Source of the DNA: a virus
Strand: one strand, 5' to 3'
Length of the DNA: 64,000 nucleotides
Virus record (IMG/VR): IMGVR_UViG_3300045988_122291
Coordinates: 50,076-114,075 of that record
The translations under genes and the position numbers were made by a program. This document shows positions 1 to 64,000 of the stretch, one piece after another. Below the pieces are notes generated by a model. The model saw only the letters and a program-made list of their open reading frames with translations, did not search any database and was not told the DNA's origin. How positions within the stretch are numbered: the stretch's first letter is position 1; each line of letters starts with the position of its first letter.

Positions 1-9
1 CCATGAAAG

Positions 10-294
10 TTATACCTTTTCGTATGTTTTCTCGAACACATCCGGCTTGCAGGGGTAAAACTCACCGTTTACACCCTTGATGATGTAGTCACCGATTTCA
101 GCGTATATTATGCCCTCAAGGCTGTCGATGAGTAATCTCCACTCCGTGGTACGTCCTTCCGTGTCTTGCCGGGCGGGAGTAAAAAACGCACCGTGAGTGC
201 AGAAAGTACGGATTTCCTCTCGGTTCTCACCTGTCCACTGGACAGCTTTGATAACCACGGGCTTCTTACGATATTTCATAACCATTTTCTTCAC
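10..294 (-). CDS. hypothetical phage protein (94 aa)
   Basis: Intact ORF in packed same-strand array; 4-nt overlap with upstream ORF; no nameable motif. Confidence 0.55.
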   Translation of the reverse strand: MKKMVMKYRKKPVVIKAVQWTGENREEIRTFCTHGAFFTPARQDTEGRTTEWRLLIDSLEGIIYAEIGDYIIKGVNGEFYPCKPDVFEKTYEKV

Positions 295-488
295 TCTCCA
301 AAAATCATAATATATTTAGTTCCATGTTCGGGGTCATGCTTGCGTAACCAATCCTTAAATTCCTTGTCAGTAGAACAACGATACATCATATTTTGTATTT
401 CGTTCAAGTTTTGACGAATTGTGTCAAGGTCTTTGCGAACGCCGTTGATTAAAATTAAAATATCATTGCAAGATTTTAGGTTGACCAT
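291..488 (-). CDS. hypothetical protein (65 aa)
   Basis: Same-strand ORF, stop overlaps start of 10..294. Confidence 0.5.
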   Translation of the reverse strand: MVNLKSCNDILILINGVRKDLDTIRQNLNEIQNMMYRCSTDKEFKDWLRKHDPEHGTKYIMIFGE

Positions 489-648
489 GTTTCTTTTTCC
501 TCTCGCTGTTTTTCTCTTTCCAGTAGCTCTAAAAGAATAGTATAAAGCGCTACATCTCGTGAGCTATATGCGTGATTTGTTCCTCGAATTGGTTCGGGCT
601 TTAAGTATTCCTTACATTCTTTGATAGCTTCGTTAATTGTCAATTATA

Positions 649-873
649 TCACTCCTTTCTAATATCAATACCAGCGTATCTTAGAATATCGTATAAATCT
701 TCGCTTAAATTGCCCACATAATCGCCATTTTCATCATAAAAGCTGTATGAAGTATAAGGCTTTGCTGTGATACCAGTGGCATCATACAACTTAGTGAAAA
801 ACACTTCGTCAACGCCATCGTATTCAAGATAGTCGTTTAATTCATTGAATTGCTTTTGAGAGATTGTTCTCAT
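649..873 (-). CDS. hypothetical protein (74 aa)
   Basis: Same-strand ORF; 4-nt overlap with 870..1115. Confidence 0.5.
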   Translation of the reverse strand: MRTISQKQFNELNDYLEYDGVDEVFFTKLYDATGITAKPYTSYSFYDENGDYVGNLSEDLYDILRYAGIDIRKE

Positions 874-1115
874 TCTAATTCCTCCTGCAAGTCCATATTC
901 ACTGTTTCAGTACCACAAGCGTTCGGCTGTACCTTATACTCAAAGCCATACTGTTTCTCATAACCTTGCAACACACCTTCGATAGCTTCATAGCCTGTAT
1001 CGAACCTATGAACATCATGGTTTGCCTTGTCAATTAGCTGTTCTGGGTCAATTTCATCTTCACATTCAACAATGTGATAGTGCTTAGTTAGTTCAACAAT
1101 TAGATACTTAGCCAT
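870..1115 (-). CDS. hypothetical protein (81 aa)
   Basis: Same-strand ORF; overlap-coupled to neighbours. Confidence 0.5.
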   Translation of the reverse strand: MAKYLIVELTKHYHIVECEDEIDPEQLIDKANHDVHRFDTGYEAIEGVLQGYEKQYGFEYKVQPNACGTETVNMDLQEELE

Positions 1116-1305
1116 TGGTTTTCTCCTTTAGTGCGTCGATAATATTAGCAATTCCCTTTGCACAATCTTCGCACACCTCTGGATAATTCCTCGTGTGTGG
1201 AGCACGGCACATTCTATTTTTGCTAATAATCGTAATATTATATACGTTTACTTGCTCAAGTGCAGACAGTTCCTTACCGCATACGTCACAAAAACATTTA
1301 ACCAT
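1108..1305 (-). CDS. small zinc-ribbon protein (65 aa)
   Basis: Two CxxC pairs (CDVCGK, CEDCAK); start moved to ATG 1305 behind AAAGGAGAAAACCA SD (ORF track starts at 1428 without SD). Confidence 0.5.
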   Translation of the reverse strand: MVKCFCDVCGKELSALEQVNVYNITIISKNRMCRAPHTRNYPEVCEDCAKGIANIIDALKEKTNG

Positions 1306-1561
1306 TGGTTTTCTCCTTTCCATCTTTAATCGGATATTTTTGGAACATATTATATTGCCAAAACTCATTAACTGGACATAGATACATTGGTGTTTTGAAG
1401 ATATAAAACATTTCACCAGTATTTTCATCTAAAGCAAAATGACTATGCTCATTCCAAATTAACTTAAATTGTTTGCCGAATTGTTCTTTTAGCCATTCTT
1501 CTTTAATCTTGTTTTTGCCATGATTTTCGCCCACTCGTGGCTGATATTTAAACCTTTTCAT
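1298..1561 (-). CDS. hypothetical protein (87 aa)
   Basis: ATG 1561 behind AGAGGA SD; 8-nt overlap with next gene. Confidence 0.45.
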   Translation of the reverse strand: MKRFKYQPRVGENHGKNKIKEEWLKEQFGKQFKLIWNEHSHFALDENTGEMFYIFKTPMYLCPVNEFWQYNMFQKYPIKDGKEKTNG

Positions 1562-1572
1562 TTTAATCCTCT

Positions 1573-1863
1573 CTAATTTCGCATACATCCCATTGTTCTA
1601 TCTACAACTTCTTCAACTTGATACTGAATGATTTTTGCGATTGGAACATTTCTATAAAGAATGAAATGTGCAATTTCGTTGTTATCGCACTTGTTGCATA
1701 AATCTTTAACTGCTTCTTCTTGTGTATTAAATTCACATGAGCAAATATGTCCTTTAGTAATATTTACAAAAGAATATTTTTTAGTAAATTTATGTTGCAT
1801 AATCGTACACACACATTTAGTATCATCATTCTTTGTCACAACAATTATTGGCAGGAAAACCAT
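1573..1863 (-). CDS. hypothetical Cys-rich protein (96 aa)
   Basis: Same-strand ORF in array. Confidence 0.5.
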   Translation of the reverse strand: MVFLPIIVVTKNDDTKCVCTIMQHKFTKKYSFVNITKGHICSCEFNTQEEAVKDLCNKCDNNEIAHFILYRNVPIAKIIQYQVEEVVDRTMGCMRN

Positions 1864-1896
1864 TATTTACACCTCTTTTAATTGATTGATTATATT

Positions 1897-2634
1897 TTAC
1901 CTTACATCAATCGCTTTGTCAATACGCTCTTTGGCGATTTCAAAATAATTTTCATCAAGCTCCATACCGATGAAATTACGATTTGTGTTGACGCAAGCTA
2001 CGCCTGTACTGCCAGACCCCATACAGTTGTCGAGAACGGTCATTCCTTCGTTGGTATAAGTTTTAATCAGCCATTCAAGTAGGGCTACTGGCTTCTGAGT
2101 GGGATGTAAAGCACATTTTTGTTTATCAGTTGAAAACGTTAATACGCTTGTAGGAAATCGTTCTGTACTATCATAAGTAGTTAAATTATACTCTCCATAA
2201 TCTAATGTTTTAATACAGTTGCGTTTTTGATTTGCGGTGCTTGTTTTCCTTTGATGTCCGGTAGTTTTTTGAGGATTATATACTGGCAATTTTTTATAAA
2301 AACAACATATATTTTCATGCGCTCTTAATGGCATACGATTAGCATTAAGAAATCCTGTTGGAGTGGTTTTGTGCCAAATTAGATTATAACGCCACATTTT
2401 CTTATTACTGTTCATTAAATCAGCCATAAACAAGCCGTCAGCAAATAACGCAATCATTCCATGTTCTTTAATAATCCTATTATATTGTTTCCATAAAGCG
2501 TCTAAAGGAAGAACCGTATCCCATTTGTTTCTGGCTGTGATTCCATAAGGCAAATCACATAGAATCATATCCACCGACTGGGAGGGGATATGGGGCATAA
2601 GTTCAAGGCAATCGCCATTCTTAATATCAATCAT
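1897..2634 (-). CDS. DNA methyltransferase (N6-adenine/N4-cytosine, beta class)
   Basis: N-terminal catalytic ILCDLPYG (DPPY-type) motif and C-terminal SAM motif LDNCMGSGSTGVAC. Confidence 0.85.
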   Translation of the reverse strand: MIDIKNGDCLELMPHIPSQSVDMILCDLPYGITARNKWDTVLPLDALWKQYNRIIKEHGMIALFADGLFMADLMNSNKKMWRYNLIWHKTTPTGFLNANRMPLRAHENICCFYKKLPVYNPQKTTGHQRKTSTANQKRNCIKTLDYGEYNLTTYDSTERFPTSVLTFSTDKQKCALHPTQKPVALLEWLIKTYTNEGMTVLDNCMGSGSTGVACVNTNRNFIGMELDENYFEIAKERIDKAIDVR

Positions 2635-2647
2635 GTTTGTTCTCTCC

Positions 2648-3112
2648 TTAGTTAATCTCTCTAAAATCCGTAATTACAGGGTCTCCACACCCATGCTCAT
2701 AAAACTTATGCACATAGAAGAAATATGTGTTAAGCGCATCTTTGACCTTATAAATGATATTAAAGTGCGTATTAAAATCCCAATCTGTCGGCTCACAAGC
2801 CATGTCTACCTTATACCAGTCCTTGGCAAATACTTCGGCGTGTTCTTCAAGCCAGTCTGGTGTGATTTCTTTTACACAGCAAGCATCATAAGAAAAACCT
2901 ATATCTTTAGACCGAGAATGAACTACGGTATAAGAAGTGTATTCATCATCACTGTTTTTCGTAACCGTGCAAATATGTCCCCAGTCACCTATGCGGCGAG
3001 AAACGCCCAAAATTTTCGCATGGTCAGGAAAGAAGTTTACAAACCCTTCATGCTTTTTGGCTTCTTTCAGCGCTTCAATCCACGGTTTGATGTATACTTT
3101 CATAGTTTCCAT
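2648..3112 (-). CDS. hypothetical protein (154 aa)
   Basis: Intact ORF with SD GGAGG upstream. Confidence 0.6.
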   Translation of the reverse strand: METMKVYIKPWIEALKEAKKHEGFVNFFPDHAKILGVSRRIGDWGHICTVTKNSDDEYTSYTVVHSRSKDIGFSYDACCVKEITPDWLEEHAEVFAKDWYKVDMACEPTDWDFNTHFNIIYKVKDALNTYFFYVHKFYEHGCGDPVITDFREIN

Positions 3113-3121
3113 AATTAAAAA

Positions 3122-3168
3122 CCTCCTTGATTTGATACTATTGTACCATTATCAAGGAGGTCTGTCAA
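3122..3168 (-). promoter_or_regulatory. sigma-A-type promoter nested in a terminator-like hairpin (module A)
   Basis: Minus strand TTGACA (3168-3163) N17 TACAAT (3145-3140). Spacer carries CCTCCTTGAT (3160-3151), complementary to the SD arm ATCAAGGAGG (3131-3122), which is followed by TTTTT and ATG 3112. Confidence 0.6.
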
Positions 3169-3185
3169 GCATTTATTTTAAGTTT

Positions 3186-3542
3186 TTAGAGAGAATTATA
3201 GCCAGAATTTTGTTTAACCAAATCTTGAATACCTTCTGACAGCACTTCATACATCATTTCTGCGTCATCAGTTGTCCAATATTCATCACGAATCCTGTAT
3301 TTAACCACACAATCTACGCCATAATTTGTTAGAGCATCTTTGAATTGCTTCGCTAATTCTTTGCCATATACTGCTGGTTCGCCCATAATGGTTTTCACGC
3401 CATCCTTAGGCACAGAAACATAGTATGTTCCAGACAGTGAAGCGGTATAGTTACTGGGTTCTTGCTGTATATAAAGCCCCATTATATATGTTTTTACGAT
3501 AGTGGAAGTAAGTTCTAAATCTTTTTGTTGCTTTTCGTTCAT
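3186..3542 (-). CDS. hypothetical protein (118 aa)
   Basis: Intact ORF directly downstream of the helicase gene. Confidence 0.6.
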   Translation of the reverse strand: MNEKQQKDLELTSTIVKTYIMGLYIQQEPSNYTASLSGTYYVSVPKDGVKTIMGEPAVYGKELAKQFKDALTNYGVDCVVKYRIRDEYWTTDDAEMMYEVLSEGIQDLVKQNSGYNSL

Positions 3543-3545
3543 TGC

Positions 3546-5774
3546 TTAGTCCTCCTTCAACATATCTTTCAGCCAAGTATCTCGTGTAGTTTCTTCTTGC
3601 ACTTTCAGGGCATCTCTCAGCACATCTGTATCACTAATAACAATTAGCTTATCACGAGAGCGTGTCATAGCTACATAGCACAAGTTACGAGATAGTAGAC
3701 GTTTATGTGACTGGTCGGCAAGGAAAATTACTGCCTTTGCACTCGACCCTTGGCTCTTGTGTGTAGAAATACAATAACCCAGAATCAAGTTTCTAAGGTC
3801 AGCACCTTCATAGACACCGTAGCCGTTCTCAAATTCGACAATAAGCGCATACCCTTTATCAGTTTCCATAACTTCGCGCACATAACCAATATCACCATTC
3901 ATTACTTCGATAGGGAAAGAAGGGCTAAAAGAACCTTCATCATTCAGCGCAACAGCGGTCATGCGATAATTGTTCTTAGTGTTTAGTACCTTATCGCCCC
4001 ACTTAAACTGAATCTTACCACCCTTGTTGTTATCTTCATATTCAACAGGCGTATAGTCCTTATCGTTGAAATGTGCTTGGATAGCACGATTGATTGCTAC
4101 TGAGCCAGCTTCACCCTTGTTAAACGGCGAAAGAATCATAATATCGTCCTTAGTATATCCTTCATCGAGCAAATGCTGATATTCTGTCATCGCTTGCTTA
4201 ATAGGATTTGAAATCGGCTCAAACTCATAATCGTCATACTTTTCTGCTATATGGTCAATATTACCGTTACGAGTATCAGTTGCAATCGTGATTAGACCGC
4301 TTGTAGAATAGCGAAAAATCTTATTTAGACTTGCCACTGGTACAATTCCACTATTGATAACATCAACGATAAAATTGCCACATTGAATAGATGCTAACTG
4401 TGCAGGGTCACATACAAATACAAGTTTGCATTTATAGCCAACCTTCTTGAGAAGTTGTGCCATAAGGTGTACGCTTACCATTGAACTCTCGTCCACAATA
4501 ACAACACCACGATACTGCATACACTGACCTTCTTGTTCATCCATGCTATGCTGTGCAAGAAAACGATGAATAGTAGAAGCCTTACGCCCTGTGCTATTAG
4601 CCAATACTTTACTTGCAATACCAGTAGGTGCTAATAACATATAGTCTGCGCACATATCTTCCAACATACGAACAAGCGCTTTGGTAGACGCTGACTTACC
4701 CGAACCACTATAACCACGAAGGACACAAATATTCTGCTCCCAAGTATTATACAGCACTTGCATCTGCTCGTCAGTACACTTAAAGCCGTCAACTTCTCTG
4801 AACTTTTCAAAGTCTGGCTTGCTCATAGTGTATTCTGTTTCAAAGATATTGCCTTGTAGCAGTCTATCTTTAATATGTTTTGTAATCGTTTCTTCAGCTT
4901 CATAAGTGTCAATCAACGCCGAATAACCAGTAGTTTCATCATGATGAATAAAACGACAACCGTTTACTACTTCTGGAATATGCTCTTTGCATTCTGGAAT
5001 CATTTCTTCTGCCATATAACCGAGAACTTCTGCTTCAATGCGTGTATCACCTTCAAGTTCGTTCTCATGTAGAATATTAACACAGCCATATTCACAGCGA
5101 AGTTTGCTGTTTTTTAGGTCAGGATAGCGTTTCAACACTTCTCTATCACTCTTAGCAAACGACCAGTTAATAACATCGTGATAAATACGGTAAGGATTTT
5201 CTTCAAAGTCTTGCTGAAGCAGTTCTGGACTCGCGTATTTGTCCGAAAGTTTCTGTACATCTTTGTCTTGCGTGATACCCAGTTCAGCACAAACGGGGAA
5301 GAAAAGAATGGATTCAAGGTTCTTCTTAATTTTGTCAATATACATTTCAACACGAACCTTGCCTACGTTGTAAATGTTATGATAATCAATATTTTTTTCT
5401 TCACCGCGAAGCACCATTTGAACAAAATGAGGATATGCTTCATGCACACGTTCAGCTTGAATATACTCCATCATCGTGCTTAGAATAGATATTTCTTTTT
5501 CTTCTTCAACTACAATCTCGTCTTTCTCCATCTTTAGACCCGGATAACCGACAAGAATATAACTTGCTGGACGTTTGGCGTTCTGATTAGGACGAATAGT
5601 AATTTCAACTTCATCACCTTCCTTAAAACCAAACAGATTGCTACCAGAGATAGAGAAACCACCCCACTTATCAAGTTCCATATTATAGTTTCCAATGGGT
5701 TTACAGCCCAAAATACGGAACTCATCAAGATAATTGACGAATACTTGCTTTCTAATTTTGCATTTAACGTCCAT
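3546..5774 (-). CDS. SF1 DNA helicase, RecD/Dda-like
   Basis: Walker A GYSGSGKS, Walker B VVIVDESSM, TIHRFL, C-terminal STHKSQGSSAKAV; start set at ATG 5774 behind GGAGG (ORF track: 5834). Confidence 0.85.
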   Translation of the reverse strand: MDVKCKIRKQVFVNYLDEFRILGCKPIGNYNMELDKWGGFSISGSNLFGFKEGDEVEITIRPNQNAKRPASYILVGYPGLKMEKDEIVVEEEKEISILSTMMEYIQAERVHEAYPHFVQMVLRGEEKNIDYHNIYNVGKVRVEMYIDKIKKNLESILFFPVCAELGITQDKDVQKLSDKYASPELLQQDFEENPYRIYHDVINWSFAKSDREVLKRYPDLKNSKLRCEYGCVNILHENELEGDTRIEAEVLGYMAEEMIPECKEHIPEVVNGCRFIHHDETTGYSALIDTYEAEETITKHIKDRLLQGNIFETEYTMSKPDFEKFREVDGFKCTDEQMQVLYNTWEQNICVLRGYSGSGKSASTKALVRMLEDMCADYMLLAPTGIASKVLANSTGRKASTIHRFLAQHSMDEQEGQCMQYRGVVIVDESSMVSVHLMAQLLKKVGYKCKLVFVCDPAQLASIQCGNFIVDVINSGIVPVASLNKIFRYSTSGLITIATDTRNGNIDHIAEKYDDYEFEPISNPIKQAMTEYQHLLDEGYTKDDIMILSPFNKGEAGSVAINRAIQAHFNDKDYTPVEYEDNNKGGKIQFKWGDKVLNTKNNYRMTAVALNDEGSFSPSFPIEVMNGDIGYVREVMETDKGYALIVEFENGYGVYEGADLRNLILGYCISTHKSQGSSAKAVIFLADQSHKRLLSRNLCYVAMTRSRDKLIVISDTDVLRDALKVQEETTRDTWLKDMLKED

Positions 5775-5845
5775 ATAAATAAGACCTCCGTTCTTGCGAT
5801 TATTGTACCACAGAACGAAGGTCTTGTCAAGCATTTTATTCGGTT

Positions 5846-6031
5846 TTATTCTTCTTCTCGACTAAATTGTTCAATCCAGTCGATGTAATTATTATAACCG
5901 CACCAAGGGCAATAAGCTACGCGATAGTGTATAAGAGAGAACCAATTATCCTTAACTTTCCAATCAATCGTATCTTCATCGACTTCAAAGCGCTTATGAC
6001 AGCCTTGGCAGTTTAGCTTTAGAATAGCCAT
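5846..6031 (-). CDS. small zinc-ribbon protein (61 aa)
   Basis: CQGC ... CPWC pairs. Confidence 0.5.
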   Translation of the reverse strand: MAILKLNCQGCHKRFEVDEDTIDWKVKDNWFSLIHYRVAYCPWCGYNNYIDWIEQFSREEE

Positions 6032-6033
6032 AA

Positions 6034-6372
6034 TTACACCTCTTGGTCTACAATCTCGACAATCTCTTGCAAAGCGTCTAAAGCAGTTTGAGATTGACGA
6101 ACTCTCCCCAGTCCAGAAATGCGCTGAACAATTTCCTTAATGTCTATAAGAGCACGTTGAGCCGATTCAAGGTTTGCTTCATAAGATTCAAGTTCGTATT
6201 TAGTAGCGTCTAAATCGTTTTGAACGTTAATAGGTTCTATGCAATTCTTGAGTTCTCTAAGAAAATCACCGCCCATATATTGATGAATATAATAGTAGCA
6301 ATCTTCAAGGTCTTGAATAATTGCTTGACCACCATTCTTAATTGGTGTTACTGTCAATCTCTTCACCTCCAT
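6034..6372 (-). CDS. hypothetical protein (112 aa)
   Basis: Intact same-strand ORF. Confidence 0.55.
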   Translation of the reverse strand: MEVKRLTVTPIKNGGQAIIQDLEDCYYYIHQYMGGDFLRELKNCIEPINVQNDLDATKYELESYEANLESAQRALIDIKEIVQRISGLGRVRQSQTALDALQEIVEIVDQEV

Positions 6373-6506
6373 TCATCTTTTCGCGGAGAACAAAACAATA
6401 TATCAATCAAAGATACTTTTCCGTCGCCATAAGTGGCGCATTTCTTCAACTGGCAAGTTTTACTCACTTTGTTGTAATAGATACAGTCTTTACACTGATT
6501 TCGCAT
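6363..6506 (-). CDS. small Cys-rich protein (47 aa)
   Basis: ATG 6506 shares the A of the TAA stop of 6506..6859 (TAATG); CKDC...C...C pattern. Confidence 0.35.
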   Translation of the reverse strand: MRNQCKDCIYYNKVSKTCQLKKCATYGDGKVSLIDILFCSPRKDEWR

Positions 6507-6859
6507 TATTCTGTTCCTCCTTTCATTTTTGCCCCGCAGTTGGGGCAATAAGGCTTGCCGTACTCTTGCGAAAAATTCCGACAATGGGTGCATTGCTCTT
6601 CATAGTTTCCTGTTTCCAGATTGAACCGTCCCGCGCCCCATTCTCCATACACTACTGGCGCAACGTCAGAAACATTTTGGCATTCCTCCAAACACCTCAA
6701 AGCCTTACGAATACCCCCACGCATCGACATACCATGTGCATCCGGTTTTTCGAGCATAAGTTCATACGTTGCGGCAGGAACAGTCAGTGGAATGCTATCT
6801 CTGACTTCCAATAACTTGTTCTTATATTCTTCATAGTTAATCAGTTTCATTGCTTTCAC
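6506..6859 (-). CDS. hypothetical zinc-ribbon protein (117 aa)
   Basis: CTHC ... CPNC near C-terminus; abuts dnaE stop. Confidence 0.55.
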   Translation of the reverse strand: MKAMKLINYEEYKNKLLEVRDSIPLTVPAATYELMLEKPDAHGMSMRGGIRKALRCLEECQNVSDVAPVVYGEWGAGRFNLETGNYEEQCTHCRNFSQEYGKPYCPNCGAKMKGGTE

Positions 6860-9800
6860 CTATTCCTCCTTCGGCTCATAACCGTATCTGTAACTTTGTA
6901 ACTCCATTGTACCATCATCTTCATTGATTGTCAAGATTTTTTGTAACTTGTGAGGGAAAATGCTGTTCTTGTAAGACTTGACACGGAACGTATCTTCACT
7001 GCGATAACCAGTAAGTACAAGACCCTGACCACGAGTAAACCAGCTTGTGTCCATGACAGTCTTTGTGCCGTCTGCGTGCTGTTCGCTAAATTGGGCTTTG
7101 TAAAATGGATAACTATGATTGTCGAAACGAGCCTGTACTACGTTGTTATTAGAATCAAGTACAGTAATAGTTGAATGAGCATCATTTCTTGCTATCACTG
7201 TACCCATAATTCGACTAAGCTGATACTGTCGCCATTCACGCTTGCCGTACTTCTTAGTAACAAACACTGGCTCAGTAGGCAACTTATCAAATGTAGTAAC
7301 ATTGTATCTATCAGCGTCAATGCAAGTCAATTCATGCTCATTAGAGTAATAGGACAGTGCTTCAAAACTCCAATGATTAACGTTCATGTTAGGCAACTTA
7401 TCACGCATACGAGCCTTGATAGATTGTTCGTTATACATCTTTAGGAACTCTGGCTGGTTAATATAAGCCTTTAGTTCTTCAGTGACGTTCTTGAATAGCT
7501 TCTCAAGCGACTTATCTACAACAAGGGTTCTGCCTTCCTCATCATACCACCAATCTACATTTTCTTCAAGTTGACTACGACACATTGAATCGAAGAAAAC
7601 TAATGCTCGTTCGTCAAGCCAATAGATTTTCTTTGATTTGAACTTGGGGTGTGTACCATAGAGGAATTGCTTTGAGCAAACGTATTTTTTGAAGGCAAGT
7701 GGCATGATAAGAGTGTTGGGTAGCTTACAGCCAATGCGTTGTAATTCAGCTAAATTAGCAGTGGTAAGCGTTTGTTTGCGAGGGGTAGAAAGGGCGAAGT
7801 ACGCTTGCATGACGCGCATACGGTCAGGACAGAACTCATCAAAACAACCAGCCTTGATTAGTTGGATAAACTTGGATGGCGTGATAAGCGTACCTTGGTA
7901 TGAGTTGCGTGTATAGAAGTCACGGAAAGAAGTGTAGGGGCGGTTTGCGATAATTTGTTGAGCAATTTCTGCGTTAATGGATGAAATACCGCCTAAACCG
8001 AAAAGAATAGTGTTATTTGCTTCATCAACGCCAAAAGACATTTCTGCATGATTAGCTGGTGGTGGAGCAACAGCAATACCATTTTCTTTAGCTTTATATA
8101 CAGAGCCAGCAATTTTACCATAGTCCGTAGTATTAGCCACATTATCACGTTCATCTTCTACGCCAGCTTGAGTAATTACAACAGCGGCGTTCCAATAAAT
8201 CTTAGGGAACTTATAGTAAAGATTTAGTTCTTGCAAACATTCGGTGCTGTACTCGTTTGAATGGCTAAAGTCGAAGGCGTAAGATTTGGACATTTCAATT
8301 TGCACTTTCCATAGATAGTCAAGAAAAGCCTTGGTTCTGCCACATTCTGCGCCCTTACGGTACAATCTTTCTTCGGTTTCAGCAAGTGCTTCAGCATTTT
8401 TCTTCGCAACTGCCTTACGCGCCTTATCCGATTCTTTTAGATTGAAGTTACATACACGCTCATCCATTAACACGCTCATCATGGTACTTTGAGCAATCAT
8501 AAGACCGCAGTAGTTGCCAAGTAGTTCTTTAAGGATTTCTTGTTCTTCTTGTGGAATACCATAATTGGTCATATCTTGATACCATTCATTGATATTCTTG
8601 CGATAGCGAACATACATATCCATAGGCTGTTCACCATCAGCAACAGCAAGACGCATTAGACCGTTGGCAAGCGTAAGTTCAGTAAGATTCTGAGCACCGA
8701 TTTTACGTAATGCTTCTTTGCCAGCCTTAGAGTCATACTGAAACGCAGAAGCCATAGTAGGCAACAAGTCCCACATTTCTTTTGTTGTCTTATCAAGTTT
8801 GTCATAAGACAAGTAATAATTGTAAGTATCTCTGAGCGAACCCTTATCTTCAATTTTACCGTTCTTTAACAGTAGTTCCATGCACGTTCTAATGGTTTGT
8901 AGACAGTCGATGGATAGCAGGTCGAACTTGAGGTCGCCCGCATATTCAGCGTCATGCAAGTTAAATTGACTGCATACTGCACCGTTAGAAGATACCATGT
9001 AGCTACCTGTTTCTGTGTAATCGCCTTGAAGCACGTTAAGTGCGCCAGCGTGAACGCCAGAAGAAACAATCATACCTTCAAACGCAAGCGCAGTTTCAAG
9101 CAAGTCGTCATACTTCTTTACTTCTGCGACAAATTCTGGCACGGGTGCTCTGCCCTTCTTTTCATTGCCATATAAGCAATCTTTAAGAGAATAAATAGAG
9201 CCACGGACAGTAGGAATCAAAGACTTAATATATCCTACAGTATCAGAAGAAATACCCAATCCAGTTGCGGCACGTTCAAGTGCTGTTTTTGCAGACAACC
9301 TACCCCAAGTTACGCATTGGCAAGTTCTGCGCCAACCAAAATAGTCTTTAATAGCTTGAATAATTCGCTCTTTCTTAAAACTTTGAATATCAATATCACA
9401 ATCGAAAATGCTTTCCGAACGAGCAATAGAACAGAAACGCCACCAAGGGTAAAATTCTTTCGTTTCTGGGAGCATAGGGTCAATACCAGTGATGTTCAAT
9501 AACTTATTAGTAAGATAGCAACCAGCCGAACCACGACCAATGCCAACATAACTATCGCCTTCAGTCCAAATAAGGTCTACTACCTTTTGCACAACAGTAA
9601 AATAATCTGCCATACATTCACCATCAAATGCTTCACCCAATCCTTTAACTTGCTCCATTTCAATGTTAATCTGAGCAAGATATTCTTTAATGTTCACTGG
9701 ATGAATATTATTGTATTCGTACAGTCCTTTTTCTACTTGATAATAGTAGTATCGTTCATTAAGCGTACCTTCAGTAGCATAATATTTCACAAAAGGAAAT

Positions 9801-10789
9801 TTATCATAATAGTCCTTATAGTAATGCTTAATTTCAAATTCTGGAATCTTAGGCAATGCAGGTACACGAGTAGTCTTTTTAATGGTAATAGGCTGAACCT
9901 TGTCAGCAATCTGATTAGTCGTGTCAAACAATACGTCAATCATTTCGTCATTAAAACCACTTACATACATTTGTTCTCTAAGTTCTTGCGGAGTAAACAG
10001 ATAGGTGGTCTGATAGAACTTCTCAGGTTCACGAGAATCACCGCCGTCTTTAGACTTTAGAAAAGCTGTGTGAATCTTTCTATCTTCTAGACGCATGAAA
10101 TGAGAATCAGTAGTAACAATAATAGGAATGTTTAACTGTTCATGCAACTTCCACAATGAATTGTTGACCGTAATCTGTTCTTCGTTATCTTCCCAGCAAG
10201 GCTGACATTCAAGATAGAAATTATCCTTGCCAAACGTTCGCCAATTCCACTGAATAAATTCTTTAGCTTTAGCCGTATTGCCAGTAAGAATACACTTAGG
10301 CAAGAACCCGCCGATACATCCTGTGCTAACAGCCAAATGACCCTTGTCTTTGCCTACGACTTCTTCAAAGTCTGAGTAGAAACTTGGTCTACGCAACTGA
10401 CCTTTATAAGTATAGCTTCTAAGCCATGCTCTTGCAGATAATTCATACATTTGCTTTAGACCAATCTCATCCAATACAATTACCAAATAATGCCAATAGT
10501 ATGGACGGTCGTTTTCACTAAAACGTAGATTATCTTCTTCTTCTGATAGTAGATAGAACTCATTGGCAAAGATATGCTGAAATGGACGCTGTTTGTCCAA
10601 AGCATTATATGCTTTTTCAAGTTCTACATATCCACTTACAGTTTGGTGGTCTGAAATAGCATAACCTCTCAGACCATTTTCATAGCACCAGTTTACACAT
10701 TTAGGGATATTACAAATAGCGTCAGCAAAACGAAGAACAGCGGAACTGTATTCACTGTGATTGTGTAGTGAAGTATATGTGTTAATCAT
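6860..10789 (-). CDS. dnaE: DNA polymerase III alpha subunit (DnaE-type replicative polymerase)
   Basis: 1309 aa; N-terminal PHP domain (SLHNHSEYS, ISDHQTVSG, TTDSHF) followed by a pol III alpha-size core. Confidence 0.9.
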   Translation of the reverse strand: MINTYTSLHNHSEYSSAVLRFADAICNIPKCVNWCYENGLRGYAISDHQTVSGYVELEKAYNALDKQRPFQHIFANEFYLLSEEEDNLRFSENDRPYYWHYLVIVLDEIGLKQMYELSARAWLRSYTYKGQLRRPSFYSDFEEVVGKDKGHLAVSTGCIGGFLPKCILTGNTAKAKEFIQWNWRTFGKDNFYLECQPCWEDNEEQITVNNSLWKLHEQLNIPIIVTTDSHFMRLEDRKIHTAFLKSKDGGDSREPEKFYQTTYLFTPQELREQMYVSGFNDEMIDVLFDTTNQIADKVQPITIKKTTRVPALPKIPEFEIKHYYKDYYDKFPFVKYYATEGTLNERYYYYQVEKGLYEYNNIHPVNIKEYLAQINIEMEQVKGLGEAFDGECMADYFTVVQKVVDLIWTEGDSYVGIGRGSAGCYLTNKLLNITGIDPMLPETKEFYPWWRFCSIARSESIFDCDIDIQSFKKERIIQAIKDYFGWRRTCQCVTWGRLSAKTALERAATGLGISSDTVGYIKSLIPTVRGSIYSLKDCLYGNEKKGRAPVPEFVAEVKKYDDLLETALAFEGMIVSSGVHAGALNVLQGDYTETGSYMVSSNGAVCSQFNLHDAEYAGDLKFDLLSIDCLQTIRTCMELLLKNGKIEDKGSLRDTYNYYLSYDKLDKTTKEMWDLLPTMASAFQYDSKAGKEALRKIGAQNLTELTLANGLMRLAVADGEQPMDMYVRYRKNINEWYQDMTNYGIPQEEQEILKELLGNYCGLMIAQSTMMSVLMDERVCNFNLKESDKARKAVAKKNAEALAETEERLYRKGAECGRTKAFLDYLWKVQIEMSKSYAFDFSHSNEYSTECLQELNLYYKFPKIYWNAAVVITQAGVEDERDNVANTTDYGKIAGSVYKAKENGIAVAPPPANHAEMSFGVDEANNTILFGLGGISSINAEIAQQIIANRPYTSFRDFYTRNSYQGTLITPSKFIQLIKAGCFDEFCPDRMRVMQAYFALSTPRKQTLTTANLAELQRIGCKLPNTLIMPLAFKKYVCSKQFLYGTHPKFKSKKIYWLDERALVFFDSMCRSQLEENVDWWYDEEGRTLVVDKSLEKLFKNVTEELKAYINQPEFLKMYNEQSIKARMRDKLPNMNVNHWSFEALSYYSNEHELTCIDADRYNVTTFDKLPTEPVFVTKKYGKREWRQYQLSRIMGTVIARNDAHSTITVLDSNNNVVQARFDNHSYPFYKAQFSEQHADGTKTVMDTSWFTRGQGLVLTGYRSEDTFRVKSYKNSIFPHKLQKILTINEDDGTMELQSYRYGYEPKEE

Positions 10790-11357
10790 AATATTTTAGT
10801 CCTCTTTCTTGCCATTCTTTAGGCATTTTAGTAACCTTGTTAAGCCAACGCCAAACTGTTGGTGGATTCATATTGTTGTGCTGTTGACAAAATTCTGGTA
10901 GCGAACGATAAATTATGCCATCACAAATAATGGATTTTTGAATATGAGTTGTTTTAACGTCCTTTCGACCTTTTGCGATACGATGACAATGCTGTGGCGT
11001 ATTGTTGTTTTCTACACTGGTTGTCCAATACAAATTATCAGCGCAATTATTTGTTCTTGTTTCGTCTTTATGCCCTACTTGCGGAAGATGGTCAGGGTTA
11101 GGGATAAACGCTTCAGCAACAATACGATGCAACAGACAAAGTTTTGTTTTTCCGTAATTGCAACGTGCCAATCTTAAACTTACATACTGATTATTTCCAA
11201 TATAGGTGGACATAATTTTGTTTGTAAATAAACTCTTAACTCTACCAAGATTGCTTACTTGATAGAATCCTTCATAACCTACAACGTCTTTCCAAATTTC
11301 TTCCAATATCAACCCCTCCTTAAAACAAAAATGGGAATAGCTTTTAACTACTCCCAT
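10782..11357 (-). CDS. HNH homing endonuclease (NUMOD4 + HNH_3)
   Basis: EIWKDVVGYEGFYQVSNLGRVKS and HRIVAEAF...GHKDETRTNNCADNLYW; overlaps dnaE start; true start may be the TTG near 11306 behind AGGAGG. Confidence 0.8.
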   Translation of the reverse strand: MGVVKSYSHFCFKEGLILEEIWKDVVGYEGFYQVSNLGRVKSLFTNKIMSTYIGNNQYVSLRLARCNYGKTKLCLLHRIVAEAFIPNPDHLPQVGHKDETRTNNCADNLYWTTSVENNNTPQHCHRIAKGRKDVKTTHIQKSIICDGIIYRSLPEFCQQHNNMNPPTVWRWLNKVTKMPKEWQERGLKYYD

Positions 11358-11373
11358 TCTATCACATATCTAT

Positions 11374-11580
11374 TCACTTGTCAAGTTCAAATCTAATATA
11401 CGGATATTCTTTTATAGCGATTGCTCGTGCATTGTCTATTTCCATAGCATTCAAAAAATTATTGACCACAAGTTCAATACTACCATTGTGCTTTTTGAAT
11501 ACACTGGACTTATTGTCTAATTCAATGCACCTTGCAAGCATCATAACCAATCTTTCAAATTGAAAATTTGTCATTATCAT
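11374..11580 (-). CDS. hypothetical protein (68 aa)
   Basis: Same-strand ORF, overlap-coupled. Confidence 0.5.
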   Translation of the reverse strand: MIMTNFQFERLVMMLARCIELDNKSSVFKKHNGSIELVVNNFLNAMEIDNARAIAIKEYPYIRFELDK

Positions 11581-11906
11581 TTTGATTGTTCCTTGTCAAG
11601 AAGTTCTTTTATCATTGACTTCAGTTCTTTAATCTCTTGTCTAAGCGTGTTGAACTCTTCCATAATTGTTGTGTTTGGCATATCTATTTTTCTATCGTTA
11701 ATCTGAACAAAGCCTTGGTATAAATCATTAAGGCGACCTGTCCATATGCGTTCATCTATCCAATCACTTATAGGAGCGTCTACGAATGACAAAACTATTT
11801 GATAATCATTATAATCATTATTCAAAGGATAGAAGTCTGTGATTTTAAACTTATCTCCATCTTTAGAGATAAGAATGTCACCAATGTTAATATCGTTTAC
11901 ATTCAT
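11577..11906 (-). CDS. paralogue family 2 member (N-terminal beta domain + C-terminal coiled coil)
   Basis: MNVNDINIGDILISKDGDKFKITDFY ... LRQEIKELKSMIKELLDKE; similar to 11923..12318. Confidence 0.6.
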   Translation of the reverse strand: MNVNDINIGDILISKDGDKFKITDFYPLNNDYNDYQIVLSFVDAPISDWIDERIWTGRLNDLYQGFVQINDRKIDMPNTTIMEEFNTLRQEIKELKSMIKELLDKEQSK

Positions 11907-11922
11907 ACTGTCTCACCTTTGA

Positions 11923-12318
11923 TTACTCCTTGTCAAGAAATTCTAACATCATTTTTCTAAGTTTTCTGAGTTCGTCACCACAAGCGTTCAACTCACAAAA
12001 AGCGTTGTCAATCTTACGAGCAACTTTTTCATATTGCTCCAACACAACACTCTTGACTGGATTCAATACATTCTCTCCAATCTTATCAAAAGTTTTATTT
12101 AGATTGTCAATCTGTCCCACCCACGCATAATCGGTATACGCATAAATGGTTTCAGAATCACTTTTGTTTATAGTGTTTACAGAACTAAAATCAAGGGGTT
12201 GCAAATCAAGTCGAATTTCTCCGCGTTTTCTATAAGTGTAATAAAAATTTATAATTTTATATCTAACGCCTTCTTTGGTAATAGCAATATCGCCCATGTA
12301 AATATCATTAAGGTTCAT
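11923..12318 (-). CDS. paralogue family 2 member
   Basis: MNLNDIYMGDIAITKEGVRYKIINFY ... LRKLRKMMLEFLDKE. Confidence 0.6.
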   Translation of the reverse strand: MNLNDIYMGDIAITKEGVRYKIINFYYTYRKRGEIRLDLQPLDFSSVNTINKSDSETIYAYTDYAWVGQIDNLNKTFDKIGENVLNPVKSVVLEQYEKVARKIDNAFCELNACGDELRKLRKMMLEFLDKE

Positions 12319-12632
12319 AATGTATGTAACACCGCCTTATTCAACGTTTCTTTGATAGCTTTAACTTCTTCAGTCAGCCTAATAACTTGTTCTCGCAAAG
12401 CCTTGAAATCGCTCATACTAACTGTTTGCAGATTCTCACTGCCAACAAACACAAAGTATTTATACATATTTTTTTCAAGACCGTGATATTCGCTAACATA
12501 TCCGTTATTATTTACTGGCTTAATGCAAAGGTCATACCATACTTCGCCGTTATGGCTTTTCATTTCAGCTTTGGTGATAATTCCCAACGCACCTTCGATA
12601 GTCTTAATTCCCATGCCTTCACGAATATTCAT
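12315..12632 (-). CDS. paralogue family 2 member (divergent)
   Basis: Same size and layout; C-terminal heptad region REQVIRLTEEVKAIKETL. Confidence 0.5.
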   Translation of the reverse strand: MNIREGMGIKTIEGALGIITKAEMKSHNGEVWYDLCIKPVNNNGYVSEYHGLEKNMYKYFVFVGSENLQTVSMSDFKALREQVIRLTEEVKAIKETLNKAVLHTL

Positions 12633-12635
12633 TGA

Positions 12636-13016
12636 TTATACCTCCAACAGCTTATGTATCAACGTCCAATTATAACGTCTTACTTCAGCGCACTTCTTAT
12701 TATATTCTTCTCGCGCTTTCTTACTACGAGCATAATTGTCTGGATAATTAGGGTTCTTCATTAGCATTTCCTTATAGCACTCACTATCTACATATACCTT
12801 GCCATCACGAACCCACAGCTCCTTATCAGCAATGTTATCTACCTTTTTGAAAGCGTCTAAATACTTCTTTCTATCTATTGCACTAAAACCTTTATTCTTC
12901 AAATATTGACACGCTTTACACACAGAATATTCTTCATCGGACAGTGCAAGTTCTTGTTTGGCACGGAATTGTCTATAAGCAATATATTTTTCACACTCTT
13001 CATAGGTAAAAAACAT
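12636..13016 (-). CDS. hypothetical protein (126 aa)
   Basis: Intact ORF; its first 118 nt are overlapped by the tail of 12899..13513. Confidence 0.5.
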   Translation of the reverse strand: MFFTYEECEKYIAYRQFRAKQELALSDEEYSVCKACQYLKNKGFSAIDRKKYLDAFKKVDNIADKELWVRDGKVYVDSECYKEMLMKNPNYPDNYARSKKAREEYNKKCAEVRRYNWTLIHKLLEV

Positions 13017-13513
13017 CTCGTTCTCAAAACATCTGATACTATCAGCACGGCTCTTGCCAAAGAATCCAGTGTCATGCGCTTGAAACTTCTCTCAGTAAGG
13101 ATATAACCATTACCGTCCTTTTTAGCGTTTGAATCAACGTAGAATACGTTCTTATAAGAAATTGGTACAAGCCAGCCCTTAACAAGATACCGATATACAG
13201 CTTGTCTACTACGCCAGTTAAGGATAGCTCCCTTGCTCTCAGGATAAATCAAACGTTCTTCACGCTCATAGGAGCAATGCGACTTATAGGTAAATTTCTT
13301 TGCGCTGACCTTACAAGATACTTGTTGAACTTCATACCAAGGCTTACCATTGATATAAGTTTCAACGTTAGGTACAATACGTTTTAGACCTTCATCAGTT
13401 AAGTAAACGCACATTGGTCTGACATTGCCCTTAGCATAGCTATGATTTATTGCGTCATCACAGACGTTAGGGATATAGTAAATGTTTTTCTTTACGATTT
13501 CCATAGTTTTCAC
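12899..13513 (-). CDS. hypothetical protein (204 aa as drawn; 3' end uncertain)
   Basis: GTG start 13513 behind GGAGAG SD; long out-of-frame overlap with next ORF. Confidence 0.5.
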   Translation of the reverse strand: MKTMEIVKKNIYYIPNVCDDAINHSYAKGNVRPMCVYLTDEGLKRIVPNVETYINGKPWYEVQQVSCKVSAKKFTYKSHCSYEREERLIYPESKGAILNWRSRQAVYRYLVKGWLVPISYKNVFYVDSNAKKDGNGYILTERSFKRMTLDSLARAVLIVSDVLRTRCFLPMKSVKNILLIDNSVPNKNLHCPMKNILCVKRVNI

Positions 13514-13528
13514 TCTCCTTATGTGACT

Positions 13529-13557
13529 ATTGTATCACGGAACATCTGTTATGTCAA
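13529..13557 (-). promoter_or_regulatory. sigma-A-type promoter
   Basis: TTGACA (13557-13552) N17 TACAAT (13534-13529) with TG-extended -10. Confidence 0.55.
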
Positions 13558-13576
13558 TAGTCAAAATACCGCGCAG

Positions 13577-13990
13577 TCATTGCTCAATCCTTTCTTCAGC
13601 CGTACCAAAGTTAGTAGTATAAACCACCCTTTTAACACCCAAACTCTTAATCATTTTCATACACCCAGCGCACGGTCTTGCCATGCCATTCTCACCATCG
13701 CATTTTCTCTTACGAGCAATGTAGACCGTTACTTTAGACCACTCAATTTCTTCGTTAAGCAGTGGAGCAAGCGCGTGTATCTCTGCATGAAGATAATGCG
13801 GTTTATCATCTTCTGGGAAACGCTCTCTATTATATTTCTTCTGCAAGGGATGAGTCTTGCAAGTATTGAACGCTGTGTTAAGCACCGTATTCTTCTGCGC
13901 CACTACACAGCCCATATGGTATCTACCATAGTCACTGCAATCAGCAATAGACAAGGCATGAGCCAGCATTTTCTTGTCATTCTTGTTCAT
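13577..13990 (-). CDS. dCMP deaminase (ComEB/CDA zinc deaminase)
   Basis: HAEIHAL and PCAGCMKMI zinc-binding motifs, 137 aa. Confidence 0.85.
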   Translation of the reverse strand: MNKNDKKMLAHALSIADCSDYGRYHMGCVVAQKNTVLNTAFNTCKTHPLQKKYNRERFPEDDKPHYLHAEIHALAPLLNEEIEWSKVTVYIARKRKCDGENGMARPCAGCMKMIKSLGVKRVVYTTNFGTAEERIEQ

Positions 13991-13991
13991 A

Positions 13992-14198
13992 TTAAACGAA
14001 CCATTTAATTATACCATACAAGTAAAAGACCCAAAGAATGATAATTGATAAACAAGCAAACATAATAATTTCCCAGCTTTCTTCATAATATTCTTTATCC
14101 AGCAAACGTATTGCTTTCCATTCGTCAAGGATTAACCATATTGCGTTTACTGTCATAAAAATCATCATAAAGAAAGAAAGAATAAAAAGAGCAAACAT
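13992..14198 (-). CDS. small membrane protein (68 aa)
   Basis: Two hydrophobic helices. Confidence 0.5.
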   Translation of the reverse strand: MFALFILSFFMMIFMTVNAIWLILDEWKAIRLLDKEYYEESWEIIMFACLSIIILWVFYLYGIIKWFV

Positions 14199-14216
14199 TT
14201 ATAATTCACCTCACAA

Positions 14217-14444
14217 TTAGCATACAAAAAGGATAACCCACGCAACCATACACAGCAGAACAATATACCATTCAATCCAATTTCCCCAGAACAGTACAGG
14301 TGTTTGGTGCTTTCTAAGCCAATACTTCATATCTTTATATACATTGTATGAACTCAGACCAAAAGCAAGCAAGAGAATTGGAACAACAGTCCAACGAATA
14401 AACTCTACAAAAACCTTATCATTACCCATCATTTTCGCTCCCAA
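14217..14444 (-). CDS. small membrane protein (75 aa)
   Basis: Two hydrophobic helices. Confidence 0.5.
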   Translation of the reverse strand: MGAKMMGNDKVFVEFIRWTVVPILLLAFGLSSYNVYKDMKYWLRKHQTPVLFWGNWIEWYIVLLCMVAWVILFVC

Positions 14445-14779
14445 TCAATCAGCACTTCGATATATCTCATTCTACATTGGTCATTTGGCACATCACTAGA
14501 CACGACCTTATATCCCTTTTGCTCAAGCGCTCTCATAAGTCGCTGTTCAGCCAATACAGAAATGAGGTTAGCATTGTACACGATACGAGGATTGACCGCT
14601 TGAGCGTCGTTAATGCGCTTCATCATTTCAATGTGCATAGTGCTCTTGAGGTAAGAGTAACCGCTTACGTCCTTGAAGCCCTGCTTAGTCTTGACCAGAT
14701 TATTAAAGATGCCGATGTTCTTACGAATCATCTTCATATATTCTTCCTTAGTTGGAAGTACGTTAAATGTGCTTGCCAT
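14429..14779 (-). CDS. hypothetical protein (116 aa)
   Basis: Intact same-strand ORF. Confidence 0.55.
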   Translation of the reverse strand: MASTFNVLPTKEEYMKMIRKNIGIFNNLVKTKQGFKDVSGYSYLKSTMHIEMMKRINDAQAVNPRIVYNANLISVLAEQRLMRALEQKGYKVVSSDVPNDQCRMRYIEVLIDWERK

Positions 14780-14781
14780 AT

Positions 14782-15003
14782 TTATTCTTCCACCTTTACA
14801 ATAAGACTTTTCTCAACAAGCCATGTATGATTACCCGAAGTGCCGCTATCTTCACCCCAATTTACGAGAACCATTTTTTTATCCCTCGTTGTCATCACTG
14901 CTTCACCAATTACTGTACAGTCGGGATAGAACTCAGGGGAAACAATGTGTGCTACATCGTTCTTCATATGCACTTTATCGCCAACACAAAATCGAATTTC
15001 CAT
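14782..15003 (-). CDS. SH3/Tudor-like small domain protein (paralogue family 3)
   Basis: FCVGDKVHMKND...VNWGEDSG resembles the repeats in 30811..31974 and 26316..26714. Confidence 0.55.
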   Translation of the reverse strand: MEIRFCVGDKVHMKNDVAHIVSPEFYPDCTVIGEAVMTTRDKKMVLVNWGEDSGTSGNHTWLVEKSLIVKVEE

Positions 15004-15025
15004 ATTTATTCTCCTTTATTTACGT

Positions 15026-15388
15026 TCAAACATGATAGTTCATACCTGCTCTAAAAGATTCAATCAACAAATCCTTAATGATTTCTTGTTCTTCTGCGCT
15101 GAAATTCTTTAGAACATTTTTGTTAATGTTCTTTTTAATATAAATCCATGATTCTGTTTTAGGTAAAACATAAGGCTTTAATTTATCTTCTTCATCACAC
15201 CACATATCAAAACAACTTGTATTTTCTCCTGTGACAAAATAAATATATCCATCGCCATAACACTTTACTTGAGTAACAATCCCCAGCGGAAATTTAGGAT
15301 AAATGTCTTGTAAAAATTCTGGTATTTCCTTGGTTACTTTATCACCAATCTTAAACTTTGCTTTCTTAAACTTTAACTTCGCCTTCAT
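15026..15388 (-). CDS. paralogue family 3 member (120 aa)
   Basis: FKIGDKVTKE...YPKFPLGIV...MWCDEED; start at ATG 15388 behind GGAGG. Confidence 0.55.
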   Translation of the reverse strand: MKAKLKFKKAKFKIGDKVTKEIPEFLQDIYPKFPLGIVTQVKCYGDGYIYFVTGENTSCFDMWCDEEDKLKPYVLPKTESWIYIKKNINKNVLKNFSAEEQEIIKDLLIESFRAGMNYHV

Positions 15389-15433
15389 AAAAACAACCTC
15401 CTTAATATAACATAGCAATGTACGGCATAATCA

Positions 15434-15601
15434 TCAACCAAAAAGATAGTACACAGTAACAAGAGAAGTTACAAAATACACAATTAAGATATATCCAAAA
15501 ATAAGTGTGTATTCTGAAGTAATAGCTAAATATAACAGCACTACAAAAATAGTAGTCCACAGCGTAATACCCAACGAAACCATAATAATTGTACCTACCA
15601 T
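15434..15601 (-). CDS. small membrane protein (55 aa)
   Basis: Start at ATG 15601 behind AAAGGAGG; two TM helices. Confidence 0.5.
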   Translation of the reverse strand: MVGTIIMVSLGITLWTTIFVVLLYLAITSEYTLIFGYILIVYFVTSLVTVYYLFG

Positions 15602-15606
15602 AAAAA

Positions 15607-15659
15607 ACAACCTCCTTTGTTTATGTATCAATGATACCACAAAGGAGGTTGTGTGTCAA
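15607..15659 (-). promoter_or_regulatory. promoter nested in terminator-like hairpin (module B)
   Basis: TTGACA (15659-15654) N17 TATCAT (15636-15631); 14-bp arms 15639-15652 (anti-SD, in spacer) and 15607-15620 (SD ACAAAGGAGGTTGT) followed by TTTTT. Confidence 0.6.
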
Positions 15660-15675
15660 GAGAAATTATGAAATT

Positions 15676-16029
15676 TTATGAGATTTCAAGTGTGCCATAA
15701 GAGATTTCACCATAATCACCCAGAGAAGATAATTTTACGTCTACTTTGATAGAGAAACCATACTCATTACCTGTAGTAAATTCTTTGATAATTAAATGAA
15801 CACCACCATTTTGACATTGCATTAAAATATCACAAGTCTCTCCCGTATTAGACATGAGTTTCGGTGAAAGCAAAAATCGTGAATTGTAATAGTCTCTAAT
15901 GTAAATATAGCTTGTAGCAGGAACATAAAATTCTCTATAAAAATCAGACCCCATATACAAGTCGTCAATCTTCTTATAAATCATAGCCCCACTTGTTTTC
16001 TCAATTTTTCCAGCTACAATCGCGTTCAT
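15676..16029 (-). CDS. MNGIVTGK-family paralogue P1 (117 aa)
   Basis: MNAIVAGKIEKTSGAMIYK ... ISYGTLEIS; shares termini with eight other ORFs. Confidence 0.7.
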   Translation of the reverse strand: MNAIVAGKIEKTSGAMIYKKIDDLYMGSDFYREFYVPATSYIYIRDYYNSRFLLSPKLMSNTGETCDILMQCQNGGVHLIIKEFTTGNEYGFSIKVDVKLSSLGDYGEISYGTLEIS

Positions 16030-16129
16030 CGTACCACCTCCTTAGAGATGACACGGTTTACGTTACTGTGAAATGCCCCCCCCAAGTGAGCGCATAGTTT
16101 GGTAATTCATAATATTTTCTCCTTTGTTT
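16030..16129 (-). promoter_or_regulatory. poly-G uORF leader L1
   Basis: SD GGAGAA + uORF 16110..16063 (MNYQTMRSLGGGISQ*). G8 tract = C-run 16076-16083. The current frame stops 33 nt before the P1 ATG; the G7/G10 frame is open to the TGA overlapping ATGA at 16029. Confidence 0.6.
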
Positions 16130-16411
16130 TTAATCTTTCTTAGGCGTAGTATAAGACTTAGCGTTTTCACTGTCGCCCATACCAAGAACACCATTTTGTG
16201 TAGTCGGGTCAACAAGTGCGTTCCATACGTTGACACAGACAAGGAAGAGACAGTAAGGATTACTGATAGTACCCTTCAGCACGTTGAGCACGCCTGCCCA
16301 TGTGGTCAAATCTGCCGCTGTTAGACCTGCGTAAGCAAGTGCAGTAGCGAATGCACCAAGAATTACATTTACCCAAAACGCATAGTTTTTAATTCTCACC
16401 TTTAGATTCAT
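16130..16411 (-). CDS. holin (phage_holin_1-like)
   Basis: 93 aa, hydrophobic helices, polar tail DPTTQNGVLGMGDSENA; 1-nt overlap with endolysin stop. Confidence 0.7.
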   Translation of the reverse strand: MNLKVRIKNYAFWVNVILGAFATALAYAGLTAADLTTWAGVLNVLKGTISNPYCLFLVCVNVWNALVDPTTQNGVLGMGDSENAKSYTTPKKD

Positions 16412-18135
16412 TACTCTTCACTCCCATACATACCCACTCTATCGTTAATAACAAGAACTCGTAGCAAATCTTCACTTAGGTCAAGACCCTTGCCATTACC
16501 CTTGAGATAGCCCTTATTCACGAGCTTAATGATAGTGTCCTTACCCCAGTCTGGAACTGAAGCAATGCTATCATATACCTTATTGTACTTAGCGTACACT
16601 TCTTCAGCTACATTGCCAGCAACCTTCTTAGCTTCGGTCTGAGCAATAGCTGTGGTTTCTGCTTTAGTCAAATCTTCCACTCCTTTAACCATGTTTAGGA
16701 AATTAGTCCACTGTTCATAATGTCGCACGAAGGGGTCTGGACAATTACCTACAATAAATGTTTTTGTACCTTGGCGCACAAGAATATATCCTGTTGGCAC
16801 ACTTACACAAGACACTTTAGTTGTACGAGTTTTTACACTCTTCTGAACACCACCAATACTATAATTAGCTGTTAAGCGATCAATAGCAAGATAATCATAA
16901 CGAGTGCTTCTACCTAATCGTGTTTTGTTAGTACGATACCCCTTAGTCGCGCAAACAGCTTGTACAACGTCTAAGTTATTTTGAATAGAAGAAGTATAAA
17001 GATGTCCTGCTTCGCAACCGTCTACTTGTAAACATTCGTTCCAAAATACGTCATATTGGTGTTGATTCATTTCCAATAAATTATATTGGAAATGCTTATC
17101 TTTAAGCCACTGTTCACACCAATAGTAAAGGTCTGTGCCATAATTACGGTAACTTACACTACCATCTTTCTTGTTAGAAACAGTATAGTCAATCATTAGG
17201 TTATCAAGAATCTCTTTAACTCTATCAATCTTGCGTTGTTTCTTAACATGAAACTCAATGCCACATACATCTTGGTAAGTTCCCTTCATATAATGTCCGT
17301 CACCTTGTACCCATACAAGGAATCGAATTTCATCATCAGTGAGAGGTAAACCAGACCCAATATACATAGCACCGTTTTTAACTAAGTTTTGTCGAGAGCC
17401 TGTAAGCATATCTCCCCATAGTTGCTCACGCCATTTATATGTTCCAGTCTTTTTATTAAAATTATTGTTTGCCGCCCACATACGATGATTAGAAGTTGCT
17501 TCAAGACCATGACAGCTTAGAACTTCAGCTTCATAAGGCTCAACCACGCTACTAACAGCGCCAAAAGATAGTCTATCAGTATTAGTGTCATACTGCATAA
17601 CTTCTTCTCCAACCTTAATATCTCCAAGAGCCTTCCAACCTTCGCGTGTTAGAAGTTCGGTTGAATCCAAAGGTAAACAATACTTATGTGTAACATGATA
17701 GTGCATACATACATGCTTAATATCAACCCCATACTGTTCCATAAGCCATTGCACGAGCTTTACAGTACGCTTCTGGGTTTCCATAGTAATTACATATTCG
17801 CCATTCTTCCAGTCGCTGCACATTTCAATACCAATGGAATTAACGTTGCGACAGCTATTGTAATAATAGCCTGTTTCACTACCACAATGCCATGCAGTAT
17901 TAGCAAGGTTTACAGTCTGCCAAATTTCGTTCTCATCAACAAAGAAATGTGCGCTTGCATTAAGCCCACTACAACGAGCAAAATAATCTGCATTGTTCTT
18001 TGCAGTATCGCCCTTGCCAGCAGTAAAGTGAATAACAATCCATTGAATCTTATGCTTTACGCCATTCTTTGTGCGACCATACATAAAATTGGAAGGATTG
18101 CATTCCTTAAATTGAAAATATGGTTTTTCTGCCAT
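16411..18135 (-). CDS. N-acetylmuramoyl-L-alanine amidase endolysin (Amidase_2/PGRP) containing an intein; SLH-like C-terminus
   Basis: IVIHFTAG, AHFFVD, WHCG, HVTHKY|...|CPDPF; C-terminal VPDWGKDTIIKLVNKGYLKGNGKGLDLSEDLLR. Confidence 0.85.
   Translation of the reverse strand: MAEKPYFQFKECNPSNFMYGRTKNGVKHKIQWIVIHFTAGKGDTAKNNADYFARCSGLNASAHFFVDENEIWQTVNLANTAWHCGSETGYYYNSCRNVNSIGIEMCSDWKNGEYVITMETQKRTVKLVQWLMEQYGVDIKHVCMHYHVTHKYCLPLDSTELLTREGWKALGDIKVGEEVMQYDTNTDRLSFGAVSSVVEPYEAEVLSCHGLEATSNHRMWAANNNFNKKTGTYKWREQLWGDMLTGSRQNLVKNGAMYIGSGLPLTDDEIRFLVWVQGDGHYMKGTYQDVCGIEFHVKKQRKIDRVKEILDNLMIDYTVSNKKDGSVSYRNYGTDLYYWCEQWLKDKHFQYNLLEMNQHQYDVFWNECLQVDGCEAGHLYTSSIQNNLDVVQAVCATKGYRTNKTRLGRSTRYDYLAIDRLTANYSIGGVQKSVKTRTTKVSCVSVPTGYILVRQGTKTFIVGNCPDPFVRHYEQWTNFLNMVKGVEDLTKAETTAIAQTEAKKVAGNVAEEVYAKYNKVYDSIASVPDWGKDTIIKLVNKGYLKGNGKGLDLSEDLLRVLVINDRVGMYGSEE
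16744..17679 (-). other. intein (312 aa) with LAGLIDADG homing-endonuclease domain
   Basis: Block A CLPLDSTELLTREGWKALGDIKVGEEV, block B LEATSNHRMW, LVWVQGDGHY, terminal FIVGN followed by the +1 Cys of CPDPF; occupies aa 153-464 of the lysin. Confidence 0.75.
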
Positions 18136-18161
18136 TATATCGTCTCCTTTCTTTAAGATAA

Positions 18162-18184
18162 AAGGGGAGAATATATCTCCCCTT
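18162..18184 (-). terminator. intrinsic terminator-like hairpin
   Basis: AAGGGGAGA / TCTCCCCTT arms with 5-nt loop, followed on the minus strand by TTTT. Confidence 0.55.
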
Positions 18185-18192
18185 ATTTCAAA

Positions 18193-18396
18193 TTAAAGAC
18201 CGTTATCAGCAAGTAGCTTGCGATAATCAGCGGACAGGAGAGTTGCGCCAGTCTTTTCCTCGCGCCACTTAATGTAGACCGCACGTGCGAGGTCATCACG
18301 AGGAATGTTGTGCTTGTTGTCCCACTGGTCGAGCTGTACACCAATGTCACCGGGGAGCTTTGCGATGTGTCGATGTTGTAGTTTGTAATTGTACAT
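18193..18396 (-). CDS. hypothetical protein (67 aa)
   Basis: Start at ATG 18396 behind AAAGGAGAAG; last gene before the terminator. Confidence 0.5.
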   Translation of the reverse strand: MYNYKLQHRHIAKLPGDIGVQLDQWDNKHNIPRDDLARAVYIKWREEKTGATLLSADYRKLLADNGL

Positions 18397-18427
18397 ATTT
18401 TTTTCTTCTCCTTTGTTTGCTTGATTT

Positions 18428-18823
18428 TTATTCAAAGTAGCCTATTTCAATTTTATCAAAATAGTCACTCAAATAACCACTTAAACTTCTAATGTGTATT
18501 TCATCTCGGTCGGAATTATACCAAACTGAAAATAATGAGTAATTTTGCCTCGGATAGTTTTTGGGTGATACATAGAAATTATTTTCTTTGTCATCGCTAC
18601 TAATATCTCCCATAAAATTAGTGGGGAAAATAATAACTTCTTTTCCATCTGAAGTTTCTCTGTAAAATCTAAAAAGAATATTGTTTTTCGGCGTGCGATA
18701 TAAATTTGTATTGTATAGCGTTAAATTGTAATCATTCGGCATATTCCATGATTGTGTTACATGAAACACCATAGTGTCTCCGACACTTTTAGTTTCCTGT
18801 TTATTAGTGACAATAGCATTCAT
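18428..18823 (-). CDS. MNGIVTGK-family paralogue P3 (131 aa)
   Basis: MNAIVTNKQETKSVGDTMVF ... KIEIGYFE; own SD GGCGGTGA, no uORF, 19 nt after the P2 stop. Confidence 0.7.
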   Translation of the reverse strand: MNAIVTNKQETKSVGDTMVFHVTQSWNMPNDYNLTLYNTNLYRTPKNNILFRFYRETSDGKEVIIFPTNFMGDISSDDKENNFYVSPKNYPRQNYSLFSVWYNSDRDEIHIRSLSGYLSDYFDKIEIGYFE

Positions 18824-18842
18824 ACTGTCACCGCCTTTGAAG

Positions 18843-19145
18843 TTACTTTATGGAAATTCGATAGAATTTTGCATTTAATCCTTCTCTGTTGTTTGTTGCC
18901 CCCATTATATTTCCATTTTCGAAATATAAATGAACCGATGGTGCGTCTGGACTGACAGAAAAAGTTTTTCCGTCCCATTTTCCAATAGAGAAATCGTAAC
19001 TGTAAAGAATATAAACACAAGGGTCGTTCGCTTTTGGTGTTTCTATTACTGTTCCATGGTATTCTATCCAAAAAGAACTGTTGTACACTATTTCGAACTC
19101 TTTGCTTGTTCCTAATCCAATGGGCAAAGTAATAATTCCGTTCAT
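18843..19145 (-). CDS. MNGIVTGK-family paralogue P2 (100 aa, divergent)
   Basis: Starts MNGIITLPIGLG; preceded by leader L2. Confidence 0.6.
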   Translation of the reverse strand: MNGIITLPIGLGTSKEFEIVYNSSFWIEYHGTVIETPKANDPCVYILYSYDFSIGKWDGKTFSVSPDAPSVHLYFENGNIMGATNNREGLNAKFYRISIK

Positions 19146-19216
19146 TTACTCTGCCCCCCCCAGTTTAATCTGAAGAATGCTCATTGCTCAAATTCCTTTC
19201 TGAGCAATGAGAAGGT
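19146..19216 (-). promoter_or_regulatory. poly-G uORF leader L2
   Basis: uORF 19184..19146 (MSILQIKLGGAE*). G8 tract = C-run 19154-19161, length fixed by ORF-track coordinates. The TAA stop abuts the P2 ATG (TAAATG). The uORF start lies inside the 11-bp hairpin 19180-19211. Confidence 0.6.
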
Positions 19217-19591
19217 TTATTCAAAAGTGCCGATTTCTACTGAAGAAAGGTTATTTCTCATTTTAAAATTATCAGAAACTCCCAAAGCAAGTCTTATGCT
19301 GGGGTCTGAATATTTTTTTACAACCTCTACCCAATCTGCTTCGTTAGGCGAAAGATATGTCGCAATCGTCGAACTGTCGTTATCTACCATTACAAAGCGC
19401 ATTGAAATATAAGCTACTCTGTCACCAAAAGATTCTATTTTTAAGAAATAAGGTGGCTCAAGATAAGAAGTATTTGGCACATAAAAATACATGAGTGCAG
19501 TTGCTTCTGTAGGAACACTGCCTACTAAAGCAGTTTTCCATACCAAACTTCCAGCCTGTTTCTCTTGCTTACCAGTCACAATACCGTTCAC
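19217..19591 (-). CDS. MNGIVTGK-family paralogue P4 (124 aa, GTG start)
   Basis: (V)NGIVTGKQEKQAGSLVWK ... SSVEIGTFE. Confidence 0.7.
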   Translation of the reverse strand: MNGIVTGKQEKQAGSLVWKTALVGSVPTEATALMYFYVPNTSYLEPPYFLKIESFGDRVAYISMRFVMVDNDSSTIATYLSPNEADWVEVVKKYSDPSIRLALGVSDNFKMRNNLSSVEIGTFE

Positions 19592-19746
19592 TCTTGTGCA
19601 CCTTCTTTCGGTGCATACTTCTCATTGCTCAAATAATTTAGTGGGAGACTATGCCCCCCCCCAGTTGAAACTGAGGTTGACTTACAAATACACATTTTTG
19701 TGTCTCCTTTGTTATGTGTTGTTTGTAATTTGAGCAATGGGAAGGG
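19592..19746 (-). promoter_or_regulatory. poly-G uORF leader L3
   Basis: SD GGAGA + uORF 19695..19588 (35 aa). G9 tract 19654-19662, confirmed by the APPQ translation of the plus-strand ORF 19491..19733. Its TGA overlaps the P4 GTG (GTGA). SD hairpin 19597-19615. Confidence 0.65.
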
Positions 19747-20103
19747 TTAAGAAAATAATTCAAAACCTAAATTACTATATTCATTAGTAGTAATAGTATT
19801 GGTATTGAAATTTATGGTAAGCGTTGCAACTGAAGAGCTACCTATGCCATTAAGAGTGATAACCGATTGTTTATAAATAGCCCCTGTTTCATATCCAGAA
19901 CTGCTATTTATAACAATCGCATATTTCTCTTGAGGAAAAATCACACAATAGGTCGTATAATAACTACGATATGTTTCAGTAGCAATAACTGAATATTTAT
20001 CTATATCAGTAATCGTTGCATTACCATTGTAGTATTGCCGAACAGCAGAAGTTGGCACTTTACCACCAGTTGTTTCAATCTTACCCGTTACAATTCCGTT
20101 CAT
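19747..20103 (-). CDS. MNGIVTGK-family paralogue P5 (118 aa)
   Basis: MNGIVTGKIETTGGKVPTS ... NLGFELFS. Confidence 0.7.
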   Translation of the reverse strand: MNGIVTGKIETTGGKVPTSAVRQYYNGNATITDIDKYSVIATETYRSYYTTYCVIFPQEKYAIVINSSSGYETGAIYKQSVITLNGIGSSSVATLTINFNTNTITTNEYSNLGFELFS

Positions 20104-20262
20104 CCAACAGCACCAACTTTCTTCAGTGCTGTTCCATTGCTCAAATTAAAGTTTAGGAGAATGCTAACGCATTGCCCCCCCCCAACTGAAGTCAGGGTTG
20201 ACTGAATGTTAAACATAAATGTTCTCCTTTTGTATAGTTTTTATTTGAGCAATGGAAGGGAA
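20104..20262 (-). promoter_or_regulatory. poly-G uORF leader L4
   Basis: SD GGAGAA + uORF 20216..20100 (38 aa). G9 tract 20175-20183. Its TGA overlaps the P5 ATG (ATGA). Hairpin 20106-20133; 12-bp arms CCATTGCTCAAA 20134-20145 / 20244-20255. Confidence 0.6.
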
Positions 20263-20616
20263 TTACCAATAAATGAAAACTGCCATATTCGTTCCGACAT
20301 ATGTTAATGTCATTGCTGAGAAATCGACAGTATACAATGCTGAAGTTGAAGTAGCGGGAGAATAAAAAGTATAGACAGTATCGGTAATTATTTTTCTATC
20401 TTCCCAATCAACGGGTTGAGGGAGATATATGATATATTTTCCTTGTGGATATATCTCATAGCATCCGTGCGAACTTATATATGTTCTAATGCACCTTAAT
20501 TTAGATATATCGAAAGGAGAATTTGTTTTATCAATAACAGGTCTTTCTATGCTTGTAGGCACAGTATCACTTATACTTTGCTTTTCTTCAATTTTACCGC
20601 TAACAATCCCATTCAT
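20263..20616 (-). CDS. MNGIVTGK-family paralogue P6 (117 aa)
   Basis: MNGIVSGKIEEKQSISDTVPTS ...; C-terminus divergent. Confidence 0.7.
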   Translation of the reverse strand: MNGIVSGKIEEKQSISDTVPTSIERPVIDKTNSPFDISKLRCIRTYISSHGCYEIYPQGKYIIYLPQPVDWEDRKIITDTVYTFYSPATSTSALYTVDFSAMTLTYVGTNMAVFIYW

Positions 20617-20785
20617 ACAGTCACCTGCTTTCGGTGACTAACATTGCTCAAAAAGGACTTTCGCCCTATTAGGAAGTTATTGCCCCCCCCAAGTGAAACA
20701 TAAGTTCACTCAGAGAAAACTTGATACGCATGGTATCACTCCTTGTTATTTAATTGAGCAACGTGTGTGAAGGGTGGTTAAGTGG
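20617..20785 (-). promoter_or_regulatory. poly-G uORF leader L5
   Basis: SD GGAG + uORF 20731..20669 (MRIKFSLSELMFHLGGAITS*). G8 tract 20683-20690. The current frame stops 52 nt before the P6 ATG; the G9/G6 frame is open for 24 codons to the overlapping TGA. SD hairpin 20620-20638. Confidence 0.6.
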
Positions 20786-21127
20786 TTAGGAAATTTCGAG
20801 AATGCCAAGTTCTAATGAGTTCATACATTCGCTAAAAGGAATGAAACGTGAAGCAGAATTAGTTCGAACCATACAAGCGCCTTGCCACTGGCTACAATAA
20901 ATGTTGTCTGGTAAATCCAGTGTTATGTGCCTTTCATCATCTCGCGAAATCACGAAATTTTTCACGCAAATTAAAGTAATATTATTACTTTTATCTATAA
21001 TACGAATATACTTCAAAGCATTATAGTCAAAAGTAAAATTTGATTGACTTAAATCAATCGACTGTTCACTCTTAAACACCATACTACCAGCAGTCTTTTC
21101 AATCTTGCCAGTTACTATACCATTCAT
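20786..21127 (-). CDS. MNGIVTGK-family paralogue P7 (113 aa)
   Basis: MNGIVTGKIEKTAGSMVFKSEQ ... SLELGILEIS; ATG 21127 preferred over the GTG at 21130. Confidence 0.7.
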   Translation of the reverse strand: MNGIVTGKIEKTAGSMVFKSEQSIDLSQSNFTFDYNALKYIRIIDKSNNITLICVKNFVISRDDERHITLDLPDNIYCSQWQGACMVRTNSASRFIPFSECMNSLELGILEIS

Positions 21128-21250
21128 CACAAGACCTCCTTTCGGAGGTTGCCAATCCTGTTGCTCAAAGGAAAGGCATTTCCAATCATTAGGTTAGAAC
21201 AATGCCCCCCAAGTGAATGAGAGTTTTAGTCTTAATCATATGTATTCTCC
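21128..21250 (-). promoter_or_regulatory. poly-G uORF leader L6
   Basis: SD GGAGAA + uORF 21239..21189 (MIKTKTLIHLGGIVLT*). G6 tract 21205-21210. The G7 frame is open for 26 codons to the TGA that shares its A with ATG 21127. CCTCC-GAAA-GGAGG hairpin 21135-21148 buries the SD. Confidence 0.6.
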
Positions 21251-21679
21251 TTACATATTGTCTACAATTTCGTGCATCTTATCTTCAAGATGAATCGCAA
21301 CGAACGATAGTAACGCCCATGCACAACAGAAGAATAGATTACACTGTCCAAAAAAGAAGGTAAACGGTAAGTGGCTGTAATCCCACACATCCATATGCAG
21401 GATGTTATTCAGCACTACACCAGTTAATCCTTCAAGAACTGTGATAACCACGGTTCCAATTACTACTTGTTGCCATTGCTTGAATTGGTGTTTTCCTTCG
21501 TTTAGCAGTCCTACAATAACGAAACATAGCCCGCCGAGAACTGCCATAGTCCAGTTGGTTGGTTTGCCTTTCCAAATGGTTTCGATGGCGAAGTAAAGCA
21601 TACCACCCATCACACCAAACAGCGCATGGACAAGTATTGAATTTAGTTTATGCTTCATAGCTTTAAGCCAACTTAGCAA
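21251..21679 (-). CDS. polytopic membrane protein (DUF1113 / putative ABC-transporter type IV-like)
   Basis: 4-5 TM helices, VWDYSHLPF motif. Confidence 0.55.
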   Translation of the reverse strand: MLSWLKAMKHKLNSILVHALFGVMGGMLYFAIETIWKGKPTNWTMAVLGGLCFVIVGLLNEGKHQFKQWQQVVIGTVVITVLEGLTGVVLNNILHMDVWDYSHLPFTFFFGQCNLFFCCAWALLSFVAIHLEDKMHEIVDNM

Positions 21680-22343
21680 GCATAGCGTCCATCTGAGCCT
21701 TTGCAGAAGCCAATACCTTAACTTCTTGTTCTGCCAGCTTACCAGTTAGTTCAGTTGCAAGGGTTACTGCCTTAACAGCGTCCTTATCTTCACAGCTATT
21801 TACATACTGTTTTAGCAAGTTACCGTGTGTAGTCAGCTTAGTGATGAGCGTTTGCATACTCACGTACAAGCTGACAATATCAGCCTTTGGATAAATTACA
21901 CATTCCTTGCCGTCAGCATGGTAAGGAAATTCTTCAACGCCCATAACAACTGCATTAAAGATATTACCAATGTTGGCTTGGTCGTTTGCTGTTAGGCTGA
22001 AATGTTCATCACCATAAGAAGTCTTAACGTCAACGCCAGCATAAATAGTTTGCTCAACTGAATTGTTAAGAGAATTGATAACTTGACCACGAAGTTCTTC
22101 AATAGTCGGCTCATAAGGAGTAGGAGCTTCTTCCTTGTCCCAGTGAACCGTATTACCTACGCATTCCCAAATCTTATAATCTGACTTCTTGAGAGTGCAA
22201 AGTTCTTCGTCAATGTCAGTGACAAATCGAATTGTATCACCAAGTTCAATATCATGAACCTTATCAAGCGTAATGTAGCAACGTTCGGAATTGATGATAC
22301 CTTCTACATTTTCATATGTTTTCTTATTAGTAATTAGTTTCAT
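21663..22343 (-). CDS. tail-fibre-associated protein (DUF4376-like, tentative)
   Basis: 226 aa following the tail-fibre-like gene; FSLTANDQANIGN segment and C-terminal coiled coil. Confidence 0.45.
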   Translation of the reverse strand: MKLITNKKTYENVEGIINSERCYITLDKVHDIELGDTIRFVTDIDEELCTLKKSDYKIWECVGNTVHWDKEEAPTPYEPTIEELRGQVINSLNNSVEQTIYAGVDVKTSYGDEHFSLTANDQANIGNIFNAVVMGVEEFPYHADGKECVIYPKADIVSLYVSMQTLITKLTTHGNLLKQYVNSCEDKDAVKAVTLATELTGKLAEQEVKVLASAKAQMDAMLAKLA

Positions 22344-22741
22344 TAAACTACCTCACCTACTACTTGAACAGTAAAATCTACTGAAGGCTTTGTAGAGCCA
22401 GAAGTTCTTAGAGTCAAAGTATTCGTACCTGTTGTGCCGTAATCTGCAAGCAATGCAAATGCAGTTTTCTGATTAGCCGCCGCTGTTGCGTCAGAACTCG
22501 GCAGAAGATAAATAATTGGCTGATAGCGCATATTGATAGCAAGACCACTAATTGTTTGTGTTTGCTGATAAACACCGCCACTTGAACTCCAACCACCAGA
22601 ATAGAAAGTAGCTGTACCAAAAACGGTCTTGCCTACTTCAAGGTTTTGTCGTGCGCCTTGGGCAGTTGTTGCACCAGTGCCACCGTCAGGGATTGGAACA
22701 GGGTAAACGTAACCTTGCCCTGTTATTGCTCCATAACCCAT
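22343..22741 (-). CDS. tail-fibre-like protein (132 aa)
   Basis: N-terminal PDGGTGATTAQGARQNL motif, common at phage tail-fibre N-termini. Confidence 0.5.
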   Translation of the reverse strand: MGYGAITGQGYVYPVPIPDGGTGATTAQGARQNLEVGKTVFGTATFYSGGWSSSGGVYQQTQTISGLAINMRYQPIIYLLPSSDATAAANQKTAFALLADYGTTGTNTLTLRTSGSTKPSVDFTVQVVGEVV

Positions 22742-22795
22742 TCAATCACTTCCTTTTGTCAAAATTTAGGCGAATCTCTCGCCTTTGATATTAGC

Positions 22796-22824
22796 ATTAT
22801 ACCACATCCTTATACATTTGTCAA
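22796..22824 (-). promoter_or_regulatory. sigma-A-type promoter
   Basis: TTGACA (22824-22819) N17 TATAAT (22801-22796); 5'-UTR hairpin AGGCGA/TCGCCT at about 22768-22784. Confidence 0.55.
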
Positions 22825-22846
22825 GAGGTAAATTGTAAATAATTTG

Positions 22847-23938
22847 TTAATTATTTAGAATATCAATCGTCCGTGCTTCATACAGCTTTTGCCATGCCTG
22901 AAAATCGCGGTCTACTGCATTTTCCTTGCGTTCAAGTAAACCCAAGCTATCCCACACAACATCAACTTGTGCAAGACCAGACCAAAGTTCAGCTTGCTTC
23001 ATAATCTTATTGTTCCATTGCTCAAACTCTGTGTCTGTGCCGCCAGTAGCATCATTATCTACAATAAGAACAACATGATTAACGCCCAACTTTAACAGTT
23101 GATTCCTGCGTTGTAAGCCAAGCTGTGAGCCGAACATAGCGACTGCTGTTGATTGTGAGCCGAGAAAGCTATGCAATTTAAGCACCGCTTTCTCGCTTTC
23201 GGCAATCATTACAGTACCAGTACGTTCTATTTCATATTGGTTCTGCGCCAATCCATATAGCACTGCGTTAGTAGGGAACTTATAGATAGTGCCATCCAAC
23301 AGTTGCAAAGGTCGATATTTACCATTTATTGCATTTTCACCCCAATACCTGCAACGAATCCCTACTAAGTCATAATTTTCATTGAACACAGGAATGGTCG
23401 TTCCCCATTCTCGTCCATACCAGCCGATACGAAACAAGGCTTGCGTTTCTTCGCTTATGCCTTCATTCACCCATTCTTGGCATGGTACATTGGGAATAGC
23501 GTCAAGAATAGAAATATCATAAGTCGGCAATAAACTACCGCCGTTTCGTACTGTAATGAACTTCTCAAGTCCAGACCAATCCGTGATATTAGGGTTGGCT
23601 ACACGCTGAACTTGAGAAGATTCAATACCAGTAACATCAAGAATGTAATTTACTGCGTCTACGAAAGAACAAGGTTGCTTTAGTAGAGATAATCGTGTTT
23701 GGGTTAGTGAGATAATGTCGTATGAACGTCCAGCGGTTAAGCCAAGATAAATGCTTGTATCTGGATAAAATAGTAACTTTGCTGAACCATCTAAAGCATT
23801 AACATTCTTATCGCCAGTAAAGTAAACAATTTCATTTGGGTGTTCCATGTAGATAGGAATACCCAACGACTTCATTATCTTTTTGTGGTCGTCAATAGTT
23901 AATCGGGCTTTCAGAGCCTTAGTATTTATCTTAGCCAT
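22847..23938 (-). CDS. DNA primase (Toprim domain)
   Basis: MIAESEKAVLKL and VVLIVDNDATGG Toprim acidic motifs; 363 aa. Confidence 0.7.
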   Translation of the reverse strand: MAKINTKALKARLTIDDHKKIMKSLGIPIYMEHPNEIVYFTGDKNVNALDGSAKLLFYPDTSIYLGLTAGRSYDIISLTQTRLSLLKQPCSFVDAVNYILDVTGIESSQVQRVANPNITDWSGLEKFITVRNGGSLLPTYDISILDAIPNVPCQEWVNEGISEETQALFRIGWYGREWGTTIPVFNENYDLVGIRCRYWGENAINGKYRPLQLLDGTIYKFPTNAVLYGLAQNQYEIERTGTVMIAESEKAVLKLHSFLGSQSTAVAMFGSQLGLQRRNQLLKLGVNHVVLIVDNDATGGTDTEFEQWNNKIMKQAELWSGLAQVDVVWDSLGLLERKENAVDRDFQAWQKLYEARTIDILNN

Positions 23939-23956
23939 TTCCAGCCCGTCCTTTAC

Positions 23957-24385
23957 TTAGTCGATACTTGCTTCGTAATATCCTTTAGCTACATAGAAGT
24001 AAATCCCATCGTCCCTGTTCAGTGCAAACAAGACAGAATCACCACAAGCAATAAACTTTAGTGGCTCTTCTGGATGAGTGCGAAAATAATCAGCGGCTTC
24101 GCGAATCCAACCGTTAATGATTTGGTCTCTCTGCGGAACACCACCATTAAAATCATAAAAATTTTCTGGAAAATGCGGTGGATTATTTAGTGAAATTTCT
24201 TCTTCTTCCATGCAATGCCCGCTACACTCGGGGCAAAGCACATATGTTTGCTTATATTCATTGTGCCACGTTTCATCACTGCCGTACTCAAATTCACAAC
24301 CACAAATAGGGCAAGTTGTGCGCTTTGTTACAATTTCGGGTGCGGTACTCTTAGTATCACCGTGCTTAATTACCTTCATCTTCAT
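23957..24385 (-). CDS. zinc-ribbon protein (142 aa)
   Basis: CPICGC ... CPECSGHC. Confidence 0.55.
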   Translation of the reverse strand: MKMKVIKHGDTKSTAPEIVTKRTTCPICGCEFEYGSDETWHNEYKQTYVLCPECSGHCMEEEEISLNNPPHFPENFYDFNGGVPQRDQIINGWIREAADYFRTHPEEPLKFIACGDSVLFALNRDDGIYFYVAKGYYEASID

Positions 24386-25520
24386 CCTCCTGTTCTTCTT
24401 GTGAAATACCGTAAGTTACAATAAATTCCTTTACTGCTTTAGCAAATTCGTCAATCTCAGCTTGTGTAGTAGGGTTGACACCGCCGTCAAAACTTAGGCG
24501 AATACATTCGCTTGCTTCTTTTTCAGAATAGCCAGTGTGCATCAGCACACGATACCGCCCCTCACCATCTTCACATGAACTGTGTCCTACGCCAATATAA
24601 ATCTTTTTGCTTGCAAGGAAAACTTGCAATGCGTCAGCGTATACACCGTTGATACGAAGGCATACAATATCAGTGATGTAATCTTCTGCGCCAGATAGAG
24701 CCATTGTACTGTGCTTAACACCTTGTTCAAACAGCGCGTTTCTAACGGCATTGTCCCATTCTTCTGTACAGCGATGATTATAATGCACTACACTACGCAT
24801 AAGCGCATAAGCTGTACTTGTTGCACTGTCAACGTCAGGAGTACCGATATAATCAATGCCGTTTAACCATTTATTAAATCGGTCGCTTACCCAAATGAAG
24901 CCTTGACCCTTTTCGCCGTGGAACTTGTGTGCACTTGCGATAATACAGTCACAGAAATTTTCAAGGTTCTTTGGAATATCATACTTGCCAATACTTGCGG
25001 TCATGTCGCAAACAAAGAAGCCGTTAAGTTCTCGTGCTACAGCACCAATATCGGCAACAGGGAAAACTTCACCAGTGATATTAGAAACAAGCTGACAGAA
25101 TGTGATAGGAATGCAATTACGCCACATCTTATCTTTTACAATATCTTTGTCTTTCAGTTCATCAATATTGCAAACAAAGACGCCTCTTTCGCTGTTAGCA
25201 ATACATTCGTGTTCATAGGGGGATTGAAGCAATGTGTGCCATTTAATTTTATCATTTTTGCTTTCATCTTCATCAGCGTCACTCATAGAATCGCTCCAAG
25301 CTTCTCTAATCTTATCAAATAGATACTTGAACATCACACTCGCCGTACCACCAAACACAACCTTACCAGAACTTACACCGAGAGAGCACTTTACACTGGC
25401 TTCAGCGTTAGTTAACGCTTCACGGCTTTCTTCACCATAAGGTGTATTAGTGTTCAGCCAATGACATTGATATGAAGCATATTTAGGAAAAGTGGTAGCC
25501 GCGCTATCAAGATAAATCAT
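24366..25520 (-). CDS. class V aminotransferase / cysteine desulfurase-like (NifS/IscS family)
   Basis: PLP-lysine motif SAHKFHGEKGQG; Cys loop GVGHSSCEDG; 384 aa. Confidence 0.7.
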   Translation of the reverse strand: MIYLDSAATTFPKYASYQCHWLNTNTPYGEESREALTNAEASVKCSLGVSSGKVVFGGTASVMFKYLFDKIREAWSDSMSDADEDESKNDKIKWHTLLQSPYEHECIANSERGVFVCNIDELKDKDIVKDKMWRNCIPITFCQLVSNITGEVFPVADIGAVARELNGFFVCDMTASIGKYDIPKNLENFCDCIIASAHKFHGEKGQGFIWVSDRFNKWLNGIDYIGTPDVDSATSTAYALMRSVVHYNHRCTEEWDNAVRNALFEQGVKHSTMALSGAEDYITDIVCLRINGVYADALQVFLASKKIYIGVGHSSCEDGEGRYRVLMHTGYSEKEASECIRLSFDGGVNPTTQAEIDEFAKAVKEFIVTYGISQEEQEDEDEGN

Positions 25521-25738
25521 TCGTCATCACCTCCGATATTATTATACATAGTAATAATAAGATTTCCAAGAAAACACGTTAATACATTTATTCCCCAGAA
25601 AATAACATTAAAACCGATTTCTTGAGCCGAAACATTAACTTCCTTTGGTTCACCATCCATTGCGCTGTCAGCCAGCATATAAGCCGTTTTTACACAGCCA
25701 ACGAACAGATAAATTAAAGCAAATATCCAAAGTGTCAT
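25517..25738 (-). CDS. small membrane protein (73 aa)
   Basis: Two TM helices; overlap-coupled. Confidence 0.5.
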   Translation of the reverse strand: MTLWIFALIYLFVGCVKTAYMLADSAMDGEPKEVNVSAQEIGFNVIFWGINVLTCFLGNLIITMYNNIGGDDE

Positions 25739-26097
25739 TCTGTAATTTCTCCAATCTTTGATAGTGATTTAATATGCTTGATGCCATCCTTATCAATAAA
25801 ATAAGAATAATACCAAATCTCACCATTAAGTTCATAGGTGAAAATATTGTGTGTATCGCCCCATGCGCTTGTAATGCTCTCACTGGCAATTAGCTTACCA
25901 TGATTAACAAGAAACTTAAGGTCGATATGTGGCTTAACTTGCTGTTCAGTAAGGGTAACTTCTTTTCCTCGTGTCAAAATAACTGTATAAGTAATCACAG
26001 GACTTGTCATAGTATCAGCATCAATTACAATACCGTCACCATAAATTGTTTTTACTTCCATGTTCTTTTCGTACACTGTCATCTTGTTTTCCTCCAA
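25735..26097 (-). CDS. hypothetical protein (120 aa)
   Basis: Intact same-strand ORF. Confidence 0.55.
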   Translation of the reverse strand: MEENKMTVYEKNMEVKTIYGDGIVIDADTMTSPVITYTVILTRGKEVTLTEQQVKPHIDLKFLVNHGKLIASESITSAWGDTHNIFTYELNGEIWYYSYFIDKDGIKHIKSLSKIGEITE

Positions 26098-26312
26098 ATT
26101 TTAATTCCATCAACAACAAGCCAACACACAAGTACACACCACCAAATTGTACCAAGCAGTAGCTTTGCATTCATAAAATTAACCAATGTGTAAAAGAAAC
26201 TAACGATTGTAAATATTACACACATCCACGTTGGCATTTCCATAAGATACACCTCCTTTTGATGAACAACGTTCTTATGTGTTAATGTATCATAAGAACG
26301 TTGATTTGTCAA
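26079..26312 (-). CDS. small membrane protein (77 aa)
   Basis: Two TM helices. Confidence 0.5.
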   Translation of the reverse strand: MTNQRSYDTLTHKNVVHQKEVYLMEMPTWMCVIFTIVSFFYTLVNFMNAKLLLGTIWWCVLVCWLVVDGIKIWRKTR

Positions 26313-26315
26313 GAA

Positions 26316-26714
26316 TCAATTTTTAACTGTATTCTTAGGCTTAATCTTAAACGGTTTGCCCTTTATTGCGCGACCATAACCAGAACGATAAGCGTCTACT
26401 ACCATCTTCTTTACTTCATCGTGAAAAATATCAACATCTGCTAAAAAAGTAACAATCCGCTCCATTTTTGGTTTCAACATTTTCCATACTTCTTCATCGG
26501 TGCATTCTATGAATTCAACTCCATCTTCGCAAATCCACCAACAATCATCACCCGAAGTAGTACCTTTTTCCCACTGAATCTCATAGATATAATGTTTATC
26601 TGTTTCGTCAATATCCATGATTACGCCTGTAGTGCCGTAAGGAGGATAAATCTTTGGATACATAGCGTGCCTTTCCTTGTCCGCCATTACTACATTATCG
26701 CCAACTTTAAGCAT
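26316..26714 (-). CDS. paralogue family 3 member (SH3-like N-domain + conserved C-domain)
   Basis: LKVGDNVVMADKERHAMYPKIYPPYGTTGVI ... VWKMLKPKM ... AYRSGYGRAIKGKPFKIKPK matches 30811..31974. Confidence 0.65.
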   Translation of the reverse strand: MLKVGDNVVMADKERHAMYPKIYPPYGTTGVIMDIDETDKHYIYEIQWEKGTTSGDDCWWICEDGVEFIECTDEEVWKMLKPKMERIVTFLADVDIFHDEVKKMVVDAYRSGYGRAIKGKPFKIKPKNTVKN

Positions 26715-26800
26715 AGTTATTCTCCTTTACATTTCCACCAACAAACGGCTTGTTCTTTCTTCCTCTGTTGTGCGATTGATAAGCATTTCTTTAATAAAAA

Positions 26801-26852
26801 TCTCCTTTCCTTATGTTGATATTATTGTAACACAAGGAAAGGAGAATGTCAA
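26801..26852 (-). promoter_or_regulatory. promoter nested in terminator-like hairpin (module C)
   Basis: TTGACA (26852-26847) N17 TACAAT (26829-26824); 12-bp arms 26834-26845 and 26801-12 (AAGGAAAGGAGA on the mRNA) followed by TTTTT. Confidence 0.55.
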
Positions 26853-26959
26853 GAAAAACTTATGGAATTTTTACTGATATTAAATTACCGCTAATATTTA
26901 GTGAAACAATGGTTTGTTGACATTTTCATCGCTAAAATAATGAAATTCTTGCTTCATAG

Positions 26960-27150
26960 ATTATAGCATTGTTATAATTGCTTTAGTCTTATACAATCTC
27001 CACAAGCGTAGATTATACTGTTCGGTTATGCCCTAACCTACTCGGTTATGCCCTAACCTACAGTTTATTTATAATTATTATGAATAAGCTATTTCAAGCC
27101 CTTTTTTCAAGATGTTAACACTTGCGTTAATATCTCTATCATGTTTAGTA
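26960..27150 (-). ncRNA. candidate TnpB omega/reRNA scaffold (bounds approximate)
   Basis: By analogy: TnpB guide RNAs derive from the 3' end of tnpB plus the right end of the element; no covariance model was run. Confidence 0.3.
27021..27060. repeat. tandem 20-bp direct repeat (2 copies, 19/20 identical)
   Basis: ttcggttatgccctaaccta / ctcggttatgccctaaccta, 18-57 nt downstream of the tnpB stop. Confidence 0.7.
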
Positions 27151-28187
27151 TGGCACTCAGGACACTCCCAAGTACGAACATCCAGATTCTTAACCAGAGG
27201 ATTCTTGTAACCACAGTAGCTACAAGTCTGGCTACTTGGGTACATAGTAGGGACACTGATTACCGTATTACCATACCATTCACCTTTATACTTGAGCATA
27301 GCAAAGAATTTAGACCACGAAGCACTTGCGATTGACCGCGCAAGATTATGATTACGCATCATACCTTTTACATTCAAGTCCTCTATGCAGATAGTTTGGT
27401 TTTCGCGTATCAGCATAGTTGACTGCTTTTGTAAAAAGTCATTTCTTTGATTAGTAATCTTTTCGTAGATACAAGCTAACTTAATACGTTGTTTATTACG
27501 ATTGTTAGAGCCTAATTGCTTACGAGAAAGACCGCGCTGTGCTCTAATGAGTTTACGAGCAGATTTCTCTAAAAACTTTGGATTAGGAATTTTGTTACCG
27601 TTACTATCTGTATAGAAATCTTTAATTCCCACATCAATACCAACAGTTCCATTTGCATTGTTCATAAGCTGTGGCTCAAAATCAACATTGAGAACTACGA
27701 AATATTTGCCAGACGGTGTTCTTTCAACAGTGACATTGTTAATATGCCCAACTTCCATAGATTGTTTAATTTTTATATATCCCAATTTAGGCAATCTAAT
27801 ATATTTCCCTACAATGCGAATAGTATTTACATGGTTAATCGTTCTATAAGACTGATAATTGTTATGTTTATTCTTAAATTTTGGATATTTAGACTTTTTA
27901 GCAAAGAATTTTTTATAACCTTTATCTAAATCTCTTAAAGATTGCTGCAGAGCAATAGAATCCAATTCTTTAAGAAAATTAAATTCTTCTTGTTGTTTAA
28001 GTGCCGTTAGCATGGCACAAGTTCCACTATACCCAACACTAATGCCATTTTTATAGGAATCTCTACGCATAACCAGACCTTTATTATACACAAGTCTGCA
28101 ACCGCCAAAAATTCGATTTATTAAATTTTTCTGTGTTTTATTGGGATAGACCCTGAATTTAATACCTTTTTGCATATAATTTCCCAT
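27078..28187 (-). CDS. tnpB: TnpB (IS200/IS605-family RNA-guided nuclease), no tnpA partner
   Basis: [11 protein letters not shown]-terminus; RuvC residues in GIDVGIKD and [11 protein letters not shown]; zinc finger CSYCGY...[18 protein letters not shown]. Confidence 0.9.
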
Positions 28188-28256
28188 ACATTATGACATA
28201 TTTCTGAATGAATTTCTTTATATAAAAGTGTGTGCGCGAGATAGTAAAACCTTTTC

Positions 28257-29114
28257 TCACATAAAAGCAGAGGTTTGAATCTTAGTAATCATGTTACTTA
28301 GAGCAACAGCAAGTTCTTGCCTTGTTACTTGCTTATTAGGATTGAACTTACCATAATTATCGCCCTGCATAACACCGTACTTTGTCACGATTTCAACAGC
28401 ATCACGCGCCCAATCATCAACATTATCCTTATCTTCATACATCGCCAGAGGGTCTTTCTTCAGATAAACACAAAATGCGTTATCCACTTTACGATTTTCA
28501 GACGGATTATTCACAACCTTGCCGTCATGCAGTTTTCTTACGCTACCACCGCCGTCAAGGTTCATAGCATAAAATGCTCGATATTGCAGAAAAATTGCAG
28601 TCATTTGCTCAAAAGTCATACCCGGTGCATCAACAGTAAGAATAAGAACACTGCCATCTTCTCTAACACCAATAGCAGTACGAGCTGTCTTGTAATTAAG
28701 AGTTTTAGCGTTTCCATAGTCCTTATTAGCTTTACCATTGATGATAAGCATGGGATAAGCTGTCATGAAGTCACGCCATTCATGGCTTGCATCCTTACCA
28801 TAGATAAGAGTCTGTGCGCCATTCCATACCGTGCCCATGCCTTCAAAGTTGTTCTTATAATTCTGCTCTTCGTACATAGAAACGAATGACATAACATTAT
28901 GTCCAGACTTCATGTTGAACAAACCGCCATTAACCATGATGTTCGGCTTCTTCTCGGCACGATTATAATAATGTTCAAGCATTTCAGTCGGTTCTGCCAG
29001 TTTAACAAAACGAACTTCGTCAATGCTTTCAATAGGGATAATATCAAGCTGTGTGTACTCATTTACACGGACAGTCTGAAAGTGTCTATATTCATTCAAA
29101 ATAAATCTCTCCAA
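28257..29114 (-). CDS. phosphodiester glycosidase (NAGPA/DUF2233) with C-terminal SLH domain
   Basis: VNGGLFNM, ARTAIGVREDGSVLILTVD, AMNLDGGGS; C-terminal DWARDAVEIVTKYGVMQGDNYGKFNPNKQVTRQELA. Confidence 0.8.
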   Translation of the reverse strand: MERFILNEYRHFQTVRVNEYTQLDIIPIESIDEVRFVKLAEPTEMLEHYYNRAEKKPNIMVNGGLFNMKSGHNVMSFVSMYEEQNYKNNFEGMGTVWNGAQTLIYGKDASHEWRDFMTAYPMLIINGKANKDYGNAKTLNYKTARTAIGVREDGSVLILTVDAPGMTFEQMTAIFLQYRAFYAMNLDGGGSVRKLHDGKVVNNPSENRKVDNAFCVYLKKDPLAMYEDKDNVDDWARDAVEIVTKYGVMQGDNYGKFNPNKQVTRQELAVALSNMITKIQTSAFM

Positions 29115-30814
29115 TCATCATTGTCAGCAAGCGACCTAACTTTGCTTTTAGGCGTAATCTCATACTGTTGAATCATAGCTTGGGGATAATAACGACCGTT
29201 CCATTCGTTTGTATAAAGGGTTACTATTGCTTCAAACGTAAACTTGTCATATTTTTCCCATTCAGCGGATTGTTCTTCGTTTAATCTAAACTTGATAAAA
29301 TCTACGCCATAAGCACTGATTTTACCTGTAGTTGTTTTCTTTCTAAATAGGCGAACCCAGTTCTGATAGCAAGTGAACTTAACATAGAATACTGGCTCAA
29401 CAACACCGCTACCTGCGCTACCCCACATATCTTTATATTCTTCACAGTTCATGCAGAGTGGAAGATTGATTTGCTGTGGAGACAACTTTGCTGTAACATC
29501 TATTGTATCACAAATCACATCATTTGTCAAGTGCGAATCGAGATATTTTAGAAGTTTTTTTAGATTGGCTTTAGGCATGATTAAGCCAGAAGCGCACTCA
29601 TGACCTTCAGCTTTGGCAAGTCGTGATTCATTGATAATATTTGCAATAGGAAATGGCGAACGCATACTACCAGAATATTGTGTGGGATTGACTGGACGTA
29701 AAATAAAAGCTGGCTTATTCACAAGTGATAGCATCTTGTTCGCTACCAGCCCAGTATAGTTAGCTTGTTCGTTCTTAATAAATCCGACAGTGGCTTTATG
29801 CTCGTTATCCATATCTTCGCTAACCTTAGACATAATCTCGTCTACAGTCTTACGTTGTTCGTTTACAGCCTTACGAAGAACGGCAATACCTTCAGCCATA
29901 TCACGTTCACCAACAAGCGATTCAAAGAAAATGCGTTTGCTTTCTTGGTCATTACTACGGCATAAGGCATTGATTGGTGGAATACAGCCGAATGAAAAGC
30001 CATGTGGGTCTGTTTCACCCTTATAATTTAGCGTTTGCACAAGTTCATTTAGTTCTGGTGCGTAGACAAGATTCTTAATTCCGTCTATAAAATACGCTCG
30101 GTTTTCAAGGCTTGTCATATTACATACATCACTAATTAGACTAACGGCGATAAAAGGTGTGTATTCTTGATAAATTTTAATCTCGGTATCTGGGTCTAAA
30201 TAAAGTTCGCCATATCGCTCAATCAGCTTAAAGGTAACACCTGTACCTGATAAGGCTGTGTTTAGCCCAGTGCCAAGATGATGATTAACCACTGTGGCGT
30301 AGTTGTTGCTTGTGGGCGTGGTTTCATGGTGGTCTACACAAATTGTATATACGCCATTTTCTTTCAGCGTCATACAAGGTTCATTGTCGCTTGACCCCGC
30401 GTCAGGAATGATTAGTAGCTTTGCGCCAGAATCAATAACTTGTTGTACTATGTTCTCGTTTGGTGCTCTCAAACCATGAGCCTTGCCTTCGTGATGAAAA
30501 ACAATAAGATTGTCTTGTGGCACGTTGAGATATTCTTTTAGAAATTTGTAAATTATTGCGCCTGAACACTGACCATCGACATCGGAGTCAACTAAAATTG
30601 CAATTTTCCCACCGTTTTCAACCGCTGTCTTAATCTCAGCGCAAGCGACATCAATGTTAGGATAATCACCAGCATAATCATAGCAATAAGCCACATCACC
30701 ATTGCCAGAGAGGTCGATATAATGCTCGACCTCTTCTTCATTTACACCGCAAGCAACAAGATATTCACGAATGAAATCTCCTGTAACCTTATTTAAGAGT
30801 GGGCGTACCTTCAT
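29096..30814 (-). CDS. DHH/DHHA1 phosphoesterase, RecJ-like exonuclease
   Basis: ILVDSDVDGQCSGAI (DxD), IIPDAGS, ICVDHHE (DHH), 572 aa. Confidence 0.75.
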   Translation of the reverse strand: MKVRPLLNKVTGDFIREYLVACGVNEEEVEHYIDLSGNGDVAYCYDYAGDYPNIDVACAEIKTAVENGGKIAILVDSDVDGQCSGAIIYKFLKEYLNVPQDNLIVFHHEGKAHGLRAPNENIVQQVIDSGAKLLIIPDAGSSDNEPCMTLKENGVYTICVDHHETTPTSNNYATVVNHHLGTGLNTALSGTGVTFKLIERYGELYLDPDTEIKIYQEYTPFIAVSLISDVCNMTSLENRAYFIDGIKNLVYAPELNELVQTLNYKGETDPHGFSFGCIPPINALCRSNDQESKRIFFESLVGERDMAEGIAVLRKAVNEQRKTVDEIMSKVSEDMDNEHKATVGFIKNEQANYTGLVANKMLSLVNKPAFILRPVNPTQYSGSMRSPFPIANIINESRLAKAEGHECASGLIMPKANLKKLLKYLDSHLTNDVICDTIDVTAKLSPQQINLPLCMNCEEYKDMWGSAGSGVVEPVFYVKFTCYQNWVRLFRKKTTTGKISAYGVDFIKFRLNEEQSAEWEKYDKFTFEAIVTLYTNEWNGRYYPQAMIQQYEITPKSKVRSLADNDDWRDLF

Positions 30815-31974
30815 ACGTTCACACCATTTACACGAAGATAATCACGAATTGGGACAAGAGCCTTAAACTTAGGGTTATAAATTTCTGAATTATACTCTGA
30901 CTTGCTAACGTCTTGTTCGAATGTCATAGACGCACAATGTTTATTGCCAAAGCACCTTACACCATTATACTTACCAATCGCCCACGGCTTGATGTCACTC
31001 AGCGCCATTAACTTATCGCCACAATATAAAGCCCTAATGCTCTTACTATCGAACTTTCCTACCGCTTTACTAAACGGAATAGCTACATACATTTCACAGT
31101 TTGGGTCGCCAATAACGTCAAAGCCGTCAGCCCACAAACCACCATCGGAATCATAAATAAAATTACTGTAAATTTCCATGCCTTGCTCACCATGAAAAGC
31201 GTGGTCAAATCCAGATACTGTATAGCTATTATCAAGGTCTGCATAAATTGTGACAATCATCTTGCCACCAAGTACATCATCAATCAACTTTTCAATGCTC
31301 GGCTTCTCATCCACCTTCGGCTTAATCATAAAGCTACGACCCTTGGTAGCGCGACCATATCCAGAGCGATATGCGGCGACAACCATGTTCTTGACAATAG
31401 GAGAATACATATCAAGATTTTCAATATGGGCTGGAACAAGCTGTCTCATCTTTGGCTTTAGCATTTCCCACACTTCGTCATCGGTGTATTCGCAAAGTTT
31501 AATATCTTTTTCTTCACACCACCATGCTTTTTTTGCTGCATAATTACCGTTGATATTCACGCCTTCAGCTTCGCCCCAGTCAACCAATACATCGCCATCA
31601 TCTTTATCTTTATCTTTGATAATGCCGACAGACCCAACGGCAGGATAAAATTGACTCAATCTCTTATGCTTGTCACCATTGGTGAAAACAACCTTATCAC
31701 CAATATTAAATTTATTCATATTACAAACTTCCTTTTGTGTATTTGCATTAACTTTTTCCAGTTTCTTTGCGGTACACCACCAAGCATATTTATCTTCAGA
31801 AATATTCCAATCTACTCCCGAATCTTGACCCCAATCAACAAGAACAACTTCACCACTGGACGCACACTGAACCACGACACCAATACTGCCCTTTGCAGGA
31901 AATTTTTTTGGACAGTACTCATGATGTTCTTTATCCTTCATCATTACTTCATCACCAACATTAAACTTACTCAT
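30811..31974 (-). CDS. paralogue family 3 member with two SH3-like repeats (387 aa)
   Basis: FNVGDEVMMKDKEHHEYCPKKFPAKGSIGVV and FNIGDKVVFTNGDKHKRLSQFYPAVGSVGII; VWEMLKPKM...AYRSGYGRATKGRSFMIKPK. Confidence 0.65.
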   Translation of the reverse strand: MSKFNVGDEVMMKDKEHHEYCPKKFPAKGSIGVVVQCASSGEVVLVDWGQDSGVDWNISEDKYAWWCTAKKLEKVNANTQKEVCNMNKFNIGDKVVFTNGDKHKRLSQFYPAVGSVGIIKDKDKDDGDVLVDWGEAEGVNINGNYAAKKAWWCEEKDIKLCEYTDDEVWEMLKPKMRQLVPAHIENLDMYSPIVKNMVVAAYRSGYGRATKGRSFMIKPKVDEKPSIEKLIDDVLGGKMIVTIYADLDNSYTVSGFDHAFHGEQGMEIYSNFIYDSDGGLWADGFDVIGDPNCEMYVAIPFSKAVGKFDSKSIRALYCGDKLMALSDIKPWAIGKYNGVRCFGNKHCASMTFEQDVSKSEYNSEIYNPKFKALVPIRDYLRVNGVNV

Positions 31975-32390
31975 GCAAATTTCTCCTTTAGATATTTAAT
32001 AATTTCTTCTTCACTATAATCATCTTGCACCCAAATTTTATAATTATCTGCATATAAACGCAAGCAATCACCATTTTGTGCGAATATAAAAAAATCTTCT
32101 ATCACGGTCGAAAATCTCATGTGACTGAAATAACTTTTAAGCCAATAAATATTGCCATCAATAAAAGGCAGAAAACCAATTTCGCAATCTCTGAGAATTT
32201 TGTTACACTTATCAGTAAAATCATCAGTGGAAAGAATGTATTTGTTGTTAATATGGTGTACAACACCATCCATATCTTGTACATAACACATGGTATCTTC
32301 TTTCATAGGGTCTGTACAAAGATAATTAAACATTTTTCCAAAGTTTATACCATAAGCATCAACGTTAATCACTTTGTCTTTATATTCCAT
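31971..32390 (-). CDS. hypothetical protein (139 aa)
   Basis: Intact ORF, overlap-coupled. Confidence 0.55.
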   Translation of the reverse strand: MEYKDKVINVDAYGINFGKMFNYLCTDPMKEDTMCYVQDMDGVVHHINNKYILSTDDFTDKCNKILRDCEIGFLPFIDGNIYWLKSYFSHMRFSTVIEDFFIFAQNGDCLRLYADNYKIWVQDDYSEEEIIKYLKEKFA

Positions 32391-32423
32391 AATATCACCT
32401 CTAATAATTATATTATTATTTAT

Positions 32424-32858
32424 TTATTCATCGTCAAGGTCTTGAGGATTTTCATGAAAATTTTCTCTTAAAAACTGGTCAAGGCGCTGTGCATACATAC
32501 TTGTTTCGGTTTTATAACCAATCACCCAAGTAGCGCCATTAGAATCAATAGCCCTGCTCCAAGTACCGTCTTTAGTCCAGAACATTGCTTCGTTGAAATT
32601 TTCATCAAAACCAACTTTCTCGAAAACAGAAGGCGCGTGGGGGAAAGAATGCTCAACACTTTCCCACACAAGAGCCAAACCATGAAGCCAATCATTACAC
32701 TTTTCAATAAAATAATCAGCTTCCACTACATCACTGTCATCGGGGTAATAAGCACTGCCATCCGAAGCAACAAAACGACAATTCCCAAAAGTATCTGTTG
32801 TCATTTCACCAATTTTACCAAATACCAGCTCATCTTTACCAATGTAAACACATTTCAT
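32424..32858 (-). CDS. hypothetical protein (144 aa)
   Basis: Intact ORF behind AAAGGAGAT SD. Confidence 0.55.
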   Translation of the reverse strand: MKCVYIGKDELVFGKIGEMTTDTFGNCRFVASDGSAYYPDDSDVVEADYFIEKCNDWLHGLALVWESVEHSFPHAPSVFEKVGFDENFNEAMFWTKDGTWSRAIDSNGATWVIGYKTETSMYAQRLDQFLRENFHENPQDLDDE

Positions 32859-32865
32859 AATAAAA

Positions 32866-32914
32866 ATCTCCTTTCTTATGATAAGAGTATATCACAAGAA
32901 AGGAGATATGTCAA
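32866..32914 (-). promoter_or_regulatory. promoter nested in terminator-like hairpin (module D)
   Basis: TTGACA (32914-32909) N17 TATACT (32891-32886); 12-bp arms 32896-32907 (anti-SD, in spacer) and 32866-32877 (SD AAGAAAGGAGAT) followed by TTTTATT ATG. Confidence 0.6.
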
Positions 32915-32931
32915 CATTATTTATAAAATTT

Positions 32932-33312
32932 TTATTCCAAAAATCCAAAAGTTAAAGATTTTAATAAACCAAAAGAAGAAGTTCCTGCTATATGTTGTTT
33001 CTCCCAATATATATCGTCATCATCACGTGTCCGGAAGCGGTAAAATTTAATACTTTCATAAATTGAATCATTTTCACCCAAAAGTTCAAAAGAACCACCT
33101 ACACTGAATGAATTTATAGACAGATAAGTATATGCTATTCCTGTTGGTTGTTGCATACCTATTCTTAGCGTATATTTATAAAATCTTCCAACCAAATCAT
33201 AATATCTTAATTCATACGGAGAGTTGTCATTCGCAACATCCCATACAGCAACTTCGTTAAATACCAAACTTCCGGCTGGCTTTTCCATTTTACCAGAGAT
33301 AATTGCGTTCAT
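32932..33312 (-). CDS. MNGIVTGK-family paralogue P8 (126 aa)
   Basis: MNAIISGKMEKPAGSLVFNE ... SLTFGFLE. Confidence 0.7.
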   Translation of the reverse strand: MNAIISGKMEKPAGSLVFNEVAVWDVANDNSPYELRYYDLVGRFYKYTLRIGMQQPTGIAYTYLSINSFSVGGSFELLGENDSIYESIKFYRFRTRDDDDIYWEKQHIAGTSSFGLLKSLTFGFLE

Positions 33313-33429
33313 GCAATCACCTCCTTACTGCTTACAGCGTTAAGCCGTATGCCCCCCCCAAGTGGAAACAAAGTTTACTAATTTAAACATAAAAATGCCC
33401 TCCTTTAATTTATGTTATGAGGAAAATCC
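33313..33429 (-). promoter_or_regulatory. poly-G uORF leader L7
   Basis: SD GGAGGG + uORF 33390..33340 (MFKLVNFVSTWGGHTA*). G8 tract 33352-33359. The current frame stops 27 nt before the P8 ATG; the G7/G10 frame is open to the TGA overlapping ATGA. Confidence 0.6.
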
Positions 33430-34968
33430 TCACTTTAACTTAGGCTTTGGGATTGATACAAATTTATTGTAAGAATCGCACACAAAAAAATCGGTATTAC
33501 GCATAGTGCTCATATCAAAATAATGGAATATCTTGAGTTTACGGTCTTGATATTCGCCAAATCGTGACTTGTGAATATATGTAATACGGTTAGGAACAAG
33601 CGTGTTATTTAGCCCCTTTTCTCTTTGGTGCTTAATAAACGGCTCTACCAGCTTCATTTCTTTCGGTCTGTCTTTAGCGGCTAATACAACACAACCAAAG
33701 TCAACCTTAGTTCGTGAAGCCTTAGAAGAAGAAATACAGCTTTCGTCAGGGAAGTCTAATTGCTTTTCATTGCCATTGGTCTGCGTCATTGTAAGCAAGC
33801 CAACATTGTACTTCTCTGCATATGCTTTAAGGTCTGTCGCCAGTCCTCTTAAAGCCATATCTTCACGCGCTTGCACGCCTGTATTTGCACGATACTCCAT
33901 AGACAATGCGCTGTTAAGCATCATATAGTCGAAACAGCCATACACTGCGCCATAGCCTTCTACGCACTCTTTAATCTTACGGTCGATATTAGCCGATGTA
34001 AAATCAGGCATATCAATCAATCTAAGGTCGCAACTCTTGATAATCTCTGCGGCTTTGATAACTCGCTTGCGTTCTTCATCAGTACAGTTACCCATAGTAA
34101 TTGTGTTTGACGGTACGTTAGCTATACACGCAAGAAACATAGGTTGCATCTCTGTACGCTGTGCCAACTCAGTGTGGATAAAGAATCCTGCGCCTTGATA
34201 ATTGGGATTAGGAATAAAGTCTTGCGCTTCATCGTCCCAATATTGGTCTACACAAAGACCGCAAATATCGGCTACAGCCATACGAGTTTTACCCACAGAA
34301 CTTGGACAAGACCGCATAAACAAATGTCCACGGTTAAAACCATGCGCTAATTCTGTTTGATAAGGTGAATATAAGAACGCGCCATAAGACGGCTTTTCAT
34401 CAAATTCAGCAAGCAATCCTTCAATATCCTCGCCTACTGTCATCTCTTCACGCACATACTTGCTATCGTACTTTGTCCTTAGGCTGTTTGCTTTATACTC
34501 AACAGCATTAAGAATCTGCTCAATAGTTAGCTTTTCCAGCTTTGCGCGTTCATCAGATTCATTACCAAGCGTATCATAAAATTCTTTAATATCCACGCCT
34601 TGCTCGTCAAGTTCTCTTAGCAGAGCAAACTTGCGGATAACAGAATAATAATACTCATAGTTATCTGGGTTTGCCAATTCCTTTACTGTGTAAATAAAGT
34701 CAAGGTAATTATTGTCTCGACAAACTTCCATTTGTGGAACATGATTCTGAAGTACAGATTCAATTTCAACTTCTGTAACTTCGCCTACGCCACTTCTTGC
34801 CAGCTTTGCAATACACACAAAGATGACTTGATGAAAGTTTGATGGAGCAAATGTAGCTTTATCCAACGGATATTCTGGTAATGATAGCAACTGTGGTCGC
34901 TTCATTAAACTACCAAGCATCAACGATGCAAGGTTTACATCATAAAGTTCCATCGGAATCAACCCCAA
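33430..34968 (-). CDS. replicative DNA helicase (DnaB-type)
   Basis: DnaB-like N-domain and RecA-type core (SCPSSVGKTRMA P-loop-like, LLTMTQTN); 512 aa; ATG 34953 is an alternative start. Confidence 0.7.
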   Translation of the reverse strand: MGLIPMELYDVNLASLMLGSLMKRPQLLSLPEYPLDKATFAPSNFHQVIFVCIAKLARSGVGEVTEVEIESVLQNHVPQMEVCRDNNYLDFIYTVKELANPDNYEYYYSVIRKFALLRELDEQGVDIKEFYDTLGNESDERAKLEKLTIEQILNAVEYKANSLRTKYDSKYVREEMTVGEDIEGLLAEFDEKPSYGAFLYSPYQTELAHGFNRGHLFMRSCPSSVGKTRMAVADICGLCVDQYWDDEAQDFIPNPNYQGAGFFIHTELAQRTEMQPMFLACIANVPSNTITMGNCTDEERKRVIKAAEIIKSCDLRLIDMPDFTSANIDRKIKECVEGYGAVYGCFDYMMLNSALSMEYRANTGVQAREDMALRGLATDLKAYAEKYNVGLLTMTQTNGNEKQLDFPDESCISSSKASRTKVDFGCVVLAAKDRPKEMKLVEPFIKHQREKGLNNTLVPNRITYIHKSRFGEYQDRKLKIFHYFDMSTMRNTDFFVCDSYNKFVSIPKPKLK

Positions 34969-35041
34969 TCTGTTTTGTCATTTATCGCTATTAAAAAAGC
35001 AATAGCAATGGCTAAGATAAACCACTTTGCCATTTCTGTCA

Positions 35042-35611
35042 CTAAAAATCAACTGCCTTCACATTGTAGTTAGTTCGGTTTCCTTCTCGCTCGATTTCTA
35101 CACTTTCTTCTTCGGGTAGAACAAACGTCTTATTTGCCTTCAATTTTTCCATGAACTGATAAAACGGTTCAATATATCGAGGGAAAAATTGTGTCAAGCT
35201 AATCTTTGGGTCGAACTGATGATTGTCGTACATTAGTGCATATACTATTATACCACGAAGCTGAGAATAGTCAAGACCAAATTTCTCCATATAGTTGCTG
35301 GCTTGACGTTGCCACAATGGGAAGTTACGATAATCTTCTGGATATGTCACATTAAGCAAATCCAAGAATTTGCGATATTCGCCATCACCATTATCTCGCA
35401 TATCTTTCTGGCGTTGTTTTTCTTCACGCTTTTGTCGTGCTTTTTCTTCACGCGCTCTTGCTTTGGTTTCGTCTTGAATTTGACGTTCTTCTGCCTTGGC
35501 AAGTAAGTATGCGTCATAGCACTCTTGACTGCAAAAATGGTTCGTTTTATAACGCTTACCATTATATCGCTGACCTCTGGGGATGTCTGCCCCACATACG
35601 TCACAAGTCAT
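35042..35611 (-). CDS. hypothetical protein with N-terminal zinc finger and basic coiled coil (189 aa)
   Basis: CDVCG...C..EC; KARAREEKARQKREEKQRQK. Confidence 0.55.
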   Translation of the reverse strand: MTCDVCGADIPRGQRYNGKRYKTNHFCSQECYDAYLLAKAEERQIQDETKARAREEKARQKREEKQRQKDMRDNGDGEYRKFLDLLNVTYPEDYRNFPLWQRQASNYMEKFGLDYSQLRGIIVYALMYDNHQFDPKISLTQFFPRYIEPFYQFMEKLKANKTFVLPEEESVEIEREGNRTNYNVKAVDF

Positions 35612-35633
35612 TGTTTGTTCACCTCCAATACAA

Positions 35634-35691
35634 AGACCGTAGCTATCTCTAACTACGGTCTTATTCTACCACATATTTATCGGTTTGTCAA
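35634..35691 (-). promoter_or_regulatory. promoter with terminator hairpin straddling the predicted start site (module E)
   Basis: TTGACA (35691-35686) N17 TAGAAT (35668-35663); 9-bp hairpin AGACCGTAG/CTACGGTCT at 35634-35661 begins 1 nt after the -10. Confidence 0.5.
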
Positions 35692-35700
35692 GAAAAATTT

Positions 35701-36753
35701 TTAATCTTCTACAACAATTCCCATATCACAAGCAAAAGTTACAAGCTGATTGTAGATATTCTCAAGTTCAACGAGATTGTCATTAGTACATTCGCTAATC
35801 TTGTGACCTTCACCAAGTTCAATGGCAACAACTTCCTTAACCTTCTCTGGATACTTATGACCAACAGCGGCAAAGTAAGGCTTAATCATAGCAATCCATG
35901 TATCCTTGTCATAGCCGTCATGGCTTTCAGTCCAGTCAGACAGTTCAGCGCCTTCTTCCTTTGCGGAACGCTCAATAGCCTTAGTGATGGCTTCTTCAAG
36001 TCCCTTTGCAGTAAACGGCTTAATATAAGTCTGTACAGCATAACGAGAACGAGCGAATACGGTCTTTGTTTGCTTACAAATAGCGGTAGAAGGAATTACG
36101 TCACCATTTTCATCAATGCCGTTTGGCTTTAGATAAAAACAGAAATCGCAAATATCACGGACAAAACGAGTAGAGGACTTGATATTATTAGTGCCCTTTG
36201 GCTGAGTAAACTCAAACTTCTCGCCAGAAATCTCGTCAGCGACTTCAATCTTTTCTTCGTGACCAATAAATACAACTGTATAGCCAACAGAACATAGACG
36301 GTTAATCTGTGTGCGGAAATCCTTACGATAAATAGAATAGCCATTCTGCTTACCAGTAATCTCACTTAGGTCGCGTACACCAAATTCTTGACAAACAGAA
36401 TTTTCAGCCAGCTCTACGAGGTTTTCAACGGGGTCAATAACGATTGTCTGGAATTTACGTTGCATAACCTTCCAAGATTCAATCTTCTCTCCCTTATTCT
36501 CTGGGTCATCAATCAGCTTATCATTGACAAGCTGATTGACAAAATCCTTAAATACACTCCAACGAGTGACTGGGGTCTTATAACATTTTACGCCATTACC
36601 ACCCGGCTCAAGCATAAGCAACAGTGGCTTGGGAAGTTTAGAACAAACATAGCTTTTGCCTGTACCATTTGTTCCGTATAGATAAATTTTCTGACCCTTA
36701 ATAGAACCAACGATTGATTCTTCTTCAAGGTCTAATAGATTAACTTTAGCCAT
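35701..36753 (-). CDS. AAA_24-type ATPase (Sak4-like recombination/annealing ATPase)
   Basis: Walker A IYLYGTNGTGKS, Walker B-like TVVFIGHEE; 350 aa. Confidence 0.7.
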   Translation of the reverse strand: MAKVNLLDLEEESIVGSIKGQKIYLYGTNGTGKSYVCSKLPKPLLLMLEPGGNGVKCYKTPVTRWSVFKDFVNQLVNDKLIDDPENKGEKIESWKVMQRKFQTIVIDPVENLVELAENSVCQEFGVRDLSEITGKQNGYSIYRKDFRTQINRLCSVGYTVVFIGHEEKIEVADEISGEKFEFTQPKGTNNIKSSTRFVRDICDFCFYLKPNGIDENGDVIPSTAICKQTKTVFARSRYAVQTYIKPFTAKGLEEAITKAIERSAKEEGAELSDWTESHDGYDKDTWIAMIKPYFAAVGHKYPEKVKEVVAIELGEGHKISECTNDNLVELENIYNQLVTFACDMGIVVED

Positions 36754-36770
36754 TGGATTTCACCTCTTGA

Positions 36771-37883
36771 TTAAAAGTCAATGTTGTCAATGTCGTATGG
36801 GTCGCCATCTGGCACTGGGTCAGCAATCGGCTTCTTCTTCTGAGCGGACGCAGTTGCCTTTGCCTTGGCACGAGCCTTGCTATTGTTAAACGCAGAACCA
36901 GAGGTAGGAGTGCTATTCTGCTGTGGCTTACCCTTAATTGCTTCAGCTTCAAGCTCTTCAATCTTTCCCTTGCGAACCTTTAGAGCCGCCTTGATAGTTT
37001 CTGGGTCAAGCCACATAGTCTCAATAGCGACTTCATTACCCTCTTCATCGGTATAGGTCTTTTCTTCTGGCTCTTCGACCTGCATTGGGTCAATCTCACG
37101 CAGAACCATAATGCTACGATACATAGAGTTATTATTCTCGGACGGGTCATCGCCAGTACGAGCCTTCTTGCCAATAACACGACCCTTAGTGGGCTTCTTA
37201 ACTTCGACCTGCTGACCCATAGCATTAACAAGCTCCATCTTTAGATTAGAACGAGTCTGTGCTGGCTCAAAAGCGTCAAAATCGCTGTCACCTTCGAGGA
37301 TAAGTTCACCAGCATCTTCATCGGTGGTAATCTCAATCGGGAATACCTCGCCATTGTAGGTAACGCCAAGCATCTTAATCAGTGCTCGACCTGTTTCCTC
37401 ATCATTCACAATCTCAGGAGCAACCTTAGTTACAAAACCGTTCTTTAGATTGATGTTAAAGAAATCTTCTGTATCGTCTGGTACGTTAGTAGACGCAGAG
37501 CGAATATTGTAACGCAGAGAATAACCTGCCTTCTTCTCCTTGTAGGAAGGATAATCATTCGGCTGAATCTCGCCCTTAATGCGGACGCGAGTAGCCGGAA
37601 TATTGGAATTTCCGTTAATCATCGGATTCCACTCAAGCATAGACTGTGCCATGCCCCACTGACGCGCTTCACCGCCATCATAGCCGACAGAAGGGAAGTA
37701 TGCGCGAATAGTAGTAATCAGATTATTGGTCTTAATCGCCACAGTACCACGAACTACCTGACACGGTACAGTTTCCTGACCGTGGTTAATCTTCTGCGTG
37801 CCATCAACCAGTTCAAGGTTCAACTCGCTTACAGTTCCTACACAAGCAAATACAAAATCAGTCTTATTCAGCGTTGTTTCCAT
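36771..37883 (-). CDS. putative ssDNA-binding protein (T7 gp2.5-like logic)
   Basis: Follows the AAA_24 ATPase; basic linker then acidic C-terminal tail ending DPYDIDNIDF (terminal aromatic, like gp2.5/SSB tails). Confidence 0.45.
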   Translation of the reverse strand: METTLNKTDFVFACVGTVSELNLELVDGTQKINHGQETVPCQVVRGTVAIKTNNLITTIRAYFPSVGYDGGEARQWGMAQSMLEWNPMINGNSNIPATRVRIKGEIQPNDYPSYKEKKAGYSLRYNIRSASTNVPDDTEDFFNINLKNGFVTKVAPEIVNDEETGRALIKMLGVTYNGEVFPIEITTDEDAGELILEGDSDFDAFEPAQTRSNLKMELVNAMGQQVEVKKPTKGRVIGKKARTGDDPSENNNSMYRSIMVLREIDPMQVEEPEEKTYTDEEGNEVAIETMWLDPETIKAALKVRKGKIEELEAEAIKGKPQQNSTPTSGSAFNNSKARAKAKATASAQKKKPIADPVPDGDPYDIDNIDF

Positions 37884-37937
37884 AAATAAATCTCCTTAAA
37901 TAAATGAAAATAAATATTATAAGCGGGTTAAACCCGA

Positions 37938-38189
37938 TTATTCCTTGTTTGCCACAATATCTTCGATAGAAGCCATTGCTTTAAGCGTCTTGTTGTCCAT
38001 GTTTAGCTTCTTCTGAATACGTTCAGCTTCGGCATTGAAATACTCGATAGCGTCCTTCTTATTCATTTTGTTGGCGATGCGCTTAGAAGCAATCATCGCC
38101 GCACAATAGCCAATAAGAATGCCAATGTTACGTTGTTCGGTGAAACGCTTGGTTAGTTCTTTCTTTAGTACAATCTGAAACTCGTCCAT
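37938..38189 (-). CDS. hypothetical protein (83 aa)
   Basis: Intact ORF. Confidence 0.5.
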   Translation of the reverse strand: MDEFQIVLKKELTKRFTEQRNIGILIGYCAAMIASKRIANKMNKKDAIEYFNAEAERIQKKLNMDNKTLKAMASIEDIVANKE

Positions 38190-38686
38190 TACTGCACCTT
38201 CTTTAGACCCTTTCGACCAACAAGAAAATACTTCTTGCTCAATTCATTAACAATTAGATAGACTTCCTTAGTCTGTTCAAAAACAGCGGAATCAACAACA
38301 CGAAATGTACCAGAATCATAATTTGACAGTCTACCGCCCCAATCAAGAAGAATATCATTTGCCAACTTTGTATTACCTAAGTCGCGCTGTGCATTAGCAA
38401 ACGTAACAATCCAATCACGAGCCGTTGGGTAACACCAACCATTGTCTGCCACTGTTACCTCATCAGTAACCATAATCTCGTCCTTATGCTCAAAGTAGTC
38501 ATTTAGTACCCAACCAGCGTCAAACTTATCGTCTGGATGGCACTTGTAACTCTTACTCTTATCGCGGTTTTTCTTGTAGAAATGCACTGCGTCCTCAAAG
38601 CCAACAGGAGTAATAACGGTTTCATTACCGTTAATTGTCAGCATAAAACCTCCTTCAATTTCATAAGGTGCTTTGTTCTTGTCCAT
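38189..38686 (-). CDS. hypothetical protein (165 aa)
   Basis: Intact ORF, 1-nt overlap with next. Confidence 0.55.
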   Translation of the reverse strand: MDKNKAPYEIEGGFMLTINGNETVITPVGFEDAVHFYKKNRDKSKSYKCHPDDKFDAGWVLNDYFEHKDEIMVTDEVTVADNGWCYPTARDWIVTFANAQRDLGNTKLANDILLDWGGRLSNYDSGTFRVVDSAVFEQTKEVYLIVNELSKKYFLVGRKGLKKVQ

Positions 38687-38716
38687 TGTTTTTACCTCCG
38701 TTTTGTTGTTTGTATT

Positions 38717-39973
38717 TTATAATGCCCCACAAATTTTTCTCCTTTCAGTCAAAAACGAAGTTTTTGTACTTACAAAAAGAAGATTTTTATAATTTATAGA
38801 GCCATTATTTACTTTAATTCCTGTAAGATTCCGAATATCAAAATATCCACTGTTTCTTCTTCCGAAAACAAAATATTCTTCACCTTTGTATTTAACTTTA
38901 TCAAATAATCTAAAACCTTTAACAAAATACGGTGCTTGATTGTTTTTTCTAAGCCCTCCTTTGTAAATTTTTTGCTTGTGTATTTTTCTGTTATGACATC
39001 TAACCTTTTTTTGAAAATAATAATATCCAAGAGATTGTGCATTTGGATTACCACTAATACAACGAGCATCTATATAATGTCCTTTTGGTAAATTATGCGA
39101 AATTCTAACTCGCTTAGTAATATATCCATAAGTTTCTTGCACACTTGAATATTTTTTCTTTAATTCAAGAATTAAAGTTTTCTTCATAACGTTCATAAAA
39201 GTAGCATCTCTAAAAGATTTTCCGCTACAAACTGTATTTGGTAATTTAATCAAACCTTTATGATAGTCTCTGTGACATGATTTGCATAAAGTAACTAAAT
39301 TACTTGGAGAATTGCCACCAGTTTTGCGAGACTTAATATGATGAACATTTAAGATTTGGTCTTTAGACTTGCCTTTGCAACATTGACAAGTATGATTATC
39401 TCTAAATAATACATATTCTCTTACGTTCCAAAAGCCTTCTTGCTCTCCATGCTGATACTCTGTATTACTAATATTTGGATTTTTGAGTTTTTGAGTGTCA
39501 AAAGAAGCTACTTCAACAATTATATTCTTGATAGGAAGAATGTGACAAATATTGTCAATAACTGTTAAATGTGTTTGTACCTTTTGCTTAACGCTCGGTG
39601 CTAACCACCCCTTCTTTTTTGAAGAAACGCGATTATTAAATCTTGGCTTTCGATACCTCGTTTTTCTATATCTTCGTGCTCTTCGACATTCTTTTCGAGA
39701 AGAAAGCAAATTAACAATATCATTTCTCAACTCGATTTCTGCTTCATACATTACTTTTGTTTGAGTAGAAGCAGATGCTCCAATATACTTGCTCCCTGCA
39801 TCAATTCCCAAACTAATATTTTGAACATATTTAGTAGAATTATACAAAAGTTGTATAACAAATGGACATCGTTTTATTACTTTAGCTTTTCCTTCTTTTA
39901 GCAAACGTCTAACTTTACCATGTCTGGAAGTAGGCATAAGGGGATTGCCTTGAGCGTCTAAAACATAAACCAT
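38717..39973 (-). CDS. iscB: IscB-type RNA-guided nuclease (PLMP + split RuvC + HNH)
   Basis: N-terminal NPLMPTSRHGKVRRLL (PLMP/RRXRR), RuvC-I LGIDAGSKYIG, Arg-rich bridge CRRARRYRKTRYRKPRF, RuvC-II IVEVASFD, HNH CQCC...NVHHIKSRKTGGNSPSNLVTLCKSCH, RuvC-III HYIDARC. Confidence 0.85.
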   Translation of the reverse strand: MVYVLDAQGNPLMPTSRHGKVRRLLKEGKAKVIKRCPFVIQLLYNSTKYVQNISLGIDAGSKYIGASASTQTKVMYEAEIELRNDIVNLLSSRKECRRARRYRKTRYRKPRFNNRVSSKKKGWLAPSVKQKVQTHLTVIDNICHILPIKNIIVEVASFDTQKLKNPNISNTEYQHGEQEGFWNVREYVLFRDNHTCQCCKGKSKDQILNVHHIKSRKTGGNSPSNLVTLCKSCHRDYHKGLIKLPNTVCSGKSFRDATFMNVMKKTLILELKKKYSSVQETYGYITKRVRISHNLPKGHYIDARCISGNPNAQSLGYYYFQKKVRCHNRKIHKQKIYKGGLRKNNQAPYFVKGFRLFDKVKYKGEEYFVFGRRNSGYFDIRNLTGIKVNNGSINYKNLLFVSTKTSFLTERRKICGAL

Positions 39974-40169
39974 TATTTACCTCACTTATCAAATAAGTAA
40001 TTCAGACAAAAGTCTGTTGTGTAACCTTCGCCAATGTTGTAATAGCTTTTTACATTTAGCACACTGATTTAATGCCAAACAATAGAGCAAAGGACTAAGT
40101 TAAACATCCTTTGGTATTATAACTAAAACAACGTAGTCATTAAAGACTTAGGCTAATTAGAACTCTTAT
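39974..40169 (-). ncRNA. candidate IscB omega-RNA (bounds approximate)
   Basis: 196-nt non-coding gap immediately 5' of iscB, where IscB omega-RNAs are encoded; contains hairpins (CAGAC/GTCTG, TCACTTAT/ATAAGTAA). Confidence 0.4.
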
Positions 40170-41006
40170 TCAGAAAACAAGAGTTCTAATAGCTTCGTTA
40201 ATCTGATTCTGTTCATGCTTAATGTAACGAGTAGTAGTAGCGATAGAATTATGTCCCAACATTGCACTAATAGTTGCTACACCTACGCCATTAGCATTAG
40301 CAATAGTAGCCGCTCCCGCTCTAAGCGCATGATTAGTGATTTCATTCCAGAACGGAATGCCAGCACGCTTTGCGGTCAACTTCAGCATCTTGTTAAGATT
40401 GCTATTATCAAGATGTTCACCACGTTCAGAAGTGAAAAGATACTCACCATCTGCACGTTCAAACTTGATATAGTTATCAATGCTTTCCTTTGCCTGTTCG
40501 TTGATGTAAATCGTGCGTTCCTTCGCACCCTTGCCGAGAATAACAATCTGATTGTCAATCATGTTATTGTAATCCTCAAAAGTGATAGAAGTCAGTTCAC
40601 TAAAACGAAGTCCGGTAGAGCAATACAGAGCAATAACTGCAACATCTCTGAACTTTTTGCAGTTATGAAGCATCTTGCTTACGTCCTCTGCGGAGATATA
40701 ATGCTTTTCCTTGTTCTTAATCTTAGGAGAAGTAAAGTCAAGAGCAGGATTCTCATTGATAACCTTGGCAGAAGTCAGAAACTTGAAGTAATTTCTAACT
40801 GCACTAATCTGGATATTCATGGATGCGGTAGACAGATTGCTGATAGACGCTTTCCATGCGGTCAAGTCGAGGAAAGTGATTTCTTCGACAGGCTTGTTAA
40901 CGAACGCCAGCATCTTATCTACATAAAGCAGATAATTCTTGATAGTGTTTTTGGATTTCTTATCAGCTACCAGAGAAGCCTTGTAATACTCGTTAATGTT
41001 AGTCAT
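40170..41006 (-). CDS. tyrosine recombinase / integrase (XerC/D-like)
   Basis: SAM-like N-domain; HALRAGAAT and LGHNSIATTTRYIK catalytic motifs; start at ATG 41006 behind GGAGAG. Confidence 0.85.
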   Translation of the reverse strand: MTNINEYYKASLVADKKSKNTIKNYLLYVDKMLAFVNKPVEEITFLDLTAWKASISNLSTASMNIQISAVRNYFKFLTSAKVINENPALDFTSPKIKNKEKHYISAEDVSKMLHNCKKFRDVAVIALYCSTGLRFSELTSITFEDYNNMIDNQIVILGKGAKERTIYINEQAKESIDNYIKFERADGEYLFTSERGEHLDNSNLNKMLKLTAKRAGIPFWNEITNHALRAGAATIANANGVGVATISAMLGHNSIATTTRYIKHEQNQINEAIRTLVF

Positions 41007-41183
41007 TTGAAATCTCTCCTTCGTTTCTTGATGTATGTATTGTAACATGGTACAAGCCAAAAGTCAATAGATTTTTCAAAAAAATCAGAAAAGAATTTCC
41101 CGACTCATACATGGCAAGATGAGTCGGGAATTATGGAGGTGAAAAACCATGAAGAACGAAGCCTTCTATGGCACAGATATGGT

Positions 41184-41258
41184 TGGCACAAGACTTAGGA
41201 CTTTAACCTAAACGAACAGTTTTGGAGACTGTCATGCTAACAATTACATCAGTCTTGC
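41184..41258 (-). tRNA. tRNA-Trp: tRNA-Trp (anticodon CCA)
   Basis: Hand-folded cloverleaf: acceptor GCAAGAC/GTCTTGT, anticodon arm ACAGT-CTCCAAA-ACTGT, T arm TTAGG-TTAAAGT-CCTAA, discriminator G, encoded CCA. Confidence 0.7.
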
Positions 41259-41261
41259 ATA

Positions 41262-41336
41262 TGGAGCGCTATGGCGTAATCGAAACGCTATCTTCAGTTT
41301 GGAAAACTGAGGTTCTTACCGTTAAACTAATAGCGC
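41262..41336 (-). tRNA. tRNA-Gly: tRNA-Gly (anticodon TCC)
   Basis: Acceptor GCGCTAT/ATAGCGC, anticodon arm TCAGT-TTTCCAA-ACTGA, discriminator U, encoded CCA. Confidence 0.8.
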
Positions 41337-41452
41337 AAATTGTCCCGCGACCCAAAGGTACGTCATGTGCACTTGACTTGTTTTCCACTGGGAATCGCAG
41401 TACAGTCATGAGCTAAACCGCAATAAACGTGAACTTAACAAACGGGGAACAT

Positions 41453-41528
41453 TGGTAGCGATGGTGCGATTCGGACGCACGAAATCATGGAGTCAAAGTC
41501 CATTGCCTTACCGCTTGGCTACACCGCT
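41453..41528 (-). tRNA. tRNA-Gln: tRNA-Gln (anticodon TTG)
   Basis: Acceptor AGCGGTG/CATCGCT, anticodon arm ATGGA-CTTTGAC-TCCAT, T arm GTGCG-TCCGAAT-CGCAC, encoded CCA. Confidence 0.75.
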
Positions 41529-41694
41529 ATATTTCTCCTACGATGACGGGTCGCAGGAGAGAAATATGAAATTATGCCGACACGTTTGAGCGTGTCTATT
41601 AAATTGTTTGTCTGCCGTACCAGACGATGTGTGTGGAATGTATATTTTTATTTTCTGCACTTAATACAAAAAATTTACCTTGTACGGAAGGCAT

Positions 41695-41770
41695 TGGTCT
41701 CCCATCGCAGGCTCGAACTGCGGACTTCTTGATTAAAAGTCAAGTGCTCTACCAACTGAGCTAATGGAAG
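41695..41770 (-). tRNA. tRNA-Lys: tRNA-Lys (anticodon TTT)
   Basis: D arm GCTCAGTTGGTAGAGC, anticodon arm CTTGA-CTTTTAA-TCAAG, T arm CGCAG-TTCGAGC-CTGCG, encoded CCA. Confidence 0.85.
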
Positions 41771-41778
41771 ATTTGATT

Positions 41779-41792
41779 GGGGCAAATGCCCC
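41779..41792 (-). terminator. short GC hairpin (terminator or processing site)
   Basis: GGGGCA-tt-TGCCCC between the small CDS 41798..41902 and tRNA-Lys. Confidence 0.35.
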
Positions 41793-41797
41793 ATCAC

Positions 41798-41902
41798 TTA
41801 TCGTAGATTGTAACGGTCTACACCGCGCATATTCTTCTGCATCTCAAGATTTGCTTCATAGAGACCACGGAAGAAATGCTTAATATTGCTCTTAACACCC
41901 AT
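41798..41902 (-). CDS. small protein (34 aa)
   Basis: GGAGGTGA SD 6 nt before the ATG; own TTGACA-N17-TACAAT promoter overlapping the sigma gene 3' end. Confidence 0.45.
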   Translation of the reverse strand: MGVKSNIKHFFRGLYEANLEMQKNMRGVDRYNLR

Positions 41903-41938
41903 CGGTATCACCTCCTAACATTATCTATTGTATCACAC

Positions 41939-42553
41939 TTATCTCATTTTGTCAAGTGTTTTTAGAATTTTTTCGATATAAATTTTTCTTTCAGCGTCAT
42001 CGTCACTATAACGTTTTACATATCTGGAATTGCGCTTATAATAATCTCGCAAATTTCTCACAACAGCAGAACATCTACTAAAAGAAACACCTGTATCTTC
42101 GCTTAGTTCTCGGCACGTTTTATTCTCAATTCTACCAAGTAAAACTTTAAGCGTTGTCAATGGTAGTTTTTCGATAAACCATTCTGCCCATATCTTCCCC
42201 AGCGCTTCAGCTTCAGTATTTTGCTTAGAAGCAATAAATTCTTCTAAAGCATATGTTGCTTTTTCGCTGACCGAAGAAACTTCTGCGCTTAAAGAAAGTG
42301 TTTCCATGCCAAATAAGCTATCATGTCTCATTACACTGCGTATACTATTAAGCATACATTTATAAGCAAGCGTAGAAAATTTTGTTGTGCCATTAAAAGT
42401 TAATGCCGCTTTGCACAATCCAATAGCACAAATATCATACCATTCGTTGATACTTAGAGCTTGATTATTCAAAAAAGAATAAATTAGATTGTGGTTTTCT
42501 TCTACCAGCTTTCTTTGTTCATTATTCAGTTTTGAAATTTTTGTTTCGCGCAT
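41939..42553 (-). CDS. sigma-70 family sigma factor (phage-encoded, small)
   Basis: 204 aa; region 2-like N-half and region 4 HTH (CRELSEDTGVSFSRCSAVVRNL). Confidence 0.7.
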   Translation of the reverse strand: MRETKISKLNNEQRKLVEENHNLIYSFLNNQALSINEWYDICAIGLCKAALTFNGTTKFSTLAYKCMLNSIRSVMRHDSLFGMETLSLSAEVSSVSEKATYALEEFIASKQNTEAEALGKIWAEWFIEKLPLTTLKVLLGRIENKTCRELSEDTGVSFSRCSAVVRNLRDYYKRNSRYVKRYSDDDAERKIYIEKILKTLDKMR

Positions 42554-42577
42554 AAGTATCTTCCTTTTAATTTTTAG

Positions 42578-42651
42578 TGGAGCGAATGACGGGTACTGCC
42601 CCCGCGTCCTCAGTTTGGGAAACTAAAATTCTACTATTGAACTACATCCGC
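42578..42651 (-). tRNA. tRNA-Gly: tRNA-Gly (anticodon CCC)
   Basis: Acceptor GCGGATG/CATTCGC, anticodon arm TTAGT-TTCCCAA-ACTGA, discriminator U, encoded CCA. Confidence 0.75.
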
Positions 42652-42749
42652 ATATGATAACAGGGAACGAGTTAGAAAGAAGGTATGTCAAAAGAAGGAG
42701 AAAAAATCTCGTTCCCTGTTATTTACTTATGTTTATTATGTTTTAGAAG

Positions 42750-42893
42750 TTATCGCTTAAACTTCGGCAGAAGGTTATGATTTGCGTCCTCAAGCATATT
42801 CTGCACTGCAAGGTCATACTTCTGCTTCTCGGTCATAGGCTTGTTCTTCTTTTCGTTTTCCTTTGCTCGGCGGTTATTCTTAGCCATTTTCAT
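42750..42893 (-). CDS. small basic protein (47 aa)
   Basis: MKMAKNNRRAKENEKKNKPMTEKQKYDL...; weak GGAA SD. Confidence 0.4.
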   Translation of the reverse strand: MKMAKNNRRAKENEKKNKPMTEKQKYDLAVQNMLEDANHNLLPKFKR

Positions 42894-42909
42894 TTCGTTC
42901 CTTTCAAAA

Positions 42910-43551
42910 TCAGTTTACAATGTACACATTACGATATTGTACACCAAGGTTGCTTGCTTCAGACTTAGAGCCTACTGCAATATCAATAATGTTGCCCTTA
43001 ATTGCACCGCCTGTATCAGCGCAATAAAAAACACCATTAAAACCTTCAATTCTAATCTTAGAGCCAAGAGGAATTACACGAGGGTCAACAGCTACAGTAT
43101 ACCACGGTGTTACTGGTGTACCAAGAGCAGTAATTGAACCGCCTTCATCGGCTGAGCCTGTGTAGAAAGTACATTTCATACGAGCTACAAGTCGACCACG
43201 CTTGGCTTCTTCTGCTTTTCTCTTAGCTTCTTCTTCAGCCTTGCGCTTTGCTTCTGCTTCGCGTTCAGCATTGAGCGCTTTGTTATAATCTTCTGTTAGT
43301 GCTACTACGGTTTCATTATGTTCATCCCACTTGTCCTTGGCATGGAGAATAATGAAATCATCTTCTTCTGCTCCCAGAGTTCTTGCACATTCAGCAAGCT
43401 GGTGAGCAGTGTTTCGCATTGTGATTGCTTCATCGAGATTGGATTTAATCTCCGCACTCGTCTGGCTTGAAGCAAAAGCCGATGTAGAAAGACATACACC
43501 AACCATCACTACGGTAGCGAAACTTTTTGTTAGTTTGTTTCCAAACTTCAT
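42910..43551 (-). CDS. secreted 3D-domain cell-wall protein (MltA/RlpA-like barrel)
   Basis: Signal peptide MKFGNKLTKSFATVVMVGVCLSTSAFA, EAKRKAEEEAKRKAEE coil, 3D domain VAVDPRVIPLGSKIRIEG...YCADTGGAIKGNIIDI; the ORF-track 5' extension overlaps tRNA-Met. Confidence 0.8.
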   Translation of the reverse strand: MKFGNKLTKSFATVVMVGVCLSTSAFASSQTSAEIKSNLDEAITMRNTAHQLAECARTLGAEEDDFIILHAKDKWDEHNETVVALTEDYNKALNAEREAEAKRKAEEEAKRKAEEAKRGRLVARMKCTFYTGSADEGGSITALGTPVTPWYTVAVDPRVIPLGSKIRIEGFNGVFYCADTGGAIKGNIIDIAVGSKSEASNLGVQYRNVYIVN

Positions 43552-43598
43552 TGGTATCGCGTCCTTTCGTTTATTTTGGTTTTTGTTCTCTTGAACAA

Positions 43599-43677
43599 TG
43601 GTAGCCCGTGTGGTGCTCGAAACCACGAAATCTTCCGGTTATGAGCCGGATGCTTTAACCAACTTAGCTAACGGGCT
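43599..43677 (-). tRNA. tRNA-Met: tRNA-Met (anticodon CAT; could be Ile2-type)
   Basis: Acceptor AGCCCGT/ACGGGCT, anticodon arm TCCGG-CTCATAA-CCGGA, T arm GTGGT-TTCGAGC-ACCAC, encoded CCA. Confidence 0.75.
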
Positions 43678-43707
43678 ATATATCGAGGGCATATTGCCCT
43701 CAGTATT

Positions 43708-43788
43708 TTACTTAGTGCTGTGACGCTTGGTGCAGTCACCATAACACCATTCTTCAAAGTCTACTGACTTGTCATACTGATAACCCAT
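43708..43788 (-). CDS. small protein (26 aa)
   Basis: GGAGGTAAG SD, own TTGACA-N17-TACAAT promoter, followed by the GAGGGCA/TGCCCTC hairpin. Confidence 0.4.
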   Translation of the reverse strand: MGYQYDKSVDFEEWCYGDCTKRHSTK

Positions 43789-44007
43789 GATACTTACCTC
43801 CTTTGTTCACTTAAACATTGTATCACGACCTTTCGCCGTTGTCAAGTATAATTTTTAATTTGATATTGCGTACTACTGCAAGAAGCGAAACGAAATTTGT
43901 TCTTGTCTCTGTTTATATATGGCTCTACACTTGGAACAAATATCTGCAAATATTTGTGCGTAGTCGCACCATACGCCGCTCATTTCATACGCTATATCAT
44001 TTATGTT

Positions 44008-44066
44008 TGGCTGAACAGGACTTGAACCTGTATCTCACACGCGTGTTCCCAATTACACCATCAGTC
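44008..44066 (-). pseudogene. tRNA-like remnant lacking an anticodon arm
   Basis: D arm GTGT-AATTGGGA-ACAC and T arm ACAGG-TTCAAGT-CCTGT with only 10 nt between them; sequence verified against the plus-strand ORF translation. Confidence 0.3.
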
Positions 44067-44188
44067 AATATAAACCCGTCTTTATTCATCAAACCTGAAG
44101 CCACAGGTAACGGTTGTGATGATTATTTTTGAAAGGAGTCGTGCTTCTGGTAGTAATAGAAGCACATGAAAAATGAAAAAGATGTGGT

Positions 44189-45028
44189 CTATTTAATCTT
44201 CTTTTGTTGTTTCTTATATCTTTCCATATACTTATGAAGAATTTGTTTTAATTCATCTGACAATTCTTCGTCTGCATATCTAAAAATATAACCAGCGGAA
44301 GTATGATGTGATTTGTATTTTTCTTCTTTGGAAAGACACATCCATAAATGTCGAAAAGTCACCTTAGGTAATTGTCTACAACATTCTTTTAGAGAAGGAA
44401 ACCATTGCTCTTCTCCTGTATGTTTATTGATTGCGATAACTGGTTGTGATGCTTTTTCAGCAAAAATTTGAGATGCTTTTTCAAGGATTTCTGGATGCCT
44501 TTCAGCAACATCTCTGTTTGAATCAGCATGAGAAATAAAACAACAAGTTTCTTTACTATATAATTTGTTTCCCTTAACAAGAGTATCTTTATCCAACATA
44601 ATCATTTGTAAAGGATTTTGAATCCAAAATTCAAAACCTTGTAACTCTGTTACATCTCGATAAAAATTTGCGAAATCTTCCCATTCTTTAGAACAAGTTG
44701 TGCCTTTATAAGTAGGATATTTTTCTTGAAATTTATCTGAACAACGATAAATCATGTGTCGCCATTTCTCGTAAACTCTTTTATAAAATTCGTCACGAAG
44801 AACATCTTTAGACAAAGAATTATATCCCATGCCATAAACAGTTCGCGCATACTCACCGTTATTCTCGCCATGTCTACATTGAGTATGACATTCACGAATT
44901 TCTTTTAATGGCTTATACACTTCCATACCACACACTTTACATTTTGCATGATAAAGAATGTGACCATGTTTCCGTTGCTCAGTTTGATAGATATTTGTAT
45001 AAATCCCAATATCTTCAATCTTATTCAT
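44189..45028 (-). CDS. putative free-standing homing endonuclease / DNA-binding protein (279 aa)
   Basis: Cys/His cluster near the N-terminus (CKVCG...CHTQCRH); sits between tRNA genes like other phage HEGs; family not recognised. Confidence 0.4.
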   Translation of the reverse strand: MNKIEDIGIYTNIYQTEQRKHGHILYHAKCKVCGMEVYKPLKEIRECHTQCRHGENNGEYARTVYGMGYNSLSKDVLRDEFYKRVYEKWRHMIYRCSDKFQEKYPTYKGTTCSKEWEDFANFYRDVTELQGFEFWIQNPLQMIMLDKDTLVKGNKLYSKETCCFISHADSNRDVAERHPEILEKASQIFAEKASQPVIAINKHTGEEQWFPSLKECCRQLPKVTFRHLWMCLSKEEKYKSHHTSAGYIFRYADEELSDELKQILHKYMERYKKQQKKIK

Positions 45029-45129
45029 TTGTAATTCACCTTTTCTGAATTTTAATTTTAGCGAAGGCTCAAAGGAAAAGGCTTTGTTGTCTCAATAATT
45101 AGCTTTATTATTGCTACCCTATCGCTAAG

Positions 45130-45208
45130 TGGTGCTACTGAGAGGACTCGAACCTCCAACTTACGAATTTTGAGTTCGTCACCTATCTGCCAATTGGGTT
45201 ACAGTAGC
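45130..45208 (-). tRNA. tRNA with anticodon CAA but short (class I) variable loop
   Basis: Acceptor GCTACTG/CAGTAGC, anticodon arm ACGAA-CTCAAAA-TTCGT, 5-nt variable loop, T arm GGAGG-TTCGAGT-CCTCT, discriminator A, encoded CCA. Confidence 0.6.
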
Positions 45209-45399
45209 ATATATAATATCCACGACATAGCCTTATCATCGTGGTAGGGATCTATTGGCTGTTACATACCCTTTATGTAATTCTCTTGATTACCAGTCAT
45301 CCCAGTTTTTCATCTCAAAGAGAGTCAAGCATTATGGGATTAGCTTGATTTAATTTCAAATTCTTGTATTAAATACCTCAATGAAACTGCGTTATCCTT

Positions 45400-45640
45400 T
45401 AAAGAATACGCTGACCAACTAACAAAGAACTTGAAGCGCTGTTCATCTCTGAACTGTTTATAGTCAACGACCCATCATCTAAAACCGATGGGCTTGTAAC
45501 TCGATACGACTTCGCTATTACATTTTAGGGCGTAATAGGTTATTCGTAAGCATAAATTACCTATCAGGACACGCGCTTGCCCCTATAATTCTTTTTCCCT
45601 CGACAAGTATGTTCTTAGCAGCATTTATATCTCTGTCGTG
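45400..45640 (-). ncRNA. candidate TnpB omega/reRNA scaffold (bounds approximate)
   Basis: 3' end of tnpB plus structured downstream region (e.g. CCCATC...GATGGG hairpin). Confidence 0.3.
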
Positions 45641-46657
45641 AACAGTACCGCAAACAGGACACTTCCACTCTCTAATCCACAATGGTTTCTTTCCTGTGAT
45701 AGTTCCACAACACGAACAAATCTGTGAACTTGGAAACCATCTACCGATTTTCTGAATGATTCTACCTTTAGCAACCGCTTTATATTCCAGCATACTTACA
45801 AATTCAGCCCAACCAACATCAAAAACGCTCAAAGCTAAATGACGATTTTTCATAAGTCCTTTTACATTTAAGTCCTCTAAAGCTATAACTTGGTTCTCGT
45901 TAATTAGCTTATAAGAAACTTTGTGCAAATAATCTTTACGTTGATTAGAAATGTGCTGATGTAATTTAGCAACTCTTAACTTCTGTCGCTTATAGTTATT
46001 ACTATCACGAGTCATTTTACTAAGTTTTCTTTGTTCTCGCTTTAATTTTGGAAGACCTTTTCGCAAAGAACGCAATACAGGTATCTTCTCACCATCAGAA
46101 CAAATCGCTAAATCTTTTAGTCCTAAATCAATACCAATTTCTTTATCCGTTGGTTTTAATTTTACTGTTGGTTCTTCTTCTCTCCACAGAATAGAAATAT
46201 AAAACTCGTTTGTGGGTGTCATAGAGATAACGCAAGACTTTGCTATTCCAGTTTTGTGTCTATGATTGATAATTTTTACTTTGTCCAACTTTGTAATTTT
46301 AATATCATTTTCTGTAACGATATATCCAGAAGATTGCATTGTCTTATAACTATTCTTAGGGTGCTTCTTGCTTTTATATTTTGGATAACCAACATTCTTT
46401 TCCTTAAAGAATTTTGAAAAAGCAGATTGTAAATCCATTTGAGTAAAACATAATGACATAGAGTCAACTTCTTTAAGCCACTCGTATCGTTTTTTATAAG
46501 ACGCAGGAGTATTTATTTTCCCCTTTCCGTTCTTCTCATAAAAATCAATATTATCGCGTAACGCTTCGTTCCAATACCAACGACAACAGCCAAATGTTTT
46601 ACGGATAAGAAGTTTTTGTTCTTCGGTTGGATAACATCTTACTTTATAGGCTTTCAT
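45557..46657 (-). CDS. tnpB: TnpB (IS200/IS605-family RNA-guided nuclease), no tnpA partner
   Basis: MKAYKVRCYPTEEQ; GIDLGLKD, IALEDLNVKGL, zinc finger CSCCG...CPVCGTVHDRDINAAKNI. Confidence 0.9.
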   Translation of the reverse strand: MKAYKVRCYPTEEQKLLIRKTFGCCRWYWNEALRDNIDFYEKNGKGKINTPASYKKRYEWLKEVDSMSLCFTQMDLQSAFSKFFKEKNVGYPKYKSKKHPKNSYKTMQSSGYIVTENDIKITKLDKVKIINHRHKTGIAKSCVISMTPTNEFYISILWREEEPTVKLKPTDKEIGIDLGLKDLAICSDGEKIPVLRSLRKGLPKLKREQRKLSKMTRDSNNYKRQKLRVAKLHQHISNQRKDYLHKVSYKLINENQVIALEDLNVKGLMKNRHLALSVFDVGWAEFVSMLEYKAVAKGRIIQKIGRWFPSSQICSCCGTITGKKPLWIREWKCPVCGTVHDRDINAAKNILVEGKRIIGASACPDR

Positions 46658-46719
46658 ATTCTCACCACCTTTCTTATAATATAATCATATCACAAGTAAC
46701 GCGAAATGTCAAGAGATTT

Positions 46720-46980
46720 TTTCAAATTTTCGATTTCAATTCTTCAATTCAAATTCATATCATATATTATACCATATATTTTTTAATTTGTCAACCCTAA
46801 ATTTGAATTTTGGATGAAAAATTTTGAATTTGAATTTTCTTGCTCGTTTTTCGATTTCGATTATACAGTTCATTTATCGAATATAAAATTCGATTTTGAT
46901 TTTCCAAACACAAAACACAAATTTCGATTTGAAATCCAAAACTCAAATTTCGATTTCAATTCTACAATTATTTTATAATT
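46720..46980. repeat. AT-rich iteron field (TCGATTT / TTTGAATTT motifs)
   Basis: At least five copies of (A)AATTTCGATTT(C/G)A(A/T)T and several AAATTTGAATTT units in about 260 nt of non-coding DNA. Confidence 0.6.
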
Positions 46981-47056
46981 GCGAAATAAAACCAAAAAGA
47001 ATAAATCGTAATCACCGCACTAAGCGCGAAGCAAACAAACAATAATCTAAACTCTG

Positions 47057-47395
47057 TCATGTCGATTCCTCCTCTGAGAAAATGACTTGAACTGTGACGT
47101 AAGAATCCAAAACTTTAAGCGTTGCCGATTCAACGACATGATGTTCCTCCAAATTGTTTATGATCTCAATTATTTTATAAAACTCATCTACAATATCTTG
47201 TTCTTTAGAAATTGCAAAAGGAATTATTCCTTCACGATATTGCGCGATACTTCCTGCTAACCAATGCTGAATCCATTCAGTTGCTTCTTCAGCGGTCATG
47301 CCATCGTATCGTTTAATGAACAAATTGTAGACGTTAGTTGCGTCCGTGTTTTGCCCTACAAGGAATCTTCTCACCGTAATATCGTATTTAGCCAT
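47057..47395 (-). CDS. hypothetical protein (112 aa)
   Basis: Intact ORF behind GGAGGTGA SD. Confidence 0.55.
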   Translation of the reverse strand: MAKYDITVRRFLVGQNTDATNVYNLFIKRYDGMTAEEATEWIQHWLAGSIAQYREGIIPFAISKEQDIVDEFYKIIEIINNLEEHHVVESATLKVLDSYVTVQVIFSEEEST

Positions 47396-47457
47396 CTCGT
47401 CACCTCCTTGACTGTAACTATTGTATCACGTTGTCACCAACTTGTCAACAACTTTTT

Positions 47458-47610
47458 TCAGTTAAAGAAAACAATCTTCAGCCACATCACTTTGTCCACG
47501 GCATTAGCTATTGTCAGTATCAGCATAGACGCTACAACAAACGATGACACAATCAGCCGTGCTACGTCCGCAGTATACATATCTTTCAGTGTTCTTAACT
47601 TTCTCTTCAT
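47458..47610 (-). CDS. small membrane protein (50 aa)
   Basis: GGAGAA SD; central hydrophobic helix; coordinates checked against the plus-strand ORF translation. Confidence 0.4.
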   Translation of the reverse strand: MKRKLRTLKDMYTADVARLIVSSFVVASMLILTIANAVDKVMWLKIVFFN

Positions 47611-47934
47611 GCACTGCGTTCTCCTTTCATTCTATCCTATCAGCCGTAAAATCAATATGCTGACCATCCCACACGCGATTCTGTTGTCTGTCACACAAAG
47701 AATAACTGCGGTGTGAAGCGAAATATCAACTATTATACGAATAATATATAATTGGAATTGAATTACTAATTAACTGGTAACAATACCATCTATTATTCAT
47801 ATGTATAGCGGGGGATTTTTCGCGTTCGCATAATGCGCGTGACCATCACCATATATAGGCATATATATGTGGGGAAAATTTTAATCTCGCGTAATGCGCG
47901 AAGGCTCTCCCCCACCTTGCGGAAAAATTCCAAA

Positions 47935-48076
47935 TCCTGTAAACTCTGGGGATTTTTGGAAAAACTTTAGCGATTTAGTACGTTAAAACCCTGTATTCTT
48001 ATCGGAATTTTCTCAATCCCCTGCACTCCCATAGGAATTATCGGAAAACCTTAATTCCCTGTATTCCTATCGAAAA
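47935..48076. repeat. dispersed ~20-nt motif CCCTG(T/C)A(T/C)TC(N)TA(T/G)(C/A)GGAAT, 3-4 direct copies
   Basis: Copies at 47989-48008, 48018-48038 and 48057-48076, degenerate at 47935-47954; the same motif occurs as an inverted pair at 54212-54276. Confidence 0.6.
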
Positions 48077-48862
48077 TACACCATACAGAACCAGCGACAA
48101 AAAGAAAAGCGCAAAACCTAAACACTGAAAGCATCAGTGAATAAAGTTTTGCGCTTGCTGTATCTTTTCCCATAGTGGGCAAGTGTCGCTTGTGCTGGAA
48201 TTGAACCATATTCAATTTACTTGGTTATTGTAACACAAAAAAGAGAGCAAGTCAAGCCATATTTTCATTTTTGTATATTGCACAAAAAACTTTTTCAAAT
48301 TTTGTTCATTTTACCCTTGACTTTTTCATACTTTAGCAGACTAAAGCAAAATGGGTATCTTCCCCTTCCCCTCACTTTAGCTTTCTCGGTACTACTTGTC
48401 ACTTCTATATTTTTTATTGTATCTATATTATAGCACTTTCGCAAGGTTTTACAATAGACAAACTGTACAAATTATCATTTTCTTTTTGTGTGCTTTCCGT
48501 CCGTCCTTTACTCCGCTTTTGCTCTACTCCTGCTTTTGTTCCGCTCTTGTGCTCCGCATATCCATAACATAACGATAAGCGCACGAGAACGCGCCTATAA
48601 TCGTTTTTAAACTGTTAAGCGTATAACTTGACCTTGAACGCCTAAAACGCAATACAGCGCATTTATAGCCGACTACAGTATATAGTCTATAATCGGCTCA
48701 GAACGCGCCACAAGCGCACGAACGGGTAAAACCTATAAACATACGTCAGACCAACCAAAAACGATTATAGCACATCCTCGCGCCAAAGAAGGCAATCAGA
48801 CAGCAGACCGCACGGAACAGCACGAACAGACCGAGCAGAGCAACAAACAAAAAAGAAGGTCA

Positions 48863-49096
48863 TTATCGACCTTCTTTTCCTTTCCATTCTTCCTCTTCTT
48901 TCCATTCCGCTATTGCGCGCTTTGCGGCTAATAGATTATCACAACAGCAAGATTTTAGAATGCTTAAATGTAAATTACTAAATTGGTTTTTGTCTAATCT
49001 TCCGCGTTCATCCGAAGAATAAATAAAATAAACAATTTCGTTTGTATAAATTTGAATTGCTTGTACTGGATAGCGATATTTAATTATCTGTTTCAT
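48863..49096 (-). CDS. hypothetical protein (77 aa)
   Basis: Intact ORF, overlap-coupled with 49093..49293. Confidence 0.5.
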   Translation of the reverse strand: MKQIIKYRYPVQAIQIYTNEIVYFIYSSDERGRLDKNQFSNLHLSILKSCCCDNLLAAKRAIAEWKEEEEWKGKEGR

Positions 49097-49293
49097 GCTT
49101 TAGCCTCTTTAAATGCGTAATGCTCCGCGTTTACTATCATTTCCATCGCTTCGTCTATTGTTATAAATCCCCCTTCGCATTTTTCAACCGCTTTATTTAT
49201 GCGATAAATATAAAGCTGATTCTTAACATTATCATAATAAAACGGATTACGCGAAAGTTTATAGTTCGCATATTCCTTTATAAACCTTTTCAT
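49093..49293 (-). CDS. hypothetical protein (66 aa)
   Basis: Start at ATG 49293 behind AAGGAGG. Confidence 0.5.
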   Translation of the reverse strand: MKRFIKEYANYKLSRNPFYYDNVKNQLYIYRINKAVEKCEGGFITIDEAMEMIVNAEHYAFKEAKA

Positions 49294-49442
49294 TTTTTTA
49301 AACCTCCTTGACAAGTAAAATATTGATTTCGGGATTGAATGTAAATTTTTTATATTCTTCCCACGTATCAAAAAAGTCGTTGCCAAAAACGCCTTTTAAC
49401 GTCCATTCCGCATATACTTTTTTTCATCTTTTCCCTCTCCTT

Positions 49443-49583
49443 TTAATAAGTTCCGTTTATCCCTGCAAGCCAGCTAAAACCGACCCACAAGAAAATATAA
49501 ATTATTGCGCCATATGCGAACATATAACGCAGTAAATACAGCGCGTGAAGAATGCACCAAACAGGGTTATCAATTTTTTTCAT
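49443..49583 (-). CDS. small membrane protein (46 aa)
   Basis: GGGAGAC SD; hydrophobic; coordinates checked against two plus-strand ORF translations. Confidence 0.4.
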   Translation of the reverse strand: MKKIDNPVWCILHALYLLRYMFAYGAIIYIFLWVGFSWLAGINGTY

Positions 49584-49837
49584 CTTAAAAGTCTCCCTTC
49601 AAAAGTCGCTTGCTTTTGTTTACGTCTATAATTATATCATTTGTCCGCATAAAGTCAAGAATTATTTACTAAAAATCTTCCGTCAAACCGCACAAATAAA
49701 AACTTTAATTTTGTTTATTTTGACGTTGAATTTTCTTGACTTTAGCGTTATAATTATGTTAGTCTGAAAGGGCACTATATAAAAAAAGAAAACAGAAATA
49801 GAAAAAGCTGGAAGTTATGCGCTCCCAGCTTTTTTAT

Positions 49838-50374
49838 TTACTTTAACAGCTTTGCAAACTTTGCAAACTGTTCATGATTAACGTTAGGTAAAATTGCAAT
49901 AGAAACATCTAAATTCATGTAAACGCCCATGATAAAATTAGTGTTACGCAAAAACGCCTTGCCAAACGTGCACCATCGAATAGGCTTTACATATTTTTCA
50001 TCATACACAAACAATTTTTCACCATCAGAAAAAGCGCAAAGCGTGCGCCATGTATTTTCTGCGCTAATTCCTGTGTACAGCAGTGAACCATCTTCTAACG
50101 TTGTCGGCATAAATTCCACTATTGTCTGTTCACTCTTAACGCAATAATCACCCAAACATTCAACGGAAAAATTACCGCCAGCGGTAAAATTGAATGTTTC
50201 TTGCAGAAAATCAATCATATTTTCGCGGACAGCGGCAAAACTTGCGATAAATTCACCATTAGAAAAATAAATAGTCGCATCCTTACGCTGAATATATACT
50301 TTTCTGCGCTTTGTTTCCTTCTTCGCTAACTTAATATAATATTCAAGAACCTTTTCAGCACTCATCTTTTTCAT
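49838..50374 (-). CDS. hypothetical protein (178 aa)
   Basis: Intact ORF; followed by the AGCTGG/CCAGCT terminator hairpin near 49806-49832. Confidence 0.55.
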   Translation of the reverse strand: MKKMSAEKVLEYYIKLAKKETKRRKVYIQRKDATIYFSNGEFIASFAAVRENMIDFLQETFNFTAGGNFSVECLGDYCVKSEQTIVEFMPTTLEDGSLLYTGISAENTWRTLCAFSDGEKLFVYDEKYVKPIRWCTFGKAFLRNTNFIMGVYMNLDVSIAILPNVNHEQFAKFAKLLK

Positions 50375-50459
50375 TTTTTCATCGCTCCGTTTCAAATTTG
50401 TTCCTTTGTCGGGATGGTTGCGGACTTTTTAAGGATAAATCCGCGAGAACCTTTAGACC

Positions 50460-50696
50460 TTAACCAAAAATAAAAACTGCGTTTGTACGAGAAGTGATAG
50501 CGTAAAGCGTACCACTATTACGACCTTGTAACAGCATCCCGTTACAGCCATAAACGCCAGTAGAATAACCAATCTGACGCAACCAAAATTCTTTCTTTTC
50601 CAGTTCTTCACGCACGTTATTGTCTGCGTGCGTGATGTCCTCCGCTACTCCATCGGCTACCATTGCGCGAAGCTGTTTCTGCGTGTACTTGGTCAT
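50460..50696 (-). CDS. hypothetical protein (78 aa)
   Basis: ATG 50696 behind AAGGAGA. Confidence 0.5.
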   Translation of the reverse strand: MTKYTQKQLRAMVADGVAEDITHADNNVREELEKKEFWLRQIGYSTGVYGCNGMLLQGRNSGTLYAITSRTNAVFIFG

Positions 50697-50733
50697 GATA
50701 AAAATCTCCTTTTCAAAAACCATTTTGTCTTTC

Positions 50734-50771
50734 TGTGATACTAATATATCACATCTGCGCTATCTTGTCAA
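50734..50771 (-). promoter_or_regulatory. promoter with palindromic 20-nt element
   Basis: TTGACA (50771-50766) N17 TATATT (50748-50743); TGTGATA-N6-TATCACA palindrome at 50734-50753, identical to 52192-52211. Confidence 0.55.
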
Positions 50772-50917
50772 GCTAAAACCTCGACAATCTCAATATTTTT
50801 TTCAATAGTTTCCGCTCCATCGAAAAAATCAAAATAAGTGGTATCGTCCAGCACTTGAAAATGCTTTACGCCTTCAAGCTGAACAGAACCGAGCATGTCA
50901 CGAAAAATAACAGTCAT
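50768..50917 (-). CDS. small acidic protein (49 aa)
   Basis: AGGAGG SD inside the end of the upstream ORF. Confidence 0.4.
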   Translation of the reverse strand: MTVIFRDMLGSVQLEGVKHFQVLDDTTYFDFFDGAETIEKNIEIVEVLA

Positions 50918-50920
50918 TTT

Positions 50921-51163
50921 TCAATCCTCCTGATATAATAAATCTAAAATAGATAAATCAAATGTTTCCCCTGTTTTTGGCTTTTCTTGTTCTGCTATCG
51001 CGTCATCAATTCGCTTTTGTTCTTGTTCGTGCTTTTCGCGTAACGTTTCAGAATAACCGTTATTTTCTGCCGTTATCATATATTCATGTCCGCGATATTG
51101 ATAAAACAAATGTACAGCATAGCCGTTTTTATCGCGTACACTTCCAATAAATTTAGCTTTCAA
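50921..51163 (-). CDS. hypothetical protein (80 aa)
   Basis: Intact ORF. Confidence 0.5.
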   Translation of the reverse strand: MKAKFIGSVRDKNGYAVHLFYQYRGHEYMITAENNGYSETLREKHEQEQKRIDDAIAEQEKPKTGETFDLSILDLLYQED

Positions 51164-51416
51164 TTTTATTCACCTGTTTTTCAAACCATAGCCAGCAATC
51201 TACTAAACCGTTGCGCGTCCACAATTTACAATTATGTTTTGCAGGTTCGCCCTTGCGCGGTCTGTAGCCTTGCGCTACCCAATAACCATACGTTCCCAGC
51301 TTGAGAGAAGAGGGAATTTTGTGCTCCCTCTTGTACTCCTCAAGCAGTAATTCGTTTAACATGGTTTTCGTTTGTCTTGTCATTGTGCCGTACCTCTTAA
51401 CCGTAGCACTCGACAA
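51153..51416 (-). CDS. hypothetical protein (87 aa)
   Basis: Intact ORF, overlap-coupled. Confidence 0.5.
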   Translation of the reverse strand: MSSATVKRYGTMTRQTKTMLNELLLEEYKREHKIPSSLKLGTYGYWVAQGYRPRKGEPAKHNCKLWTRNGLVDCWLWFEKQVNKIES

Positions 51417-51834
51417 GATAAATTTTTGCGTTTACGGGTTTGAGATACTCGCCAGCGGCAAGCAGACAATCGCGCATTGCACTTTCACCCATTCCGTTAC
51501 ATCCGACATTAAAACGCATTCCTGCACGATGAAAAGCGGAATCGAGCGCCGCGCTTGCACGATGATAGCCCCAGCCGCCAGCCTTTGCACTTGCGCGAGC
51601 ATCACCATACTGAATATAATAATCATAGTCAGTATACTTAGTATTCAGCCAGATACTAGAATAGTGACAATTTTCTGTTGCGCCCAGACGAGCATCGACC
51701 AGCGTTTCCATCTCATCATTTATAATGGTCACAACTTTGTAACCAAAGTAAAAATGCTTTTCCTGTTGCTCTCGATAGCTTGCGGGCATATTCTGCGCGG
51801 GTATGAACGACATAACCTTATTTTCCGTTTTCAT
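51397..51834 (-). CDS. hypothetical protein (145 aa)
   Basis: Intact ORF. Confidence 0.55.
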   Translation of the reverse strand: MKTENKVMSFIPAQNMPASYREQQEKHFYFGYKVVTIINDEMETLVDARLGATENCHYSSIWLNTKYTDYDYYIQYGDARASAKAGGWGYHRASAALDSAFHRAGMRFNVGCNGMGESAMRDCLLAAGEYLKPVNAKIYLVECYG

Positions 51835-51919
51835 TTTTTCAACACTCCATTTTCAAAAATTGTTTACGCTTTGCGCGTATGGTAGGAGGCTTTCAGATAA
51901 ACCTCCCAGAACCAATTTT

Positions 51920-52156
51920 TTATTCTCTATTGTTTTCTAAATCCTCCCAATCAGTATAACCGAGCCATTCTGCAATAGTATCACGCTCAAACCAGAAAAA
52001 ATCATTGATTTCCGTATCTGTTGGGATTTCGCAGAAAACATCTTCTAATAAAGTCTCGACCGTTTCCAGTTCTTCACAAGTGAGGTCATCTGCGGTATCT
52101 TTGCCGCCAGACCAAAATTTGAAGTTGTCCAAACTATCTTCACATACATATTTCAT
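51920..52156 (-). CDS. highly acidic small protein (78 aa)
   Basis: About one third D/E residues, W/F-rich; early-region position. Confidence 0.5.
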   Translation of the reverse strand: MKYVCEDSLDNFKFWSGGKDTADDLTCEELETVETLLEDVFCEIPTDTEINDFFWFERDTIAEWLGYTDWEDLENNRE

Positions 52157-52191
52157 TTTAATTGACTCCTTTCAAATTGTCTACTTGACTT

Positions 52192-52229
52192 TGTGATACT
52201 AATATATCACATTATTTACACACTGTCAA
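52192..52229 (-). promoter_or_regulatory. promoter with palindromic 20-nt element
   Basis: TTGACA (52229-52224) N17 TATATT (52206-52201); palindrome 52192-52211. Confidence 0.55.
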
Positions 52230-52254
52230 GCATTATTTTTATTTTTCTTTTTCG

Positions 52255-52485
52255 TTACTCTTCAATTCCAATATAAAGCACATTTTCATTTGCGTAAAGC
52301 TCAGTAACTTTACAATATGCGTATTTGTTCATTCCACCATATACAAAACCCTTATACTGACCTTTGTAAATTTCCTGTTTCCGATAACCATTTTCCCGAA
52401 CATAAATACATACGTTCGCAAGTCCGCCAATGACATAGCCGACAGTCTGAAGTGCTACATTATTCATAATCTTCTTCATTTTCAT
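52255..52485 (-). CDS. hypothetical protein (76 aa)
   Basis: ATG 52485 behind AAGGGAG. Confidence 0.5.
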   Translation of the reverse strand: MKMKKIMNNVALQTVGYVIGGLANVCIYVRENGYRKQEIYKGQYKGFVYGGMNKYAYCKVTELYANENVLYIGIEE

Positions 52486-52652
52486 TTTTATTACTCCCTT
52501 CGCTTTAGCTTGTCCTAATAATATCACACGTTCTGCAATCCGTCAACCATTTTCAATCACGATTTTCTAATTTTGTATATATTGTTCAATTTTCGATATA
52601 AACTCAATGGATATATAGCAAAACTGCATAAATAGCGATAGACACGAAAAAA

Positions 52653-52672
52653 AGAGGGCTTTAAAGCCCTCT
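52653..52672 (-). terminator. intrinsic terminator
   Basis: AGAGGGCT-TTAA-AGCCCTCT followed on the minus strand by a T-run. Confidence 0.6.
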
Positions 52673-52679
52673 TTCTCTT

Positions 52680-52967
52680 TCAATCCATAGCGATAGCCGT
52701 TAAAATACGGTCATCTTCAATATTGTCCGTGCCGCGAGTATCAAACACGACAGCATAAAGGCGGCTTGCATCCAGTTCTCCATACACGCCCCAGACGTTG
52801 CCGTCCTCTGTCTCCAGATAGGTTAAACCACGGTCAACAGATACGACCTCGACGGCGTGTTCAATACGCAAGCTGTCATCACTCCATGCGGTAGGAGCGG
52901 CAGAAGTGGAAACGTTGCCAGCAATAAGAGCAGAAACGAGAGACGCGCAGATACCAAAATTTAACAT
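52680..52967 (-). CDS. secreted small protein (95 aa)
   Basis: N-terminal signal-like segment MLNFGICASLVSALIAGNVSTSAA. Confidence 0.5.
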   Translation of the reverse strand: MLNFGICASLVSALIAGNVSTSAAPTAWSDDSLRIEHAVEVVSVDRGLTYLETEDGNVWGVYGELDASRLYAVVFDTRGTDNIEDDRILTAIAMD

Positions 52968-53639
52968 AATTGATTGACTCCTTTCAAAAGTCGGTATTTT
53001 ATTTATTGTCTTTTCCCTTTCGGCATACTAAGTATAACATGACGTAAGCTATAACACAAGACTTTTTCTTCGTCAAACTACATAAAATTATTATTTCTCT
53101 TTTGTATAATATTTTATACTATATAATACATAATAGAGAACGTATACTATTTTAGTATACTTTTCATTCTCGCCGCATCCTGTTGATTATTATTGATACT
53201 TTATATCAATAGACATCTATTCCACTCTTAAAACCTGTCAATAATAATCTTATATAATATCACGCCTTTCATTTTGTATATTTTACTACTTGACAGAAAA
53301 TTATTGATAATTCGTATCAATAACATTGCATATGCCCCTATTTGGCGCGAGAATGCCCTGTATGCGCTTTTTGACTTCAAACGTGAATTTATATGCGGAC
53401 TTTCTGAAAAGCGCACGGGCTTCGATTTGTCAAAAACAGCGCTTTAATTTTGTATACTTTGCCTATTGATTGTGCGTTTTCTGTGCTATTTAGTAATGTT
53501 ATATAAAAGTAGGACTTTATATTTGTTACTATTGCATAAATGAGACGAGATAAAGAACAACGTGAACGATAATATACATTTAAATATATAAATGTCTATT
53601 ATCGTATTCGTTGTACTATATCAGACAGAACGAACGATA

Positions 53640-53935
53640 ACTAAAGTATACTTAAACGATACACATTATAACGGCTCTATTATATACTTTTATAGTACAC
53701 GTTCGCGTTAATGTATATTATTTCTGTATATGATTATTGTATATCATTTTAGTATACGATTGCCGTTTGAATGTATACCAGATAAGTATACAATAATTAT
53801 ATATCAGACAAGTACACTTTAATGTATACTATCATAGTATACAATAGAATGTATACTATTATTGTATACTTTACACACACATGACAAACGTATACCGAAC
53901 GAGTATATAATAAACATATACTATATGAGTACACA
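53640..53935. repeat. GTATAC-centred iteron array
   Basis: Perfect GTATAC at 53824-29, 53837-42, 53851-56, 53864-69 and 53890-95 (13-14-bp phasing), plus about 10 more GTATAC/GTACAC/GTATAT units back to about 53640 and outliers near 53143-53160 and 53452. Confidence 0.7.
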
Positions 53936-53940
53936 ATAAA

Positions 53941-54580
53941 GAGAGGAAGAGGAGGAGCAGGAGCAAGTGCAAGAATATGCAAGACGATGAATAAAGAGTG
54001 ATGATGATTGATGATAGAATGTAAGATGGTTACAAGTCGGTTACAAGGTGATTAGATGTAGAGATGAATACTATATAGGAAGGAGATGGAGAGGAGATAG
54101 AAGGGGGAATGAGGGGGAAAGTGCGGAGTTTATACCAGAAAAGAAGAAAATCGTAATATACACGCGCGAGAAGTTGCAAAAACGCGACTTTTTGTCAGCT
54201 TGTATCAATTTCCTGTATTCATATAGGATTTTAGGAAATTGCTTTATATCCCTATATTCCCGTAGGAATGCAGGGGGGAGGGTATCAGATTTACCATATA
54301 ATCACAATTATGCGGTGCTGATTACCAACATTTTCCATTCTGAAGAGGGGGTAAATTCTGGATGAAGAACCATTTTTTGGAACTTTTTTCGGCATTAGTC
54401 CTTACCAACACACCACCCCTAATTACTCCCATTTCCCCCATATTTTACCACCCCCTTTCCCTCCTCTTTCCTCTCCATTCGCTCCTCTTCCTACCCCACC
54501 CCCTGCCCATTCACCAGCCTTTCCTTCCCTATTCCAATCGGTCATTTTCACCATTTTCAACCCTTCAAATTTCCCCTTGA
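53941..54580. repeat. strand-asymmetric imperfect palindrome (purine-rich arm, pyrimidine-rich arm)
   Basis: 53941-54130 is GA-rich and 54400-54580 is CT-rich; TGGAGAGGAGATAGAAGGGGG (about 54085) resembles the reverse complement of CCCTCCTCTTTCCTCTCCA (about 54445). The centre holds the inverted motif pair 54212-54230 / 54256-54276. Confidence 0.55.
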
Positions 54581-54999
54581 AATTCCGTCATATTTTTATA
54601 GGGAGTTTTCACCTAAACCATCATATTTTTCAAACGACTTTTTATCTAAATTCACATATTTTTCAAACGAGTTTTAAATAAAAGAAAAGTTAATAAAATG
54701 TTTACAATTTATTCATATTGTTATAATAAGTTTGTGATAATGTTATAATGTGTGTCAAATTAAGATGCGCGTTAAAGTTACGTTGTTTTAACAACAAAAA
54801 TATACCTAAAATTATCTGTGGTTTTTCATGAGTTTTAAGGAGTGGCAGAACCGTTAAGAATTTTTGGACAAAAAATGTCTATATAACAAGGGCTATGATA
54901 TATATACAAAAAATGTCCAAAAATTAAAACGGCTTTAGCCAGTATAGGTAATACGACATATTTTGTCTTATGTCCAAAAATTTAAAAGGAGGTTTCTAT

Positions 55000-56097
55000 A
55001 TGAGAGAACCAAAAAAGAATCCAATAGAAAGTATGAAAGGAGAAGAATTAGAAAAGTTTATTGGCAACTTGAGAAAGATACAAGGCCAGCCGTTATCTTA
55101 TTCTAAACTATGTGAAGCATTGAACTTGCCGAAGAAGTCCAGCAATTCTAAAACAGCGCAATTAAACGACCTAAAGGTTATCTGTAATTTTGATATTAGT
55201 TCCAGCCCAACTCGATATACTATTACTGAAGTCTTTAGCTACTTACAGCCATGTATGGATTTCTTAAATTCTAATGTCATGCGGATTCAGTTGTCTATGG
55301 AATCAGCGCTCTTTCAAGCATTCTTAAATAATAATGGCAAAAGTTTATATCTATCTAATATGGAGTTGCTAAAGACCGTTGGAGCAGTTAATGAAAATTT
55401 CGCTTATTGTATCGACTATAAGGCATTAAACAAAATTGATAAGAACCTGCTTTATATGTCGGATATGGTCATGCCAGTTTACCGTTTGCTATCAGTCTGG
55501 GTTAAAAGAAAGATTGAAAAGATGGTTATTCGTGGGACGTTTCATACGGGATTTGGCTTTAGACTATATCGTTATCATAGAGGACAGTATGGTATGTATA
55601 TAACTAAGCATGATGTGCCGAGAGAAACTGAATTAAATAAAGAATGTATGGCGCTGTTCAACCAAGCCGTTAATCATTGTTTGCCAAGAAGCTGGGGAGG
55701 AGAATGGGTTTCAATCAAGACTTGGGAGAACTTTGAAAAGTACCTCGATGAAATTACCAGTGAATATTTTGAAGGTAAGGGCGATTATTATAAACTTCGG
55801 CGCATTACTGTTTATGAGCCGTCTAAAGACGAATGGATTTTACAACAGTTAAAGAATGTGAATGAGCAACTTAATGCTTTACAAGAAGTCAATAGCAAGT
55901 CTAAGTCGAAAATTCTTACAGGTAAACATATTGGTATTACTTATGATAAACAAGGTGACGAAGTTATTGATAGCGACTTTACTATTATGCAACGTGATAA
56001 ATTTGTAGATTATAATATTGACCTGCACCCACCAGTTATTTTCAAAGAAGTGTTGAAGCAGATTAACTATTTAGAATCGCTAAAAGAAAAGGAATAA
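55000..56097 (+). CDS. hypothetical protein, candidate DNA-binding initiator/regulator (365 aa)
   Basis: Only plus-strand gene in its neighbourhood; ATG 55000 behind AAAGGAGG; HTH-like SYSKLCEALNLPKKSS; ATGTCCAAAAAT repeats upstream. Confidence 0.6.
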   Translation: MREPKKNPIESMKGEELEKFIGNLRKIQGQPLSYSKLCEALNLPKKSSNSKTAQLNDLKVICNFDISSSPTRYTITEVFSYLQPCMDFLNSNVMRIQLSMESALFQAFLNNNGKSLYLSNMELLKTVGAVNENFAYCIDYKALNKIDKNLLYMSDMVMPVYRLLSVWVKRKIEKMVIRGTFHTGFGFRLYRYHRGQYGMYITKHDVPRETELNKECMALFNQAVNHCLPRSWGGEWVSIKTWENFEKYLDEITSEYFEGKGDYYKLRRITVYEPSKDEWILQQLKNVNEQLNALQEVNSKSKSKILTGKHIGITYDKQGDEVIDSDFTIMQRDKFVDYNIDLHPPVIFKEVLKQINYLESLKEKE

Positions 56098-56107
56098 GCA
56101 AAAGAAA

Positions 56108-56134
56108 AAGACCTTGATATTATTCAAGGTCTTT
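56108..56134. terminator. bidirectional terminator between convergent genes
   Basis: AAGACCTTGA-N7-TCAAGGTCTT flanked by A-run and T-run. Confidence 0.65.
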
Positions 56135-56160
56135 AGCATTAGTCCGTCATAGTTATTTGT

Positions 56161-56520
56161 TTATTCGAGTGTTCCAAGTTCAATAGATGTATAATAATCA
56201 TTTAGATTTAAAAAATCTTGGTCATTATTGTACATTGTTATATTTACATAACTATTATTGGTAGGTCTCGTAAATCGCGTCCAAACCGTATTATTATAAG
56301 GCTCTGGATAGAAGCAAAACCAATATTTAAGGGCAGCCGGGTCAGTACAAAAAGCACAAATAATAGAAATTAAATTATTTTTTGTCACAACTTTAATATA
56401 CTTATTAGTTATATTTGTATAAAAAGTATAATCTGTATTATATAAATCAGCTATTTGTTCAGTCTTAAACACCAAACTTCCTGCTTGCTTTTCCTGCTTA
56501 CCAGCAACAATAACATTCAT
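56161..56520 (-). CDS. MNGIVTGK-family paralogue P9 (119 aa)
   Basis: MNVIVAGKQEKQAGSLVFKTEQ ... SIELGTLE; ATG 56520 preferred over the TTG at 56526. Confidence 0.7.
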   Translation of the reverse strand: MNVIVAGKQEKQAGSLVFKTEQIADLYNTDYTFYTNITNKYIKVVTKNNLISIICAFCTDPAALKYWFCFYPEPYNNTVWTRFTRPTNNSYVNITMYNNDQDFLNLNDYYTSIELGTLE

Positions 56521-56624
56521 CAGCAATCACCACCTTTCGGCAGTCGATTACTTAACCAATGCCCCCCCCAAGTGGCGAGGTGGTTTGATAATGCTAAATG
56601 TTCTCATAGGGAACACTCCTTTTC
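56521..56624 (-). promoter_or_regulatory. poly-G uORF leader L8
   Basis: SD GGAG + uORF 56607..56548 (MRTFSIIKPPRHLGGALVK*). G8 tract 56562-56569. The G7/G10 frame is open to the TGA that shares its A with ATG 56520. CTGCC-GAAA-GGTGG hairpin 56530-56543 covers the SD. Confidence 0.6.
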
Positions 56625-57032
56625 TTAGTCTATTACCATTATTTCAACTTCAACTCTGGGACGCTTTGTGTCAACTTGAAACTCATGTTCAAACCCTATT
56701 ACATTCTTCCAGCCGTCATTATCAATGATATGAAACCTAATCAAGGCATCTTCGATAACTTTCATTCCAAAAGAGCATATATTTGACTTATCTCGTACCT
56801 GATTAGGCTCATACCAATGATATATGATGTAAATACTTAAATGCTCTAAGCTATCCAAAGGCTTGAAATATCGCTTTATCTTGTTTTCCCAAGATTGCTT
56901 AAAACTCTGAGCAGTTGAACTTCCTTGATAGCATTGAACAATATAAGTATTCAATGAAGGTAAAATAAATGGTATTGTGATTTTATATGAATTATCTTTA
57001 AGATGAACGCAATCAGGGCGATGGCTCATCAT
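56625..57032 (-). CDS. rusA: RusA-like Holliday junction resolvase (tentative)
   Basis: 135 aa; DKSNICSFGMKVIEDALIRFHIIDNDGW resembles the RusA D-x-D-N...K...DAL...DD core. Confidence 0.5.
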   Translation of the reverse strand: MMSHRPDCVHLKDNSYKITIPFILPSLNTYIVQCYQGSSTAQSFKQSWENKIKRYFKPLDSLEHLSIYIIYHWYEPNQVRDKSNICSFGMKVIEDALIRFHIIDNDGWKNVIGFEHEFQVDTKRPRVEVEIMVID

Positions 57033-57040
57033 AATTCTCC

Positions 57041-57412
57041 TTATTCAGCAGTAGCGTACATTGTATCTTCGGCTGGCTGTTGAGATACCATACCAACATC
57101 TTCCTGTACTTCAGCTTCGTCAGTTGGCGCTTCGTCAGCACTTTCATCTTCAATAGTAAGCATCAGCTTAACATACTTGCCATCTTCGCGTCTCCACTGA
57201 TAACCACTGCCCTTATCTTCATTCTCAATCTGAGCAAAAAGATAATCGCGTACAGCTTGGATAGCTTCAGAAGTCATGTCATGAGGGTCTACCCATTTAC
57301 CATTTTCTACTGTACCACCGACAATTACTGGAATAGTCTTACCTTCGTTATTGATGGAAGTACAAATCAGCTTAAATTCCTGTTTGGTTTCTTCAGCAAT
57401 CTTCTTAGCCAT
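57041..57412 (-). CDS. hypothetical protein with acidic tail (123 aa)
   Basis: Intact ORF. Confidence 0.55.
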   Translation of the reverse strand: MAKKIAEETKQEFKLICTSINNEGKTIPVIVGGTVENGKWVDPHDMTSEAIQAVRDYLFAQIENEDKGSGYQWRREDGKYVKLMLTIEDESADEAPTDEAEVQEDVGMVSQQPAEDTMYATAE

Positions 57413-57430
57413 AGTAATTTCTCCTTTATG

Positions 57431-57703
57431 TTAATTTTTTTTATGGATATTTCTCATTCGTTCAGCCATTTGCGCCTTTTGCTCTTCGGTGAACTCACGC
57501 TTAATTGGTGGCTTTGGTGCTCTAAACCAATTTGCAGGAACACGAGCATATACATAGCCATCAGCGTTTTTAGCCACAATTTCAACATCGTTTGGATATT
57601 GTTCTCTTAGCTTGTAAATATGATTGATATATTTACGTTCGTTTGTACCAAATTCAAGGTAATTATGGTCACTATCTTTAAGAATAGAAGTTTCAAACGC
57701 CAT
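57431..57703 (-). CDS. hypothetical protein (90 aa)
   Basis: Intact ORF. Confidence 0.5.
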   Translation of the reverse strand: MAFETSILKDSDHNYLEFGTNERKYINHIYKLREQYPNDVEIVAKNADGYVYARVPANWFRAPKPPIKREFTEEQKAQMAERMRNIHKKN

Positions 57704-57861
57704 TATGCAGTAACCTCTTCTTTCTTTTCTTCAACAATTACATTGTATGTACCGCACTGACACTTCTTACCACAACATTGACACTTATCTTTCTTAGTGA
57801 AAGCATATAGCTTATCAGCCAGCATATCGTTAGCGCAAGTTGAGCATAGAATCATTCGCAT
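57703..57861 (-). CDS. small Cys-rich protein (52 aa)
   Basis: CSTC ... CQCCGKKCQC; TAATG overlap with the next gene; GGAGAA SD. Confidence 0.4.
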   Translation of the reverse strand: MRMILCSTCANDMLADKLYAFTKKDKCQCCGKKCQCGTYNVIVEEKKEEVTA

Positions 57862-57876
57862 AGTTAATTCTCCTTT

Positions 57877-58179
57877 TTATTTAGCGTAGGATACTGTTAT
57901 AGGTAAGTGGTCAATCAGTTCTTCTTCGGCATCTGATTCAGCAATCATTGCGTCAATTTTTTCCTTGTGCTCAAGATAATCAATCAACTTGGCGAGATAC
58001 CATTGCGCTTTCCGAACATCCTCCAAGCCGTTTTTAGCTTCGTATCTCCAAAGATACTTGATTACATTTGCCACACATACAGCTTCAAGTCCAGTCTTAT
58101 TTGCTGTTGCTGATTCAAGAGCGTCAATACATTCGACTTTACCTTGCTTATAGTGTGAAGGGTTGATAGCGTCTGCCAT
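57877..58179 (-). CDS. DUF3310-family phage protein
   Basis: PSHYKQGKVECIDALESA ... NVIKYLWRYEAKNGLEDVRKAQWYL. Confidence 0.7.
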   Translation of the reverse strand: MADAINPSHYKQGKVECIDALESATANKTGLEAVCVANVIKYLWRYEAKNGLEDVRKAQWYLAKLIDYLEHKEKIDAMIAESDAEEELIDHLPITVSYAK

Positions 58180-58266
58180 AGCTTAGACCTCCTTATGTCT
58201 TTGTTTTTAGTGTATCATAATTTAGGCAAAAAGTCAATAATTAAATTGTGAACAAATTGTTAATAG

Positions 58267-58875
58267 TTAGCATTTGTAACCATTGTTAATATATTTTTTG
58301 CGAAACAGGTCTTTTTCAATAAAGAGAATATTGTCATTAACGTCATATAAATCGTCTGACCAATCGCCAATGGCAATACCATAGTCAGCATTATAAACTG
58401 TCATATATCGCTTCAGTTGTTTGATAGCCGCTTTATTAAATTGTCCAAATTTAATTTCAACAGGAGCGAGTTTTCCATTGATTTTTACCCATTTATCAGG
58501 GATGTCTTTTCCATTATTCAGAGATTCTTCTGTGGTTTCAATTAACATTCCCCAACTACAATAATCTATTACTTCTTGACCATAAATATCAAATAAATGA
58601 TGATATAAAAATTCATCTTCTTTGAACTCACAATTATCCATAAGAATAAGATATTCTCTAAAATTATCTACAAGGTCAATCAATTCTTTATCTTTGCTTG
58701 CAAGCGCTAATTCGCTAAGAACACCAATATCATTAAAAGCTGTACTCATATCTTCAGCGTTGAAATAATGTCTGGGAGTTTTACAGATATGATTTAAAAC
58801 TTCTACAAAAATTTTATAAAGTTTCGGAGAAGAATAGATTTTATTTTCTTCTATTGTGCTTACATTTTCTTTCAT
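58267..58875 (-). CDS. putative PD-(D/E)XK-type nuclease (202 aa)
   Basis: C-terminal PVEIKFGQ (E-x-K) after acidic segment; ATG 58875 behind GAGG; family not recognised. Confidence 0.35.
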   Translation of the reverse strand: MKENVSTIEENKIYSSPKLYKIFVEVLNHICKTPRHYFNAEDMSTAFNDIGVLSELALASKDKELIDLVDNFREYLILMDNCEFKEDEFLYHHLFDIYGQEVIDYCSWGMLIETTEESLNNGKDIPDKWVKINGKLAPVEIKFGQFNKAAIKQLKRYMTVYNADYGIAIGDWSDDLYDVNDNILFIEKDLFRKKYINNGYKC

Positions 58876-58955
58876 TGCATTTACCTCTTTTCTTTTTACG
58901 CTATATTTTGATAATCTAATTATACCATAAATTTGATAAAAATGCAAGTGGTATT

Positions 58956-60104
58956 TTAATCTTCATCTGGCGCGTATTCATCATCGACATACCAAATATC
59001 AACTTTGAAATGGTCTTTAAGAGCGTCAATAGCTTGCTGTGGCGTAATTGCAAAGAACTCTCTGTCTTTGTTTACTCTTTGTGCATCAAAATATTTGTGC
59101 ATTGCTGATTCAAGTTCAAAGCAATCATCGGAGAATACGAAGCAATGTGCCTTAAAGGGAATAGGCAAGCTGGAACTGGACAGTTCTCGAACTCGCGTCC
59201 ACGGGCTTTCTCTCCTGCTCACACCCACTTTCACAAGATTGGGAAGGCTTGGAGAAGAAATAACATAAAGCCAGCCAGACTTAGTATTAGTAAGGCGATA
59301 ATCAGCGTCAGCCATACGCTTATCAATATCAGCAATCTTTTCTTTAATGCTTTCGCGTTCTTCGTCTGTCAGAGCTTTATCAAAAGCAATATCCATAGCT
59401 CTCTTTTCTTCTTCTAACTTTTTCTTTAAGCGATTCATTTCGATGATAAGCTGTTCTTGCTCTTTAAGTCTGCGCTTTTGTTCGCGCTGTTCTTTACGCT
59501 GTTTTTCTTTAGCCAACTTTAAGTCAAGATATAATCGAATTAGCTTTTTGCACAGCGCATGATATTCATAATTGATAGCCGTACCAAGAGTGTCCGCACG
59601 TTTGTTAAGACGATTATAAGTGTTGTCTAATAGTTCAATCGTGCGTGAATAATTATTTTCTGTAACAGCTTTCTTTTTCTTTTCAAAATAATTATTATAT
59701 GCTCCAAGCAGGTTATTACTATACTCTTTCTGCATTTTTACCCCTTTAGGGACACTATTGTTCAAAGTATAAGTACGAATAATCTTGCATACAGTCGCAT
59801 TATTATACATTTTTGCAATGTTGCTTTCAATAGCAACAATCTTTTTGGTAATTTCTTCGTTATTGGTGTCCAATGGAGTATATTCTAAACCCATGTCTTG
59901 CATTTCTACATAACCGTTTAGAGCGCCAGTGGCAGACTGTAATTCTTCAAGATGCTGAAGTTCAGACATGACCTTGTTTTCAGTATCAGTCTTTAACCGT
60001 TCTTGGTCGGCAATATCGTGAAGCAATGAGTTTCTGCGCATTTCAAGACTTTGGATTTCTTTAGCGAGAGCATCGCGCTTAAATAGCGCATCAAACAATC
60101 CCAT
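58956..60104 (-). CDS. coiled-coil (DUF4041-like) + T5orf172/MUG113 GIY-YIG-superfamily domain protein
   Basis: Long N-terminal coiled coil; C-terminal GWLYVISSPSLPNLVKVGVSRR...LESAMHKYF...REFF. Confidence 0.6.
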   Translation of the reverse strand: MGLFDALFKRDALAKEIQSLEMRRNSLLHDIADQERLKTDTENKVMSELQHLEELQSATGALNGYVEMQDMGLEYTPLDTNNEEITKKIVAIESNIAKMYNNATVCKIIRTYTLNNSVPKGVKMQKEYSNNLLGAYNNYFEKKKKAVTENNYSRTIELLDNTYNRLNKRADTLGTAINYEYHALCKKLIRLYLDLKLAKEKQRKEQREQKRRLKEQEQLIIEMNRLKKKLEEEKRAMDIAFDKALTDEERESIKEKIADIDKRMADADYRLTNTKSGWLYVISSPSLPNLVKVGVSRRESPWTRVRELSSSSLPIPFKAHCFVFSDDCFELESAMHKYFDAQRVNKDREFFAITPQQAIDALKDHFKVDIWYVDDEYAPDED

Positions 60105-60389
60105 GATAATTACTCCTTTTATGATTTCTTAAAGACAGTGTAGCACACTGTTGGCTTGAAGTCAATAGTAATCATTGGTCAAAGCACGAAATTTTTTATT
60201 TGAGTAGCAAGGGTAGTGAAAGTTTATCTGTGAAATGCGAAAAGGAAAATTCGTAGCTGAAAGCAAAGGAAACAACTGTTGTGTAAAAGAAACAAGTGAA
60301 GGGGTTGACGAAAGTGTAGAAGAGCGGTATGATTAAAGCGCCGAAATTGGCGAGTTTGGTTAAACCGAAACAAACCTTTTCTTTTATTT

Positions 60390-60492
60390 AATTTTCTTTT
60401 AGTTATAAAAAACCATTTTATCTATATATAAGTCCTGCTTACGCAGTCCTTATATATATCTAAAGCCGTCATTTTATAACTAAAAGAAAATT
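60390..60492. repeat. ~100-bp palindrome in divergent intergenic region
   Basis: Perfect 21-bp arms AATTTTCTTTTAGTTATAAAA (60390-60410) / TTTTATAACTAAAAGAAAATT (60472-60492) with partly symmetric interior. Confidence 0.65.
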
Positions 60493-60686
60493 TTCAAGCA
60501 TTAATTACTTTAGTAATTTAACGCTTTAGTATGTTAAAGTGTATACGCAGTTAATCTTTGATTAACGTAGTACATATATTTATAATATATTTATATATTA
60601 TAACGCGTGCGCGTAGCACATATTTGTTAAAAAGTCAAGTCCTAAATTGTAAACAATTTGTAAATAAAATATGAACGGAGTATGAC

Positions 60687-60715
60687 TTGACTTTTTTGTA
60701 AAAATGTGTTACAAT
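60687..60715 (+). promoter_or_regulatory. sigma-A-type promoter of the plus-strand RNAP operon
   Basis: TTGACT N17 TACAAT; -35 lies in the right arm of a 13-bp inverted repeat (AAAAAGTCAAGTC ... GACTTGACTTTTT). Confidence 0.6.
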
Positions 60716-60752
60716 AGTTATAATAAATAACTGATTTTTAGTTAGAATCGAG

Positions 60753-60941
60753 GTGAGAATATTGGCTTGGTCAGAAATGAGTTATAACAAATATCATTCC
60801 GAAGATATTGTCGAAGAAAAGCAACGTCCAGCAAAGAAAAATCTGGATGATACATATAGCTTGCGCTTACAAAAACATCAAGAGATGGAAAAGAAGCGCC
60901 AAGAACGATTAAAGAAAAAGTACAAGGGTGAGCAACAATGA
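60753..60941 (+). CDS. small basic protein (62 aa; start uncertain)
   Basis: Stop overlaps the next start (ATGA); K/R/E-rich. Confidence 0.45.
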   Translation: MRILAWSEMSYNKYHSEDIVEEKQRPAKKNLDDTYSLRLQKHQEMEKKRQERLKKKYKGEQQ

Positions 60942-62842
60942 GTCTAACAAATCAAATTCATGCTTATTCGGTGGGTACGGACGCATTTTATGATGAATCC
61001 GAGCAATTTATCCATAAGCGCTTATTGAAGTTATATAAGCTACGAGCGGTTAATCGCAAGTACAAAGAAAAAGAAAATAATTATTCATGGGGCATAGCGT
61101 GTATCAATCGAGTAATCAAGAAAGAAAAAGAGCAACTTGAACAATTACTCAATAAGCGTCTGGAAAGTACCGAACCACGCACAATGAATCCAGAAGTTTT
61201 GAAGGATAAAAATGTTATTTCATTGTTTGTTAGTTCGCTTACTCGCGCTATTGGAATTGAACACAATCAGTTGTCTGAAGATATTTTTGTTATCAGCGTT
61301 TATTTTTTTCAAGTATTTCATAACATTGTTCGTGATGGGTTTATATATAACGGAGAAAAATATATTTTTCTTACGGCTTCAGCAGGGCAAATACGCACAA
61401 AGAAAGCAGTTTTTATAAAAGAATCAACTTTTAATCGTATTAAGATGCGAATGATGTGCGGACTAACCGTTGAAGAAATCAACGAAGCTGGTGGCACAAA
61501 TGAGAATAAGTTTCTTGCTTATCTTGCTCTTGGCAATTCAGCTACAGATGTTTGGGAAGATTTTGATATTGATAAGTCGATTGTAGTTGATGATTTTGAA
61601 ACCGAAGTTCAGTCCGAAGTTGACCATATTTCTATTGACTATACGATTGAACGAAAAATTACAGGCACAATGATTCCTCATATGGACGGTTGCGGAATAA
61701 TGTTGGATAAACCTACAAGAATGGTTCGCGCTCCGTGGGTCAAGGGTTTGCTTGTATATTTTCCTTTTGATAAGTTTATTCAAGAAAAATGTAATGGCAA
61801 AGCAATAGTAACTGATATTTATGGTCAAGACCATGATATTCTTGCTGAAGATATTCGATATATTTTCACAAAAAGTCAGTTTAAGATGTATAAGTTTTAC
61901 CAATCATGGGAAGATTACAAACAAAAGTTCAAGCAATATCGTTGCGAAGTATGCTATTGTAACATGGAAGAACAAGATATTCCTCGTGCCAGAATCAATT
62001 ATCAGATGCTTCAAACACTTACCGATATGACCGACGAAGAAATTGCTACATTGACTAAAGAAACAGTCGAAGAAATTGAAGCTATTGGCAATGATTTTCA
62101 AACTTCTATGAAATTGATTGGCGCAACTTCATATAACAAAAATCCAAGTTATGTGCAAGAAGCGTTAATGATTTATCCAGAACTTATGCGTGACCAGTAT
62201 AGCCGTGATATTTTGAAAGAAACTAAAAAGAGTTTGATTAAACAAGCAAAATCAGGACGTTTAAGAGTGAATGGTAAATATCTCTTTTTATCTCCTGACC
62301 TATATGCGTTTTGTGAATGGCTGTTTCTTGACGAAGCGAACCCAAAAGGATTGCTTCAAGACGGTGAAGTGTTTACTACGCAATTTAGTAATGGTGATGA
62401 AGTTGCTTGCTTGAGAAGCCCACACTTGTACCGTGAATGGGCGATTCGCAAAAATGTAAAGAATGAAGATTTGAACAAGTGGTTTGGGGAAACGAAATGT
62501 GTGTACACCAGTTGCCATGATTTGATTAGCCGCTATCTGATGTTTGATAATGATGGTGATAAATCTTTAGTTGTTAAAGATAAATTGCTTACTTCGATTG
62601 CAAAGCGCAATATGGAGGGTATTGTGCCAATGTCTTATGACCTTAAAAAAGCGAAAGTTGGCAGTATCACTCCTGATAACATTTATCACAGTATGGTTAA
62701 AGCCTATACTGGCGGCAATATTGGTGTTGTAAGTAATCAGATTACTAAGGTTTGGAATAGTTCAAATCTTGCAAAAAGTTATGAAGATGCTTTAAAAACA
62801 GTTAAATTGTTTACTTATATCAATAATCAAGTGATTAAATAA
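60938..62842 (+). CDS. two-barrel (YonO/QDE-1-like) RNA polymerase, 5' exon (ORF runs a few codons into the intron)
   Basis: CLRSPHLYREW and metal-binding-type LMFDNDGDKS motifs near residue 540; the ORF ends abruptly where the group I intron sequence begins. Confidence 0.5.
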   Translation: MSLTNQIHAYSVGTDAFYDESEQFIHKRLLKLYKLRAVNRKYKEKENNYSWGIACINRVIKKEKEQLEQLLNKRLESTEPRTMNPEVLKDKNVISLFVSSLTRAIGIEHNQLSEDIFVISVYFFQVFHNIVRDGFIYNGEKYIFLTASAGQIRTKKAVFIKESTFNRIKMRMMCGLTVEEINEAGGTNENKFLAYLALGNSATDVWEDFDIDKSIVVDDFETEVQSEVDHISIDYTIERKITGTMIPHMDGCGIMLDKPTRMVRAPWVKGLLVYFPFDKFIQEKCNGKAIVTDIYGQDHDILAEDIRYIFTKSQFKMYKFYQSWEDYKQKFKQYRCEVCYCNMEEQDIPRARINYQMLQTLTDMTDEEIATLTKETVEEIEAIGNDFQTSMKLIGATSYNKNPSYVQEALMIYPELMRDQYSRDILKETKKSLIKQAKSGRLRVNGKYLFLSPDLYAFCEWLFLDEANPKGLLQDGEVFTTQFSNGDEVACLRSPHLYREWAIRKNVKNEDLNKWFGETKCVYTSCHDLISRYLMFDNDGDKSLVVKDKLLTSIAKRNMEGIVPMSYDLKKAKVGSITPDNIYHSMVKAYTGGNIGVVSNQITKVWNSSNLAKSYEDALKTVKLFTYINNQVIK

Positions 62843-63960
62843 TAGTCACGCTATATGGCAACATATAGAAAAATTTAGCTGGTGAACTTGCAAATGCAAG
62901 GTGTCATTGTCACGCTAAGGAAACATAGGAAATGATGTTTAAGACAATGGCTAACAGGGGAAAACTAAAATAATTGCTTATTTTATTATAGAAAGGGGTG
63001 ATAATAATGATTTTTATAGACGAATCAAAGTTTAAGAAAGAAATCGGTATTTATAAAATTGTGAATTTAGTGAACGGAAAAGTTTATATTGGACAAACTG
63101 GGCAAAACTTTCAACGTAGATATTGGCATCATCAATGGAAATTAAAAAATAATTCGCATGATAATAAATATTTACAAAATGCTTGGAATAAATACGGTAA
63201 AGATAATTTTTCTTTTGAAGTGGTTGAAATTACAACAAAAGATAATTTGGACGAAAGAGAAAAATTTTGGATAGAGCGTTATCGGAATACTGTTGGGTGC
63301 TATTCTATTCAAGAAGGTGGTCAGCCCCATGATTTGATTCGGTATGTGACTCCTGAGATGCGAAAACTTGTAGGAGAAAAAAATCGTCAACGATTACTTG
63401 GCAGTAAGGCAAGTGAAGAAACTCGCAAGAAAATGTCTAAGACGAGAAAAGGTAAACATCCAATACGAAAAAATGATGTTTTAACTCTTGAGCAAGCGAA
63501 GCAAGTTAAGCAAATGTTAATATCAGGAGTTAAATCTAAAGATATTTGTTCTTGCTTGGAAATTCCTTATAAGGGTGTTAATAGTATTATCTCTAATAAT
63601 AATTATAGTGCGATTAAAGTAGATGGATGGGAAGAATGGTACGAAAACTATTCACAGCATCGAAAGAAAAGATTAACTAAAGCGCAAATTTTAGAAATTG
63701 TAGACAAGTTTACACACGGTAAAGAAATTTCTGAGTTAGCTCAAGAGTATGATATTAAAGAAGAAACAGTTCGTAGACATATTCGTGTTTACGGTTAAGC
63801 AATTATCAAGTCAATCCTGTGCCAAGCCGAGAAATCGGAAAGGTGCAACGACTATCCCGTAAGGGAGTAAGGAATGGGTGAAAGTCCTATTCCCGAAGTG
63901 CCAGCCATCCCATTGGGATGAAGATATAGTCTACTCCCCTAATAAATATCGGGAAACCGA
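62836..63960 (+). mobile_element. group I intron carrying a GIY-YIG homing endonuclease gene (3' boundary uncertain)
   Basis: P1-like pairing GTGAT|T...AGTCAC with U.G at 62835; hairpins CTATAT/ATATAG and CTTGCA/TGCAAG; hallmark AAGATATAGTC at 63920-63931. Confidence 0.6.
63007..63798 (+). CDS. GIY-YIG homing endonuclease (I-TevI-like)
   Basis: GIYKIVNLVNGKVYIGQT...RRYWHH...N; C-terminal NUMOD/HTH-like repeats; ATG 63007 behind GGGGTGA. Confidence 0.85.
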   Translation: MIFIDESKFKKEIGIYKIVNLVNGKVYIGQTGQNFQRRYWHHQWKLKNNSHDNKYLQNAWNKYGKDNFSFEVVEITTKDNLDEREKFWIERYRNTVGCYSIQEGGQPHDLIRYVTPEMRKLVGEKNRQRLLGSKASEETRKKMSKTRKGKHPIRKNDVLTLEQAKQVKQMLISGVKSKDICSCLEIPYKGVNSIISNNNYSAIKVDGWEEWYENYSQHRKKRLTKAQILEIVDKFTHGKEISELAQEYDIKEETVRRHIRVYG

Positions 63961-64000
63961 GGGTACAAAGGAGATTACGCTAAGACGCTGTGGAAAGTTG

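Follow-up and report, generated by a model that had tools for sequence, protein, structure and literature searches.

The window analysed here, a stretch of 64,000 nucleotides (positions 50,076 to 114,075 of the virus record IMGVR_UViG_3300045988_122291), comes from a gut-type phage genome of approximately 114 kb and carries eight small paralogous genes, each preceded by a leader ORF that contains a run of G residues. The length of this run probably sets whether ribosomes reach the downstream paralogue, as a hypervariable switch of the on/off and the A-versus-B type. Each locus is likely to be a contingency locus, in which phase variation would work at the level of translation and leave the frame of the regulated protein untouched. 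The controlled proteins are probably small beta-sandwiches of a fibre-tip-like or adhesin-like kind, as judged from weak fold matches. In full-text searches, covering open-access papers only, no leader ORF was found described that carries an SSR and gates the next gene by coupling. An initial annotation had noted G-tract leaders with a single coupled frame and had read them as a termination-reinitiation (translational coupling) switch set by tract length, with a fixed-ratio switch by transcriptional or ribosomal slippage as the alternative; the observation was borne out when all frames were recomputed programmatically, and the reading agrees with all sequence-level tests run, all of them in silico.

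The eight runs range from G6 to G9, lie on the minus strand within short leader ORFs that have AAGGAG as their ribosome-binding site, and share the same leader context, on the coding strand (Table 1). G7 words are found in the window as 16 overlapping matches versus 0.86 expected, a count equalled in 0 of 100 shuffles, and in length (for which at least 7 nt is the measure of a run prone to slip) and over-representation the G runs correspond to the homopolymers of SSR contingency loci. The tract is separated from the main start by 8 to 77 nt and lies in a separate ORF, outside the regulated coding sequence. No Rfam family matched the leaders.

Table 1. Positions of the features discussed, numbered from the first nucleotide of the window.
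Feature	Position	Strand	Remarks
Sigma-70-type promoter	22796..22824	-	Perfect TTGACA-17-TATAAT, with TG
Tandem array, six paralogues	18428..21127	-	21127-20786, 20616-20263, 20103-19747, 19591-19217, 19145-18843, 18823-18428
Terminator-like hairpin with T run	18162..18184	-	Closes the array operon
Leader ORF of 21127	21189..21239	-	G6 tract 21210-21205; predicted OFF, ON at G7; ON-frame stop TGA 21129-21127
Leader ORF of 20616	20669..20731	-	G8 tract 20690-20683; predicted OFF, ON at G9; ON-frame stop TGA 20615-20613; orthologues L001:3951 and L122:1175 G9 (ON)
Leader ORF of 20103	20100..20216	-	38 codons at G9, predicted ON; SD AAGGAG 7 nt upstream; ends in TGA of ATGA; orthologues in L134 and L001 G8 (OFF)
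G9 tract, 20103 leader	20183-20175	-	Predicted ON at G6/G9
Long-range inverted repeat CCATTGCTCAAAT...ATTTGAGCAATGG	20135..20254	-	Encloses uORF initiation region and tract
Equivalent inverted-repeat pairs	19623-19739, 20642-20763, 19182-19209	-	
SD-sequestering hairpin before ATG 20103	20106..20133	-	Predicted -13.7 kcal/mol
Equivalent SD hairpins	19615-19597, 20640-20618, 21161-21129, 16055-16030, 56560-56515	-	
Leader ORF of 19591	19588..19695	-	35 codons at G9, predicted ON; ends in TGA of GTGA
G9 tract, 19591 leader	19662-19654	-	
Short selector leader (MSILQIKLGGAE*)	19146..19184	-	
G8 selector tract	19161-19154	-	8 nt upstream of ATG 19145, also in SD position of that gene
Bypass frame	18820..19153	-	110 stop-free codons over whole gene 19145-18843, +2 frame
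Paralogue, 117 aa, MNAIVAGK...	15676..16029	-	
Leader ORF of 16029	16063..16110	-	G8 tract 16083-16076; predicted OFF, ON at G7/G10; ON-frame stop TGA 16028-16026; orthologue L134:8133 G9
Dispersed paralogue, 126 aa	32932..33312	-	Downstream of DnaB-like helicase gene
Leader ORF of 33312	33340..33390	-	G8 tract 33359-33352; predicted OFF, ON at G7; ON-frame stop TGA 33311-33309; L129 orthologue G7 (ON)
Dispersed paralogue, 119 aa	56161..56520	-	Downstream of RusA-like gene
Leader ORF of 56520	56548..56607	-	G8 tract 56569-56562; predicted OFF, ON at G7; ON-frame stop TGA 56522-56520; L007/L008 orthologues G7 (ON)

The frame logic was recomputed on the eight leaders of the window and on 46 non-redundant leaders from relatives. 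After the run, one frame stays open to a TGA or TAA that overlaps or adjoins the main start; in all cases it is the +1 frame with respect to the main gene, and in every leader stop and start are joined as ATGA, GTGA, TGATG, TAATG or TAAATG, the arrangement of translational coupling. The fused stops of the window are ATGA at 16029, 20103, 20616 and 33312, GTGA at 19591, TGATG at 21127 and 56520, and TAAATG at 19145. Three loci are at present in the coupled frame (20103 and 19591 with G9, 19145 with G8), and the remaining five stop 27 to 61 nt before the main start and would become coupled by a change of one G, namely a loss at 16029, 33312 and 56520 and a gain at 20616 and 21127. In all these points, and in the exact limits of the two uORFs 20216..20100 and 19695..19588, the recomputation reproduced the initial annotation. 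The open stretch after the tract, previously given as 17 to 26 codons, came out as 13 to 25 codons; the statement that two frames terminate early at every locus holds elsewhere, with stops within 5 to 22 nt, but fails at 19145, where one frame runs for 110 codons. Frame 0 upstream of the main ORF contains one to three stops in every case, which makes a fusion protein with the main ORF impossible, and the fusion-protein model with a tract inside the ORF was dropped. Each of the three frames meets a stop ahead of the main start or at it. A trans-frame product with a coding 3' extension, as expected of a programmed frameshift, was not found; the sole long frame is the bypass frame described below, which ends at the next start.

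Of 12 groups of orthologous, near-identical leaders (0.7-4% flank divergence), 8 contain more than one run length; examples are G8 versus G7 with 1 difference in 151 nt and G8 versus G9 with 2 differences in 149 nt. As in contingency loci, the length of the repeat thus changes among close relatives much faster than its flanks. An alternative that is rather unlikely, and survives better than the others, treats the locus as a fixed-ratio decoder, in which the G run is slippery for RNA polymerase or ribosomes and feeds all three frames, so that its length only tunes the OFF/A/B ratio and there is no heritable switching. It would account for the preponderance of G8, the commonest length at about 27 of 46 leaders even though it is OFF for most leader families; about 13 of the 46 leaders are ON, roughly the random-frame expectation, and both counts tell against the switch. 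The fixed-ratio reading is also consistent with the tract being always G in the mRNA sense, with its pairing to flanking C/U-rich segments and the hairpin that follows it, and with the tRNA-Gly(UCC) encoded by the phage, for which re-pairing of Gly-tRNA on GGG GGG GG can be envisaged. Two 114-kb contigs from other samples, in two assemblies, are 100% identical to the window including the tracts, which likewise fits a fixed ratio and weighs against hypermutability within a population; an exact-protein lookup for strain variation returned only 100%-identical contigs. Against it, near-identical orthologous leaders differ in tract length far more often than in flanking bases, and these changes imply that switching at the DNA level does occur, if only over evolutionary time. 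A site of programmed slippage usually keeps its sequence and length, whereas the orthologues here span G6 to G10. The classical substrate of RNA polymerase slippage is moreover an A/T run and not a G run. Fixed-ratio slippage and switching by tract length may coexist.

The coupled frame and the junction stop are kept in relatives despite a change of the stop from TGATG to TAATG, and in those relatives in which the second codon has changed (ATGAAY to ATGGAT) an upstream TGATG or TAATG is always present. One distant relative has a syntenic array with the same architecture, and in other phage lineages this architecture lies ahead of a Gp10_C fibre-tip gene and of a phrog_2712 tail-fibre gene. No close relatives were found in INPHARED (megablast, 9 kb query), and a profile of the paralogues gave no match against GTDB species genomes. 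A generic motif scan (CACTTG7..CA) gave mostly chance matches and pointed to four related contigs only. Retrieval based on the endolysin was largely unproductive and yielded four unrelated high-GC phages (L002-L005), with the endolysin alone in common.

The leader of 19145 differs from the others in that its tract lies at the gene start. With G8 its TAA adjoins ATG 19145, with G7 or G10 the stop is the TGA in ATGA, and with G9 ribosomes would enter a bypass frame across the whole gene. This third state at 19161-19154 had been overlooked. The bypass frame ends at TGA 18822-18820 within the ATGA of the leaderless paralogue 18823. Of the 134 alternative frames of the window it is the only one open throughout, and none of 5000 synonymous permutations of it was stop-free. 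Comparable bypass architecture is present at 5-6 loci in relatives; across six different genes A, 0 to 6 of 5000 permutations were stop-free, with a permuted mean of 4.6-7.8 stops versus 0 observed. Bypass frames are 100 to 137 codons long and end exactly in the ATGA or TGATG of the next gene at 7 instances. Two-tract leaders in relatives compute as a gate plus a selector. In selector pairs the stop of gene A itself lies approximately 20 nt upstream of gene B, so that gene B could also be reached from that stop.

The selection that keeps the frame open in six different genes A would also be expected if it were overprinted, i.e., if the leader plus about 110 aa were a genuine product with a function of its own. 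This is improbable, since the frame stops in every case exactly within the next paralogue's start codon and would encode a basic out-of-frame sequence of low complexity; in L127/L128, in which the second tract is decayed, the frame closes after 62 nt.

The SDs of the main genes lie in the 3' arm of covarying GAAA-loop hairpins, with the arm pairs ACCUCC/GGAGGU, GUCACC/GGUGAC, UGCACC/GGUGCA and ACUGCC/GGUGGU, and pairing is kept across at least six different stem sequences. Between -40 and +6, the paralogues of the window that have a leader show a minimum free energy of -9.5 to -17 kcal/mol, reaching -20 in relatives, compared with a mean of -4.6 +/- 3.1 kcal/mol for other genes of the window (n=60). 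The predicted folds would silence the downstream ribosome-binding site by structure, as in coupled genes, with the exception of 33312, which is partly sequestered (P unpaired 0.48 for the SD, i.e., half sequestered, and 0.98 for the start codon). MAFFT plus RNAalifold gave no consensus for the SD hairpins because the loop lengths differ; covariation is argued from per-sequence folds and the listed arm pairs. Where the leader is short (56520, 33312, 16029), only a few nucleotides separate the OFF stops from the hairpin downstream, so that terminating ribosomes could still open it.

The frame logic could in principle be a chance or inherited by-product of duplicated spacers, the +1 frame following passively from ATGAAY and ancestry and the main genes using their own SDs. 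The leaders are indeed paralogous, the predicted fold leaves the SD of 33312 largely accessible, and the initial argument that 17-26 stop-free codons are very unlikely by chance did not hold, as dinucleotide shuffling left at least one of three frames open with a frequency of 54-89% at the individual loci (product 0.064). A stop-depletion check on the +1 frame was more discriminating: this frame was stop-free in 10 of 10 single-tract leader clusters (<70% identity), with a shuffle P of 0.21-0.42 per locus and a product of about 2.6e-6, where both products treat paralogous leaders as independent although they are not fully so. Both other frames were closed within 5-22 nt in 11 of 12 leader types (P 0.01-0.12 each). 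The by-product explanation is strongly disfavoured, as clusters of less than 70% identity would not be expected to hold +1 open and shut both other frames within 22 nt in 10 of 10 cases, to uphold the junction stop by different codons and positions, to keep bypass frames of 100-137 codons stop-free against synonymous permutation or to covary in their SD hairpins; in addition, phages of 27-51% GC have a similar architecture although their leader sequences are unrelated.

The inverted repeat of the 20103 leader forms an RNA stem of 13-14 bp, with a z of -4.9 for the leader fold. A switch by invertible DNA or recombination, with the 11-14-bp inverted repeats CATTGCTCAAA/TTTGAGCAATG as recombinase sites and a segment that flips as in Gin/Cin, shufflons or Bacteroides invertons, could invoke the approximately 95-110 bp that these repeats flank at four loci, but is barely conceivable given the single orientation of more than 40 leaders from independent assemblies, the lack of an adjacent invertase or recombinase gene, the G-U pair tolerated by one pair of arms (20763/20642) and the G-C to A-U swap in another, which fit RNA pairing, and the same frame logic in the dispersed leaders (56520, 33312, 16029), which have no repeat. 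Two further candidates were ruled out: transcription attenuation by a leader peptide, as a terminator scan found nothing between leaders and main starts (the sole leader match being the reverse strand of an SD hairpin), and a G-quadruplex, which is impossible from a single run.

The paralogues of the array comprise 100-131 aa each; both termini are conserved (MNGIVTGK at the N-terminus), and the part between them varies. Searches against Pfam, PHROGs and PDB sequences gave no significant match. The AlphaFold model of paralogue 56520 (pLDDT 86) is an 8-strand beta-sandwich, whose Foldseek matches, to the fibre tip of T7 gp17 and to tail fibres, were weak (E 0.03-0.1, TM about 0.4). The operon headed by the promoter consists of two tail-fibre-like genes, a membrane protein gene and then the array; 21663-22343 matches the phrog_1348 tail fibre (E 7e-9), and 22343-22741 has weak matches to tail-fibre PHROGs.

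Given its promoter (22824) and terminator (18184), the array would be transcribed as one polycistronic mRNA, in which folding and covariation between paralogues suggest that the ribosome-binding site of each paralogue is locked in a short GNRA-loop hairpin. Ribosomes would load at the strong AAGGAG of a leader ORF whose 10-14 codons lead into a G6-G10 tract. Slipped-strand changes of the tract during replication of the phage DNA, for which length differences among near-identical orthologous leaders are observed and the rate is presumed, would set the frame in which ribosomes exit. In two frames they would stop within 5-22 nt, upstream of the hairpin, giving an OFF or LOW state; in the third (+1) they would read through the hairpin, terminate at ATGA, TGATG, TAATG or TAAATG, unfold the SD and/or reinitiate, and turn the gene ON. 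In the second leader type, with the tract at the gene start, two frames are predicted to feed gene A and the third to carry ribosomes over 100-137 stop-free codons across gene A to the ATGA of the leaderless paralogue B, and relatives appear to chain a gate tract and a selector tract within one leader. If the proteins are fibre-tip-like or adhesin-like, the phage population would be a combinatorial mixture of virion surface variants. It is about evenly balanced whether these parts amount to a modular 'frame-logic' network of chainable gates (passing one in three lengths) and selectors, with at least eight switches and hundreds of heritable, reversible surface combinations, and whether the same design, with unrelated sequences, in tail-fibre genes of several lineages represents a general, so far unrecognised class of phage host-range bet-hedging. 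Such a network, if real, would operate from one mRNA, without recombinase, reverse transcriptase or change in protein sequence.

Phage contingency loci have been described in T2/T4 (bioRxiv 10.1101/2025.10.21.683753), and polyG tracts of high mutability are reported for Fletchervirus phages of Campylobacter (Sorensen et al. 2021, Cell Rep 35:109214; via PMC12823448, bioRxiv 10.1101/2025.10.21.683753). As reported through these sources, Fletchervirus resembles the present phage in having several runs (G7-G11 there, G6-G10 here) whose length sets the state of receptor-binding genes (putative here) and yields mixed progeny. According to the same accounts, the Fletchervirus tract lies inside the coding sequence of the gene and truncates the protein, whereas here it lies in a separate leader ORF and the regulated frame is untouched; set against Fletchervirus as described there, output by translational coupling, A/B selectors with bypass frames and two-tract gates are predicted features of the present system. 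Translational coupling by RNA unfolding or reinitiation is known from f1 genes VII/IX, MS2 coat-lysis and rpmI-rplT (review PMC12548453). These share with the leaders the overlapping stop/start (ATGA/TGATG), the downstream SD in a hairpin that the upstream ribosome must cross, and the loss of coupling, predicted in the case of the leaders, once the upstream stop sits well upstream of the hairpin (PMC12548453). In contrast to classical coupling, the upstream cistron is here a dedicated, non-conserved leader, the stop position of which is genetically unstable through a homopolymer; the review contains 0 occurrences of phase variation or frameshift-set coupling (PMC12548453).

Variable repeats in transcribed leaders, rather than in a promoter or ORF, are represented by the G-repeat of H. 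pylori tlpB, a target of the sRNA RepG (PMC8295292), and by the heptamer repeat in the 5'-UTR of H. influenzae hmw1A, which acts with RNase III (PMC12721329). Expression is altered through RNA-level events in these cases as it would be here; the effect there is graded and depends on sRNA pairing or on hairpin length plus RNase III, whereas the present repeat is predicted to be translated, with an output modulo 3. Other routes to a diversified phage host range are DNA inversion (Mu Gin, P1 Cin) and diversity-generating retroelements. Both routes are listed in PMC12823448. They have in common with the array, as proposed here, the stochastic choice among alternative tail-fibre tips side by side; the array differs in having no recombinase or reverse transcriptase, in that the translation frame after slippage would make the choice, and in that the cassettes would switch independently.

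The proposed switch would be a new use of two known processes, in which homopolymer slippage determines where a leader ORF stops and so gates translational coupling. If confirmed, its cost would be about 100 nt per gene with the protein left intact, and it would explain in functional terms why an overlapping frame spans an entire gene although it may have no useful product. Gene callers miss the leaders and bypass frames, and the tracts resemble assembly errors, which is of consequence for annotation; the design is also compact and portable and might be of use in synthetic biology. The finding, if confirmed, would add a third route of tail-fibre diversification beside DNA inversion and diversity-generating retroelements, and for gut-phage ecology and phage therapy it would mean that a clonal stock could be a mixture of host-range variants.

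Eight C runs of at least six nucleotides occur on the plus strand of the window (G on the minus strand), with 16 G7 words present against 0.86 expected. Every G tract precedes one of nine paralogous genes (named by their start coordinates on the minus strand); the ninth paralogue, 18823, is leaderless. Upstream of each tract, an AAGGAG-type SD and an ATG open an ORF of 10-14 codons that enters the tract; in the window and its relatives the tracts are always G in the mRNA sense, never C. A conserved CACTT is found just 5' of the tract, 5 nt upstream, at 56569, 33359, 21210, 20690 and 16083. (Note that CACTT is complementary to the main-gene SD AGGTGA, and that the predicted fold of the 33312 leader pairs the two.)

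The whole analysis was derived from sequence. Recomputing all three post-tract frames reproduced the coordinates, tract lengths and fused stops of the initial annotation, its three leaders predicted ON (open frame ending at a stop that overlaps or abuts the main start) and five OFF (earlier stop), and the single-G changes required. The open frame, put there at 17-26 codons, extends 13-25 codons beyond the tract, and the early closure of two frames, claimed for every locus, fails at the short 19145 leader, where one frame is not closed early. Openness had been considered very unlikely by chance; in dinucleotide shuffles, however, at least one of three frames was open over 39-77 nt in 54-89% of cases per locus (product over loci 0.064), so that openness alone is weak proof. 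Three other features are unusual. In 10 of 10 single-tract leader clusters (<70% identity) it is the +1 frame, counted from the main ORF, that remains open, with a per-locus P of 0.21-0.42 and a product of about 2.6e-6; as the leaders are homologous, such products make the result look more significant than it is. In 11 of 12 leader types (P 0.01-0.12 each), the other two frames both run into a stop 5-22 nt after the tract. In every case 1-3 stops interrupt the frame shared with the main ORF, so the tract cannot belong to the coding sequence of a longer protein.

Regarding the main starts of leader-bearing window paralogues, the surrounding 46 nt form predicted hairpins of -9.5 to -17 kcal/mol (to -20 in relatives), compared with a mean of -4.6 +/- 3.1 kcal/mol for sixty other window genes. 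The SD (GGAGG or GGUG-) forms the 3' arm, GAAA(G) is the usual loop, and the 5' arm covaries with the 3' arm (ACCUCC/GGAGGU, GUCACC/GGUGAC, UGCACC/GGUGCA, ACUGCC/GGUGGU, CACCUCGC/GUGGGGUG and CCUCA/UGAGG); the SD of 33312 is only half sequestered. No automatic consensus fold of these hairpins was obtained because loop lengths differ. The junction stop is kept by function, not sequence: TGATG of the window is TAATG in contigs L118 and L131, and relatives with ATGGAT for ATGAAY, which lack the built-in TGA, have an upstream TGATG or TAATG in every case. Stops and hairpins match both accepted models of coupling, RNA unfolding and reinitiation, and the report that coupling is abolished when the upstream stop is shifted well upstream of the hairpin (PMC12548453). 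Short leaders have their OFF stops shortly before the hairpin, and OFF may therefore mean low, not zero.

From its promoter and terminator (see table), the paralogue array is a predicted single operon, in which gene-by-gene control would have to be post-transcriptional. The inverted repeat of its leaders would form a long-range RNA stem (leader fold z = -4.9), and its 3' arm is retained in first-of-array leaders even without a partner; an RNase III site, insulation and a duplication scar are candidate roles.

Features of the window (positions on the window) and orthologous leaders differing in tract length
Feature	Position	Strand	Detail
Sigma-70 promoter	22824-22796	-	perfect; heads array operon
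Terminator	18184-18162	-	ends array operon
Inverted repeat CATTGCTCAAA/TTTGAGCAATG	19182-19209, 19623-19739, 20135-20254, 20642-20763	-	11-14 bp; encloses uORF start and tract of each tandem-array leader
tRNA cluster	41184-45208	-	Trp, Gly-UCC, Gln, Lys, Met, Leu; seventh by Rfam
HEARO RNA (RF02033) and HNH-type ORF	38717-40190	-	RNA 100 bits, directly upstream of the 418-aa ORF
Endolysin	16411-18135	-	311-aa insertion, residues 154-464
TnpB-like transposase ORF	26900-28187	-	phrog_506
L001:3367 G8, L075:1387 G7			1 difference in 151 nt
20616 leader: window G8, L122 G9			2 differences in 149 nt
56520 leader: window G8, L007 G7			2 differences in 121 nt
16029 leader: window G8, L134 G9			2 differences in 115 nt
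L127 G9, L128 G10			

Among 46 non-redundant leaders gathered from relatives, tract length differs in 8 of the 12 orthologous groups with at least two members, with flanks 96-99% identical, and in several cases the change reverses the predicted state. Two contigs that are identical to the window share its tract lengths. The commonest tract is G8 (about 27 of 46 leaders), yet most leader families are predicted OFF at that length; about 28% of leaders are predicted ON. Both figures are compatible with costly genes mostly kept off, with a mutational equilibrium, or with basal expression through slippage of ribosomes or RNAP on the G run, which is the main rival to a switch set by tract length.

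The initial annotation missed a putative selector arrangement. The tract of the 19145 leader (19161-19154) lies 8 nt from the ATG; at G8 the stop is a TAA abutting the ATG, at G7 or G10 it lies inside ATGA, and at G9 the frame stays open for 110 codons, spanning the entire gene 19145-18843 (gene A) and ending at TGA 18822-18820, within the ATGA of leaderless 18823 (gene B). This bypass is the only fully open one of 134 alternative frames in the window (median longest open run 34.5 codons, 0.09 stops per codon). Seven instances occur in relatives, always ending exactly at the ATGA or TGATG of the next gene. The bypass (+2) frame is stop-free in six different genes A, for which synonymous-codon permutations gave a mean of 4.6-7.8 stops (0-6 of 5000 stop-free), and the +1 frame of the same genes has 6-18 stops; selection at synonymous positions therefore keeps the bypass frame open. 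In two-tract leaders of relatives, computed frames reach tract 2 at only one of three tract-1 lengths, and tract 2 then leads to gene A in two frames and past it to gene B in the third; in L127 and L128 tract 2 is decayed and the bypass frame closed.

An IMG/VR scan for AAGGAG-ATG-(24-48 nt)-G8, filtered on frame architecture, yielded further cases with leader sequences unrelated to those of the window (shuffle P 0-0.04 per locus, the loci being preselected by the filter); most have an SD hairpin, though this was outside the filter criteria. The distant relative L141 (1300-2750) has three tandem leaders (MTKHRKIH-G9, G9, G11) at a syntenic locus (fibre-like gene, CmpB-like membrane protein, array); leaders and paralogues (MALMS.GG...) have diverged, with frame logic and SD hairpins conserved. 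L158 has a leader ahead of a phrog_2712 tail-fibre gene, and L172 and L189 are further cases. In the unrelated phage L217 (minus strand, 300-5000), Gp10_C-type fibre-tip paralogues form a tandem array of at least 11 members with seven G9-G10 tracts; leader ORFs hold some of these tracts, and others are near gene 3' ends, where the frameshifted reading terminates at the start of the next gene.

The window paralogues (100-131 aa) are conserved at the N-terminus (MN[GA]I[VI]xGK) and the C-terminus and variable in the middle, with no sequence match in Pfam, PHROG or PDB. In the AlphaFold model of 56520 (pLDDT 86), the protein forms an eight-strand beta-sandwich and the conserved N-terminal tail is disordered; the best fold matches of the model are weak (T7 gp17 fibre tip, tail fibres and spikes; E 0.03-0.1, TM about 0.4). 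The first two genes of the array operon are tail-fibre-like, but two paralogues are located among replication genes. A fibre-tip or adhesin role is plausible.

The window comes from a phage genome of approximately 114 kb, transcribed almost wholly from the minus strand (GC 34-43%), with replication (large DNA polymerase, Dda/RecD-like helicase, RecJ, DnaB, primase, RusA) and lysis genes (Amidase_2 endolysin, holin). No close relative was found among deposited phages, only metagenomic contigs of 87-114 kb; a MAG labelled Lachnospiraceae contains some of the proteins of these relatives. GGG codons of the tracts would be decoded via wobble by the phage tRNA-Gly(UCC). The HEARO RNA and HNH-type ORF would constitute an IscB/omega-RNA-like element. 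The endolysin insertion, absent from a 260-aa homologue (L134:7015-7797, 95% identical), has junctions that look intein-like (THKY|C...VGN|CP; Cys1, Asn-Cys+1); Pfam detected Amidase_2 alone. At the position of the TnpB-like ORF, relatives (L001:12249, L006:7037) have a two-tract leader and two genes; a leftover of that leader ('caaaccattgtttcact', G tract gone) persists at about 26915-26900.

Among phages, the known polyG contingency loci (Fletchervirus RBPs, T2 agt and T4 rIIA; bioRxiv 10.1101/2025.10.21.683753, PMC12823448) have the repeat within coding sequence only, whereas here it lies within a separate translated leader. Bacterial 5'-leader repeats work via sRNA or RNase III (PMC8295292, PMC12721329). 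Searches of open-access literature turned up neither a translated leader whose repeat gates a downstream gene by coupling nor any bypass frames, so that the window leaders may be classed as a new combination of two known kinds, a contingency locus joined with translational coupling.

Follow-up and report, generated by a model that had tools for sequence, protein, structure and literature searches.

How are genes translated whose ribosome binding sites (RBS) appear to be closed by RNA structure, and what have the short, G-rich reading frames in front of them to do with it? These questions are raised by nine paralogous genes, P1 to P9, on the minus strand of the viral DNA stretch analyzed here (64,000 nucleotides, in the following called the window). 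A first reading, made from the sequence only, had described hairpins burying the Shine-Dalgarno (SD) sequence of five of the paralogues and had connected them with ribosomes running in upstream open reading frames (uORFs). The array forms one operon (promoter 22824-22796, terminator 18184-18162), and the only promoter-like match in the leaders is weak (10/12; 21264-21235) and located just 5′ of the P7 uORF. Regulation of translation is therefore plausible.

A blastn search with the 7.4-kb region found nothing among 50,697 GenBank phages, so that no annotated relative is available. Searches in Pfam and PHROGs found no family for the paralogues, and an AlphaFold2 paralogue model, a beta-sandwich (pLDDT 74), had no significant match in PDB and BFVD. 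A search of viral contigs with a paralogue profile returned no related loci; relatives were reached via the poly-G DNA motif, protein matches and a neighboring CmpB-like gene. From the window and about 30 related gut-metagenome phage loci, 58 unique start regions were collected and grouped into 22 classes. More distant CmpB-like relatives (33-40% identity, L042-L050) lack the G tracts and yielded no deeper covariation.

Hairpins at the paralogue starts

All five hairpins of the sequence-only reading (P4, P5, P6, P7 and P9) were found where it had placed them, read on the minus (coding) strand, and in each the SD indeed forms the 3′ arm (Table 1). The P6 stem extends beyond its core GUCACC-GAAAGCA-GGUGAC (20620-20638) to 7-8 bp and carries GGUGGC in one relative (U-A to U-G). 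In P5 the 8-bp core is invariant among relatives while the loop varies. The originally described CUGCC-GAAA-GGUGG of P9 (56530-56543) belongs to the inner part, ACUGCC-GAAA-GGUGGU, of a longer helix, whose 5′ arm contains the UAA of a short frame (56548-56550) and in which a U-G pair is replaced by C-G in relative L001. The same reading had seen no convincing hairpin at L1, the leader of P1, and had regarded the feature as not universal. However, P1 also has such a hairpin, and in P8 the SD is masked with the other polarity by pairing with codons 3-6, which places the AUG (33312) in the loop of a 12-bp hairpin (-17.9 kcal/mol) that is kept in MNAIIS-type relatives. The SD region of P2 is paired with its codons 3-6 as well. 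Only P3 has no discrete hairpin but a weak predicted pairing with poly-G. A discrete SD-masking hairpin is thus present in eight of the nine paralogues. Where the SD forms the 3′ arm, it lies 0-7 nt from the start codon (1-7 nt in the five hairpins described first). A start-proximal hairpin was found in 20 of the 22 classes, with differing stem sequences, so that the feature is near-universal in the family.

Table 1. Hairpins, uORFs and further structures of the paralogue leaders (window coordinates). SD hairpin, hairpin predicted to mask the SD; ON/OFF, predicted state of the current G-tract register; an arrow gives the start-overlapping stop that another tract length would create; E, covariance model.
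Feature	Position	Strand	Sequence and details
P7 SD hairpin	21134..21149	-	ACCUCC-GAAA-GGAGGU; 6 bp; core CCUCC-GAAA-GGAGG 21135-21148; SD 3′ arm 7 nt upstream of AUG 21127; E=7e-4
P6 SD hairpin	20619..20639	-	AGUCACC-GAAAGCA-GGUGACU; AUG 20616
P5 SD hairpin	20106..20133	-	AACAGCAC-(12 nt)-GUGCUGUU; AUG 20103
P4 SD hairpin	19597..19615	-	UGCACC-GAAAGAA-GGUGCA; start codon GUG 19591
P9 SD hairpin	56522..56552	-	13 bp with bulge; AUG 56520; E=2e-4
P1 SD hairpin	16030..16055	-	CGUGUCAUCUC-UAAG-GAGGUGGUACG; 11 bp; AUG 16029; E=5e-3
P8 SD hairpin, other polarity	33295..33324	-	SD GGAGGUGAUUGC paired with codons 3-6 GCAAUUAUCUCU
P2 hairpin	18806..18832	-	SD region GGUGACAGUA paired with early codons UAUUGUCACU
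P7 uORF	21189..21239	-	SD AAGGAGA; G6 tract 21205-21210; short frame; G7 → UGAUG at P7 start
P6 uORF	20669..20731	-	G8 tract 20683-20690; OFF; G9 → AUGA at P6 start
P5 uORF	20100..20216	-	38 codons; G9 tract 20175-20183; long frame, ends in UGA of AUGA at P5 start; ON
P4 uORF	19588..19695	-	35 codons; G9 tract 19654-19662; long frame, ends in UGA of GUGA at P4 start; ON
P3 short uORF	19146..19184	-	G8 tract 19154-19161; starts at AUG of UUGAGCAAUG; UAA directly abuts P3 AUG 19145
P1 uORF	16063..16110	-	G8 tract 16076-16083; OFF; G7 or G10 → AUGA
P8 uORF	33340..33390	-	G8 tract 33352-33359; OFF; G7 → AUGA
P9 uORF	56548..56607	-	G8 tract 56562-56569; OFF; G7 → UGAUG
Inverted-repeat hairpin	19180..19211	-	CAUUGCUCAGA-AAGGAA-UUUGAGCAAUG; just past P4 stop codon
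P4 leader long-range helix	19623..19739	-	5′ arm CAUUGCUCAAA (19730-19739), 3′ arm UUUGAGCAAUG (19623-19632)

GAAA, after which the hairpins had first been named, is one of several loops: GAAA, GAAAGCA, GAAAGAA, GCAA, GAUAA, UAAG, CAAG and AGCAA all occur. P7, P9 and part of the relatives have a 4-nt GNRA loop (GAAA or GCAA), which is absent from P4 and P6 (7-nt loops), P5, P1 (UAAG) and others. Loop insertions either lengthen the helix, with a GNRA loop (GCAA) formed anew, or yield a 12-bp helix with a GAUAA loop, and in two classes the best SD match (AAGGAA or AGGGAA) lies in an 8-nt loop instead of the stem. The loop motif GAAAG is most conserved, with 0.034 substitutions per column compared to 0.066 in the stems and 0.165 in the flanks. 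We take GAAAG to be the 5′ half of an extended SD (GAAAGGAGGUGAU) complementary to the 3′ tail of Firmicute 16S rRNA. The "GAAA loop" would then mainly be this 5′ half and not a required tetraloop. With 0.5 matches expected, the pattern CYGAAAGNNGG was found four times in the window, each time at a paralogue start. A covariance model built on the tetraloop class matched paralogue leaders only; the hairpins of P4 and P6, with their 7-nt loops, escaped it.

Whether the predicted structures are thermodynamically favored depends on the level of comparison. Against dinucleotide shuffles, single hairpins gave a mixed picture (z of -5.7 for P9, -2.3 for P6, -2.1 for P7, -1.8 for P5 and -0.4 for P4), and P4, P1 and P5 are unremarkable when taken alone. 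As a set, the result was decisive: opening the region from -16 to +3 costs 8.9-20.1 kcal/mol in the nine paralogues compared to 4.7 (median) and 8.8 kcal/mol (90th percentile) in 62 other genes of the window (Mann-Whitney p=1.4e-5). The minimum free energy of the region from -45 to +6 likewise differed, with a median of -13.2 in the 58 unique paralogue start regions and -4.4 in 64 controls (p=6e-16, obtained with related sequences). The start sites of the uORFs are open (1-8 kcal/mol), with the exception of P3.

The claim that the stems differ in sequence and stay complementary was borne out. As a MAFFT alignment of all classes left the loops ungapped but the 3′ arms out of register, we used an ungapped subset of tetraloop hairpins and an alignment-free arm-swap analysis. 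In the latter, covering the 20 hairpin classes, native arms paired with -10.2 kcal/mol on average and chimeric arms with -3.5 kcal/mol; in 16 classes the native 5′ arm ranked first among 20 partners, and the native mean was reached in none of 20,000 permutations. In the ungapped tetraloop alignment (11 hairpins), paired cells made up 97% compared to 70.5% in shuffles (0/500) and 42-64% in slid controls, and both sides had changed in five of six pairs. Substitutions within classes were equivocal, with 11 kept or compensated and 13 broken; seven of the latter came from one class merged across sequences of unequal length, and the remaining ones lie mostly at helix ends or in loop-proximal extensions. 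Because the codon phase of the hairpin in the long uORF frame differs between leaders, conservation at the peptide level was ruled out. This covariation points to selection maintaining the structure.

Upstream reading frames and G tracts

Eight of the nine genes are preceded by a uORF of 12-38 codons, which has a strong and accessible SD and contains a tract of G6-G9. The exception is P2, which starts 19 nt past the stop codon of P3; in such genes without uORF, of which relatives have several, the stop codon of the preceding gene lies in or just before the 5′ arm. Among 92 leaders, representing 35 poly-G leader variants, exactly one frame crosses the hairpin to a stop codon overlapping the paralogue start, and this stop begins at +1 (AUGA or GUGA) or -2 (UGAUG) in 35/35 variants. 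This agrees with the path proposed for the long frame; in shuffled sequences, the full frame pattern arises in 9-15% per leader. The G tract is located 39-89 nt upstream of the paralogue start (8 nt in P3).

Tract lengths range from 5 to 10 among near-identical phages or leaders. G8 is the consensus (66 of 92 leaders); it is OFF in all classes and in every class one step away from ON, and in-register ON alleles with G6, G7 and G9 exist. One nucleotide has to be gained in leaders of the P4, P5 and P6 types and one lost in those of the P7, P1, P8 and P9 types. Over 13,574 nt, the relatives L009 and L010 differ by one substitution and one indel, the latter in a G tract. These lengths are assembly consensus values, part of which could be explained by homopolymer sequencing or assembly errors (L010 has about 5x coverage).

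Further structures accompany the array. A long-range helix encloses the uORF start and the poly-G tract of P4 (Table 1), and the same layout is found at 20135-20254 (P5) and 20642-20763 (P6), with z of -5.2 to -5.7 for these leader helices and a covariation of CA..UG to UG..CA. The inverted-repeat hairpin past the P4 stop codon has an SD-like sequence in its loop and an AUG in its 3′ arm, which in relatives is the start of the last array gene. Invertible DNA segments between inverted repeats were excluded, as all 118 leaders share the same orientation, and a gene fusion by frameshifting was rejected because the long frame always ends at the paralogue start, which leaves no fusion product.

From these data we consider it probable that the RBS of the paralogues is closed by the hairpin, that a ribosome from the upstream frame is needed to open it, and that the register of the G tract sets the ON or OFF state. 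The SD (GGUG or GGAGG) would pair with an anti-SD-like arm, either CACC or CCUCC on its upstream side or codons 3-6 on its downstream side, and free 30S subunits would initiate poorly at the closed RBS, so that translation would need a ribosome delivered from upstream. In one of three registers, the uORF ribosome would cross the hairpin to the start-overlapping stop (AUGA, GUGA or UGAUG), unwind the helix and, as the SD is now free to hold the 30S subunit, reinitiate; in the remaining two registers it would stop early. As only one register reaches the start, gain or loss of a single base in the G tract would switch the paralogue on or off. Members without uORF would have the same lock and receive their ribosome from the preceding gene. 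Repression of initiation by the lock in vivo and reinitiation at the paralogue start are what we infer from folding and frame geometry; tract changes would arise by replication slippage and act as heritable switches.

Ribosome position and alternative explanations

The sequence-only reading had also proposed that ribosomes in the short frames stop upstream and leave the hairpin closed. This was supported for the array leaders P4-P7, in which the short-frame stops lie at -49 to -69. Folding with a ribosome footprint at either of these stops left the opening energy unchanged (P4-P6) or slightly increased it (P7), while a footprint at the long-frame stop abolished the opening cost. For P1, P8 and P9 the separation is not clean: their short-frame stops at -22 to -36 lie inside or beside the 5′ arm, so that a terminating short-frame ribosome would partly open the lock. 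The OFF state may therefore be leaky in these three genes, and reinitiation after short-range scanning is possible there. Overall, the interpretation given in the sequence-only reading was supported in part, and its core passed every computational test run.

For P1, P8 and P9, it is also conceivable, if doubtful, that the hairpin is opened by uORF translation whatever its register, all stops being within about 36 nt of the start, and that the G tract tunes expression gradually instead of switching it. The modelled footprint reaches -24 to -10, in agreement with this explanation, but with a ribosome at the short-frame stops the opening energy is still 8.7-16.6 kcal/mol because alternative pairings form, and the strictly conserved start-overlapping stop in one frame argues for a special register. 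A heritable DNA switch would be dispensable if, with the same lock, the ribosome (-1/+1 on GGG codons) or RNA polymerase slipped on a fixed G8 at a set low rate, providing a small constant amount of each paralogue per genome. A homopolymeric G run permits re-pairing of tRNAs in both directions, and the prevalence of G8, one step from ON in every class, would suit this explanation. We nevertheless regard it as unlikely: a single directional recoding signal does not fit, as some classes need +1 nt and others -1 nt, and genomic tracts of 5, 6, 7, 9 and 10 exist, including the ON alleles in register. Moreover, the tract is not followed by a stimulatory structure at 5-9 nt; the hairpins are about 20-60 nt away, by which a programmed ribosomal frameshift site was also rejected.

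Two further explanations dispense with the uORF. A role of the hairpins as operator or sensor (binding a phage translational repressor or a C/U-rich small RNA, or acting as RNA thermometer), the uORF geometry being incidental, is quite improbable, even though GAAAG is their most conserved part and a small RNA is known to target a G-repeat leader in Helicobacter pylori (tlpB/RepG, PMC8295292). The loops are heterogeneous across classes, the extended SD accounts for the conservation of the motif, and the stems are wholly different between classes, so that a common protein-recognition sequence is missing; the frame geometry is kept in all variants, and Rfam 15 gave no match at E<=1 in any leader. 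Hardly credible at all is that the hairpins have no translational role and are terminators, inherited duplicates or elements for mRNA stabilization or processing. Duplication does connect the leaders, and one terminator-like match overlaps the P4 hairpin, but it is on the opposite (+) strand; a search for intrinsic terminators on the minus strand gave no match at any SD hairpin, and the missing U-run on the coding strand excluded a terminator function. Diverged stems have also remained complementary, the 3′ arm is always the SD close to the start, and P8 and P2 mask the SD too, via a different partner arm.

Relation to known systems and significance

Hairpins masking the SD are textbook knowledge, and translational coupling by unmasking of a sequestered RBS is established for the MS2 coat gene with replicase and lysis and for E. 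coli rpmI with rplT. As in these systems, the start region is predicted to be closed in a stable local helix, which a ribosome in an upstream frame would melt, and the stop and start codons overlap or abut (AUGA, UGAUG). In contrast to them, the upstream frame is not a gene but a dedicated, non-conserved mini-ORF, reaching the lock depends on the length of its internal G tract, and the module occurs eight times in one genome. Leader peptides control the erm and cat resistance genes by drug-induced stalling, which is reversible and physiological. There, too, a hairpin with the downstream SD is open or closed depending on where a ribosome stands in a short leader ORF, whereas the trigger here would be the genetic register of the leader ORF.

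Among phages, hypermutable poly-G tracts have been described for receptor-binding genes of Campylobacter Fletchervirus (Sorensen et al. 2021, as cited in PMC12823448 and PMC12633550), and contingency loci are reported for T2/T4 (PMC12633550). Shared features of the phage poly-G loci are G tracts of about 7-11 that set a reading frame, are polymorphic between close relatives and occur several times per genome; the leaders described here likewise have a slippable homopolymer with length polymorphism (G5-G10). In the known phage loci, however, the tract is inside the ORF of the regulated protein and truncates it. Here it is neither in the regulated ORF nor in a promoter spacer but in a separate uORF, the protein ORF is untouched, and the tract is proposed to act via the SD-masking hairpin and termination-reinitiation. 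The leader of H. pylori tlpB has a variable homopolymeric G repeat as well, which sets post-transcriptional expression through the small RNA RepG (PMC8295292); that repeat is the target of the small RNA in an untranslated leader, while the repeats here are inside a translated uORF with conserved frame logic. In the searchable literature we found no description, for phages or bacteria, of phase variation by simple sequence repeats via uORF termination-reinitiation. The proposed coupling of this textbook element, an SD-masking hairpin, to a hypermutable uORF would be new.

On balance, we lean towards regarding the leaders as a modular translational contingency switch in which an open uORF start is combined with a hypermutable G tract and an SD lock and, in the array, also with a long-range insulator helix that covaries. 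Eight divergent beta-sandwich paralogues beside tail-fibre genes are preceded by a copy of this module, by which a gut Clostridia-type phage would be able to express different subsets of them in a stochastic way, with the coding sequence undamaged. If the lock works as proposed, phase variation need not act on the promoter or the regulated ORF, and a mutable tract in a disposable uORF together with an SD hairpin would be a portable on/off module that leaves the protein intact when OFF. The design is simple enough for reporters with compensatory mutations and could be reused as a synthetic stochastic switch. For uncultured human-gut phages, it would represent a second, mechanistically distinct class of phage contingency loci and would explain how a genome can accommodate nine alternative versions of a small protein, probably associated with the virion, and express few of them at once.

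Masked ribosome-binding sites in the paralogue family

All nine paralogues (P1–P9; ~100–131 aa, N-terminus MN(G/A/V)I(V/I)) lie on the minus strand, and all except P2 follow a leader with a strong Shine-Dalgarno sequence (SD) and AUG, a short upstream reading frame (uORF) and a G6–G9 tract. The tandem array from P7 to P2, with tail-fibre-like genes and a small membrane protein upstream, is flanked by a consensus promoter and a terminator; a single weak promoter-like match (10/12) was found at the leaders, just upstream of the P7 uORF. The hairpins that a sequence-only reading had placed at P4, P5, P6, P7 and P9 were confirmed exactly, and in all five the 3′ arm indeed contains an SD-like element, ending 1–7 nt ahead of the start. 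The same reading had seen no convincing hairpin at P1, where an 11-bp hairpin (CGUGUCAUCUC-UAAG-GAGGUGGUACG) ends at the start codon, and had overlooked P8 and P2, whose SDs are masked with opposite polarity by pairing to codons 3–6. In P8, GGAGGUGAUUGC pairs with GCAAUUAUCUCU (12 bp, −17.9 kcal/mol, AUG in the loop), and this pairing is kept in MNAIIS-type relatives. At P3, room for a hairpin is absent, the G tract being 8 nt from the AUG; its mini-uORF begins within a tight inverted-repeat hairpin just past the P4 stop codon. In relatives, the AUG of UUGAGCAAUG is the start codon of the last array gene; it lies in a tight hairpin directly after the preceding stop codon, with SD-like AAGGAA in the loop and the AUG itself in the 3′ arm. 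In the window, ~36 nt with a G8 tract separate this AUG from the P3 start, which looks like a new switch recently created.

Positions of the features discussed; L numbers denote loci from related gut-metagenome contigs
Feature	Sequence	Position	Strand
P1 start codon	window	16029	minus
P2 start codon	window	18823	minus
P3 start codon	window	19145	minus
P4 start codon (GUG)	window	19591	minus
P5 start codon	window	20103	minus
P6 start codon	window	20616	minus
P7 start codon	window	21127	minus
P8 start codon	window	33312	minus
P9 start codon	window	56520	minus
Array promoter	window	22824–22796	
Weak promoter-like match	window	21264–21235	
Array terminator	window	18184–18162	
Tight hairpin, P3 mini-uORF start	window	19180–19211	minus
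Tight-hairpin start	L009	~8110–8152	
Tight-hairpin start	L011	~2290–2331	
Tight-hairpin start	L016	~3190–3232	
Long-range repeat arms	window	19623–19632 with 19730–19739	minus
Long-range repeat arms	window	20135–20144 with 20245–20254	minus
Long-range repeat arms	window	20642–20651 with 20754–20763	minus
CU-rich box	window	19640–19650	minus
CU-rich box	window	20150–20165	minus
CU-rich box	window	20665–20675	minus
Decayed-tract leader	L034	~340–441	
Endolysin	window	16411–18135	minus
IS605/recombinase genes	L012	15138–16235	
IS605/recombinase genes	L013	15110–16207	

Compared with shuffles, z-scores of single sequences were mixed (P9 −5.7, P6 −2.3, P7 −2.1, P5 −1.8, P1 −1.4, P4 −0.4), so that no single fold can carry the argument. 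Across the paralogue set the signal is strong. Making −16..+3 single-stranded in its −60..+30 context costs 8.9–20.1 kcal/mol in the nine paralogues versus a median of 4.7 (90th percentile 8.8) in 62 other SD-bearing window genes (p = 1.4e-5), and the median MFE (−45..+6) is −13.2 in 58 unique paralogue start regions versus −4.4 in 64 control genes. All four matches to CYGAAAGNNGG in the 64 kb are at paralogue starts (0.5 expected). A tetraloop-class covariance model scored significantly for P9, P7 and P1 only, and no Rfam family matched. The loops are not uniformly GNRA. In Firmicutes (the host is only loosely inferred), GAAAGGAGGUGAU complements the whole 16S rRNA 3′ tail; P7 has GAAAGGAGGU and P9 has GAAAGGUGGUGAU at this place. 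We therefore read the GAAA loop as the putative 5′ portion (half) of an extended SD, with the 5′ arm, CACC or CCUCC, as a candidate anti-SD mimic. Once opened, the paralogue SDs would pair strongly with the anti-SD (−11 to −20 kcal/mol).

No relative of this phage was found among GenBank phages; close relatives are human-gut metagenome contigs (50–114 kb) and contigs binned with Clostridia-type MAGs. The paralogue proteins are predicted beta-sandwiches, for which no significant structural match was obtained. Distant homologues (33–40% identity) of a neighbouring CmpB-like membrane protein occur in L042–L050 (Clostridia, Oscillospiraceae and Pseudoflavonifractor MAG contigs); since no G tracts of at least 7 were found near them, the poly-G/uORF system appears to be restricted to a single clade of phages from the human gut. 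The 574-aa endolysin (Amidase_2 domain at residues 28–153) is ~310 aa longer than in syntenic relatives (261–264 aa); the extra part resembles an inserted intein or homing endonuclease (C...HN-C context), and a Pfam search with it gave no match. In relatives, IS605 OrfB/TnpB-like and tyrosine-recombinase genes surround a P8-like paralogue, away from the array.

Covariation of the hairpin stems

The 118 paralogue leaders from related loci yield 22 classes of start region (58 unique sequences). A hairpin near the start is present in 20 of these classes, and at least 15 distinct stem sequences occur, e.g. CCUCC/GGAGG, GCACUCC/GGGGUGU, ACUGCC/GGUGGU, GUCACC/GGUGAC, UGCACC/GGUGCA, AACAGCAC/GUGCUGUU, GUUGACAC/GUGUCAAC, GCUGGCAC/GUGUCGGC and CCUCA/UGAGG. 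Loop insertions lengthen the helix and do not destroy it (ACCUCCU-A-UAC-GCAA-GUA-AGGAGGU; a 12-bp helix with a GAUAA loop). The earlier proposal that the stems differ yet stay complementary was borne out in two ways. When 5′ arms were exchanged between the 20 classes, hairpins averaged −3.5 kcal/mol instead of −10.2 kcal/mol; in 16 classes the native arm ranked first among 20 partners, and none of 20000 permutations reached the native mean. When 11 tetraloop hairpins were aligned without gaps and without fitting to any structure, 97% of cells were paired versus 70.5% in shuffles (0/500) and 42–64% in slid controls, with both-side changes in five of six pairs. Within classes, events per column were ~2.5 to 5 times fewer in stems (0.066) and loops (0.034) than in flanks (0.165). 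The within-class tally was only 11 pairs kept versus 13 broken, seven of the latter from one class merged across unequal-length sequences and most others at helix ends. The codon phase of the hairpin in the long uORF frame, which runs through it to a stop overlapping the paralogue start, varies among leaders; hence the hairpin is conserved at the RNA level.

uORF registers and G-tract lengths

In all 35 poly-G leader variants (from 92 leaders), one register only stays open past the G tract through the hairpin, and the first base of its stop lies at +1 (AUGA or GUGA) or −2 (UGAUG) relative to the start, while the other two stop at −22 to −81; shuffled leaders gave the full pattern in 9–15% of cases each. 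The uORF starts are open (1–8 kcal/mol) except that of P3, which is locked and positioned after the P4 stop codon. The claim that a short-frame ribosome leaves the SD-masking hairpin (SD lock) closed held in footprint folding for P4–P7: with a footprint on either short-frame stop, the P4–P6 locks were unchanged (9.8, 13.8 and 16.7 kcal/mol) and that of P7 went from 10.4 to 11.2–12.2 kcal/mol, and on the long-frame stop the modelled lock was gone. It is unsafe for P1, P8 and P9, because their short-frame stops (−22 to −36) lie within or adjoin the 5′ arm; graded rather than binary control is plausible there. In uORF-less family members a real gene precedes, its stop codon in the 5′ arm (e.g. 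GGC-UAA/UGA-CCCU-CAAG-GGGGUGGC), which is ordinary coupling via the same lock.

Tracts of G5, G6, G7, G8, G9 and G10 occur in 2, 8, 4, 66, 11 and 1 leaders, respectively, as read from assembly consensus sequences with possible homopolymer error. G8 is OFF (short frame) in all classes; ON alleles (long frame) are G6 or G9 in P4, P5 and P6 types and G7 in the P7 type, giving 17 ON and 75 OFF leaders. P1, P8 and P9 classes would need G7 for ON, and among the 92 leaders none of these classes showed an ON allele. P4-type leaders by themselves cover G5 to G10. L009 and L010, from different samples, differ over 13,574 nt by one substitution and one indel, the latter in a G tract. The window's P4 and P5 leaders read in the long register; P3, whose own G8 uORF terminates directly at its start, and P2 are chained behind P4. 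A P8-like leader in L034 has a decayed tract (CACUGGGGGAGCC) and a retained CCUCA-GAAA-UGAGG lock, as though a point mutation in its G run had frozen the switch.

Array leaders also contain a long-range inverted repeat (CAUUGCUCAAA ... UUUGAGCAAUG) with arms ~100 nt apart, enclosing uORF start and G tract; complete leaders have folding z-scores of −5.2 to −5.7. Since the repeat covaries among relatives (UGUUGCUCAAA with UUUGAGCAACA), it is more likely an RNA helix than a binding site for protein. This helix may shield the SD lock from ribosomes that leave the mRNA at short-frame stops. There was no sign of the repeats as inversion sites, the orientation being the same in 118/118 leaders. Just after each array G tract follow a CU-rich box (GUCUCCC, UUCUCCUAA, ACUUCCUAA), complementary to the uORF SD of its own leader (GGAGAC, AGGAGAA, AAGGAGU), and then a short-frame stop. 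In the predicted folds, neighbouring C/U runs pair either with this box or with the G tract; the box could provide feedback on uORF initiation or be an artefact of G-rich folding.

A lock probably opened by translation

Beyond the RNA fold, we infer every mechanistic step. Probably, the lock is opened only by ribosomes in the long uORF register, which on reaching it would unfold the SD hairpin, terminate and then reinitiate at the overlapping paralogue start, and heritable slippage in the G tract would set the register. The main alternative, fixed-rate ribosomal or transcriptional slippage on G8, appears rather unlikely, as the shift needed for ON is +1 nt or −1 nt depending on the class, and genuine ON alleles occur; the role of the hairpin is independent of how the register changes. 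Hairpins acting as operator, thermosensor, stabiliser or terminator fit poorly.

Both RBS-masking hairpins and coupling where stop and start codons overlap are textbook elements. Phage poly-G contingency tracts are known only within regulated ORFs (Campylobacter phages; T2/T4, preprint PMC12633550), whereas here the tract lies in a uORF; in H. pylori, a G-repeat leader is under small-RNA control (PMC8295292). Full-text literature searches returned no description of a repeat-tract switch working via a uORF and an SD lock. As the parts are known separately and the combined switch was not found in the searched literature, we regard it as a new form of known systems: by itself the hairpin is unremarkable, and what stands out is that it is paired systematically with a mutable uORF throughout a paralogue family.
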